Shown here piece by piece: positions 1-64,000 of a DNA stretch of 64,000 nucleotides. Numbering within the stretch: the first letter of the stretch is position 1; each line of letters opens with the position of its first letter. The translations under genes and the position numbers were made by a program. Below the pieces are notes generated by a model. The model was not told the DNA's origin. It did no database searches and was given only the letters and a program-made list of their open reading frames with translations. Source of the DNA: Catajapyx aquilonaris (lineage: Eukaryota); NCBI GenBank assembly GCA_000934665.2, contig KZ538499.1:1-64000 (forward strand). The letters run 5' to 3'.

Positions 1-277
1 GGGAGGGGGCAGCCAGGGGGCTCGAAAAAAGTCTTATAGCACGGCTCTGTCTGTCTGGTATGGGGGAATGTGCCGTCAGGGGTCGGGGATGGTGGGGGAG
101 GGGGCAGCCAGGGGGCTCGAAAAAAGTCTTATAGCACGGCTCTGTCTGTCTGTCTTATACCTGTCCACAGACAGACAGAGCCGTTCTATGATACTTTTTC
201 TTCTTAAAAGTCTAAAACGTGTTTCTGTAACCGCAGGCATTTTTTAAAAAATGAGCGAAGTGAGGTTATTTTTCTAG
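1..277 (+). repeat. Duplicated ~57-bp unit plus hairpin; possible Helitron-type 3' remnant
   Basis: 1-57 recurs at ~96-152. 121-153 (aaaaagtcttatagcacggctctgtctgtctgt) pairs imperfectly with ~167-199. Ends gagcgaagtgagg...CTAG|T at 274-278. Confidence 0.45.
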
Positions 278-562
278 TTAATATTTAAAGGGGCCATTCA
301 CAGCATGGTGTGTGAATGAGCCCATTTTAACTCGAGGTCTTACTACCTTAAATGGCAGCACCTTTTCGATTATGACTTAAGGAGGCAGCTGCCTTGCACA
401 TAAGATTTTCAATGAGCTGTAAAATCCTGGGTGCCCACGCATAAAACTGTAATTCCAACAAAGCTGATTGTTGTTCCCCTTTCGCCTTTAAAAAAAAGTG
501 CGTATATACGTAGAGGAAATAGTACAAATAAATCAAGTGCAGACGGAGCCCCCCCCCCCCCC

Positions 563-651
563 NNNNNNNNNNNNNNNNNNNNNNNNNNNNNNNNNNNNNN
601 NNNNNNNNNNNNNNNNNNNNNNNNNNNNNNNNNNNNNNNNNNNNNNNNNNN
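563..651. other. Assembly gap (89 N)
   Basis: Run of n flanked by poly-C on the left and poly-G on the right. Confidence 0.98.
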
Positions 652-2037
652 NGGGGGGGGGGGGGTGAAAGCGATATAGCTTTAGGCTAACAATATGACA
701 ACCCCCATTAATTTTGTAGGGGGGGGGGAGAAGTCTTCAGATGGACAAGTTGTAAATCAACCTTGACCATATAAGCAAAAAGGGGGACATGACAATAGGG
801 GCGGTGGGTATGGGTACCTTTTGAAGGGTCAAAAAAAAAAAAAAGGTTTGACATGAATCAGGCTTAGGGATTTCTGGTTTACGACTTTTCCCCTCGTTTT
901 CACCATAAAAGCGCGAAATGGACCAACATCTGGCACCAGTCGTTCTCAGTATGGGGAAAAAATTACGGGTATTTATAACAGTATGTCTGGTATGTGTCAA
1001 AAATGACTTTTTAAATACTAGTTGGGCTAGGGTCACGACAAATGTATAAAAATGTGATAAGGTGGGCTTGTCTGGAATGTTTCCCCATCAAAGAACCTCT
1101 TCGTGATGTTGGCGAAATAAGGCAAAGGTCCGACGGAAGCAATTACTTCGAGCACAATGACGGAATTGATGAGAAGGAAGCGTGATTCGACATGGACCGT
1201 CCCCCATCCCCATACACTGGTCTTTTCAACTCCCCATGTTATAATATAACGGAACAGGGAATCCTGCACATAAATTAAATCACTAAAAATATATAGAGAT
1301 TTATCCCAAATTCGATTTGTGCATAAAAGTTGAGAATTCAATCAGTAGATGGCGCATGCTGCTTCAATCCGACGACTGATCTTTCCTACGCGACGGCCAA
1401 CGAACGTTATTGTGGCTTTTCCACGGCGAGATGCACCCCGACTTCTGCCACTTCAGTATTAGAATGTCTTGGAAACTGAGGCAACTGGAGTGGAGCCAAC
1501 AACGCGACGAACGAGGTGGAGAGCTACCTTAATGCGACTACCTTGCGACTACCTCGCCTATTTACCTCGCGCCTACCTCGCTGCCCACCTAGCCGCGACC
1601 TGGCCAAATGACACAACCGCTAGTATGCCGTTGGGTAAGCAGCTAGCTCGCCGCTACCTTTCCAGCGAGGTCATCCTGCGAGCTAGCCGCTAGGTAGCCA
1701 AGATTTTGGTAAGGGGGCAGTGTATCTGGCCGTGGAAATGCCACAATAATGTTCGTTGGCCTACGGCGTCACTCATAGTCCAGCCACTTCGTCGCGTAGT
1801 AAAGTTCTCCCTGCACTACATGACGGAAGTGGCAGGAGTCAGGGTGAAGGGAGGGCCGTGGCAGAGCCACAATAACGTTCGTTGGCCGGCGTCGACTCCC
1901 GCCACTTTGTCGCTTAGTATACAAATCAGCTGTCGGATTGAAGCAGCACACGCCTACTATTGATTTAAATCCCAACTTTATGCTCTTCCGGCACGACATG
2001 ACGTATAGGAATTTTAATAGGTAGTACAAGTCACCGG

Positions 2038-2320
2038 TTGCCAAGATTTGGCAAAAAAAAGGCAGCGGAGAGAGACGCGCGTCAGGCATCATCGAAGCGA
2101 CATCCGACGGTAAAGTGCAGAAGTAGGCGAGTCGCGATCAAGCAGGTGGTGCCCTGAGCGGCGGAACAAGGAATTCCGTGGAACTGGCGTCGCGTTTTTC
2201 TTTTGCGTTTTACAAAATCCCTGGGCACTGTTTCCAAAAAACAAAAGTGGGTTGCAAATCTAGAAAACACGGGCAAAATTTTGACACCACTCCCAATGCT
2301 GTAGGCTCTACGATTCGGGA
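2038..2320 (+). repeat. Dispersed repeat, copy 1 (copy 2 at 32917-33237)
   Basis: Colinear shared blocks: ttgccaa.atttggca, gacatccgacggt, ttccaaaaaacaaaag, actcccaatgctgtaggc. Confidence 0.75.
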
Positions 2321-3036
2321 GGAGTTCAAATAACAGTCGTAGATTAGCAGCTAAAAGTAGCTGCTTAGTAGTGGCATAGTAAAGAGCAGCCAATTTTAGT
2401 GAAAAACTGAAAATTCTGAGAACAAACAATCCAATTTATCTGGATGTCGTCTTGACATGGGGAGACATGAAAATGCTTAAGGACCACCCCGCCATCTCCC
2501 AAAAAAACCTTTCGGGCAATGTTTGAGCCTGAGATTTGCCAGAAGTAAGTGATCGTTTGACACGAGTCCTAACTGCCAGGGCATCAACGACAATATTTAT
2601 GGTCGTATACAAAAGCTGGCCGTATTTCCTACGGGTAATGGGGCTATAACGAGCGACGACGCCTTCAGACCACATGGGCTTCACAACCCCCCCCCCCCCC
2701 TTGCACCTTCAAAATAAATACAAAATCTTTGGTGGCCCCACTTTTTTTTTGACCCCGCCGTTTTTCTCAAAAAGGGGCATTTACACTTGAAGAATAAGGA
2801 AGAAAAAAAAACATGTCTTAAATAAGGGGAGTCTAGAACCAGGCTGGTTGGCTAGCATGTAATTAAGGAGGTCTTGGGCTATGTTTCTGTCATGAGACTT
2901 TGAAGGGAATAAGTAGACGGCAGAGGGGGAAAAAAGTACGGGGAAAAAAATGTACAGGGTGTTTCGTAATGAGCCCGAAAAAATCACAGAAGAAGACATT
3001 CGGTCTCAAAGAAAAAAAGTTTATTACATGCAATAA

Positions 3037-3309
3037 CTAGCAGTGGACCCGTTCTTCGCACGGAGATTGATAAATGACTAAAAGCGCCAACGGTGGTGAG
3101 CAGATGTAACACCAAACTTCGTTTTTAAAAATCCTAATTTTTGAGTACGGTATTTAAACTCAAAAAAAGTGCAGGTTTCGAACTTTTCCCGGAATCAGCG
3201 GCATGTAAGACATCAGTGTGCCAAGTTTCAGCACTCTCAGTAGTCCTAAAGTGGGTTACGTAGCCCGGACAAACACATGTCCAAACTTTCACGTTTATAT
3301 GTATAGAGA
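3037..3309 (-). mobile_element. Non-autonomous Helitron
   Basis: On the minus strand: A|TC start (tctctatacatataaa), subterminal hairpin ccgtgcgaagaacgg, end CTAG|T. The 3' end matches the copy at 53624-53719. Confidence 0.7.
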
Positions 3310-3540
3310 TTGCAATGATACCAATATATTGTCTGGAGTGATTTACAAATTTTTCGAACTAAGCTGCTTATCTTATGCAGGTCTATGCCTCTGTTTGTCC
3401 GCGGCGAGTCATCAACATGCAGATAAGCGCCATCTATGCGAGACATTTGGTACTACCTCACAGTCGGTGTGCCAGGGTAGTGTTGCCAAATTTTGACAAG
3501 TTCATTCTCGTCATCAGTAATTTGCGGTTGAAACATTTAA

Positions 3541-3740
3541 AAAAATTTCATACATTATTTTTCATTCAAATTTTCATGCATTATTTTTCATTCAAATTTT
3601 CATACATTATTTTTCATACAAATTTTCATACATTATTTTTCATTCAAATTTTCATGCATTATTTTTCATTCAAATTTTCATGCATTATTTTTCACATTAT
3701 TTTCATATATTTTTCATACATTATTTTCACTATTATTTTT
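3541..3740. repeat. AT-rich minisatellite (~26-nt unit)
   Basis: Repeated ttcat(a/g)cattatttttcattcaaatt. Confidence 0.85.
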
Positions 3741-6005
3741 CAACCGAAAAGGTTACATTCGGTCACATTTTTTTGTTTGTGAATTTTGAGTCCGATGTGT
3801 GCAAAAGTGCATACAAAAGTCAACAAGCCGCAGTTCATGCCCGCAATTTTGTAAACACATGTTAATTATTTACGAAATTTCCTAGAACCGACTGTAAATC
3901 ACGGTTGAAATAATACCTTTTTTTTCTCTCTCTCTCCTGACTTGTGTTGTATATAGTGTATGACTCTACCCAATATATACTTTTCTATTGAATATCATCA
4001 ACATATTATGAATGTGTTTCGAGCCAAATTTGCATACAGGTACTATACATTATCCACTCTTCACATGTCAATTCGTCACGATTCAAAGTTCTTGTGCTGT
4101 GAGAGACTAAATAAGATGTTGGCATCAGAAGCCTTTTTCAAGACCACCCCCAAGGCGATGATTTGTGTACAGGTAGGTACAACCCATGAAAGCCTTTAAA
4201 AGCTGGCAAAACATGTCACGCCACATACTAGCCATAAATCCACCGAATCCATCAATCGTGATATGCAACACCCCATGATAATATGACCTGCATGCAAAAT
4301 ACTAATGTCCTTCATACATTTTTTTTTGTGGAGGGGGGGGGGGGGTACCAACTGTCCAGATTTGCTAAAAAGGTTCGTCCCAGATTTTTCAGACTAATTG
4401 GGTATAAACAAACCCAGTGCAATGTTTATTTAACTTGTGTCTCTCTCAGCTTCTACAGCTTCCCCTTCTTTTTAGTGCTGACCTATGTGTCGCTTGCCAT
4501 ATTTTATATTCTGAATATGGTTGGTTCTTACTACTGATTCGATTGCCCCTATTGGCTAGCAAGTAGGTCCTTTTTATGGATGAAACGCAAGGGAAATGGT
4601 CAGGAAACCCACCAGAATATACAATGTGTTACCCACTAAAACCGGAGCTATATAGTAAAACCTACAGAATAAAAAAGTGAGCAGATGAATAATGGATTTG
4701 CCTACTTTTTTTTTTCGGGGGGGATTCTCTGGCAACATGGGCCAAAGGGATGAGTCTGGTTGCCATAAATCTGCGGGGTCTGGATCAGCAATTGGCAACT
4801 GTTTGGCGGCCACTGGTAAACGCATGAGTCCCAAGAGGAACGTAAATATATAAGGGGAGTGTCACACAAGCAAACGCCTTCACAATGAGTACTATAGTTG
4901 GGGAGGAGGGGGGGGGGGTGTTATCTTGTCTAGGTTTCATATTGAAAATTTTCTGGACGTCCCCAATATTGCTAGTTTCATGGGACACTTTGGTTCGGGA
5001 AATTGCTCCCAATATTAAACTGACCAAACGACAAATTCGACCCCAAAATTACCAGTGTTAAAACCGTGGTTCTTAAGGATCGGGGTAGCCCCCCCATATT
5101 TTTCCTTTAATTTGGCGACGCTAAAACTAGTTATTGCTAGGACCTCAAAAAAATATTGCGGACAGTGAACATGTGATNGTATTGTTATTATTTTACATGG
5201 GCTATTCTTCTTCCGCATAATGAGACTTCAATAGACTATATTGGACCAGGCAGCCGCACCCTCCCAAACATAACACGATTTTTACAGCAGCTTGGCCATG
5301 TGATTATTATAATTAATGCATTGTTATGGATGTATGTACTGGGGTTGGTTACATTTTCAGTGTTGCGCAGTTTATTTTTTATTTTTTTTTTCGGACAGAG
5401 AGAGGGAAAGGTATAGCGCACCTGTTGCAACCCAGCTCCGGACTTTCAAAAAAACCCAGGCCTTATACGGGCCTGCACTCAATTACACGATTCATCAACG
5501 TTGAAATGACTGGCATCCATCATCATTCAGCCGAAATGAATATTACTGACGTGGAGGCTTCCCCTACGATGATATAAAGGTTGCCCCCGAAGAGAGGACG
5601 GGGCTAATTGAAAAGTAATTGCTGAGTGTGCTGTGGCCATCAAGTCGCAAAGTAAAAAAGAGCTTAATCCTGGATTTAACCTTTTAGCATAATAGGATTT
5701 GACCCCACAGCAATTAAACGTTGTAATTATTTTGTGACATAAACTTAGCATTTTTTCCAGTACAAAAATACCCCCAATTTGAATCGCAATTTTGGTTTAA
5801 ATATTCCTGCCCATACCGTCAGAAAATTATTATTACAAATATGTGTAAATTTATTTTAAAATATTAATTCGTGAAATATTATAATGCGTATGTTTGTCTA
5901 TGTGTACGAAAAAAATGTATCAAAATTTGCACAAATAATCCTGCATATGCAGGTTGTATATATAATGTCTGAAAAATGGACAATGCATAATTGCATAATT
6001 ATTCG

Positions 6006-6150
6006 TTTATTAGTATGTATTAATTTATTAGTATGTATTAATTTATTAGTATTTATTAATATATTAGTATTTATTAATTTATTAGTATTTATTAATTTAT
6101 TAGTATTTATTAATTTATTAGTATGTATTAATTTATTAGTATTTATTTAG
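6006..6150. repeat. 18-nt minisatellite
   Basis: Repeated ttattagtat(t/g)tattaat, about 8 copies. Confidence 0.9.
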
Positions 6151-7469
6151 CTACTTATTTGAAGTTATTTGAAGTAACCATGAACTGCGTGCATATAGGC
6201 GCATGTAATAATATTGTGAATATATATACATTATTTATTTATTAGTATTCATTTAGTTATTTATTACCTCTTAGGATTCTTGGGGGTAAATTTAACAAAA
6301 TATGAACCGAATTTGCCTGATATTTCTGAACCCCAAATATTTCATGATAATATTATACTAATGATAGTGACGTGGGGGTCAAAACCACTTCATACTCAAA
6401 TATCAATTGATAAAAAAAAACCCTAACTGGGCGTGACATGCAAATGACATGAAGCTGCAGCCAGGGCGGAGTCAACTGAGCAAAGTTGACAGACACCCAA
6501 AGATTGACAAGGTGAAAGTCAATAACAATAAGGAGAAGAACCCGTATAGGACGCACCCTAAACAGATCCAACCATAAAACAACCATTGTTGACGTCGGCC
6601 ATTTTTGGCTGCGATTTTCCGAACGAAAAACTGAAAGATCTGCGGAATATTATATTTTTGTGGGGGGATAGGAGAACATGGGAGGTCGTTTCCACTACTC
6701 TCACAGATTGCGACTTCCCCAATCTCCACAAAAAAAAAAAAAAAATATTTTGGGTGAAGGTTTACCTTCCATAAATCCTGTGGTTATAGCTAGGGTGAAA
6801 GCACAATAAGAGAAAGCTCAATAAGACCGAGTTAGGAGAGAGCAAAGTTGCTGTGCTGGAGGGGGGGAAGGTTATAACGAATTTACTTCCTTTTTGTTTG
6901 GAAGGGGGGGGTAATGTCAAGCCCCCCTCTAAGTTCTGTATATAACCCACCAAAATTTCGGGTGTGATTAAGTGTCCCATTACTCATGTTTCGATTCCCC
7001 GGGTGTGAATGACCCTTCTTTCCAGTTATACCATATTTTACCCCAGCGACCCTGGCAACAAACAAAACTTTTTTTTATATATATTTTATCGGAGGTCTTT
7101 GTCACCTTTTTAGTATATACCAGGGGGGTGTGTGTGGCCAGGGTTTTTGGTCCCTGATATAACACGTGCGAATTTCCTTTCCGTCTCTGGCCGTTTTAGC
7201 CAGTTGGTAATCGGTCCGTCCCTTTTACGGCCTCTTTTGTCGTTGGATGACCCCTAGAGAAGTAAAGGGAAAAAGGGAGGGACAACTTATGGGGACGGTT
7301 TTTCGGAGGTGACCAAAAAAAAAGTGCCAAAATTTCAAAGTGAAACAGGTCGTTTTTTGGGGGTAATGTCACGGTGTGTAACGGCCACGCGAACGATTAG
7401 GTCTGCGTTACGACTGCACTTTGTCCATTCTCTCCGAACCCAACAGTGGTTATTTTTCTATTCATTTTT

Positions 7470-8400
7470 TCGTTAATTTATTTGTCAATTTATTTATGTG
7501 TTCGCCAATTTATTTTTCATCAATATTTTCAGTTCGTCAATATTCTTTATTATCAATTTTATTGGTTCGTTAATTTGTCAATTTATTTATTCGTCTAATT
7601 TTCTTGTCAATTTATTCATGTGTTCGCCAATTTATTTTTCATCAATATTATCTGTTCGTCAATATTGTTTATTATCAACTCATTTATTTGCGAATTTATT
7701 TATTTGTCTATTTTATTAATTCGTTAATTTATGCTCTTGTCAATTTATTTATTCGTTCGTCGATTTGTTTGGCGAATAAATTGACAAATAAATTGATAAT
7801 AAACAATATTTACGAACAGATAAATAAATTGATAATAAACAATATATACGAACAGATAAATAAATTGATAATAAACAATATTTACGAACAGATAAATAAA
7901 TTGACAAATAAATTGATAATAAACAATATTTACGAACAGATAAATAAATTGACAAATAAATTGATAATAAACAATATTTACGAACAGATAAATAAATTGA
8001 CAAATTGATCATCATCATCATTCATCATTTACTTCACGGCAAAATAATCCCATAGAGGGGTAGCCAGCGGAGTACAGGTTGCCCCTGTCCCCCTCGTATG
8101 ACCTACAAAATGACACTCTGGTGGATGGTCAGGCCACGCAGAGGTTAATGAAAGGGATTAATTGATAATAAACAATATTGACGAACAGATAAATTTACGA
8201 ACAAATTAATAAATTGACAAGAAAATAAATTATTTAATTTGTTAATTGACCTATTCTTCTATACTATTAATTTGTCGATTGATTTGTCGTCAATTTATTC
8301 AATCGTCGTAGTTATTTCATCGCCCATATTAATTAATTTGTCGATTTATTTACCTGTCAGTTCATTTGACACTTTATTTGTTCGTCAGTATTTATTTATT
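7470..8400. repeat. Minisatellite with internal orientation switches
   Basis: Unit aataaattgacaaataaattgataataaacaatatttacgaacagata at ~7775-8230, and its reverse complement at ~7470-7770 and ~8240-8400. Confidence 0.85.
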
Positions 8401-9159
8401 CGTCAGATAAAGTCAGGTGCGCGGCGTCTGATTGGGCTAAATTTTCTTGTCAGCTTCCGTTCTCTTATAATTTACGAGCACAACTTAATTAGGCACAATA
8501 TGGCCGCGGGCTTCCTTCGAAAAAACTTACCCCCCCCCCCCAACTTTTTTGAGGCTATTTAGGACACCCCCCTATACCGTCTGGCTCCTAAAAAATTACA
8601 CGTCAATTTTTTTTTTGTTACCTGAAAATCACGTGGCTTGTGGCCCCGATACATTTCTTTTTTCATTTTATTTTTTTTATTTTGAACGTGATGACGTGTG
8701 GGGGGGAGTTTCGAAAATTACAAGCCAGAGGTTTATAGTTCGCAACAACCGAATTTTCCCGCCCAGAAAAAGAGCGAGGGTTTAAATATAGGCCGGGTCC
8801 TGCTAAATTCCGAGCCTTGACTGCCAGGCCATACCACTATTCTTATCAACACCACCACAGGTAAGTCACGCACAAGTCTTTTAGCCTCACCTTTGGCCCA
8901 CCCCTCCCCCTCACCACCACCACTCCACCACCACCCCCACACCTCATCCAAAAATATACAACCGGTCAGTCTGGACACGTCTTGGTCATCCAGACAAAAA
9001 TGTTGCAACGGAAGTGTGGACGGAAGTTACAGTTAAAACCAACCAAAAATTGGGAATGCATCAGTTAGCATGACTCCAATAAAATTATATATAACTAGAT
9101 AATAATAGTTAATTTGTTAATGAAAATTTGTAGATATTTATCGATTAAATAATATAACC

Positions 9160-9780
9160 AACAGTCTATGACATGAATTAAACTAATAGTGGAAATTACA
9201 CGAATTAAACTAATAGTGGAAATTACATGAATTAAACTAATAGCGGAAATTATGTGACTAATAGGGGAAAGTACACGAATTAAAATTAGTGCAAATTAAA
9301 TATAGAGAAGTAGCTATTAAAATATTTACTCGAGCTATTATTTTAATCTCTACTTCTCTATATTAAATTTGCACTGTGAGCTATTATTTGTTGAACAAAT
9401 AATAGCTCCAGTAAATAATAACAATGGTTCATGAATAAATAATAACAATATCAATTACACAAATATACATAAATTAAAAATAACACTCGAAACAAATGTT
9501 TGATGTATAATTTTGCTTTTATTTTTGTATTCGTCTTGCTAATTTAATTTTCATTTTTAAAAATATGATAAAATAATACAAAATAAAAATAAGACGAATA
9601 CGAATATAAAAACAAAATTAATAGAAACATTTTGTTCCGGGTGTTATATTTAAATTGACTGACATCTATAATAATTGCTATTATTTCTTATTATTTACTT
9701 GAGCTACTATTTCAATCTGTACTTCTCTTTATTTGATTTGCATTATTTTAACTAACGTAATTTCCGCTAGTTCCGTATTT
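9160..9780. repeat. AT-rich island with nested inverted repeats
   Basis: Hairpins at ~9288-9376 (agtgcaaatt..agagaagtag / ctacttctct..aatttgcact) and ~9480-9647. Outer pair tagcggaaatta (~9241) / taatttccgcta (~9758). Confidence 0.7.
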
Positions 9781-10182
9781 GCAACATTGTAATTATAATA
9801 AATCATATAAAATTCGTAACAAAACCATTTAAAAATACACGATAAAATCATATACAAGTACACGATAAAATTATACAAAATACATGATAAAAGCATATAT
9901 TAATGTTAATAATCCAACATTTTAAATAATCACCAATAATAATAATAATTCAAAGTGCAGAAAATGTTTATTCATAAATAATGTGCAGCAACTCGCTTCG
10001 TTGATTCTATACGAATAATTTCCGCCCACTTCCGGCTGCAATCTTACATGATCCTTTACAGTAACCAATAAATAAGGATAAACATTCGCGAACTAATTTA
10101 TTCGCTATTGTTTGGCCTAAAACTGTTGAAACTAAAATCATCCAACCCATCAGTGACACCATAAATATTGTTGTTTACTCAC

Positions 10183-10256
10183 CACCAGTTGGCGTCGTTG
10201 ATCACCACTTGAGTCGAGATCAAGATGATTGTCCACCACATTGTTGTCGTCTCCAT
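10183..10256 (-). CDS. wnt5: Probable first coding exon (signal peptide) of a Wnt ligand, Wnt5-like; rest of gene not found in window
   Basis: METTTMWWTIILISTQVVINDANW(W) followed by a TG|GTGAGT donor in phase 2. The end resembles recalled human WNT5A QVVIEANSWW, and Wnt genes typically have an intron in this W codon. Only 24 codons are visible, so the subfamily is tentative. Confidence 0.55.
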
Positions 10257-12464
10257 AATCTTTTAGAAACTACTTCTCTTATTGTTAAAGTCGTTCTTAA
10301 ATGTCCGTTTTCACTGCAGAATCCGGAATCCGGGCGTCCAGCTCAAGTTCCATGGCTCTGTCTGCGCCTTTTCATTGGCTCGCCGATCATGCTCGCAAAA
10401 ATATTGTACTTCAAAAAAAAAAAAAAAAAAAAAAAGTTTCTTCTTCCTCAAGGGTGTGGGGCAAAGGTTGTTGGGTGGGTGGGGCCAAGAGTCAGTCTCA
10501 TTCATTCATTCATTGAAGAGACTTGTCGGATTTATCTCATGGCTTGAAGTGCAGACGCGTGTTTCGGATTATATTGTTTAGGAGAATGAATGTGGTGTAA
10601 CGTAACAGACAACAAAAGGAAGCCAGTGGAGATGTGGGGGGGTTGTTCACCAGTTGCACTGGTTGTCTCTCAACAGGTAGTTACCACCGGATGTCCCTGA
10701 AAAAATACCAGGGCGAGGAATGTCCAAAACATATTTAATTAACTGGGGACTCATTAGCAATATAACATGACAATTGAAACAATTTTAAGTGGTTGGCAAT
10801 TTTGGTAGTAAGCTGCTTGATTTTTAAGCAGTTAATGTTGTGCAAAGTGGTTATCAGAAGTAGCTGTTAATTTTAAGCCCAATTGCAGCTATGAATTGCA
10901 ACGATTGGGGTCAAACGTGAATAATAAATAAAACGGAAATAAATAATGGCATAATTAGAATATACGAGCAGATAACAAATAAACCAAGCTAAATAACAAT
11001 AAAAAGTAAATACACGAATATTTAAATATAACATGTAAATTAGAAATAAAATGTGCACATAAATATACACACTATCTCAAAATTAATGGAACCAAAAATG
11101 TGCAAATAACTAAAAATAAAATAAGCAAATATAAAAATTAATAGTAGGCCTATATTACTTATTTACGTATTAGTAATGTAATTTTTTTTGCATGCCACAT
11201 TCTTTTTGCGGGCTTTTAAAATAGGCGGTTTCATCCGACCTAATATTAGCTGGTAATATTTCTGATAACCACTAACAGTAACTGATAAAATAAATTATTA
11301 AATAATGACACAACCGGATCTTAGCTCATTATTGCTCAATTTCACCAACTGATTTGGACTGATAAAGTGCTGCTCCGTTTTTCCGACCTTATTAACGGCC
11401 AGTTAAAATTAACGACAGATTAGAGCAGGTTGCACCAACACAAATTAAAACTTGAACATCTGAGGTACAGGCGCGCAGATTTTGTTTTTTTTCGTAAAGA
11501 GTTGACTACAACCATAGTTAACCACGGTTATATCTGTAACGTAGCCGGATAAAAGGTCACAAATTTCTCCAACATTACGAGCTAACCGCAGTTTAACCCA
11601 AAGTAAGGCAAACCTTCGATTATATCCATGCGGTTGTACGAACATGACTTATTACCAAAGTAATGTACATAAAACCGGTTAAACTAAGTTAAAATTTAAC
11701 TAACTTGACAATATTAACCAGGAACTGCCTAACGGTCCGTTAACATTTTGACCCAATTTGACAAATATTGGCCAACTTTCTGTAGCCAAGTGATATGACC
11801 TTTCGCACCAGCAACCACACCTTTTTAACTGTTCAAAAAAACAATGACAATGCCTTACCCTGTGGTGCGACCACCTCTGAGGACCTCTGGGCGAAGAATG
11901 GTCCACACCTGGAAGCACAGCAGACCAGTCGGCGGCTTGGGCCCAACTGTCGATGGCACACACACCACAAGCCTCTTTTAGCCAACCAGAAACCAGGAGG
12001 GGGAAAGAGGGGGACATGGAGGGTAGAGGGGGGGAGACAAGGGTGGGCAGCAGGGTATGAGTGTGCGGGGTTATACCCGGAGCATATCCCATATCATCTT
12101 CATCATTATCATCAACTAACTAAGAGAGGGGAAGCCATCAGCTGTGTTTGCTTATCCCCCCACTGCCTCAGGTACTATGCACAAGTATACATTTCAAACC
12201 CCCCTCCCTATATATCCTACCCTTCAAGGTTTGCTAACCATAACTTTTAATAGCCAGATCGATTGGGGATGCAAAATTTTAATTAATAAGATCGACGGTC
12301 AGGGTGTTGGATTACCACAGGTTTCCGTTTTCTACATGTTAAATGGGACGTGTCCAATGTGCCACCGCACCTGTTCCAACACTAATTAAGGCTCTATTTA
12401 CTGCTTACAGACTATTCAAATTAGTGGCTAGCACTAATAAGCAGCTACTTTTTGCAAGGTGGTC

Positions 12465-12810
12465 TAATTGTACGGTGTTATGCAATAATGTGTCAACCCA
12501 CAAAAAATGTCGAGGATAGTACTACTTCATTCAGTTAAAATCAAGGTGTCGAAATCTGCATACTTCTGCCCACTAATGAAATATGCAGATATCACAAAAT
12601 GGTGTGCGTGGACGTTGTTATGCAATAATGTGTCAACCCACATTGAGTTAATCCCAGGAACACTCTGGCGAAAATATGCATGCCTCTGCTATAAATGACC
12701 CCCAAATGACAGTGAATTAATTTGACAGGTATGACCTTCAAAAGCCCATTTTTTCTCTCAAAACTAGTCTCGTGTGGGTTGACGCATTATTGCATAACAC
12801 CGTCCAATTA
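12465..12810. mobile_element. MITE with ~35-bp TIRs (second copy 39255-39459)
   Basis: aattgtacggtgttatgcaataatgtgtcaacccac ... gtgggttgacgcattattgcataacaccgtccaatt, plus an extra internal TIR at ~12609-12641. Confidence 0.8.
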
Positions 12811-12859
12811 GTGGTCAATTGAAGTAAGCAGCTATACACTGGGTATACGTATGTTTAGT

Positions 12860-13620
12860 GATGATTATTTTTTTTCAATCTAAGCTGGATATTTCAAGCA
12901 GCCACTTTTTCGTGTGATTAACGATTCATTGTTGATGATTATTTATTTATTTATTAGTGGCTATTTTAAAACAAGCTGCTTATTTCAAACAGATCCGACT
13001 GGCTATACGGTACGTACCGTACTGCTTTAAACAGTTGCTTGTTTTAGTGATTTTGGAACTAAGTTTCTTTTTGTAAACAGTTACTTTTTGCTTAGTGGTT
13101 AAAGCAGCTACTTTTGATTAGTGGTTATATTAAATAAGCTGCTTATTTTAAACAGCTCCTATACTAGATGTTCCGATTAGCTTGCTTTCAACAGCTGCTT
13201 TTGTTCAGTGGCGATTTTTGGAACTAAGCTGCTTATTTAAGCGGTTACTTTTGCTTAGTGGTTATTAGATAAAGCTGCTTATTTAAAACAGCTCCTCTAC
13301 TAGATGTTCCGATTAGCTTGGTTTAAAAAGCTGCTTTTGTTTCAGTGGCGATTTTGGAACTAAGCTGCTTATTGTAAGCAAGTTACGCTTAGTGGTTATA
13401 TTAAATAAGCTGCTTATTTTAAACAGCTCTTCTGCTAGATGTTCCGATTAGCTTGCTTTCAACAGCTGCTTTTGGAACTAAGCTGCTTATTGTAAGCAGT
13501 TACTTTTGCGTTTTACCGTGGTATCTTAGTGGCGATTTTAAGCAGCTGCTTTTTCCTAGTGGCGATTTTTGAAACTCAGCTGCTTATTTTTACTTTTTAA
13601 ATAGTTACATTTAGTGGTTA
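12860..13620. repeat. Tandem repeat, ~136-nt period
   Basis: tagatgttccgattagcttg at 13165, 13301 and 13436; built from aagctgctt/aagcagct submotifs. Confidence 0.85.
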
Positions 13621-13768
13621 TGAGCAGGTTATGAGCCTGTGCCTCTGTCCAGGGCTGCGCGGTATGCTCCGCAGATTCGCCCGACAATACCGCCGGCCTG
13701 GGTCCTCACTGAGCGCCTGCAGCCCCAAATGCGCTGTGGCGGAGACTCTCTAAGTACAGTGGTGGAAA

Positions 13769-14071
13769 TCTATATAAATAAAGCCGTTTGTGAGTCTGTC
13801 TGTCTGTCTGTCTGTCCGCCTTCCAACCGTCATTTGCGTGCCATCTGTGCTCTACCCCAGGCCGGGAGAGGATGGAGGTGTTGGGGGTGGACTACAGATG
13901 GCAGGCAAATGACGGTTGCCGTTATACAGGTTGAAGGTGTTGGAGTAGCAGGACCACAGATGGCATTTGTGGCCGGACACACAGAAAGACAGACAGTATG
14001 TTGACGGGGGTACTGGCAGGTGTTTTCCCTTCATTCATTTCTTCCCGGGCAACGCCGGGTGCCGCAGCTAG
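13769..14071 (+). mobile_element. Non-autonomous Helitron
   Basis: A|TC start (tctatataaataaa), (gtct)n microsatellite, 3' hairpin cccgggcaacgccggg, CTAG|T end, no TSD. Confidence 0.85.
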
Positions 14072-14182
14072 TTAATGGATAAGCACAGGTATCGCCGCCT
14101 GGTGGAGCTTTTCCTTTAGACTGGCCTATATGAAGCGAAGGAAAAGCGCCGCCAGGCGGCGATACTTGTGCTTATCCATTAA
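14072..14182. mobile_element. Fold-back MITE
   Basis: ~45-bp near-perfect arms ttaatggataagcacaggtatcgccgcctgg / ccaggcggcgatacttgtgcttatccattaa. Confidence 0.8.
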
Positions 14183-15229
14183 TTCGTACCATACCGTATC
14201 AGAGGAGTTGTATGGTCCATAGTGAGACATCGGCTATTGTAGTACCACGCTCGCACAACCCTGATAGTGGCACCATGAAGATGCGCCATCCAGGTGAGGG
14301 ACAGGCAATTTGGGGTCGCCCGTAAAGTACGTCACGCTAGTAGGACATCTTGTTGTTCAACCACACAAGCCACACGTATGCGTGACATACACAACGTATA
14401 ATAATGCATGTGTTTTGGCATGTCTGAGCAGGTGTTAAAACCAGCTGGGGAGGACCCCCAGGAGGTCTCACCATCTCTTTTCCTTCAAGAAAAATCCAAC
14501 GACTCAATTAGTTTTTGCGGTTTTCTCGGGTGGTCATCACTCACTCGAGAGATGGTGTTTTTCCTCCTCTTCTTCTTCTGGGGGCCTGGGGTTGGCTGGA
14601 CACAAAAGGTGACATGGTGGTGTGGACAATTCGCTGGCCATGATGATGGATGCTGCTGGGGTATGTTTCCCAGGGACGTGCTTTCGGCAAGTCATACTCG
14701 CAATCTGTGAAAAGTCGTGACGTGACGCGTAGTTAAGTACCCAGGAAGTGTGCGTGCTTGTCGATTCAAATTCGCACTACTATACAGAGTTGCTTGGTGC
14801 AAAATAATGTTCGCAAAATTTTCTCGGAATGGACTTGTTGCGAATTTCAACTCCGAAATTACTGATCTTGTTGATTTTGGCTATTTTGGGTTCATTACCG
14901 CGCGAGATAGCCGCTTGCAAAAATCGCAATAGGGATGATTCTGCGGGACAGGCAACCACGGCCGGATGTTCACTAATCACCCGAAATAGGTGACCCAACT
15001 GTGTGACACAAAGTGGGCCGGTTACAAAGTACATAAATTTTTGTTGCGACTCGTGTTTGCCCAGCTTGTGTCCCCACCACGTGGTCTAAGAAACATGGCA
15101 GGTCGCCTGCTGCGTTAACAACATTTTTGGCGCAGGTGGTGCCCACTGATGGTGTAGAGCCAACCAGAAAAAAAGTGAAAGCTGGGAATTCGTGCATTTT
15201 CTAGCAACATAATATCAAATTATCCATGT

Positions 15230-16270
15230 CAATAATAGTTAGTAGATTTGTGAATGACTATTTAATATATAATATTAAATGCAGTCATGTTAATAATAGT
15301 AGCTATATTGATAACAGCTTAGTTAAGTAGCAATTACTTATTAAATGGTTATGCCCATATAAATTAGCAATGTTAATAATCGTCAAAGTAGCTGTTAACA
15401 ACGCATAATAGTTTGGTAATAATAGTTAACAAGAAGTTCATAGTTAATAATAAATTGTTAATGGTTAATAAATTGTTAATAGTCTAGGTCATAATTTGTT
15501 AATAATAGTTATTAATAGTTAATAATAAATTGTTAATGGTTAATAAATTGTTAATAGTCTAGGTCATAATTTGCTAATAATAGTTATTAATAATTAATAG
15601 GTATTAATTTGTCAATAATAGTTATTAATAGTTATTAATAGTTAATAATAGCTATTAATAGTTAATAATAGTTAATAATAGATATTAATAGTTAATAATT
15701 TGTTAATAATAGTTAATAATAGTTAATACATTGTTATTAATAGTTAATAATTTGTTAATAATAGTTATTAATAGTTAATACATTGTTAATAATAGCCATT
15801 AATAGTTAATAGTTTAAACGTCAATAATTTGTTATTAATAGTTAATAGTTCAACCGTTAATAATTTGTTATTAATAGTTAATAGTTTAACCGTTAATAAT
15901 GTTATTAATAGTTAATAGTTTAACCGTCAATAATTTGTTAATGGTAGTACTGTAAGCCAATTAGTTATTTTGCAGTTATGCTCATGTAAGTTATCTGTGT
16001 TAATTCCCGGTTAATTCAGTAGCTTTGTTGATGATTGTCAGAAACTTTAGTAATAGCAGTAACTGCGTTAATAACTATAACTAGTAACTATAACTGTTAG
16101 TTATAATTTCGTAATAGTTAATAGTAGCTACGGTTAATAGTAGCTACGGTTAATAGTAGCTACTGCACGTTTAATAATAATAGCTGTGTTTAATATTAGC
16201 TATGTAGGCTAAATAATAATTTTTGGTAAGTACTTAGTAGTTATGTTAAATAGTTAATGGGTTAATGAAT
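15230..16270. repeat. AT-rich short-unit satellite
   Basis: Repeated aatagttaat / aatagttatt with higher-order duplications. Confidence 0.9.
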
Positions 16271-17443
16271 CAGCTATTAAACTGTGACGTTGATATAAAA
16301 TGAGTTTTGTCCGCACCATTGGAGACCTTATGACCAACACATGCCGCTCACAGTAGTCGTCACCCCCTCCGAAAATTAATAACCTTGCCACGCTTCTCTG
16401 AATTCATTTCTCCTCTCAACACCATCAAAATCCTTTCAAACGACTCTGCTTTTAACTCCCCGCCATCATGCCAACCTGTATTATATATAGCAGTTAGCAG
16501 CCAATCTCGCCGCATGCACTAACTTCCCAAGTCATGACATAATCGCATTTTCTGCTGGTAAAACAACCCGACGCGTGTTCCCAACGGCCCAATAACAACC
16601 CCCTCCAAGTTGTAACACCCACCCTACCCAACAACCATTAAGCAATTACCTCACATGTTACCACCACCTAAAAGATAACAACAACAGGAAAAAAAGGTGA
16701 ATGAAAAGCGCATATGTATCGGAAAATTCATTGAGTCACAACATGAATGGCGACTATTGAATCAGACAAGGTACAAGGTTAGTCATCTCGTGTCTGCCTA
16801 CATAAAAGTTGAGGTAATTGCCCCCCGTGACACGTCCCTTTGGAGCAATTACTACATAACCCCCCACAATCTAATAGCCATTTTTATATCCCTAATATAA
16901 CTCTCTGGAAGGGGGGGGGGGTGACTCAATGTCTCCTTTTTTAGGACCCAGTGATTTTTAATTCCCCAAAATATTGTGCGACCTGACGTGACAGGTGTTG
17001 TCACGCCCATTAGGCGACCTCATTGGTTTGTGTCGTGACGATTCGGCCGCCAAAATAATTATATATATATTTTTTTTGAGGTTATGGAATCGATTTCGGG
17101 GCAAAATTGGTGCGGGACGGCCTTGAGGATCGATACGGAATCGATAAGATTTGGATGCAGTGGTTTTTTAATATCTGATGAGAGGGGGTTGACGTCACTT
17201 TTGTAGGTGACGCACCTTGGGGGTCAAGTGATGTGCGATAAGAGAAAGAAGGAGGATGCACGTGACCCTAAATATACCTGGTGTTTCATAACAGCACTGC
17301 AAGAAATATTCCAAACTAATAAGCTGCTTATTATGAAACAGCTACTTTTCAGCTTAAGAAATACCGGAACAGGAATTTGTCAAGTGTCACTCCTATACAG
17401 GCCACTGACCTCCACTTGTAACATATTGCACAATGCCGCAGGA

Positions 17444-17551
17444 CCCAAGTAGCACGAATCGCCCTGGAATATTCCATGGATATCCACTAAATCGCCACTG
17501 GATATTTGGATATCCATGGGATATTCCAGGGTGATTCGTGCGCTACTTGGG
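17444..17551. mobile_element. Fold-back MITE (partial copy at ~32632-32690)
   Basis: cccaagtagcacgaatcgccctggaatattccatggatatcca / tggatatccatgggatattccagggtgattcgtgcgctacttggg. Confidence 0.75.
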
Positions 17552-17957
17552 GAAGGGGGGGTAAAAATCGCGAATTGGCTGAAAATGAGGTTCTTTTTGA
17601 GATCGTTTTTTCAGTCAACTGTATAAGCCACGAATGTTAGTTTGCCAAATTTTCAACTAATATAATACCGTATAATTATAAAATAAAAATGTCCACAGAA
17701 TGTATTAGCTTTAAGAGCGTTCCAGGAACACCAGCGCCATCTGTCTGGTTACAATCTGCCAAAGGTTGGCCTGTGCATGGTGCTGCCACCTTCCGACCGT
17801 CCTTCCAACTCTGTCGGGAACACGTGTCGGCTTCCCTCTTTGTTGTCCATTTTCTCTGTGGTCGGGGACTCTTCTTCCTGCCTTCCTTCCTTCGGGACCT
17901 CGGTATAGCACCACGTCCTCCTCTTCCCGTCTCGCCAGTTGGATCAGACGGTACAGG

Positions 17958-19868
17958 ATGCGCCTCCTCTTCACCGTCTGCCTAGGGGTCGCCCTTGGGT
18001 TCGCCCTGGCCTCGATCACCCAGGCAGCAGCAGAAGCCAAGGGACCCAAAGTCACACACACGGTTCGACACAACGTCCCTCACTCTTATATCTTATTATA
18101 TTGTTCCATTCTCTCGCATTTTATACTCTATAAGGTGTCAAACGTGGGGCTCCAAATATGAGAAAAAAACAACACACTTTGTTACTTAACAACACATTTT
18201 GCATGCCGCAACACTTGCGGAACACTCCGCATCAACAAAGTGTTCCGTAACACTGTGATGGACTTGTCTGCAAGGTTATGCAATAATTAATGTAATGCCA
18301 TATAACTAATTACGAGCAACTGCTACGATTAATGTAGCAACGCATCAACTAATACAGCAACCTATATAATTTAAAAAAGCAATAACAACTAGTATAACTG
18401 ATATAATAAATGTAGTACTATCAATGTAATAAACGGTTCGTTTGCAAGGTTACGTAATAATTAAGACGATACTCTAATGAAATTCATATAACAAGCAACT
18501 AATATAATTAGTACTATACCATAACTAATACAACATTACAGTGCAACTGGATGTAACTAATATAATTCATGTAACACGATAACTCATATAATGTAATATA
18601 TAACTAATGTAAAAGACAACCAATAGAAAGAATATACAAAATCTATCATGTAATTAATGTAACACAATAACCACAATACAATTAATATAAAACAATAACT
18701 AATGTAATGACATAGCTAATATTCACATACAATAACTAATATGAATATAGTAACAACTAATATATAACAATTCAGCAACTAATAATTATGATGTATTAGG
18801 TAATTTTATTAGTTACATATAGTTATATATTACATTAGTCATATCAGTTACTGCATATTAATTTTATTAGTTATATATAGTTGTTATATATTACATTAGT
18901 CATATCAGTTACTGCATAATAAGTTTAATTAGATAGTTGTGTCAGTAAATAACTAATAAAATTAATTTACAGTAACTGATATGATTAATGTAATAGATAA
19001 CTTATACACCTTTATAACTAATATTATATACAGTAATATAATAAACTGTAATAAATCATGTACATGGCATTGTTGACATTACTAAAAGGCTGTGATCGCA
19101 CTACATGGACAGGAGTTTTGTTGAAAATTGTTGCCGTAATAATATTGTAGCGCAGCTTGTGACACGATTACGGACAATGTTGCGTAACCTTACGTTTAAT
19201 CAGACGCATTACCAGATATGATCAGTGCGGTTCGATGCTGATTGCGGTAGAATCGCATAATTACATACGTTCCTCTTCCCTGATAGGTATGGTTCGATGT
19301 GACGATCGGTGGCGAGGCGGCCGGTCGCATCGAGATCGGACTGTTCGGCAAGACGGTGCCCAAGACGGTGAAGAACTTTTACGAGCTGGCCCAGAAGGAT
19401 GAAGGGGAGGGTTACAAGGGGTCGGTGTTCCATCGGGTGATCAAGGACTTCATGATCCAAGGAGGCGACTTCACCAAAGGGGACGGCACAGGCGGACGGT
19501 CCATCTACGGCGAACGGTTTGCCGACGAGAACTTCAAGCTGAAGCACTTTGGCGCAGGCTGGTTGTCCATGGCCAACGCTGGGAAGGACACCAACGGATC
19601 GCAATTCTTCATCACCGTCAAGACCACTCCTTGGCTGGACGGAAGGCACGTCGTATTCGGGAAAATCATCAAGGGAATGGTGAGTCGACCGCTTCATGCT
19701 GTACGTTTCGCATCTAATCCGATCTATTTCCAGTCCGTCGTCCGCAAGATCGAGAGCACCAAGACCGACAACCGAGACAAGCCCGAAAAAGAAATCGCCA
19801 TTGCCGACTGCGGAGGCGAAGAGGTGTCCGAACCATTCCCAGTCAGCAAAGACGACGCTGTTGAGTAA
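17958..19868 (+). CDS. PPIB: Peptidyl-prolyl cis-trans isomerase B (cyclophilin B), 210 aa
   Basis: Exons 17958-18062, 19287-19679 and 19734-19868, with phase-0 GT-AG introns. Signal peptide [18 protein letters not shown], then [53 protein letters not shown], and C-terminal [11 protein letters not shown]. Confidence 0.96.
18290..19050. repeat. AT-rich degenerate repeat island in PPIB intron 1
   Basis: taactaat-type motifs switch to attagtta near 18795 and back near 18950. Confidence 0.7.
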
Positions 19869-20005
19869 GCAGCGCAACTTCCCCTCGGTGCCAACATTTT
19901 CAGGGATTTCAACGAGTCGAGTGGCCACCGAGCTTTTTCTGCGTTACATAAACAATGAGGTTCGATCAGCAATATTAATGTTTTCAGGTTTCTGTTTAAA
20001 GCTCA

Positions 20006-20011
20006 AATAAA
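20006..20011 (+). promoter_or_regulatory. Probable polyadenylation signal of PPIB
   Basis: AATAAA about 140 nt after the stop, followed by GT/T-rich sequence. Confidence 0.65.
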
Positions 20012-20790
20012 GGTGTTTTTTCATTGCGGTGGTACGTCCCGTTGTTTCTGTAACGACACTTCCCTTGCACTTTGCTGTAACGTCCATCTGAAACCTGGAC
20101 GTACACTAATTACATAACGTCGCATGTTTCTGTAACCTGAACAAATTAACATGGCGTCGGGCAAAAAAAATTTATTCGCTAAATCCCGAATACACAAGCT
20201 GGACAAATACTTGATGTAACAACAGTAGAGGACAAAGAGAAATTGTATAACATGCAGATGTATAACAACGTTGTTCTTTCACCTGGCACACAAATCACAA
20301 CTAATTAATCCGGTGCTCTTTTTAAAAAAATACTCATTGCAAAGTGGGGCGATGTACGTTATGCCATCCCGCGACAGAAAAAAGTCATTAAAATTTGTTT
20401 GGTCCCAATAATGGACAAAAAAAAAAGTAGCCAATTCATACTAATTTTTTGGCACGATTCTGGTTCCTCGCAAAATACATATTTTTTATTCCTAATCTAA
20501 TCTACGTGCGTTGGCGTCTTAACTAAATTATATGGCTTGTTAAACTGGCCCCGTCCCTAATTATCGTGCGGTTGGGGGAGGACGTGCCATCGTAATATGG
20601 GCAAATTGGGAGAGGGAGGCCTAACATTCCTCTTTTGGTTTTTCTCGCAAAAAAAAAACAATTCGGGCGGAAGAACACTTGTCTTTTTTTTTTATATATA
20701 GTCGTTTCAAGCAGTCTGGTTCAAGAACAAATGGTGGGGCATCCAACAATGAAGCAGGCACTTGAAATGACATATTCTCCCGATACCTCC

Positions 20791-24784
<3,994 letters not shown>

Positions 24785-25429
24785 GGCTGTTAGTATAAAT
24801 TGGTCCTGCAAACCATCAAACAAAAAGGTATGCAAATCACAAGCCCTGACCTTGGGGGAGGGGGTTAAAGTAGTTGTGCTCGTGCCTTAATTAGTCCTAC
24901 AAGTTAATAAGGGTGTTGTTACCTTCTGTTTCAACACCACAAAATCTAGCGTTGGTTGGGAGTGTTAACAAGGGGTGCTTCCTGCCTGCACCGATCGCGA
25001 AGCCGAAGAGGGGCCGTGGGGGACAAACTGCCTTGATAATACACAGCCAGAAGAGGGTGTAGGGGAAGGTGGGGAAGGGGAAAAAATATATATATAAAAG
25101 AGAGGAGGTTGCCACGTTTCCTTGATGGACATTTTGGCAACGTTGCGACCACATTTCAAATGCATTGTTTACACGTGCACACACATACACACGGCGCATG
25201 CGTGCTACGTTATGATTGGAGCTTATCTGAACATGCTGCCTTCTGATTGGTTCAATCCATCGCTTTTGTTTCCCCAGGACTGGCACGTGTAAACAGAACA
25301 GCTGCACACTTTTTGAAACAAAGGGCGGGAAGTTGCTCCAGACGTTTGGCTAATTAAAGATGTAATTAAATCCAGCCGAATAATTAGGTTGGATGAAAGT
25401 TTCTTCGTTTCGTTTTTACTGCGCTTTTT

Positions 25430-25604
25430 GGGATAGGATAGGGAAAGGAAGGAGGCGGCTGTGGCCTATTAGTTTAGGAAACAACTCCGGAATTCTCCTG
25501 GAGGGACCGTGGGAAACCACGGAAAACCACGGTTAGAGTTGCCGGCACCGGGATTCGAACCCAGGACCTCCCGATTACCAGTCGGATACCATATCCCCTC
25601 GGCC
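25430..25604 (-). mobile_element. tRNA-derived SINE
   Basis: Minus-strand head with B-box GGTTCGAATCC, followed by a non-tRNA body (ggttttccgtggtttccc..ctccaggagaattccgg..taggccacagccgcctccttcc). Related head at 49408-49492. Confidence 0.7.
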
Positions 25605-25649
25605 GGTTAATTTATTCACACTGTTTTATATTTGCCAGAGTTGGCGGCT

Positions 25650-26400
25650 TTAAAATTTTACTAAGTTTAATTTCATTTTAATTAATTTAACATTACCATT
25701 AGCATGGCATTTTAAATTTTCACTCTTTTGTCATTTCCAAATTTTATTTAGGCCTATTCGTTTTTTACGTTAAGTAACAAAGGTTTATTTCATTTTTAAT
25801 TTTATTTGTGCTTTATTTTCATTTTTAATTTTATTTGTGCTTTATTTTCATTTCATTAATTTTACGTTAACATTAATATTAATTTCATTTATTTGTATTT
25901 ACTATATTTATATCTACTTTATAAATGTTATTTAATTAATTTTTATTTACTTTGTTACATTTATATTTTACCTTACACTACATTTTTACGTCATTTATGT
26001 ATATTTAATTTTTAATCAGTTTCATTTATTTTTTACCATGCACTATTTTTACTTCATTTATGTATATTTAATTTTTACTTTGTTTCATTTATTTTTTACC
26101 TTACACTAAATATTTTGACTTCATATACTGTATTTATATTTAATTTTTACTGTTTCATTTTTTGCCTTACACTATATTTTTTACTAATTAGTAGGCTAAT
26201 TAAAATTTTCAATTAAATTTGAATTAAAATAAAATAAGTTTAATTAAAATTACCTTTTCATTAACATTAAAATAACTTTTTAATTTAAATTAAAATCACA
26301 TTTTAATTACTGTGATTCATCAATTTTTTACCTTCCACTACATATTTTTTTTACTTTATTTATTTTAAATAACTTGAGTAATGTATTTTATTTTAAATAC
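25650..26400. repeat. T-rich low-complexity / minisatellite island
   Basis: Duplicated tttatttgtgctttattttcattt and ttaccttacacta units. Confidence 0.75.
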
Positions 26401-27256
26401 CGTACACTTCCAAATTTAAATGGCCTGAAAAATGAAGTGCCTGCGACTATGCTCGGGTAAATACCGGGGAATATTTTCTATTGTAAACAAGGACATGTCT
26501 TTTTATCTTGAAATGTGGATAAAAATTTGACGACGTAAAATGCGTGTCTCATATTGCAAACACAGGTGTCTTGATAAGTTGGACACCAGCGTACACGTAC
26601 AGGAGGCAATATTGAGTCCAAAAGCGCAAAATGCGACTGTGGTAAACGAGATGTTATAATTCGCACTTTGTTCTTACACATCATGTGTCAAGCTGTGACA
26701 CATTTCTTGTCATTACTAAGCCGGTAGTCCTCCTTTCAAAACATCCTGTACTGTACAACAACCATGGAGTTCGGTACACAAGTTGTCATACGCACAGCTT
26801 TCTCATAATGAAAAGGGTAGGCCCTCCAAATGACAAGGTGATTCTCAGATGAACTGTTTTATCATAGTCACTTATAAACAGTACATTCAAAAATACATTG
26901 CCCTTGAATTACCGGCAAAAGCGATTAACAAGAATAGGACAAGTGCTGATTGTAATGCCACATTCGAAACGAAATTATCCTTTCGGACAAAAAGTATCAC
27001 ACAAATATTTTCGTTACTTGCCGCTGCAGTAGGCGGCCATCAATGATGTTTTTTTCGTTACAATTACAAACGACATTTCCATCATAAAAAATAATAATTG
27101 TTACTCACGATTAGGAACTTAAGTTGCGGTAGTTACTCCGGAACATTGAGAGAAAAAAAAAACCTGGCCGCATAAATACATAATACTTATACATTGAACA
27201 CAACATGGTCAACGGGAATGTAGATTTAGTCGACAAACAAAAGTCGGGAGGTGACC

Positions 27257-30200
27257 TCACTTGAGTAATTTGGGGTCAGTCCACGTGTAATACACAGGCG
27301 GAGCGGTCAGATCCTCGTCGTCTGACAGCGGAGATTGTACCGTGACTGTCAGTACAACCTGACACTTCCCAGCCTCCGCATTGACCAAGCTGGACATCCT
27401 GTGAATTAAGATGCATCGTTAGCGTCCTTTTAATAACCAATTACGTCGATGATGCTCACAGCATTTTTTTCCGCTTCGGATGCCCCGGAACAATGGGCAC
27501 GTACACCATCTTCGTATCCTGCACGACCATCGTCACTTCGACTCCGTACTTTTCCCGCAGCACCTCGATGAAATTCTGTAGGGTAAATGAAGACACAGGG
27601 TCGCCTTTGACCTCCCAGCGGTCCCAGCAGGTTACGGCGGTCGTAGCGGACAGGCAGGTGGTGCTCGGAAGAGACGGCCCGTAGGTAGATAAGCTCGATG
27701 GGAATGTCATATCGAAAGTCCAGTTGTGAAACGGCGAAGTGTTGTTCGGCGAGTAAGTCGGATCGGATGGAATCATTGAGTTTGGCGTAATGAACGGCTT
27801 GCGATCGACTGATAAGCAAGTTGGGATCTCCACACATGCCTGTTAACAGATGACAGCAACATAATTATGTCCTATTTAAAACCGCAGTATACGAACCAGC
27901 GCTCCGACGATGCTCGCAGTGCAGCCTACAGTCGGCACGATTCTGCCTGCGATGCGCTTGATTTCCGACATATCGATCCTATCCAGACCGTACATGTCCG
28001 CCCGAAGATTGGCCGCCGACTCTATAAAGCTGAAGTGGTCCACATGGTCGAATCCCGAATGGTTCAGTCGCTTCGGTGGAATAGGGTAGAGGCATGGAAT
28101 TTTCTTGGTGGTAGATGACAACGGAAAGAGTGAAGCGAACTGCTCCAACATAGACGAGATGGAAGAATCGGAAGGTTCCGCTTCAGCTGCAGGCTTCTTG
28201 GCGTTCTCGTCGATCTCAATCGTCTGATTGTAAAATCACATTAAAATTAGATAACAACGTACAATCATGCAGGTTACCTTCCCGTCAATGGGGACAAACT
28301 CGGGGAGCGTCACGGACTGCAGCACTTTTGTCACGTACTCCCGGCTCCTGTTCAGACACGAGTTGGGTATGCCGGAGAGTTTGGCCCACAGAGCCGCATA
28401 GCACATGATGAAGTCCCTTCAAAATTAAATGTGTGTCAATATTTGCAATCGCTAAAATTATAAGATATGATTACATGTGCAGATCATCTTTCGGGTTGAA
28501 TTTTACGGGCGTTGGAAGATGCTTCGGCGGTGTCCAGAATAATGAGCCGTCCGCGAGTGTCCAATCGGCCGGAAAGCAATGCAGGAGTTGTCTAGCGCGG
28601 GTGTCGAAATACTGATGGAATGCTCTGCGGGCCCGGACGATGCATCTGCAATTATCCACTGGTTAATGATCTGAATCAAAAGCGTACATTGTGCGACTCA
28701 CTCGTCCCAGTCCCAAATATGTTTGGTGTGTGGCAGCATCTTGACGGCTTCCCGACTGCCTTCGCCTCTAAGCACTGCCTTCCCAGCACTTTCGCCGCCA
28801 CTCTGCTCCTCCAGTGCTTTCATCAGCTCGAAGTGAAAGTGATTCCAGAACCAGTTGAACTTTTTCGGCTTGACGTACAGCAGGTTCTCCTTTTTAGCCG
28901 AGGCCCATTCGATCAGATGGCCTGGCTCAGACGGGAATGACTTAATGGTGCAGTACGGATAATCACCTTCGCCTAGCGGTGGGTCCAACGAATCCTGAAA
29001 AGTACATGTTGCGTATTACGGAAGTCTGCTGCCCAATCGGATCGTACCTGGTATGCTTCGGTCCAATGCGGATGTATTATTTCGATGCATCCGGCCAGCC
29101 CTCTTGTTCCGCAATGCAAAACGGGCTTCATGGACTCCATGCATGAACGGGAAATGGCACGACGAGCAGTGAGATCGTCAACAGTCGACAGGACCACGTC
29201 GTATTGGGCCCAAAACTCTTTGGATTCCAACGTCGGGTGAATATCAGGCCGGAATTGTATGCAGTGACATGCAGTCTCCAGCCTCGGGTTCAGATCGCGC
29301 AGACGGTCTGGAATACGATGCAATTAAGCAAGTGCAGTAAGTACAAAGGGTGCAACTCACCTGCGATGGCCTCGCACTTTAACCTCCCGACATCACGTTG
29401 ATTCAACAGCGATTGCCCGGCGACGTTGCATCTCCGGACAACCTCGGAGTCAATCATGATCACCTTTTGCAGCCTCAGGCCATCAGTTACAGCCAGGATC
29501 CTCAGCACCTCCAGAGCGATGCTGCTACATCCGACAACTAGTAGGCTCCACGGCTTCATCGGCAGACTTGGCACCCCCACATTCGGGAGGACCAACCATT
29601 GGGTCAAAGGCTGGCCCGTCTTGCTGGCGGCCTTCAGAAATTCGGATACTGTAAACCCGGCGATCAGTGTGGCCATATGCGGATCAGTCCAACGCGGGGC
29701 GTCCGGTTCACTTGGCGGTGAACGCATCTTGACGAAGTTAGTACTGCTCTTAACGTTTGGAATTCCGGAGCAGTACTGGAAGCTCGGTTTCTTCAATTGC
29801 ACCTGGAAGCTTTCCTGTATGAAGCGAAATATTAGCACTGAAATCCAACGAACGGGCGATCCGACTTACGTGACGGACAATATCCGGTGCGGCTGCAACT
29901 TCGATGATTCCGCCATCCTGATATTCTCCGAAGTTGGCCACACCGTCCACCCACAGCTCTTTGCTCGATATGACCTTAACGACCCGTTCGCTCCCATTCA
30001 GCTCGGACATCCCGCCCTTAAGTCGCCAGAACCTGATTGAATCGCCGTCTCTCAATCCGTGATCCTCCGTGCATATTACGGTTCCATCGGTCGAAACAAC
30101 GCTGAGGTGAACCACAGGTTGAGGCAGCTCCCGTCCGAGCCGATCAGCAATTTTAAACTCATCACCCAGGTCCACGAATAGTGAGCAGCTGAAGCCTTGC

Positions 30201-30927
30201 ATGTCAGCCTTGAAGTAGGCAGCTTGAGGCGACCTGGCCCGACACGCTTTGTTCAGGTCATTGGACAGCTGCGGATAAATCATGATGTACTGTACGTTCT
30301 AAGCGGCGCTTGATGCGAATCGTACCTTATCGTCCAGCCCACATGCGAACACGTACTCAACCTTCCCGACCAGTTCGTCCCATCCGTCTACATTCGGCAC
30401 GACTTCAACTTGCGGGATTCCCTCGATACGTTTCAACGCAGCTTCCGCCCTGTTGTGTCCTTCCTCGTCGGGGTGGATAGACGCGCAGGACTTAATATCC
30501 ATCTTGCTTATAGGCTGCGGGTCATACACGTAAATCCATCTGACGCTGTACTGCAGGAGGTTACGGAGGACCTCAGACCCAATGGGGCCAAGTCCGACGA
30601 CCAGTGATTTGGAGCCATATATCCGGCTGATCCTTTCCTCTCCGAACTCATACTCCAAATGGCTGAAAAGCAATTATAATTGGCATTACTAATGACACAG
30701 TAATTAATTGGCAACCCCTGCAAATTAGTGAGCGCAGTAATTAAAATGCACAGGTTAGCCAAAGCAACTATCTGGCTATAATAATATAATTATTAATAAT
30801 TAATTAGAAATTGTTAGAACAAGAGGATGGAAGCCGGCCCTCAGCTTGATCCTGCTCATGACCCGGCCGGTGACCTGTTGGGTCAATACCTGTTGTCTGG
30901 TTGGTAGGCCGAGGAGTGGTCATCCAT
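27257..30927 (-). CDS. UBA6: Divergent UBA6-type ubiquitin/Ubl-activating enzyme E1, 979 aa
   Basis: Exons 30927-30890, 30662-30326, 30268-29870, 29814-29361, 29307-29048, 28994-28702, 28645-28475, 28416-28278, 28223-27897, 27839-27460, 27398-27257. All introns GT-AG and phase-compatible; 2940 nt total. Domain order IAD, FCCH (HGLRDGD), AAD, catalytic PYCTIKSFP (Cys 28950-28952), UFD. QLLHCFP..DGSLFW, EKYGVEVTMVVQDTKMVYVPIVPGH and DEDLTAPPVYY match recalled UBA6 rather than UBA1. Exon 1 is the least certain; orthologue versus paralogue is unresolved. Confidence 0.88.
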
Positions 30928-30995
30928 GGCTCCTTGGTAGAGAGAGAGAGGCCTAGGTTTGGAACCAGGAGAAAAACCGGGCTTCTTTTTCTCAG

Positions 30996-31049
30996 CACGT
31001 GTGACGTTCTACGTTCGACAGGTGACCGCCATTTTGAGGAGTGACGTCA
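30996..31049 (-). promoter_or_regulatory. Putative proximal promoter motifs of the UBA6-like gene
   Basis: CACGTG E-box (~30996), YY1-like CCGCCATTTT (31026-31035) and CRE TGACGTCA (31042-31049), all within ~120 nt of the ATG. Confidence 0.45.
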
Positions 31050-31224
31050 GAAGGAGGTGGGAAGGCGGGGGAGAGAGGGAGGGAGGGAAGAGCGGGAAAT
31101 AATTGGGGATGGACTAGAAATAAATTTTTGAAAATTAAAAATAATGTTGATGAATTATTATTGGAAATAATGTTGATTTATTCCTTGGTGCAGGTTAGAG
31201 ACCCTCCTGACGCAGGTGAAAGGA

Positions 31225-31310
31225 AAAGCTCCCCAGGCGGGGATTCGAACCTGGGGCCTTTCACTCAGCAAGCCGAGACGTTAGCATCACGGCCATCTAC
31301 TACACCTCCC
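31225..31310 (-). mobile_element. tRNA-related SINE head
   Basis: Minus strand ..gatggccgtgatgctaacgtctcggcttgctgagtgaaaggccccaGGTTCGAATCCccgcc; no clean cloverleaf. Confidence 0.5.
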
Positions 31311-31479
31311 CAATTTGCATCAATTGTATACTAGTAAATGATTTATAAATAACTGCCATGAAGTGTAAAGTGATTAAAAACTATTTGCACGAATTCTAAA
31401 CATTTTTTTTTAAATAATTAGTTTGAATTATAAATAATTGGGATCAATTCCAAGTTTTTGGCAAGAAGTACGGTATCTC

Positions 31480-32005
31480 TTGCATAGATGGCGCAACCCT
31501 CCCTCTCTGCACACTATACTGCCACTTTTCGGGGGATAGTGGTACTACTTGCGCCTACATGGACGTATAGTCCCATATTTCTCGTATACACGGCGCGGTC
31601 GCATGCGCACACTATACTGCCACTTCATGGTCGTGCAAGGGGTAGTGGTACTCAGAGCTGGGAAAGCTTACGAAATTTTTAGCTCAGCTAACTTCCGCTA
31701 ACAGCTACTTCGGTTAGTAAACCGTGGGCCGCGCTAAATTGCTAATGATAAACAGCTAGAATTGTTAGGGGGGTTTCCACTAACATTTCTAGCTGTTAAG
31801 CATGAAGGATTTGGTGATGTCCATGGTTTTGCTGAGCAAGTTAGCTGTTATCGAAAGTTAGCTGTGCCCACCTCTGGTGGTACTACGTAATACCATATAT
31901 CTCACATAGATGGCGCAACCTTCCTCTCTGTACACTACTGCCACCCTCCGGGGGTAGTGGTACCACATGGGCGTAGTACCATGTCTCTCACACAGATGGC
32001 GCTTT
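31480..32005. repeat. Degenerate tandem repeat interrupted by a hAT-like MITE
   Basis: Repeated catagatggcgc..cacactatactgccac..gtagtggtac; related pieces at ~44080-44150. Confidence 0.7.
31653..31876. mobile_element. hAT-type MITE with 8-bp TSD
   Basis: Termini cagagctggg / cccacctctg; exact GTGGTACT duplication at 31645-31652 and 31877-31884; internal inverted symmetry. Confidence 0.85.
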
Positions 32006-32916
32006 ACTATACAGAGTCCCTATTCTTGTGTGTGATTGGGCACAGTCCAGCGGAATGCAAATAAAGGCAATGTTCCAGGGGGCTAATTCGGCTGGAATGT
32101 CATCCAATCATTTCTATGGCCTCTCTGGAGCTAAAACGGGTCCTAGAACAAATCGGTGTGTCGCAAATAACTGGAGGAGGACCAGGCGGGGCTCCCCCCA
32201 AACTTGGAACCAATTTCCTCCGGAATTGTCAAATATCGGGAGCCCAGGTGGGGGGGCTTTTTGTAAATGGGACGAGGGGGGTAGGGTATAGGTGGGGGTT
32301 ATATGGAGGCGGGTAAGGGGGTGGGTTGGGTTTGGCTGCAGCTGAGGATGCGCGTAGTTTCGACCCACCCACCCACCCACCAAATCTCTGGATGCTGCTG
32401 GAGCTGGAGTCACTTGGAGTCCAGCATCCAGACTGGGGACAACCAGGAACTTCCAGAGGCAACAGGTGGAGACCACATATATGTAGTTATTAGTAGGAGG
32501 AGAAAGGTGCGAAGACATGTGACAGGTCCTATGGGTCCAGTGTCTGCAACAGGTGAGTTTAAACATTGAGGGATCAATCTTGCAACAGTGCAGGTCACGT
32601 GACATTGATTCGGTTAGGTTAGGTTAGGTTACCCCAGGAATCGCCCTGGAAAATCCCATGGATATCCACTGAATCTCCGGATATCCATAGAATGTACGTA
32701 ATGTATGCAAATGTCCTAATTAGGTTAGTAGGCTATAATAATTCATACCCCGTTAGTATATAGGCTATAGGTGAGCTTAGATTAGATTAACCTAGCTAGA
32801 TTATAAGTTGTGTTTGGTTAGATTATTTCAGGCGAAAAGGGACATTTTGATTAAAAGTGAAATGTTTTAAAAGCAAATTGTTTCCCTCCCATTTTAAACT
32901 TTAATTAGGCACCAAC

Positions 32917-33237
32917 TTGCCAAAATTTGGCAGTAAATTAGGCAAAATTGCGAAAGTGGAGAGGGAGAGACGCGGACCAGGCAGGACATCCGACGGTGAA
33001 ATGCCGAAGTAAGCGAGTCGTCACCGTGGAGGTGGCGCCCCGTGGCCGGAACGGCGGTTGTGGGAACTCCGTGGAAAGGTCGCGGTGGGGTTTTTTTTTT
33101 GAGGCGGTCGGCGTTTTTGGGGGGTTTTATAAATATCCTGGACACTATTTCCAAAAAACAAAAGCTTATTGCAATTATAGAAAACGCGGGCTAAATGTTT
33201 ACATAACTCCCAATGCTGTAGGCCGTACGGTGCGGGA
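32917..33237 (+). repeat. Dispersed repeat, copy 2 (copy 1 at 2038-2320)
   Basis: Same blocks in the same order as copy 1. Confidence 0.75.
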
Positions 33238-33477
33238 TGAATCGCAATCACAACAGGGTATTGATAATATAGATAGTCTGGAATTTTATGCTTTGCACGA
33301 AAGATGGGTTTGGGGGGGGGGGGGGGTGATCCAATTTTAATAATTATTAAAATGTAGTCTTAAAACTGTTTTTTTTGTTTGTTTGTAAAGATGGCGACTT
33401 TTTTGAAGAAGTTTGCGTCGAGGGCGGTTGACGACGCCAGTGGTCGCCTGTTGGCCATCCCGTGATTTTCGTAATCC

Positions 33478-33573
33478 ATGGAGCCATGGATGATCGGACT
33501 GGTGGTGATCTTCATCTTCGCCTTCCTCTGCGTCGTTTCATGCATCATGTACCACTTCTTCCTCAACCCTTAA
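33478..33573 (+). CDS. Candidate 31-aa single-pass membrane micropeptide
   Basis: MEPWMIGLVVIFIFAFLCVVSCIMYHFFLNP*. 26 of 31 codons end in G/C, like the verified genes. Lies in an exon-like block (T-rich acceptor ending 33390, donor CTG|GTAAGT at 33577/33578). Confidence 0.6.
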   Translation: MEPWMIGLVVIFIFAFLCVVSCIMYHFFLNP

Positions 33574-33919
33574 GCTGGTAAGTTGTAGTTCGAACATATA
33601 ATCCAGAGATGGCGCATCTGCCGCGTAGCTCCTGCTTCCATCTAGTGGGTGATATTTGAAAGCTCTTAATCAGCATGCACTCCCTTAGTTGAATGTGGCA
33701 ACACCCTCCCATAAATGTGTCACCGCGTGGTGTCGTTTCCAAGTTCCCTATCGGTGTGACATGTGGCGGCCTAGAAAATAACAGCCTTCATATCTACCTA
33801 TATAGCTTTAGTCAGACTGCGACACTTTCAAGCGTCACCACTGGCTATCTGCGGTTGGTATTGTTCGGCTTTACATGTCGTGCGCGGTTTTGGATACCTG
33901 ACAAACTCTCACACGGATC

Positions 33920-33940
33920 ATGACAAAAGGAGAAATCTAT
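33920..33940 (+). CDS. Candidate short first coding exon (phase 0)
   Basis: ATG ACA AAA GGA GAA ATC TAT|GTAAGT = MTKGEIY; could splice to 60189. Confidence 0.25.
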
Positions 33941-35039
33941 GTAAGTACATTGCTGGTTGCTGGAGGAAACAATCTGCATTGGCATGTATCAGGGTTGACA
34001 CACAAAATGGGGGAGATTATCGCAAAGTTACGATGTGCGAATAGCACATATCATCCAGCGATATTGACATCATATTTTAGCTTACTTTTTTTTAATTAAG
34101 CAGACTCATTTTTTGCCAGAATTTTTGGCGTGTCTCTGTTCGAAAATGGCTAGTGGAAATTTGGCACGGACTGACTGCCTTATCAAAGGGGGAAATCTCC
34201 GATTTGACTGACAAAAGCCTTCAATCAAAAGTTGGCCTCCCCCTCAACACAATGTCATAGGGAACAATGCAGAGCCGCCTCTCTCTCTCTCTTTTTTTTT
34301 GATTATTTAACCTGGCCTCCTAATTATCCCTCGATTATCGATCCAGACAAAAGAAAACGTGCCTATAACATTTCCCTCAAATTTGGCTGAAGAAATTAGG
34401 AAAATCCCAAGTTGGCCGCATTATTGTTTCCTATGCCCTCCATATGTCACCGGATGTCACAGAGAGAGGGAACCCTCACGGGTGCCAGCAAGGTGCCAGC
34501 CGGTGCCGGCAGCATAAGCAATTGTAAAATAAATAAGCGACAAAATATTTTAAAATCAAATGAACATATACAATGAAAATAAATGACTAAAATCAGATAA
34601 AGCATTTTAAACGAAATCTGGATAATAGAAATGGCAAAGTTTGTTGGTTTGCTTGTCCACGATTCGCTATGGCAACAGGCATCAATGGCAAACGTGTTGC
34701 CATGACAACGGGCCGTGTGAAGAACGGGTTCCGCTGCTAGTAATGAATACAGTAACAAATTAAATAATAAATTAATGGATACCGATATAAACAATAGTAA
34801 GCAATATATGAAATAAATTTCAAATTTTAAAATAAAACGCATTAAAAGCAAAAAAAAAACTATCGCAATAAATGAGTATGACATCAGTAATTTAAATAAA
34901 TGGCAAACGTAGAATAAAGCATATTAAAACAAGCAAATAAATAGCAAATACAATAACAATAAAACAATAGCCTTTATAATAAACACAAATAACACAAATA
35001 AAAGTACGAAAAATCGCATAAAACCATTAAAGAATATAA

Positions 35040-35315
35040 ATAACTAAATAAATGAATGAATGAATGAATGAATGAATGAATAACTAAATAAATAACTAAA
35101 TAAATAACTAAATGAATGAATAACTAAATAAATAACTAAATGAATGAATAACTAAATAAATAACTAAATGAATGAATAACTAAATAAATAACTAAATGAA
35201 TGAATAACTAAATAAATAACTAAATGAATGAATAACTAAATAAATAAATAACTAAATGAATGAATAACTAAATGAATGAATAACTAAATAAATAACTAAA
35301 TAAATAACTAAATAT
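35040..35315. repeat. (GAAT)n and 28-nt minisatellite
   Basis: Repeated gaataactaaataaataactaaatgaat. Confidence 0.9.
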
Positions 35316-36669
35316 ACTAAATAAATAAACAAACATATAAATTAATTAATGAACGAATGAAATTTTCGAGCCTGTAGGTTTCATTACAAATAATACACAA
35401 CAGAACAAAGTAAATAATAAATATGTGGCTAAAATTTTTGACACGAATAAAAATACTGTATTTGTAATCATTATTTGAATGCACATAATACAGCACTGTA
35501 ATATATTGCAAGTGCCTGTTGGCCACCCTGGTCGTCATTTCCGCTTACGTGATCCAGTATAGCTTTGAAAGAAATATTATTTTTTTGCGAATTTTTTTTG
35601 GCAGTCTTACAGTATCTGGGCTGGTTATGTTAGACTTTGACCACATCCGATCGATGAATCAAAGTTTGACGAGGTTTCTTTTCGGGAAGGTTGTGCAGCC
35701 AAGTGTGACATATAAGGCGAGAAAAGAGAGCCAATATGGGAGAGGGGGGTGCAGCTTAGCAGAGTGTCACCAGATCGGTTCCACTCAAAAAAACAGCGGA
35801 AAAATCCGTCTGAATTGCTCACTCTGCGATTATGTAGAGTGGTTTTTTGTAAGGGGAAAGTCCACCCTCCAAAAAAAAATTCTTAAAAAGAACTTCACTC
35901 AAGCGTTTAGCCATTTTCTACCCTCTATTTCCCCTCCCTCTCTCTCTTTTCCTATTTTTCTTTTCTTGGGAGTTTGGGGGTTCTCAACATCTCAAGACGT
36001 TGCAGTAGGGGTGGTGGTGGGTGGGGTGGTACGGAAACCGAGGAAAAAGGAAGATTAATCGCACACTTTTAATTTCACCCCTCCAAAACTTCACTTTCTG
36101 TCCTGGGAGGCCTAGGTGAAAACATTTATTTTGGTTACACCTATTAGTGCTCGCCCTTGCAGGTTTTTTTTTCCCCCAAGCATAGGGTGTCCCTAAACTA
36201 CCTAAAAATTGCAACAAAAATAACATGTAATATAACATTTTGGTGAAATAATTTTATAGACTTTATTAATTTTAAATATAATCATTGTAAATTTTTATAA
36301 CTAAATTTCAGCAAATTAACGTAATATAAGCACGTTATTTTGTTGAAATAATTTTCTAAATTTTAAATGAATTTTTAAATATATATTTTTTGCAAAATTT
36401 CATAAATTTTATCAATTTTTACAACCAAAAACGTAATTAATTGTAAACGTCATTTTTGTTGGCGCTGTTGGCGTATTTTATAAATTTTTAATGATTTGTA
36501 TAACATAATTTGTAAATTTTTCATCACTTTTAGAAATTATTTGAACACAAATAACGTATTAAAATAAACATGTAATTTTTTGTTGAATTAATTTTAGGTC
36601 GTTTATAGCCACCCTGTACTGTATTTAAAATTTCCAGGCCAAGCACTAATAGTGGTAACCATGATCCAA

Positions 36670-36681
36670 TAAATAAATGAA

Positions 36682-36720
<39 letters not shown>

Positions 36721-37490
36721 AAATATTTAAACTAATAGATCAAGGACTTTTAAATAATAAATATTGCAACTAAAATATTTTAAACAGATAAATATTTTAA
36801 ATAAATATTTTAAATAACCAAATAAATGTGTAACCAAATATTTTAAACAGATAAATATTTCAACTAAATATTTTAAATGACCAAATAAATGTGTAACTAA
36901 ATATTTTAAATAACCAAATAAATGTGTAACTAAATATTTTAAATAACCAAATAAATGTGTAACCAAATATTTTAAATAACCAAATAAATGTTTAACAAAT
37001 ATTTTAAATTAATAAATATTTCAATTAAATAAGTAATTATTTATATAAATATTTAGCGTGGATTAAAAATAATGTGGACTTAAGTAGATAAATAAATATT
37101 ATGTATATAAATAGATAAATAAATATTATGTACATAAATATTTTAAATAGATAAATAAATAATAATTATTTATATAAATATTTTAAATAGATAAATAAAT
37201 AATAATTATTTATATAAATATTTTAAATAGATAAATAAATAATAATTATTTATATAAATATTTAAATAAACAAATAAAATATATTTACATAAACAAATAA
37301 AATATATTTACATAAACAAATAAAATCTATTTACATAAATAAATAGATTACATATTTGCAATATAAAAATATATTTACATAAATAGAAAAAATATTTACA
37401 TAAATAAAAAATATATTTACATAAATAAAAAATATATATTTACATAAATAAATAAACGATATATTTGACATAAATAAATAAATATATAAA
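36670..37490. repeat. (TAAA)n, 33-nt and 40-nt minisatellites
   Basis: aaatattttaaataaccaaataaatgtgtaac(t/c) repeats, then tataaatattttaaatagataaataaataataattattta repeats. Confidence 0.9.
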
Positions 37491-38756
37491 ATGCAGAAAT
37501 TTTCCAGCTTCCCACATGTGCAGGACCATTTTACACAGTTTATTACGCCGACGTAAATAACCCGATATCTCATCTGAGATACCGCGAATTCCGACCAGAT
37601 TGTCATTCATTCACAGAGTGTCACAAAAAAGGGGTCGATGTGCCACCCTCTCCCTAAAAAAATATGTGTCGCAGGGGTGTACCCAGCATCAGCTTCCAGA
37701 CATGATTCAGAGGCGAGAATGATGACTCACATGTGTCGCGTGAATTATGATAACAAAAAAAAAACGCAGGAGGAGGAAGGTCGTGCCTTCTAAGTAATTC
37801 CAGTGGCTCAAGTGACTCTGAGTTGGACGGGTGCATTGTCTTGCAGAGAATGGTAAGAGAAACGATTATAATATATTACATATAATATATCAGGCAGCTT
37901 GAGAGTGTGCTTGTCTGGGCGCCACATATGTGAGGACTATAGCGCAACTTTCCAGGACTATAGCCAAAAGAATTTAGTCGGCTTTGTTTATCCTGAGCAA
38001 ACAAGTCTGTTAAAGGAAAACAGTAGCCTCCGTTAGTCTTAGCACACCGATAGACTCCTTTGCACTATTAATGCCAAGCTCAGGCAGACCTGTATTTACC
38101 TTTCTCTATTCGCCAATATTTGGCCAAGGGATTTCGCAAATACACACTGTAACCAACGTAACCGCTATTTTAATGGGGGGAAAAAAATCAGTTACTTGAG
38201 GACGTTAGCAAAATCATTGTTGAACACTTTGCCATTTTTTTTTTTTTGGGGGGGGGGGGAGAAGTATACATTTTTGGGGCTCCATCTTTCTTTAACATTC
38301 CTCGGGCGTGTCCCAATTATTTTTGTCGCCAAAGTTCGAAAACATGAAGGCGACGGAATTAGCTTTACAGAAGTTGATTCAGTCGTAGTTGATTCCCCTG
38401 GAGGAACCTTCCTTTTTCGCGACATTTTTTTTTTTTCTGGTGGTACATGAATAATTCTGGACGTCAAGAGTCATAGCTGTATAGTGCTATGGAACTTTAT
38501 TGGGGATAAAATTAATAATGGATTTTAGACCGATATACGGACCCATGGAGGAATAAACAACTTCATATAAATCTCTGACATAATATTCCAGACAATAACT
38601 CAAAGATAATATACATTAAATACTAACTAGTAAGACCATCTAAACGATTTTGTCATATGTTGAAACATCTACGTCAAGTTGGCAAAGACACAATAACGTT
38701 CGCTGGCAGCATTGTTCGCCTAATTATACACAACCATAAATACATTGTGTGAAATT

Positions 38757-38860
38757 TTTGTCCCACTGCTAGTTACTGCTAACTTATTAGAAGTACCATT
38801 GCCAGACACTGGCGCTGCTAAGTTAGCAACACATTAGCAGTAACTAGCAGTGGGACGAAA
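38757..38860. mobile_element. Small fold-back element
   Basis: tttgtcccactgctagttactgctaa / ttagcagtaactagcagtgggacgaaa. Confidence 0.7.
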
Positions 38861-39254
38861 ATTCTACCCATTATTGTCAACAACATAAGGTAATACAAAG
38901 ACGTTGTTTTTATTGAAATAATTTTATAAATTTCAATGAATTTTTAATTATATTTTGCTCATATCCATATAAATCATTATAACAAAACGTAATTTTTTTG
39001 TTGGCGTACAGAAATATTAATAAATTTTTATCAAATAATTTTTGTCTATTTTCGTTTGTAAATTATTTGAACAAAAATACACACGTAAAATAAATATGTA
39101 GGCCTCATTGAAGTTAATGCGACGTGTTATGCCGTGCCGTGCCTGGCAGGGACAGTACTAGTGCGGGCATGCAAGAGCCGTACAGATGACACCAACACTG
39201 AAGGTGCAGCCAATGATTTTTTTTCCCATCTTATTCCACAAAACATGACCAGCT

Positions 39255-39459
39255 AATTGGACGATGTTATGCAATAATGTGTCAACCCTCAAAAAATGCC
39301 AAAAGGATCGTACTTCAATCAGTTAAAACCAAACTGACGAATATACTTCTGCCATAAATGTCTCAGTGAAAAGGACACTGAATTAATTTCACAGAAGCCC
39401 TTTTTTCTCAAAACTGGTCTCATGTGGGTTGACTCATTATTGCATAACGCCGTCCAATT
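39255..39459. mobile_element. MITE, same family as 12465-12810
   Basis: Same TIRs (aattggacgatgttatgcaataatgtgtcaaccc / gggttgactcattattgcataacgccgtccaatt) and similar internal sequence. Confidence 0.8.
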
Positions 39460-41117
39460 GTAATTAAGTTAATCAATTTAGTCATAATCTAGCATTTCCT
39501 TGATATGAGTAGGTGCATGACGTATCTAAAATTATCAGAGGCTGTTGACGTCGAAAGTTTTTTTCTTTTTTTTCTTTAGATATTTATTTTCCCTGGCATC
39601 AAATCTGCTTTCTAAAGAAGGGGTTGTTGGTGGGTATAGAGAGGAAAACCGCAAAGTTTGTGTCATTACTGATTCACCCTGTGTTCGACGGTCTGGAAAG
39701 AGGATTTTGTGCTGAATCCGGATTGTCACGTCATGAAAAAACCACGTTGCCATGTGAGGAAGAGGAATGTACAGCTTTAAATGAACGGGGTGTTTAAAGA
39801 TAACAGAAATACATTTCGGACGTTTTACGATGTGGCTGGAGGGGGTGAAAACCACCGAAATTATCACCAAGGGAACGTTATCGTATACCCTATATATGCT
39901 CGACTGAAAATAGTTGTAACCGCACATATGTTACAGTGAAAATTTATGAGAACTTCTAATGAGACATCATCTCTGGAAACGCAAAACTCATGTTTGTTTA
40001 TGGAATTAAATAACATATCTTCGGTGACGCAACAATACATGTCATAGACGCTAATGGCGGGGGTATTTCCCTTTTGGAACCACACAAAAAAAGGAATGAG
40101 TCAAAACACATTCTTGGCACCGCTATTTTAAGCGTACTTCGCATTTTACTCGCCAAGTATGATCGGAAGCTGTTTATGTTTGTCTCTTCAAAATGTGCTT
40201 ATGACTTACAATCTGGAACACGAGGAAACATAAACAACTAAACAAAGGCAATGGTCCGTGAAGCCTTAAAGATCAGTACAACAAAGAGTCAGTGTAATAC
40301 AAGAAGCTAATATTAACTGCTATAAATAATTAATTGCTTATTAGTAAATGACATTTATACTGATTAATAATGCCACAGGTGGGAAAATGTGATATGATGG
40401 CGCAACTGTCGGCCCTGCCAGGCACGGCACGTCGAATTTGCCCGATAATTTTAAATTGTGGGGCGCTTATTGTGGGTTGTGTGTACGCCAACAGTTCTGA
40501 CCCTCTTGTGCGCCGCAGGCCAACGAACGTTATTGTGGCTCTGCCAGATGCTTCAATACGATTTTATGCACAAAATGTGTCCTTTCTTTAAATTTTACCT
40601 CATGATATCGTGACATCGGTTATGCCAACAATGTCAACGAACGTTATTGTGGCTTTTCAAATTTGACGTATGCACAAAATGTGTACCAAGCACACTGAAT
40701 AACACCTCCGACCTTCTCTCGACATCCTCTTTTAAATCTCACCTCATGATATCGCTGTCGATCACCCTTATCCAACACCTGTCGTTACACACCCCATGGC
40801 ACGCGACGTCACCCTCCCATTTTTTTTTACACGTCCTAAGGAATAATGGAGGGCGGATGCCGTCGAAGGAAGTGTCCCAGCCCATGCCAAAAAAAGCACT
40901 TCCTGAGAGTCTCACATATGTGGAGGGAGCCTCTGAAATACTGAAGCTGGCAACCTCCAAAAAAAAGGAGGTCCACATATGGCATGTGTGGTATGAGAGG
41001 GTAGGGGGAGAGAAGGTCGAACTAAAAACCCCCTCAGGAAGTGGAAGGGTGGTTACATCCTCTAACTTCCTGACTGTGGATAAACCTCCACAGTCATGAA
41101 GCAGCATTTGGTCAAAG

Positions 41118-41195
41118 ATGTGCGAATCCAAAGAGAGACACGTGCATTTCGGACGTTTGGACGTGACAGTGTTTCCACCCACCTTGGCAACCAGG
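41118..41195 (+). CDS. Candidate alternative first coding exon of the PH-domain gene
   Basis: MCESKERHVHFGRLDVTVFPPTLATR then AGG|GTGAGT, phase 0. Confidence 0.4.
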
Positions 41196-44100
41196 GTGAG
41201 TAACATGGAACCAGCTGGGTGTATTTTTAGATAGAAAAAAATATATATACTGGGTTCTCCCAAAAAAATGTGAGGACGACAGTCTCAGTCTGCGTCGAAG
41301 TTCACAGCAGTATGGTAAGTACCAGGTACTTATTGCATCAAGTTGACAACATTTTGGTACGAATTTTGCATCAGTATGACCATGACTGTAAAGTACACAC
41401 AAAATGTGATATCCAATATTATTGCGCGGGACTGGTCTTTGCGGACACAGTAAATATGTTTCGGGTTAATTTTGTAAGGGCAATGTCCCCTACAGTGTTA
41501 TTGACGCTAGCAAATGGCGGTTTCCATGACCAGAAGGAACATACACACAGAAAATACCGCTAATGTAACAGCGTAGTTAAATATTCCGGACTATATAGTA
41601 GCGTGTAGATATTAGATTCGCCACTAGCAACCGCCACTATAGTGAGCAACAATACTTGGGATTGAAACATGTCCGCATACCTCGATACCTCTACCGTCTG
41701 CTTGGAATATATTTAGTAGTGTTCATTTATTATTTATTGGTTGTACGTATATTCATTTATCTTATTATTTATTAGTTGTAGGTATATTCATTTATCTTTT
41801 TTTAAGCAGTAGCTATAGTTGATTCATTTTAGTAGTAGATATTATATTCATTTTTATTTATTAGTAGTAGATATTATATTCATTTATTATTCATTAGTTA
41901 TAGGTGTATTATTCATTTTTATTTATTAGCAATGTTATTCATCTATTAATATGTAATTATTTATTGGATTAATTTATTAGCATTACTTTTTTCCATATAA
42001 TGTATTATTAATATATTGAAATTATTTCTTTAAAACAAAGAAATAATTGGATAAATAATGGCGGAATTGTTTATTTTAAATAAGAAATAATTCCGAGTAG
42101 AAATAAATAATTGCTAATGTGTATGAATTATCAACTATCTGTTAATTTTAAGAATGACTTAATTATTCGTTAATTTTAAGAATGATTTAATTAGTAGCTA
42201 ATTTTAAGAATGATTTAATTAGTAGCTAATTTTAAGAATTATTTATTACTAGCATATCTTAACAATTATTACTTATTCGCATATTTTTAACAATATATTA
42301 TTACTTATTCGCATATTTTCACAATTATTGAGCATTTTTATTTTTAAAATTATTCGGAATTTTTATTTTTAGAATCATTCAGTATTTTTCTTTTTATTAT
42401 TATTTATTTTTGGAGCCGGACTTAAATTTTAGTGCAATTTATGTAGTTAGGACCGCGTGCTTTTAAAAACCACGTCATATGTTATTATGGCCAAGCATCA
42501 CGACTATTTTTGTCCGCATTATTTAAGCGCATTAATTACTCTCCCAGCACAAGCTCCAGGAAGTGCACTTATAGGCCTCTTCTATAGTTCAAGAAGCTAT
42601 ATTACTCTCCAGCCAACAGATTTTATAGCCTAAGCCTTCGACGCTTTAGAATATTGAATTTCCAATAGGCCCTAAACACAAGAAGGGTGTTAATGTTAAA
42701 GGTTACATCCAAGCAAAGATGGAGCCCATTTCCTTATAAGCCAACCCCAGCTATCTGCTGACAAAGTTTTCCTAATTGGGACGAAGCTAGAGGGGCCAAC
42801 AAAGTCTTCTTGTTTCCCAAAAGCAAAGAGGGCCCTTCCCATTATTATCAATTTTCCCATGTTTGCGCCTTCCCGGATTATTATCAGACGAGGTAACCAC
42901 ATCGTTGCAAAGCCAAACTTTACAGTGTTTCGCCAATATGCGGTTTTTTGCTTAGTTAACATATACACGTGGGGGTCAAGTCAGTGTCAATTATATGCAG
43001 CAAATTTGGCATAAACCTAGGGTAATTTGACATAAAGGGACTTTGCAATAATGCGGACCCACATGTACTGTACGAATGAACTGTTTTGAATAGAAAAAGT
43101 TCAAACGAACACGCACATCAGTGGTGCAGGCAAAGAGGATTTCGCGAAATAAGCCGTATTGTTTTGTACTGAAAAACACAGTTGCCATTGTAACCAAAAC
43201 CTGGACAAACAAACAAACATTGCCTTTTAATGTACATGTATAGTGTGAAAAGAGATAGATGGAGCACGGTACGTCTCATTTGCCTGATATAATTAGAGCT
43301 GGACCCTTATTGTGGGTTGTATATTCGACAACAATGATAATATTGTTGTCGAATACACAACCATTGTCCTGCAGCGCACAAAACGGACAATTATTTTGTC
43401 CGTCTTGTGCGCCGCAGGACAACGAACGCTATTGTGGCTTTGCTAATTTGACGTAGATGTTTTAATACACACTTTTATTCACGAGAGACTCAATATTAAC
43501 TTTTAAAGTGACAAAATATCTATTTAAAACATGAAAGCCATTTTTTGATCCTTTAGTTACGACCTGTCTGGCGAGAGTCCTCTGGCGGCGGAAACAGTCC
43601 TGGCGCAATCAAGCGATGAAAAATCCCCCCCAGGGGACAATCTAATACTGATGCTGCACAGTCTTGGAATCCGACCAAAATCGGAAAATTTGCATGCTTA
43701 TTGCCAGCGCAACTCCTCGATAAACAAAATTGGCAACAGCAATATGTGTACCGTACAACGATTGGACATGGTCCAAAAAGCTATGTCCATAGGATTTATA
43801 AAGCCCCTCTCTCTCTCTCTATAGCTGCTCTTGCCCGATCCAAACCGGCTCACGACCCTTTTTGTGGTGTGGAGGGGGCAAGCTGCCCTAAACGGTGCTT
43901 TTGCCAAAAGTTTGCGGTACATTTTGCAAATAAGCCGGTCTCAGCAGTATATGGTCCTTCCTAACATTGCTGACCTTCCAGCCAGTCACATTATCACCCA
44001 CACAGTCTGATGAGAGGGGTCAGGTTCGTTGCATCCACTAGTTTCATCATCTCAGCTCAGCTGGAGGTCGGTGGATGTAGTACCACCACCCCTCGCACAA

Positions 44101-45059
44101 TCCTGAGAGTGGCAGTAGCTCGTCATCGATGTGAGGGATATGGTACTACGTGGAGTAACAAAGCGAATTAAATACGGATATTTATGGTGTCAGGCCAAAA
44201 ATAACCCAATGTTCATTGTAATAATTATTTTAGTTATTAAGAATATTTTATTAGTTACCGGTATTAAGTATTTGTCATCATCAACAGTTATTAAGTATCT
44301 TTATTATTAGCTATTAAATATTTGTCACTGACAGTTATTAAATACTGTATTAGTTATTAATAGTATAATTGTATAATAGTATAACATATAATGTAATAAT
44401 AATATATTATGTGTAGTAATGATAATATTGTGTAATAATAATAAGTCATTATTATCGGTTATTAAGTGTTAGTTATTAGCGCACGACCGTGAGAGTGACA
44501 TTTATGCGAGGGATATGGTACTACATAGTCTTGGCAATAATGTGCTGCCTACACACCCGGAACCAAATCGAAACCAGTTAACAGACCAACCGATGGTCAT
44601 TGGACATCCCCAGATGGTTTCATCAACAGTTATACAACAACAGCTAAATACACCCACAGTTCAACTTGGTACATGACAGCTGTTTGGTTATATAGAGGCC
44701 TAGCTATCTGATGGTGGGGCTGATATCCAATCTCTAATTAAGTCAGGTCTTCAACAATGTTTTTTGTGTGTGCATGTGTCTGAGTGTAATATGCGCGCCT
44801 TTCACTCATTTGGAGCAGCACTGACAAGCTATTTTCCCCCCCACGAGCCAGCGTTATCCATATAGCTGGCCCGCCTATCATGCAAATGGGAATCAATATT
44901 ATAGATAGGCATGATGCACACACAGCCAAGGGCTATAAATCCCTTGGTGTTGGTGCAGTCATGTCAACCCAGCCAAACGATTGGTTCGACAGCATCTTGT
45001 GGTCTCATCAGACACTTCAATTACAATAGCTAATGATAAAGCAACCTACCTGTAAACTA

Positions 45060-45490
45060 ATAACTATAACAACAAATTAATGGCTAATAACAAAATATTA
45101 TAACTACTAAGAAAATATAACTAATACGAAATATTATAAGTAATAAGAAAATATAACTATTAAGAAATATTATAACTAATAAGAAATATTATAGCCTACA
45201 ATCCTACATACGAAAATATAGCATACATAATAAGATATAATTATTATTATACACAGTAAGAAATATTATAACTAATAAGACATATGATAACTAATAAGAA
45301 ATATTTTACATAAGAAAATATTAGAACCTACATAATAATGAAATATTATACATAATAACAAAATATGATAACTAATAAGTAATAACAAAATATGATAACT
45401 AATAAGTAATAACAAAATATGATAACTAATAAGTAATAACAAAATATGATAACTAATAAGTAATAACAAAATATGATAACTAATAACAAA
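45060..45490. repeat. 27-nt minisatellite
   Basis: Repeated aaaatatgataactaataagtaataac. Confidence 0.9.
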
Positions 45491-46309
45491 TGCCAGGTGA
45501 TAACCAATAGTTATGACTAATAATAATAATTGCGATGAAAATAGGGTTATTTTTCGACCTGACCCCACAAATATCATGTTATTTAATTCGCCTCGTTACA
45601 CCCGGGTCAAGTGAAGTCACCCTTGGTGATGTCATGCTCTCCATGCGATCATTATTCAATTAGCGTCCTAGCCTCCCCCCCGGAGTGTCGCTTTAATCCT
45701 GCTTAACTTTTAGTGGATGGTCGCAAGGAAATTGACCCCCTGTGGTAATCCGGTGTGACAAACACCTAAGGCAAATCTAGCGTAAAAAAAGAGAGAGAAA
45801 GAGGTGTGCGCAATGAGATGTGACGCCGAGAAGTGGTAGGGAAAACGAGTGGTATATATGATGGTATTCATGCTCTAGCTCTAGGAGAGAAGTTGGTGAG
45901 GCCGGCGGGCGGGCGGCTTTGATTAATCACGTGACTGGGTCGCTGTTATTTCAGCCCCTGTTCCGACTTATTAGCGCGAGTGGTGTCGAGCACAAAAGAC
46001 CGCGGCTGCCATGCCGGGAGGTCACAGAAAAATTAAGCGTGCGAAACTTTTGAGCTAGATCATTAACTCACTTTTGCGACACTCTCAGCACTTGTGGGTT
46101 TACGACAGGTGTACAACTACTGGCCAATCTCGTTATATTTAATCAAGGGTCGTCATCGTGTCACTGATGAATGGTTACGATGTGGGAAACCTGGATAAGA
46201 AACTAATACTGGATCATGTAATACAGCCTAACGTAATTAATACATTTAATTACAATTAATTAACACGAAATCTAATTTATTCATTAATCTATTTTTATTT
46301 AAGTGATAC

Positions 46310-46940
46310 TTTCAAAATTTATTTTAGTTTACTTCAAAATGTAATTAATAATTTGTTTTAAAATGTATTTTAGTTTTTTCAAAACGTAATTAATAATTTG
46401 TTTCAAAATGTAGTTTAGTTTTTTCAAAATGTAATTAATAATTTGTTTCAAAATGTATTTTAGTTTTTTCAAAACGTAATTAATAATTTGTTTCAAAATG
46501 TATTTTAGGTTTTTCAAAATGTATTTTAGGTTTTTCAAAACGTAATTAATAATTTGTTTCAAAATTTATTTTGGTTTATTTCAAAATGTAATTAATAATT
46601 CGTTTCAAAAATTAATTTAAATTATCTCAGTTAATTTCAGTTCTTATAATTCATTTAACGTGTCATTTATTTCAAACGTGATTTGTTTCAATACTTATTT
46701 AAATTAGTTTCAATTAATGTTTCAAAATTTAATTTAAAGTATCTCCGTTAATTGTAGTTCGAATAACTCATTTAACATGGAATTTATTTTAAATGTAAAT
46801 TTGTTTAAAAATTTATTTCAATCTGTTTCAATTAATTTATATTTCGAATTAATTTCAGATATAATTTGTTTCAAAATGTAATTAATATAGTTTAATTTAA
46901 TTTCGGATATAAATTGTTTCAAAATGTAATTAATATATTT
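46310..46940. repeat. AT-rich minisatellite
   Basis: Alternating tttcaaaatgtaattaataatttg and tttcaaaatgtattttagttt units. Confidence 0.9.
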
Positions 46941-47749
46941 CAAAATTAAGTACTAATGTAGCCTAATTTATTAAATAATATAAATACCGGTATCTTTAAA
47001 ATGTAACATAATTGTGATTAAAACAAGCTGATTAATGCGAAAGTGGCTAATTACCACATGCAGTTAATTTCTATTAATTTACTGGAGAGAAAAGGATGAA
47101 GGGGTTCTCTTGCGCATGTTACTGCGCAGGCACCCTACTGCGCACCCCTATTACGCATGTTTCTGCGCACGCTTCTGCGCATGAACGGACTTCTTGCCCA
47201 GACTCCCACATATTAAGCCTCCTGGTGAATGGCCCCTAAATTATTATTTGTCTCGAGCCCTGATTGGCTGCCACGGACTAATCAGAGTGTCTGACCCCCG
47301 AATTGCACAGTAGTTCTCCAAAGAGGAAATCAAGTACTGTACATAAGTCCCGGAGGCTCTCCTTTTTTATGTGTGTATGTGTGCAAGACCTCCGCACTTC
47401 TTTAATACATTCTTTTTTTTTTTTGCGCAAGTTCCTGGCGCACCTGTTGCTCAGAAAACGTGATAAGCTAGCTCTGTGAAGCCTGAAGCCATCAAGGTTC
47501 ACTGCCCACTTCTACCAGCGCCTGACACGGGCTTCTTCTTCTCTCTTGTGGGCACCGGCATTGCTCCACGTCCTACATCCGCAACTATTCTAATAACCAT
47601 GTGCATATGCTGGAAAAAAAAATAAGGAAAAGAAAATAAGGTGATTCACTCCTAAGACAAGTCGATTTCTGAAATGCGGATTTTTTTTTTTGCAAATTCT
47701 TTCAATTGGGCAGCATGTTTAAAAATAAATTAGCTTCTCTGCTAATACA

Positions 47750-48580
47750 GTAGGCTATTATTAGATATCGTAGATGCATTATATTAGATATTAGCTGAAT
47801 TATTATACATTTGCTATATTACATATTTATAGGTGGCTTACGAACTTTCAGCTATTGAATTGGCCTTCGAGTTGTAGCTACAGTCATTATTAGATAATAC
47901 CAGATATATTATTAGATATCCCAATATTAGATGTATTATTAGATATCCCAATATTAGATATATTATTAGATATCCCAATATTAGATATATTATTAGATAT
48001 ATTATTAGCTATATCAGAAATGTTTTAGATATCTGATAGGCCTATATTATTAGATATCCTAATATCTGATATATTATTAGATATCCTATTATTGGATATA
48101 TTATTAGACATTCTATTATTGGATATATTATTAGATATATCATATAATATGTTCTAGATATCTGATATATTATTAGATGTCTCCTATATATTAGATGTAT
48201 TATATAATTAAATATCATATATTAGATATACTGTAGGCCCTACTAGTATATTATCGGATAATATTATCGCAAAAATATTTTTAAACCTACCAGTGTAAAC
48301 GACTCAAATTTGCGTACTATTGGCTACATTATATAAAGAGATATCCAGAGATATCACCATGTAACTTATTATTATACAGTAGGCTACATCAGCTACGGTA
48401 TATTATATATTATTATCTGGATTTCAGGTAGTAGCTACAGTATATTATAAATATTTTAGATACGTAATATTGCAAAAAAAATATTTTAAATCCACCAGTG
48501 TATAGACTGTCCAAATATGCGTCGCAATTAGATATATTATTAGATATCGTACTAAATCAGCTACATTATATTATTAGATA
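47750..48580. repeat. AT-rich minisatellite
   Basis: Repeated atatattattagatat(cc). Confidence 0.9.
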
Positions 48581-49407
48581 ATGTAATTTTTGAAGAAGAA
48601 AAAAAATGGACTCGTGTGAGTGGTCCAAATATGCGTCGTGATTTAGCGAAGGCGGCGCCCCAGGTTTGTCTATTCCAGACCTGGCAATTCATCAGGTTGC
48701 TAGGGGAGGTTGATGGGGCAAGTTTCAAGGCGGGTGGGTATAGGGGGGAAGAGCATGTCGAAAAACAAGGGGGGGGCCATGACCGACTAGTTTCTTCTTT
48801 TTAAAAGGCTCTGGAACCACATTCCAGAGCATCCCTTTTGGATAAGTCCATTTTGTGACAGTGTGAAGCAAAAAAAAAGTATTGTGAGCAAAAATAGCGT
48901 GAAGGTCATTTAAAAAAATGGGGCGGTTTTGACATGAAAATTATTCATATCGCAGAGCAAGGTCGCCAAGGAGAAAGTGATATACGCAATTTTGCATGTG
49001 AGCATTCTTCATTTGTTGCGAAAAAAAACTAGTTGCAAGGCCAAGTTCAAGCTTGACCCTTGACCACCTGCATCGCGTTTTATTGTTATGTTCTTGGAGG
49101 TATTACGCCAAAAATGTGCGAATTTTTTTGGCGAACTTTGCTGGCAGAAAATGAACGTCCATCCCGTGAAAGCTCCCTCTGCTTACACTCCTCTTTGTGC
49201 AATTGTCCAGGCCAAATTGAGGGTAACTGATGCGCAAAAATTGGAGTAAATGAGTCCATTATTTAGGCAACAATACGAAGTTAATTAGACCCGAACGCAA
49301 CGTTGGTTTAATTACGATGCCAAAATTGCAGTGATTAATCGATATAAATATTTTATAAGTATCGCGGGTCGAGAATAACTGCTTAAAATAACTGTTACAT
49401 CGAAGCA

Positions 49408-49492
49408 GGTTGGTGTGGTGGTTAATAAGGAGCCCGAATGCTAATCGGAAGGTCCTGGGTTCGAATCCCGGGGCCGGCAACCCTGACCGTGG
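49408..49492 (+). mobile_element. tRNA-derived SINE head (family of 25430-25604)
   Basis: taatcggaaggtcctgGGTTCGAATCCcggggccggcaaccctgaccgtgg closely matches the minus-strand copy at ~25527-25580. Confidence 0.7.
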
Positions 49493-49499
49493 TAGCAAA

Positions 49500-50090
49500 T
49501 AAAAAATAACTGTTGCAAACTGGCGATTTAAAGCAGTTACCGGTAGCCTACTTTACAACTCCTATAACAGTTATAAAATGCTAAACAACCGCTTCAGTAA
49601 AATAATAACCGTGAGTATAATAATAAATGTTTAAAACAACTGCTTCTCTCTCAAATAACCATTAGATTAACAGGCTATTTGAATCTGTTACTTTTTGAAC
49701 TTCTAACAGTTGTAAAATATTAGATACCCAGCTTAAAATAATAAGTGTGAGTAATAACTGCTTAGACAACCACGCTCTTAACTGGTTACTTAAATGTTAC
49801 TTTTGAACTTCTAACAGTTGTAAAATATTAGATACCCAGCTTAAAATAATACGTAACTTTGAGTAATAACTGCTTAGATAACCACGCTCGTAACTGGTTA
49901 TTTAAATCCGTTACTTTGGAACATCTAACAGTTATGAATTAGCCTACTGGGGCAGATGCTTAAAAGAATAACTTTGAGTAATAACTGCTTAAAACATCTG
50001 CCTCGAATAGCCAAGTTATTAACTGGCCCTTGCTTTAGAACAACTGATAACAGTTATAAAATATTACATAACTGGTTAAACAACTTCTCC
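49500..50090. repeat. ~115-125-nt tandem repeat
   Basis: Duplicated gttactttttgaacttctaacagttgtaaaatattagatacccagcttaaaataat. Confidence 0.85.
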
Positions 50091-50982
50091 AAATAACCAC
50101 GTCAGCAACTGATAAATGAGTTGCTTCAGAGAGTGACGCAGTCAGGGTTCCAGTTCGGGCGGGGAGGAGGCCCGCCGCAGGCGGAGATCTTTTGGGGTTC
50201 AAGGTCACACTTTTTCCAAAATAAAATCCTGAATTAGTAATTTGAAGACAATTTTTTGAAAACATCATTTTTTGAAAACATCATTTTAAAAAACCATCAA
50301 GAGTTTGGGGGGGGGGGGGAACTGGCACCCCCCCCCCCCCCTGGCTACGTCACTGGCTTCAGAACTTCTAACTGTTATGAAATATTGGATAACTTCTTAA
50401 AACAACACGGCTGTGTAGAGCACCCTGGTGGGCTTTGTCCGTGCTGTGACTCATCACCAACGTGCATGTAGTACTATACTTTCCCCCTGAGAGAGTCAAC
50501 TGGTAGTGGCATACGTCTAAGTGAAATGGTGGACCAAGCAGTATTGCCAAAATGTGGCAACGAGTTATAGCTCTATTTATATTCCCCCCCAAAAATACCA
50601 ATAGTTTGACCTGTAATAAACCTACAAGTGACCTCCAGCAAAAAAGGTCATATGATTCATCCCCCCAGGAAGCACTTTCATCCCAAAGGATGTGCCATAC
50701 AGCCAGAGATCGAAAAGAGGGGTGGAGGCGTGATATGCAGTTACCTGGCCGTCTCGCAAAAAAAAACCAGTTGGCAACCCTGAAAATCAGCCGTCCCTTG
50801 CAAAAATCTCCCCCACCACCACCACCACCTACCACCATCCCTTCCTCAACATCCTCTAGTTGTGCCCACGAGGCCAGTCAGTTGCAACCTTTTCTCTGGA
50901 GAGGTTCGGCATCTTTTTTCGGCTCTTATTTTTTGAAGAGTGTGTTTTTTTTGTGTCAACAATCGGATGACGCGTGACAACA

Positions 50983-51066
50983 ATGCGGTACGAAGTGAGC
51001 GGATTTAGAGCCGCTGGATTGGTCCAGGACAAGGGGAAGGTGAACAAGCCATTCATTGTCACGCAG
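50983..51066 (+). CDS. Candidate first coding exon of the PH-domain gene
   Basis: acaATG start; MRYEVSGFRAAGLVQDKGKVNKPFIVTQ then CAG|GTAAAT, phase 0, in frame with 60189. Confidence 0.5.
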
Positions 51067-51698
51067 GTAAATATATTATTGGGCCGAAGATAACAAAGAA
51101 AAGATGAGGGGCGACGAAACCGGATTCTGAGGGTGTCAGTGCCCTCGTTTTTTGGGGGCGCATCACTTGCATAACAATATTATTAGGGATGCAACAATAC
51201 GGTGTGTGAAGTGCAACAATAGTTGAGACACCAACCGGAATTATTTACAACACCATGACATATCAAGTTTTATATTTAAAAAAAAAACTGGACAATGAAC
51301 TGTGCCTTCTTCCGTGTGTCATTGTTGAGCTTCAATTTGGGGGCGAAAGTACAGGGGGAGCAATAAAAAGAAGCTTTCCCACACATTATTTTTGTATACG
51401 CGTCTCTTGAATGCTGGGAAAATGCCGGACATTGCTATGTGGGTATAATTATGTCAGGTTGTATTTTTATACCGGTCGAGCCTTTCACATCTAGTTTATT
51501 ACACTGGGTGTACTGCTCTAGCTGTTTACAGAAAATGAAATGTCTGTGCCTCTGTTTGTCCGCGGTGAGTCATATACCTTGGCAACGTCGCAAACGTCGG
51601 CCATTTTGTTCCTTACCCAAGCGTAGCGTTGGAAATAAGTGCGTCGCTTATTAAATATCGCAGTATTTACATACATATTTAGCGTATGTATTTATATA

Positions 51699-52019
51699 CA
51701 CTGTACTCCCGATTATCCGGGCTAATGGATGCACGGATGTCGCCGGATAACCGGAAAACACGGGTAATAGCAAAAAGGTCCTATAGATACCGTAAAATGA
51801 GCCATTGACAGGTTTTTAATGAACGTCTGTACATGCTGCATTCTGCTTTAAATTAAGATTTAATCAAAATTATAAAAAAATATTTCGTTGATTTTTAGTT
51901 TGTCTTCTGAAAAAAGTCTGCTATAAAAATATTCATTTGTTTGCGAGAATTTTTTCGAACTTGTATTTGTTTATAGCCATGCACGGATAATCCTCACCCG
52001 GATAATCGGGAGTACAGTG
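51699..52019. mobile_element. Tc1/mariner/pogo-type MITE, TA TSD
   Basis: TA|cactgtactcccgattatccggg ... cccggataatcgggagtacagtg|TA. Confidence 0.85.
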
Positions 52020-52099
52020 TATTTATATATTTTATTTTAATGTATTTATACTTATCTTTTAGAATATATTCATATATACGAGTATTTATATTTTATATT

Positions 52100-52520
52100 C
52101 CGTATATTTTATACCATATTTTCATTTTCAAATTTCATCCATTTTTATATTTATATTTTTTAAATTTCATCCATTTTTATATATATATTTTTTAAATTTC
52201 ATCCATTTTTATATTTATATTTTTTTTAAATTTCATCTAATTCTATATTTAAATTTTTTTAAATTTTATCTAATTCTATATTTATACTTTTTAAATTTCA
52301 TGTAATTCTATAATTTATATTTACTGTATATTTATATTTTTAAATTTCATCTATATTTATATTTACCTTATATTTATATTTACCTTATATTTATATTTAC
52401 CTTATATTTATATTTACCTTATATTTATATGTACCTTATATTTATATTTACCGTATATTTATATTTACCGTATATTTATATTTACCGTATATTTATATTT
52501 ACCGTATATTTATATTTTTA
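52100..52520. repeat. AT-rich minisatellites (~30-nt and 17-nt units)
   Basis: aaatttcatccatttttatatttatatttttt repeats, then tatatttatatttacc(t/g) repeats. Confidence 0.9.
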
Positions 52521-53623
52521 AAATACTATTTATAGCATTACCGCAGTACACTCACTATACCAGATACTATTGATAATTCCAACCCTGCAAGCTGCGCGAA
52601 CTGTGGTGCGCACTCGGTTGGACAGTTTTTGGCCAGTGTTTTTTTTTTTTATTGCGAGTGCAAAATGTGGCCAGTATAGCAAAGGGTGCGTATCAAATCG
52701 CTCTCACGATTGAATCACATGAGCAATGCCGCTTTCTCCTCGACATTTTGAGACCTAAAGACGTGCAATAGAAAAAGAGACTATTCCTCTTAAATAGACC
52801 CTCTCATCTATAAAATTGGGAGGAGTTTCCGCTCTGTTTCCGCGGGACCCGAAATTAGGTTTACAGAGAGTTCTCATTACCATAGTGTACATATCGTACT
52901 ACTCATGTAATCTGACACCTCAGACAATATATTGTCTGCCATTTTGATCCAATTGTCCGCCATCTTAGTTCGCCTTAATTTCAACATATGAATGAAAAAC
53001 TTTCGTCTAATTACTCCCCACTTGTTAATATTCGGTTCACCGACCTCAGACCAAGAATGTTCCCATCCAAAATGGCGGATATTTGCATATCATTAAAAGT
53101 ACATGGATTTCGCCAAATTCTTTTTTTGAATATTCCAACCGAGCAGATTTTGTTGACATGTTACATAATGACTGCGGGGGGGTTTTGGATTGTAATTATA
53201 TTGTTGGCCTCCAGAGACTTAATATAGAGCTCCTGGATTCCTTTGCGAATACCATCGATCGCAAAATTGCATTTCTGCGAGGGATAATTATCTAGGAGGA
53301 TTATTACGTACCTCGCGAGAGCCATTTTTTTTGCATACTATTCAAATATAGTGATTTTGATATCCATAATTTTTTTTAAAACAAAAATATGTGCGTTTTC
53401 CGCATCGTACGCAACCGGTAGTTGATACCGTAATTTTTTTTGAGAACAATCCGTTCATTTTCGCGATTTTTTTGGACGAACCGTAGGGGGGAAGTACTCG
53501 CGGAATTTCAAAACGCAAAAATTGTTCCGCTCACTTGCCACGTAATTATTACTACGCGGATCATTTTTTTTTCCTTACAAAAAGTCTCGAGGAAGTAACT
53601 TAAAAATTAATAATCGTGCACGA

Positions 53624-54027
53624 TCTATACGGTATATATAAAAGTTGAAGTTTGTTTGTCAGTTTCATATCCATTTCGTATCCATTTTGAACCCGTGCAA
53701 AGAACGGATTCCCTGCTAGTATTTTTCAAAAAATTTTGCACAATTATTTAATTTTTTAAAGTTTACTTCCCGGAGGTAAAATGGGTATTTTGACAAACAA
53801 ACTTCACCTTTTATATACACCGTATGTATATTTTGCAGTTTACAAATAAATCGGGTGTAGATGTGGCAAAAATTGCAGACATTGCGAATTTCACTATTAT
53901 TATTACACCGTACCTCAAGGATGTATGACTGCGAAATTTATGATGCACAATTAAGTTACTTCCCGGAGGCAAAATGGGCATGAAATTGACAAACAAACGA
54001 ACAAGTTTGACCTTTTATATATGTAGA
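53624..54027. mobile_element. Cluster of Helitron-like fragments
   Basis: 53624-53719: A|TC..tatataaaag..gtttgtttgtc..cccgtgcaaagaacgg..CTAG|T. Two inverted 5'-end copies at ~53761-53830 and ~53953-54027. Confidence 0.6.
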
Positions 54028-54618
54028 TTCTACGGTTTTTAGAATGGAGAAGTGGCAAAAGTTGCAGATTTTGCGAATTATTAGCAGAGTTATTATTACT
54101 GCCAGGGATGTATTACGATACGAATTTTTTTAACATATTGAGTCGACACTTGGCAGTAAGCAATATATTCGCGAATCTCGTTCAGTTCTGCAAATTTTGA
54201 CCTACCAGCTGTAATATTTTTTGCATAATTTTCGCTATTAAATTTTTAGATTGCGCATATTTCTGCCAACATTGCAGTCATATTCTTACAGATTAGAAAA
54301 CAACTTCTTTTTTTGCAAAAAAATACCATCAGGTCGATCCCCTTATTTCCTTGAAGGTGATTCCATCCAACCGCATTATATTTTCGCAAAAAAAATAACA
54401 AAATCTTGCCTATTTTTTATAGCTCTCTCTATACTGCCACCACCAATCCCATCACACAATCTGGAAGCACTGTGGTGTAAGTTAACTCCTTTGAAGGAGC
54501 ACTCATCTGGATCAATTCAGGTTAATGAGGAAGAGCTTTTGGAGAGAGAGAGGAATGTTTTTTTAAAGGGAAAAGTCAGTGTATAAATGATGCTGTGCTA
54601 ATGACTCAATCGGCAAAA

Positions 54619-54818
54619 TCTTATATATAGTTCAAGACAAATGTCTGTATGTTCCCGATGCAAATCAATACGGAGGCCTCCACATATGCCCCAGGGTGAT
54701 CATTAGGGGTAGTTTTTAACAGGGAAGGTTTTTAGCACATTTGATTTGACCTCTGACGTCATCCACGGCTGCAGGAGGTGCAAATGCAGAAAAGCAGCAA
54801 CGCCGGGGATCCTGCTAG
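54619..54818 (+). mobile_element. Non-autonomous Helitron
   Basis: A|TC start (tcttatatatag); 3' gcaacgccggggatcctgCTAG|T resembles the end of 13769-14071. Confidence 0.6.
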
Positions 54819-56034
54819 TTATTTATATGGAGGAAGTTCTAATAATTTGTGATGAGTCAATATTATATTGAACATTAGCATCAAGGTCAAATTTTCTTTG
54901 AAGGAAAAAAAGCTTCTCGTTTCATGATCCAGCTTTTTTTCTTCAGTCTCAAGGCAATATTTTCCACGCTTTGCAGTCCACGCACTCTTTCTTTTCAAGT
55001 TCATGAACTATGTTGAAGATGCCTTTCCGCATATAAGGCCCGTAAGCAGTCATGCAGCATGTAATTGCGATTTTATTATATTTTTTATGTACTCACTTTC
55101 TAAGATGGGATATATCACAAAAATTGCATTTTATTCAATTTATTTACAGTATAGTCCCCTATCGGTGCTTTAAAATCATGCTTCCTGTACCTTCTATTAT
55201 TCCATTGTTATCAGGCTAGTACTTAGCAGCTTGGCCTTCACGCCAATTGCCTCAGTGTGTAATTGAGCACGTTCAGCGATTTGGGCTCTTTTTTATTCTA
55301 CATTTTTGCCAGCGAAGTATCGATTTCTAGCGTAACTAGATTCTCGTAGTGAGGCGATAAAAAAACAGTTTTCAAGCTCTTTATAGCAGGGTAGTCAAGT
55401 GGTCCACATTTTCGCGGTCAGTTAAAATTCTCCACCTGCTACACTGTGCTACGCTTGGAGGACCAATCAGCAGCTTTCCAATAGGTCAAAATCATTGGGA
55501 TTACGAGCCTGAAGCATTAAGCTGAACCAAGTATTAAAAGATATTATTTTTCGCCTTTTAACGATAATATTAGAAAATATTTGTTTCGCTAATATAGCAA
55601 ATATTTGCGCATATTTGAATCTGCGAATCTTATAAAATGTGCCCTTTCTTGCAGATCCAAACTAATATTATCAGACAATACTTTTAATAACCGATTAAAG
55701 TTACTAATGAAATAGTTGGTGAAATATAGCCCATTAAAATAAACAGTTTCTGGAGATAACCGTCTAAATAACTGGATAAAATAACATTACAATTTAGTTT
55801 GTCGATAACTGTCTTAAATAACTGATAAAATAACCAATAAAGTAGCTGATGAAATAGCCCATTAAAGTAAACAGTTACTCGATGACCGTCTAAAATAACT
55901 GGGATAAAGTAACAATGAAATAACTGGATAGAGTAACATTAAAATAACTAGCAAATATAATATTATAAAACTTTTTAAATTTCGCTCAACTTAAAGATGA
56001 TTTTTTTGGTCATTTACGCAACCTACTTGTAATA

Positions 56035-56230
56035 CAGGGTGGTCCAAGTTCAAGTGTCGTTTTATAACGGCGATTAATAGCAGTGATTTTGCGATGACGT
56101 AGCAGCGACGCGTAAAATGTCCCACTTCGGCGCAATCGAAGTGGGCAATTTTACACGTCGCTGCTACGTCATCGTTAAGCGCTTCTATTAATCGCCGTTA
56201 TAAAGCGACACTTGAACTTGGACCACCCTG
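56035..56230. mobile_element. Tc1/mariner-type fold-back MITE, TA TSD
   Basis: TA|cagggtggtccaagttcaagtgtcg ... cgacacttgaacttggaccaccctg|TA; palindromic over nearly its whole length. Confidence 0.9.
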
Positions 56231-56835
56231 TATAATATATATATTTTTTGTCTTTTACTCAACCTAATATTAGATAATAATTTTTTGTTACGCCTATACT
56301 TAAGTGTTGGAAATAATCATGTGAATAGTGAACAACATGAAACCTGACATTTCACTCAGAATAATATTATTATCTCTGTAGCTATATAGTACGTATAGTC
56401 TAAAACCTTGTCTAAAACTCGAAAACTCTCTCACTTGAGACTTTGATCAACTTCCTGCCACTTCCATTAATCGCTAATAAGCTCGCCGCATGATTAATGC
56501 CAAGACCTACTCCGCTTCCTTGGCAAGCCCTCCCCCAACAATTTTAGCTGTAGAGGACCCCATTGTTTCCACATTCTATTATATATAGGGACCCACCCCG
56601 CCTCACATTTTCTGGCACCTTGAAGCACCAAACCAACCACGAAACCCTGCACAGTTGGATTAATTATTTCGTGTCAACGCTCAACAAAGAGGCCCACAGT
56701 GTCACAGAAATGTGCCCTTTGTTGCCACGTTTGCCAGATTATCCAAACTAATATTATCAGATAATGCTGTTAATAACCGATTGAATTAACAGATTAATAT
56801 ACACATATTATTGATTACCTTTTTTAAAAAAACTA

Positions 56836-57061
56836 GGGACCGAATTCAGAGAGGTTGCTTAACGTAAACGCGCCAGATTAAATCCTTTAGCCATCCTCGA
56901 TTAGCAAATTTAATCAACCTGCTAATACAAAGACGGCGATTAGCGCTAAACGCCCCCTAATCGCACTTGCTAGCACTTTTAAATTTGCTAATCGAGGATG
57001 ACTATATATAAAGGATTTAATCGGGCGCGTTTAAGTTAAGTAACCTCTCTGAATTCGGCCC
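56836..57061. mobile_element. MITE with ~75-bp TIRs, copy 1
   Basis: gggaccgaattcagagaggttgcttaacgtaaacgcgcc / ggcgcgtttaagttaagtaacctctctgaattcggccc, flanked by cta/tag. Confidence 0.85.
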
Positions 57062-57439
57062 TAGATAGCGTAACCGATTAAATAGTTGATGAAATCGTCC
57101 ATTAAAATAAAGTTTCTCGATAACCGTCTAAAAATAACTGGATAAAATAAGTGATTAAATAACTGGATAAAATAACTAATAAAATAGCCCATTAAAGTAA
57201 ACGGTTTCTCGATGACCGTCTAAAATAACTGGATAAAGTATAACATTAAAATAACTAGCATCTGATTAAAATAAACATCCTCTGAAATGACATTAAAATA
57301 ACTAATATTTTTTATTTATTCCCATACACCATTTTATGGGCCTGGAGCCCCTTTAGGGGGGACGTAAAATAACTAATAAAATAGTCGATGAAATTGTTGA
57401 TTGGAATAAACAACTTCTTGATAATCGTTTAAAATAACT

Positions 57440-57656
57440 GAATTCAGAGAGGTTGCTTAACGTAAACGCGCCCGATTAAATCCTTTGGTCATCCTCGATT
57501 AGCAAATTTAAAAGTGCTAGCAAGTGCGATTAGGGGGCGTTTAGCGCTATAATCGCCGTCTTTGTATTAGCAGGTTGGTTAAATTTGCTAATCGAGGATG
57601 ACTAAAGGATTTAATCGGGCGCGTTTACGTTAAGCAACCTCTCTGAATTCGGCCCC
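57440..57656. mobile_element. MITE with ~75-bp TIRs, copy 2 (opposite orientation)
   Basis: Same TIRs; the internal segment is the reverse complement of that in copy 1; left terminus clipped. Confidence 0.85.
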
Positions 57657-58146
57657 TACTGAAATACCTGTAGCCACTAAAATAGTTGATCAAAATAAAC
57701 ACCTTGATAAGTTTAAAATAACTGCTTAAAGTAGATCATTAAAAATAACATTAAAATTAACAGCTTCTGATAACAGTTTAAAATAACTGGACGAAGTAAC
57801 TACTTATTAAACAGCTGATAAAATAGCTGGCTAAAAATCGCAGACATGGCTGAATGACCATATCTAATGTTATTAGACGTTATTTTCCAAATTTTTCAAA
57901 AAATTTCGCGAACTGTTCGCTTTTTTTTTTGCGCGCGGAACTGAGCCAGGTCCAAAAATGACTCCTCGCGAGACATACCAAAGCGACGCGGGAGGGTTTT
58001 GTCAAAAGTTCTCAGAGGGGGTGGTACACACAGCAGGGGACATGTCTCCACCTCCCAAGTACTGTGTGGGGTACACATTATTTTGTTCTCAGTCCGATTT
58101 GAGAATAGGGAGTGAAAAGGACACCGTTGGATTTTCTTTCTCACAA

Positions 58147-58254
58147 ATGCTGACCTGGTGGAGGTCGCTGCAGGTCACCGATAGGATCCGGAGGCTGTGC
58201 AGCCAGGCCATAGCCATGATGTGCATACCCATGCCTGTTTTCATCGAGATTATC
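58147..58254 (+). CDS. Candidate alternative first coding exon of the PH-domain gene
   Basis: caaATG start; MLTWWRSLQVTDRIRRLCSQAIAMMCIPMPVFIEII then ATC|GTAAGT, phase 0; mostly G/C-ending codons. Confidence 0.45.
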
Positions 58255-59159
58255 GTAAGTCTTGTTGTGGCCATCGCCACACAGTATGCAGTATTTTTAG
58301 CACGTCTGATACAAGGTGGCAATGACCTCGTTGCATTGTCTCATGATGTGCCAGATGTTTGCACCTGGTAACTGATGTACGGGATTGCTACAACGACATT
58401 GTAGTACGCTATATATAATCGGCTCTGTCTGTTTCCATTTGTTTGTAGCAGATAGTACCAGTATCCCTTGCATGACCATGAGAGTGGCGGACCAGCCTCC
58501 GTTGAAGTGTGTCGCATCCTCTTTGACCGCTACAGAGCGAACATACGGGGAAAGTGATAACTACATGCTCGTTGGTGATGAGTCAACGCATGTATAGGGA
58601 CATGCATAGTGACTTCTGAATATTACGGAACAGAATTAGGACCGAAGAGGATTGGAAATTAATTAAGGCGTCCAAAGGCGTTGAATTTTGTGTCCCGGCT
58701 GCAGGATCAATCCAAAGAGAGTCTCGTCAACAACCAAAATGGCGGGTGTTCTCAAGAGGTGGAGGGGGGTATAATATAAGGGTTGGGGAAAGGCAGAGGG
58801 ATTACCCCCTCCCCCCTCCCCCCCTCCCTCCCTCTCCAAACATCGATTTGCAGCCAAAGTCAACTTGCCAATATCTATTCAAAGAGTTTCAGCTACCAGA
58901 AAATTGTTTGATGACCTTCTTCAGATGGGGGGGTGGAGGACCTTTTCCAATCTCTTCCGATGTTCCCTGAGGTGATGCAACTTTGGGTTTAAAACTGGTT
59001 CTTTTTTTTATTCCACGACAGTTTTACAGCGCACGATTGTTACCTCTGGTGGTGTCAGCACTGTGTAACTCACGTTTAGAAAAGTAGGGCGCATTTTGTT
59101 CCGTCTGAGGTTCCGCCTTGGAGACGGTATATCGATGGTAAATGAATTCCATGCATTAT

Positions 59160-59880
59160 TATCTAAGAAAATACTAGTACATAAATCATATTATACACAT
59201 GAGAACAAATAAGTATATATTAAAATAAATAAATCAGTGCATGTCAAAATAAATAAGCAAGTGCACGTCAAAATAAATACATAAATATTAAAAATAATGA
59301 GGTAGATATAGGGTATTAAAATAAATGTACTTGTAAGTACACGTATCGAATGAAGACAACTATTTTAAAATAAATAAATACTGTACATAGAAATAAAATA
59401 CATGCAAAATTACGACGAAACAAAATTGCATAAAAATTATGAAATCATAAATAAATACAACATAAATAATACACAAATAAAATAATACACAAATAAAATA
59501 AAGCAATAAATAAAATGAAAATTGAAATAACAAATAAAATAATAAATAGTAAATAATTAATAAAATAATAGTAAAATAATTAATGAAATATATAATGAAT
59601 ACCAAAATAAATAATAAAATATAAAATTAATAGTAAAATAAATAATAAAAAACAAACAAACAAAAACAAAAAATTAAATTAAATTAAAATAATAAAATAA
59701 TAGATAGTACAATAAAAACGAATAAAATTATACGTAAAATAATAAATAAAAGTAATAAATAAAATTAAATAATAAATGAAATAGCAGCCGTAAATAAATA
59801 TATAAAATAAATGAGCAAAAATACATACAAATGTTACGAAATGAATAATTAGGAAAATATAAAAATAACTCGTGTAAAAA
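59160..59880. repeat. A-rich low-complexity island
   Basis: aaaataaat-type degenerate repeats. Confidence 0.8.
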
Positions 59881-60188
59881 TAATAGCGCAAATCGCTTCC
59901 ATATATCGGTATGTCGCGTTGAAATATATCGATCACGCGTTATATCGACGTAGTCGACTTACCACAATATTTCGATTTCTTCTCATGTGAATATAAGCTC
60001 GGCTCCGACTAAGCTTCAGACCCCCTAGGAGGCAATCAATCACTGGTTAAACCCTTCCTTGCCACCGCAAATCGCCAACCGAATCTATCTTTCTTAAAAG
60101 ATGATGGCGGGTGTCTTTGGATCCTAATTATTATTATTTTTTCTATATCTCACAGTAATATGACATATATTATTTTTCTCTCTTTTAG

Positions 60189-60335
60189 GATATCCCGCCT
60201 GCGGGTTCGTTCAGCAACCCGGCCACGGCTGGATATCTCCAAAAGCTCAGTGGAAGAGGCTTCCTCTATCCAGGGTCATGGAAGAGGAGATATTGCGTCT
60301 TGGACGGCAACAGAATTTACTACTATGAGAAAGAG
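60189..60335 (+). CDS. Internal exon encoding the N-terminal half of a PH domain (PLEKHO/CKIP-1-like); gene continues beyond window
   Basis: Strong acceptor (tttttctctcttttag|) and donor (GAG|GTAAGT), phase 0/0. DIPPAGSFSNPATAGYLQKLSGRGFLYPGSWKRRYCVLDGNRIYYYEKE fits PH strands beta1-beta3 (GxLxK..WKRRYxVL..YY) and resembles recalled PLEKHO1 GWVRKFCGKG..WKNRYVVLKGDQLYISEKE. Confidence 0.85.
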
Positions 60336-60969
60336 GTAAGTGGTCAAAGAGTTTAATTAAATGTACAAAAAATCCAAGCGAAAACAATAGCACAATGAGT
60401 CCGCGTCTTGCCCAGCACACAATGAGTTACATGCCATGTAACACGTCATTTATGTCACGCTTGGTTCTTACGTAAGGTAAAAATTTAACCTCATTTTCTT
60501 AACATTTTCTCACGGTGACATATCGTGTCTATCCGGTTTATTTATTTTTTTCATGTGGCCAGCAGATTTGCATTGCGTAGGTTTAAATTATACCAGAAAC
60601 GGGACAAAAAGATTCCGGTTCGAGTCATGCAACAATAACGTTTTGTTCCGATTGAATAAGGAAAGGAAGGGAGTGTGCAACAAGTTGTTTAATGTCACGC
60701 TCGTTGGAGGTACAGTGTGGGATAAAAAAAATTATATAGGGTTGACAAGGAAGGAATGTTCAATATCCGCTGAAGGAAAAAAGGGGCTCCACAGATTTGC
60801 GATACGTGACCTGGGAGGTGTAATCAATGGGGTTGATCGACATGGATCTGTATCAATCAGGGGAGTCCAGATGTGTATACAGGCTGATCCTGGGAGTTGA
60901 TCCACGAATCATCTATGATCTTAGCTGTATTTCTCATTATCATCGTTAGTCATACTTTTTTTTAAAAAA

Positions 60970-61590
60970 GTAATGGTCTGATATTATTCTTTTAAAATAC
61001 GTAATCAAGTAACTTCAATAAAATTATGCGATTTCAATGAAAATATCATTCCAAAAATATGATGATTTCAATGAAAATATGATTCCAATAAAAATATAAT
61101 ACAATATTCAAATAAAATCATGCCATTTTAATAGAAATGACAATTTCAATATAATGGAAATTCAATGTCATATAAAATTAGTAAAATATTAATTCAAAAA
61201 ATGATACCATACATTAACAATAGGAATTTCAATGAAACTGTATGTTCATTGAAATTGTTATTGTTAATATAATTATGGTACTAAATTAAGATTTTATGGA
61301 TTATTTTAATTGTTTATTTTATTCAAGTTATTACATGCAATAAAGCATGTAATAACACGAAAACAACCAATTAAAATAATTAATAAAATATTAATATAAT
61401 AACTTGGTTTTTGTTTTTATTTAATAAAAAGTGAAATATTAATTTAATACATACAGTACAATAAATAAAATATAAATAAATAAATGGCATGTAATTAATT
61501 AATTAAATGAAATATACAACATAATAAAATAACAATTATAATAAAATCTTATATTATTGTAATAATACGTGTAATGTGTTTTAATGAAGA
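60970..61590. repeat. AT-rich low-complexity island with local hairpins
   Basis: atttcaatgaaaat repeats; hairpin gttattacatgc / gcatgtaataac at ~61327-61357. Confidence 0.7.
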
Positions 61591-62779
61591 ATACATGTCA
61601 GGCGATGCGCCATTTACGCAATATCGAATTGCTACAATCAAATCCTAATAATGCGGAACTTGATTACACTGATTCTGAAAATCCTTTTCCTGACTGATCC
61701 CTTCCAAGCCTAGGAGATCCCTCAGTGGTGAACCCTTACAGATCGATCCTCTCTCGAAATGCAACTGACCCTTCCCAATAACTCCATCCCAGAGACCTCC
61801 ACCATAAACAATTGGGCGTAATGAATCCCCCTCTGCCAACCATTGCAGATAACCCCTGAAGGGGGGGGGATCCTTCCTTTTCACTCTCGGTTTCAGTCAG
61901 AGAGGCAATCAGGGGTAGAGAGAAAACCCCCTATCCCAAAATGGAGGGGGGCAAGTCCACATTGGTCCCCCCCCCCCCCCNTCCCCCCCCCCTCTCTTTG
62001 AACCTAGTACTCCATACATTTGCATATCAAACGCAGGTACACAGTTCCGCCTCAATCAACCCTTTATTGCTTCTGGATAATTTTAGTTGTTATTTTTACT
62101 GACCAGAGTTATCATGTCCAATGGTTACATGCAATCCACACATGCCTGAATTATTAATTTTTAAAAATAATTTAAACTGAAGAAATGAAGAACTAGCACA
62201 ACTACTAACATTTGTACAAGTGTCCTATATGTAGGAACATCTAGGATTTATTGACGATTTTAGTATGACTAGCGAAATCCCAAACTTTTTTGAAAGACCT
62301 TTTTTTGGGGGGAACATTTTTGGACGATAGACTTTCCATTCTCTGTGTGTAGAACAAGAAAGAGCTGCCATAGAACGAAACTTTCTGGACCTGTATATAG
62401 TTTTACACCAGGGGTTCCTATTGATTTTCGAAACTTGTGCTGGGACATACAACTTCACTCCAGCGGATCCTTTCTCCTTCCCCCCCTCCCTCGGTACAAG
62501 GTATTCTCGCCATGGGGGGAACAAAAAAATTTACCAGTTCCTTCTGTCACTCTCAAGATCCATTATTTACGCTCAGAGTCGCCCGAGAGTCGCAGTTGTA
62601 ATCTGCCCCATTATTATTTAAAAAGACTGCGATTCAGGGAAGTCGAAATTTGCACGAATATTTAAACGGAAAGGTTAGAAGCCAATCACGACTCACAGGA
62701 CGTCACCCTAGAATATCGATATATCGACATATGTCAATGGGGGCCGCTTGATTATTAAGACAGGGTACGGTACAAGTAC

Positions 62780-63310
62780 GTTGTAATAAATAACACAATA
62801 AAATAAAATAGCAATTAATGATATTGAATGAAAATAATTACTCCAAATAAATTAAATAAAACAATGACAAATTCATTAAAATCAGTTAAATGAAACAATC
62901 AAAAATTCATTTAAATAAAGTAAACGAAATAATGAAAAAATCAATTAAAATGAAATTAAACAATTAGATATCATTAAAATAAATTAAACAATTAAAATCC
63001 ATTAAAATAAATTAAATAAAACAATGAAAAATGCATTAAGATAAATTAAATAAATCAATGAAAAATCCATTAAAATAAATGAATAACACAACGAAAAAAT
63101 GAAACAATGTAAATAAAATAATGAAACAATGGAAAAAATAAAATGAAAATGAAATGAAATATTAATATTAAATTATATGAAATAATTCGTAAAAATAATA
63201 AAAACTATAACAAATAATTGCTATAAATTTTGAAAATAAATCTTGAAAATAAATAAAATCATAAACAAACTTATAAAAATTAATAAGCTAATAAAAACTA
63301 ATAAAATAAT
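62780..63310. repeat. A-rich minisatellite island
   Basis: Repeated cattaaaataaattaaa(c/t)aa. Confidence 0.8.
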
Positions 63311-64000
63311 ATTGGTTAGAGAGTGTGATATTAGTTATCAACAATCTGACTATAACGCCGCATAAATAAGGATACACTTCCATCTTGTGGCCATATCTGT
63401 CGTAACCAGGCAAGCAAAAGAGATGCGGAGCCTGAATAATAAAACTGTCGACTTGTCAGATTCGGTGATCTATTCGGCCATAGAATAATAATCCCATTTT
63501 TCCTGGGGAAGGGAGGCAAAAATAATATTTAAAAAAAATGACAGCTAAGCAAACTCAATTTTCAAAAAGAAGATTTCGCATAGGCCAAGAAAATGAAAAT
63601 TTGCTTGAAAAAACACAACCAGTGATATTTTTAAAAATATATATATTTGCGAGTCCAATCCCTTGGCCCCCTATTTAACTTCCAAAAGTTCAGCAAATCC
63701 TAGTTTAGTAAATCACCAAAACTTTAGTCCCAATCTAATCTGGAGCGCTCATCTCCAGGAAATTCGCGTGCGAATAATCTGCATAAAGCCAGAAGTGTCC
63801 AGACCCCACACTAGGGAATAATCGAGCTCAAAGTAACACGTTTCCTGAACTGTACCGACGAGATGGTGGTTAGTAAACAGGAAGTAAACTATACCCCCCC
63901 TCAAGATAATACTAGACTTTTGTTGATTACGAAAAAAACGAGGCCTCACACACACTTATGTTCTCACTCGGTACAGTTCCTGCAACTCGTGTGTTGGATA

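Follow-up and report, generated by a model that had tools for sequence, protein, structure and literature searches.

A predicted single-helix membrane micropeptide of 31 residues in Catajapyx aquilonaris with two relatives of the same start and near-same length

The first 64,000 nucleotides of contig KZ538499.1 of Catajapyx aquilonaris (the window) carry on the forward strand, at 33478..33573 with the stop included, a 31-codon open reading frame (ORF) that is marked out by its codon bias, by two relatives and by one predicted helix. With fewer than 100 codons, a coding signature, and start, length and sequence conserved in the two relatives, its product is classed on sequence grounds as a conserved single-pass membrane micropeptide. 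On the same footing, the predicted peptide is assigned to a new, unnamed membrane-micropeptide family within a well-known kind of molecule. This conserved family of 31-33-residue membrane peptides is unannotated and escapes standard gene callers. Since peptides that are this small and of this shape commonly act as regulators of pumps, transporters or membrane complexes, the family offers a cheap handle on a regulatory step.

Results

Translation of 33478-33573 (+) yielded a peptide of 31 residues followed by TAA, in agreement with the earlier note, and the ccATGg start reported there is present in the sequence. Inspection of the sequence placed a TAA in frame two codons 5' of the ATG at 33478, and this ATG is therefore the first possible start. 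A recount returned the same figure of 26/31 G/C-ending codons that had first drawn attention to the ORF, or 22/27 for synonymous codons alone. The accompanying description of the surroundings as AT-rich applies to the wider window, but not to the immediate flanks, which have 45-46% GC compared with 49% in the ORF. Thus, the coding signal lies in codon position and not in bulk GC. All 14 of the Phe, Ile, Cys, Tyr, His and Asn codons of the ORF end in C.

Codon use was scored with a synonymous-codon model trained on 1,022 codons from two genes of the window, those for cyclophilin B and a UBA6-like E1. Among the 435 ATG-initiated ORFs of 20-60 residues on both strands of the window, the micropeptide ORF had the highest score per codon (0.74 bits) and the second highest total score, the highest total belonging to an ORF antisense to the cyclophilin gene. 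Within the subset of short hydrophobic ORFs in the window (n = 21), a positive codon score was observed for the micropeptide ORF only, with the runner-up at -2.9 bits. When the peptide was held fixed and codons were drawn from the local background, the observed score was reached in 0/200,000 synonymous resamplings and the count of 26 G/C-ending codons in 3/200,000. The ORF, together with its 401-nt neighbourhood, is single-copy in the genome. Collectively, these results confirm the 31-codon ORF and make it very probable that it is coding.

A full HMMER scan of 1.84 billion representative proteins with the micropeptide (P0001) as single query produced two matches at E <= 0.001. These proteins, P0002 (33 residues, 66% identity over residues 1-29, E 2.2e-4) and P0003 (32 residues, 63% identity over residues 1-30, E 2.7e-4), are unnamed Logan proteins in singleton clusters, and both align from Met1 of P0001. 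Protein-level conservation of the ORF, which the earlier note had left to be checked, is thus found in two relatives of the same start and near-same length at 63-66% identity. In the three-member alignment, 15/33 columns are invariant, and P0002 and P0003 are identical to each other at 17/32 positions, including positions at which P0001 differs. A search of the genome with P0003 returned the micropeptide locus as its sole match, with an E-value of 3.3e-7. Conservation runs along the entire helix and is not concentrated near the stop, and the residues adjoining the stop differ among all three members. The two same-start relatives place the micropeptide in a small unnamed family of 31-33-residue peptides, and this family may be larger, as the search rested on a single sequence.

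The exact 31-residue peptide was absent from a 15-billion-protein collection, and searches of a protein atlas with P0001 or P0003 yielded nothing usable. Locus searches with the family alignment confirmed 0/586 pattern matches in metagenome contigs and 0/522 in viral contigs; in prokaryote genomes 1/47 was confirmed, and was rejected as a match of 9 residues. No family in Pfam or NCBIfam matched the micropeptide family above its cut-off, and in NCBIfam there was no match for P0001 and a best E-value of 0.11 for a relative. Literature searches on arthropod and dicistronic membrane micropeptides found no earlier description of the peptide.

It is very improbable that the 33478 frame goes untranslated, whether as a chance hydrophobic ORF, as an exon of a longer protein, or as a bystander to a real frame that begins at ATG 33486. 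The E-values of the relatives are modest (2e-4), composition alone lets hydrophobic strings score, and the 14-nt context of ATG 33486 is identical to the predicted start of the UBA6-like gene. However, the codon statistics of the 33478 frame argue for translation, as do the starting Met shared with both relatives and stops that fall within two residues of one another, whereas the overlapping frame from ATG 33486 scores -10.6 bits and has an anti-coding use of codons, with 9/31 ending in G or C. An exon of a longer protein is opposed by the in-frame stop two codons upstream and by the lack of an acceptor ahead of the ATG. Two further arrangements were considered and ruled out: the final exon of a longer type I protein, by the same upstream stop and the relatives' same Met start, and a programmed frameshift, by the differing ends of the family members.

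The claim that the peptide is one hydrophobic helix is in keeping with structure prediction, which gave a helix over residues 3-29 at a mean pLDDT of 94.7. Lys and Arg are absent from all three family members, and there is no signal peptide. In the family alignment, position 2 is acidic, position 4 is Trp, position 22 is an invariant Cys, and His-Phe-Phe occupies 26-28; residues invariant in the family include W4, M5, F12, F16, L17, V20, C22, I23, H26, F27 and F28. The invariant residues did not cluster significantly on one face of the helix (p ~0.11 with three sequences).

The likeness to the MAP17/SMIM24 helix proposed in the earlier note stood in part. MAP17/SMIM24 (PF15807; MAP17 is also called PDZK1IP1, and SMIM24 also MARDI) was the top match of the micropeptide among 24,736 Pfam families (E 0.074), and MAP17 was the only molecule that the micropeptide matched among 177,635 solved sequences (E 0.036; chains 7vsi_B, 7wmv_B and 7yni_B). 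The nine ungapped identities to human MAP17 (P, W, M, G, L, F, L, H, F) were reproduced in the HMMER alignment over 28 columns. However, the Pfam score of 13.5 bits lies well below the curated family cut-off of 29.6 bits. MAP17 was likewise the only solved molecule matched by P0002 (E 0.18), and PF15807 was listed at E <= 10 for 2/3 family members; P0003 had no MAP17 match at E <= 10 and preferred CD46 (E 3.3). The three-member family profile again found MAP17 only among the solved sequences, at an E-value of 0.34 that is worse than the 0.036 of the single sequence. When natural hydrophobic 31-mers from the window served as controls (62 of the 66 found, the 4 from L003 being left out), 1/62 reached E <= 0.074 with any Pfam family and 0/62 matched MAP17 at E <= 1, a comparison that flatters the MAP17 match because most of the controls are non-coding and they fall short of a real helix in hydrophobicity.

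Five positions that do not vary in the family (W4, M5, L17, H26 and F27) carry the same residue in MAP17, with no gap, so that all three members share with MAP17/SMIM24 a W-M outer end and an H-F inner end at the same spacing. The remaining 4/9 identities (P3, G7, L8 and F14) vary within the family, three of them in the outer half of the helix. Thus, the P-W-M-x-G-L start and H-F end are present in P0001, and the relatives keep W, M, H and F but not P, G and L, the Gly being replaced by V and I. The proteins also differ in length (114 residues for MAP17, 31 for the micropeptide). MAP17 is described as having an N-terminal hydrophobic segment, a cytosolic tail and a C-terminal PDZ-binding motif (PMC5896160, in excerpt), all of which the micropeptide family lacks, and there is no room for such extensions in an ORF bounded by stops on both sides, with relatives of 32-33 residues. 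A search of the genome with the MAP17 profile did not return the micropeptide locus, and two other places that it did return (E 0.1-0.17) were rejected as low-complexity or interrupted frames. A literature search for MAP17/SMIM24 in invertebrates, judged by titles and the openings of abstracts, found no invertebrate MAP17.

An SLC5 gene of the SGLT clade, its last helix complete, is present in the genome (contig C1045, ~4038-11711; L031, L009 and L029). Its product matches human SGLT1 with an E-value of 2e-103; identity to proteins of springtails and crustaceans is 52-56%, and to those of molluscs slightly less. The last helix is much like that of a mammalian SGLT2, and its conservation extends across 83 invertebrate relatives. 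Sequence thus indicates that a 14-helix SGLT with TM13 is present in the same organism, a precondition for MAP17-like action and nothing beyond that. Additional SSF-family matches were seen on contigs C862, C1764, C1, C949 and C1962, several of them in tandem.

The consensus GTAAGT splice donor that had been noted 4 nt after the micropeptide stop is present at 33578..33583 (+). It is the 5'-most of 15 donor-like sites on the + strand between 33000 and 60200, 6 of which are exact GTAAGT. On the other side of the ORF, a probable promoter or 5' leader at 33388..33477 (+) contains a AAGATGGCG motif that also occurs ahead of the UBA6-like gene; we infer the promoter role, and take the motif to be YY1-like. 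This leader includes a 24-codon upstream ORF (33391-33465) with a weak codon score. The locus is bounded upstream by a dispersed repeat at 32906..33240, copies of which, at 68%, occur near window 2099-2323 and in L004.

Downstream of the micropeptide and on the same strand lies a PH-domain gene, at the 5' end of which the micropeptide exon is situated. The first half of the PH domain is encoded at 60189..60335 (+) (Pfam PH, E 2.1e-6); the gene continues at C889:65736-65876 and on contig C1748, where two further exons were found (C1748:38087-40881, -). These exons are joined in P0124, a relative's protein that has a CPI-like motif in its tail and starts at a Leu codon inside the PH exon, the 5' exon not being displayed. 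P0124 was rejected as the host's own protein because its tail is only 59-72% identical, which marks it as an orthologue from a related species. The tail of the PH gene also gave a CARMIL_C match (E 0.014). The gene shares with CKIP-1/PLEKHO-type proteins an N-terminal PH domain and a tail motif near the CPI consensus, a combination that suggests an invertebrate CKIP-1/PLEKHO-like capping-protein regulator, and it may be an adaptor of this family. Compared with the CPI consensus, given as LxHxTxxRPK(x)6P (PMC5491179, in excerpt), its motif replaces the His by Cys and the Lys by Arg, and its spacer is 7 long. Searches with the PH exon confirmed 0/592 pattern matches and 0/6 candidate proteins.

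The PH exon requires a phase-0 upstream exon. By raw count, an in-frame phase-0 ATG is present at 7/15 of the donor-like sites between 33000 and 60200, and coding-like codons were found only at 58147-58254. This candidate alternative N-terminal coding exon (58147..58254, +) is hydrophobic, has 36 codons in phase 0 and a GTAAGT donor, and scores 0.46 bits per codon, with 30/36 codons ending in G or C. If the donor after 58254 goes unused, a 74-residue ORF with a hydrophobic stretch results (58147-58371, +), possibly a second small membrane protein. Three other candidates are inferred from their signals. One, at 33920..33940 (+), would be the end of an alternative first coding exon, with 7 codons and a phase-0 GTAAGT donor; it had no codon support, and its junction with the PH exon would generate a YDxP-type motif. 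Another, at 41285..41314 (+), would be a short first exon ending in ATG before GTAAGT, an arrangement with a similar ATG-donor at 37850-37852. The last, at 51532..51564 (+), is a putative phase-0 exon of 33 nt with an ATG located 3 nt into it; it had no codon support, and its Cys-rich N-terminus (51535-51564) is a possible lipid anchor.

Candidate acceptors for the micropeptide donor are 33646, the exon at 51532, the PH exon itself (rank 9/701) and a private 3' UTR exon. The 68-nt intron to acceptor 33646 was downgraded, as this acceptor ranks 212/701 and has no branch-like motif. In-frame fusion of the micropeptide to the PH domain was ruled out by the stop in all three members, by a PH frame that is shifted by one base and by the absence of an ATG in the exon. 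The position and the donor fit a shared transcript, judged slightly more likely than not, in which the micropeptide exon would be the leader of the PH-gene mRNA; the two proteins would then be co-expressed.

Discussion

The reading that we prefer, and for which we regard the chances as evenly divided, is that the ORF specifies a translated single-helix peptide whose action would be in trans, as an accessory subunit to a larger membrane protein that need not be the SGLT, perhaps in co-expression with the PH/CPI adaptor. The peptide would be made from a first exon. Chains so short would be inserted post-translationally, most simply with the N-terminus outside. Being short, without a signal peptide and almost without loops, the micropeptide would likewise be inserted after translation, with its acidic N-terminus outside and its His-Phe-Phe end at the cytosolic interface, and the invariant residues of the helix would form a packing surface against the larger membrane protein. 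As the chain is too short to hold a catalytic or soluble binding domain, these residues suggest that the helix packs on a partner. The best database likenesses of the micropeptide, MAP17 and SPAR, are single-helix regulators of larger membrane proteins. The earlier note had envisaged a minimal invertebrate accessory subunit for a transporter or pump; the coding single-helix micropeptide and the SGLT-clade gene in the genome fit that suggestion, of which homology to MAP17 and binding to a transporter are putative elements. The host's SGLT-type transporter is the best named candidate partner, although it is unlikely to be the actual one. Microproteins are reported to be enriched in membrane helices (PMC11475943, in excerpt).

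Two other explanations were weighed. It is distinctly unlikely that the micropeptide is a true minimal MAP17/SMIM24 homologue, whose bare helix would bind TM13 of the host SGLT-type transporter and activate it. Such a homologue would account for the top Pfam match and the sole match among solved structures, for five identities that are invariant in the family, for the failure of any of the 62 control 31-mers to match MAP17 at E <= 1, and for a host SGLT whose last helix is close to that of mammalian SGLT2. A tryptophan at the outer interface and aromatic or His residues at the inner interface are, however, common in single-pass helices. The weak score (13.5 against 29.6 bits), its fall when the relatives are added, the missing P0003 match and the missing N-terminal segment, tail and PDZ motif led us not to file the micropeptide as a MAP17 member. 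In the human complex, the single MAP17 helix is described as touching TM13 through its outer half (PMC10803289 and PMC12322204, both in excerpt), which is in keeping with action by a bare helix; yet P3, G7, L8 and F14 vary in the family, and three of these are in the presumed contact half. SGLT1 is reported to be functional without MAP17 (PMC12605011, in excerpt), and the presence of an SGLT need not imply a MAP17-like partner.

Unlikely as well is the reading in which the peptide is mainly a conserved-peptide upstream ORF, the exon being the leader of the PH/CPI mRNA and translation of the hydrophobic peptide serving to tune the adaptor's own translation or to carry it to the ER membrane. The donor does stand first in the series of candidate first exons for the PH gene, the exon scan is otherwise empty of + strand coding exons from 33577 to 58093, and the first AATAAA-type signal after the micropeptide is at 34528. 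Splicing of the donor to the exon at 51532 would place an ATG 7 nt behind the micropeptide stop, and the longest contig with P0003, at 4,494 nt, has room for a second ORF. The P0002 contig measures 1,035 nt. Set against this, the nearest acceptor (33646) is weak, and the PH gene could start elsewhere (at 33920, 41312 or 58147) and therefore does not need the micropeptide exon. Strong use of optimal codons argues that efficient synthesis of the product is favoured over stalling, and the residues adjoining the stop, which differ in all three members, also weigh against a regulatory upstream ORF. For these two explanations together, a combination may be drawn in which a stripped-down 31-residue invertebrate MAP17, reduced to the helix that grips TM13, would come from the leader of the mRNA for the PH/CPI actin-capping adaptor; we judge it quite improbable.

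Were the stripped-down MAP17 real, the accessory control of sodium-sugar transporters would predate vertebrates, the helix would be the ancestral core, with the PDZ tail a later addition, and one transcript from the PH/CPI leader would link activation of the transporter with remodelling of cortical actin. Should the MAP17 link hold, the micropeptide would be a natural minimal SGLT activator and would date the mechanism of SGLT activation before vertebrates. That mechanism is called not fully clarified in a review (PMC7462921, in excerpt), and isoform-specific dependence on MAP17 is listed as open (PMC12605011).

Other known systems resemble the preferred accessory-subunit reading in outline. 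Sarcolamban/sarcolipin/phospholamban-type pump regulators and OST4 are single-helix subunits of ~30 residues, and the micropeptide is like them in size, in its single helix, in the absence of a signal peptide and in presumed helix packing; among the Pfam matches listed at E <= 10 for the micropeptide family, none was to any of their families. SPAR (PF22004) matched the micropeptide over residues 1-28 with an E-value of 0.13 and 12.5 bits, short of its cut-off of 27. SPAR is likewise a small single-pass peptide with the helix right at its N-terminus, but its family spans 75 positions with a tail and was matched by 1/3 of the micropeptide family members. A genome search with the SPAR family found one place (E 5.9) and did not return the micropeptide locus. 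In layout, the locus is like the dicistronic small-ORF genes wurmchen1/2 and sloth1/2 of Drosophila (PMC11475943), with a small membrane protein encoded beside a second ORF and, at this locus, possibly on one mRNA with it; here, the candidate partner ORF would be the PH-domain adaptor 18-27 kb downstream. In the same source, 32/298 conserved fly small ORFs are counted as polycistronic.

Other features of the window

Upstream of the micropeptide lie, beyond the dispersed repeat, the UBA6-like gene (-), a gene that we take to be REEP/DP1/Yop1-like, and the cyclophilin B gene. The UBA6-type E1 gene (~27257-30927, -) has introns of 52-57 nt, and the exons of the presumed REEP/DP1-like gene (~20909-24805, -) were found by the exon scan. 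The cyclophilin B gene (17958-19868, +) has three exons and encodes 210 residues with a signal peptide; the donor of its first intron, GTTCGA, is unusual. By eye, sequences that are tRNA-like or resemble tRNA-derived SINEs, with a GGTTCGAATCC box, were seen at 31230-31300 (-) and 49405-49480 (+), as were two copies of a MITE-like element of ~200 nt in opposite orientation at 56860-57060 and 57440-57655.
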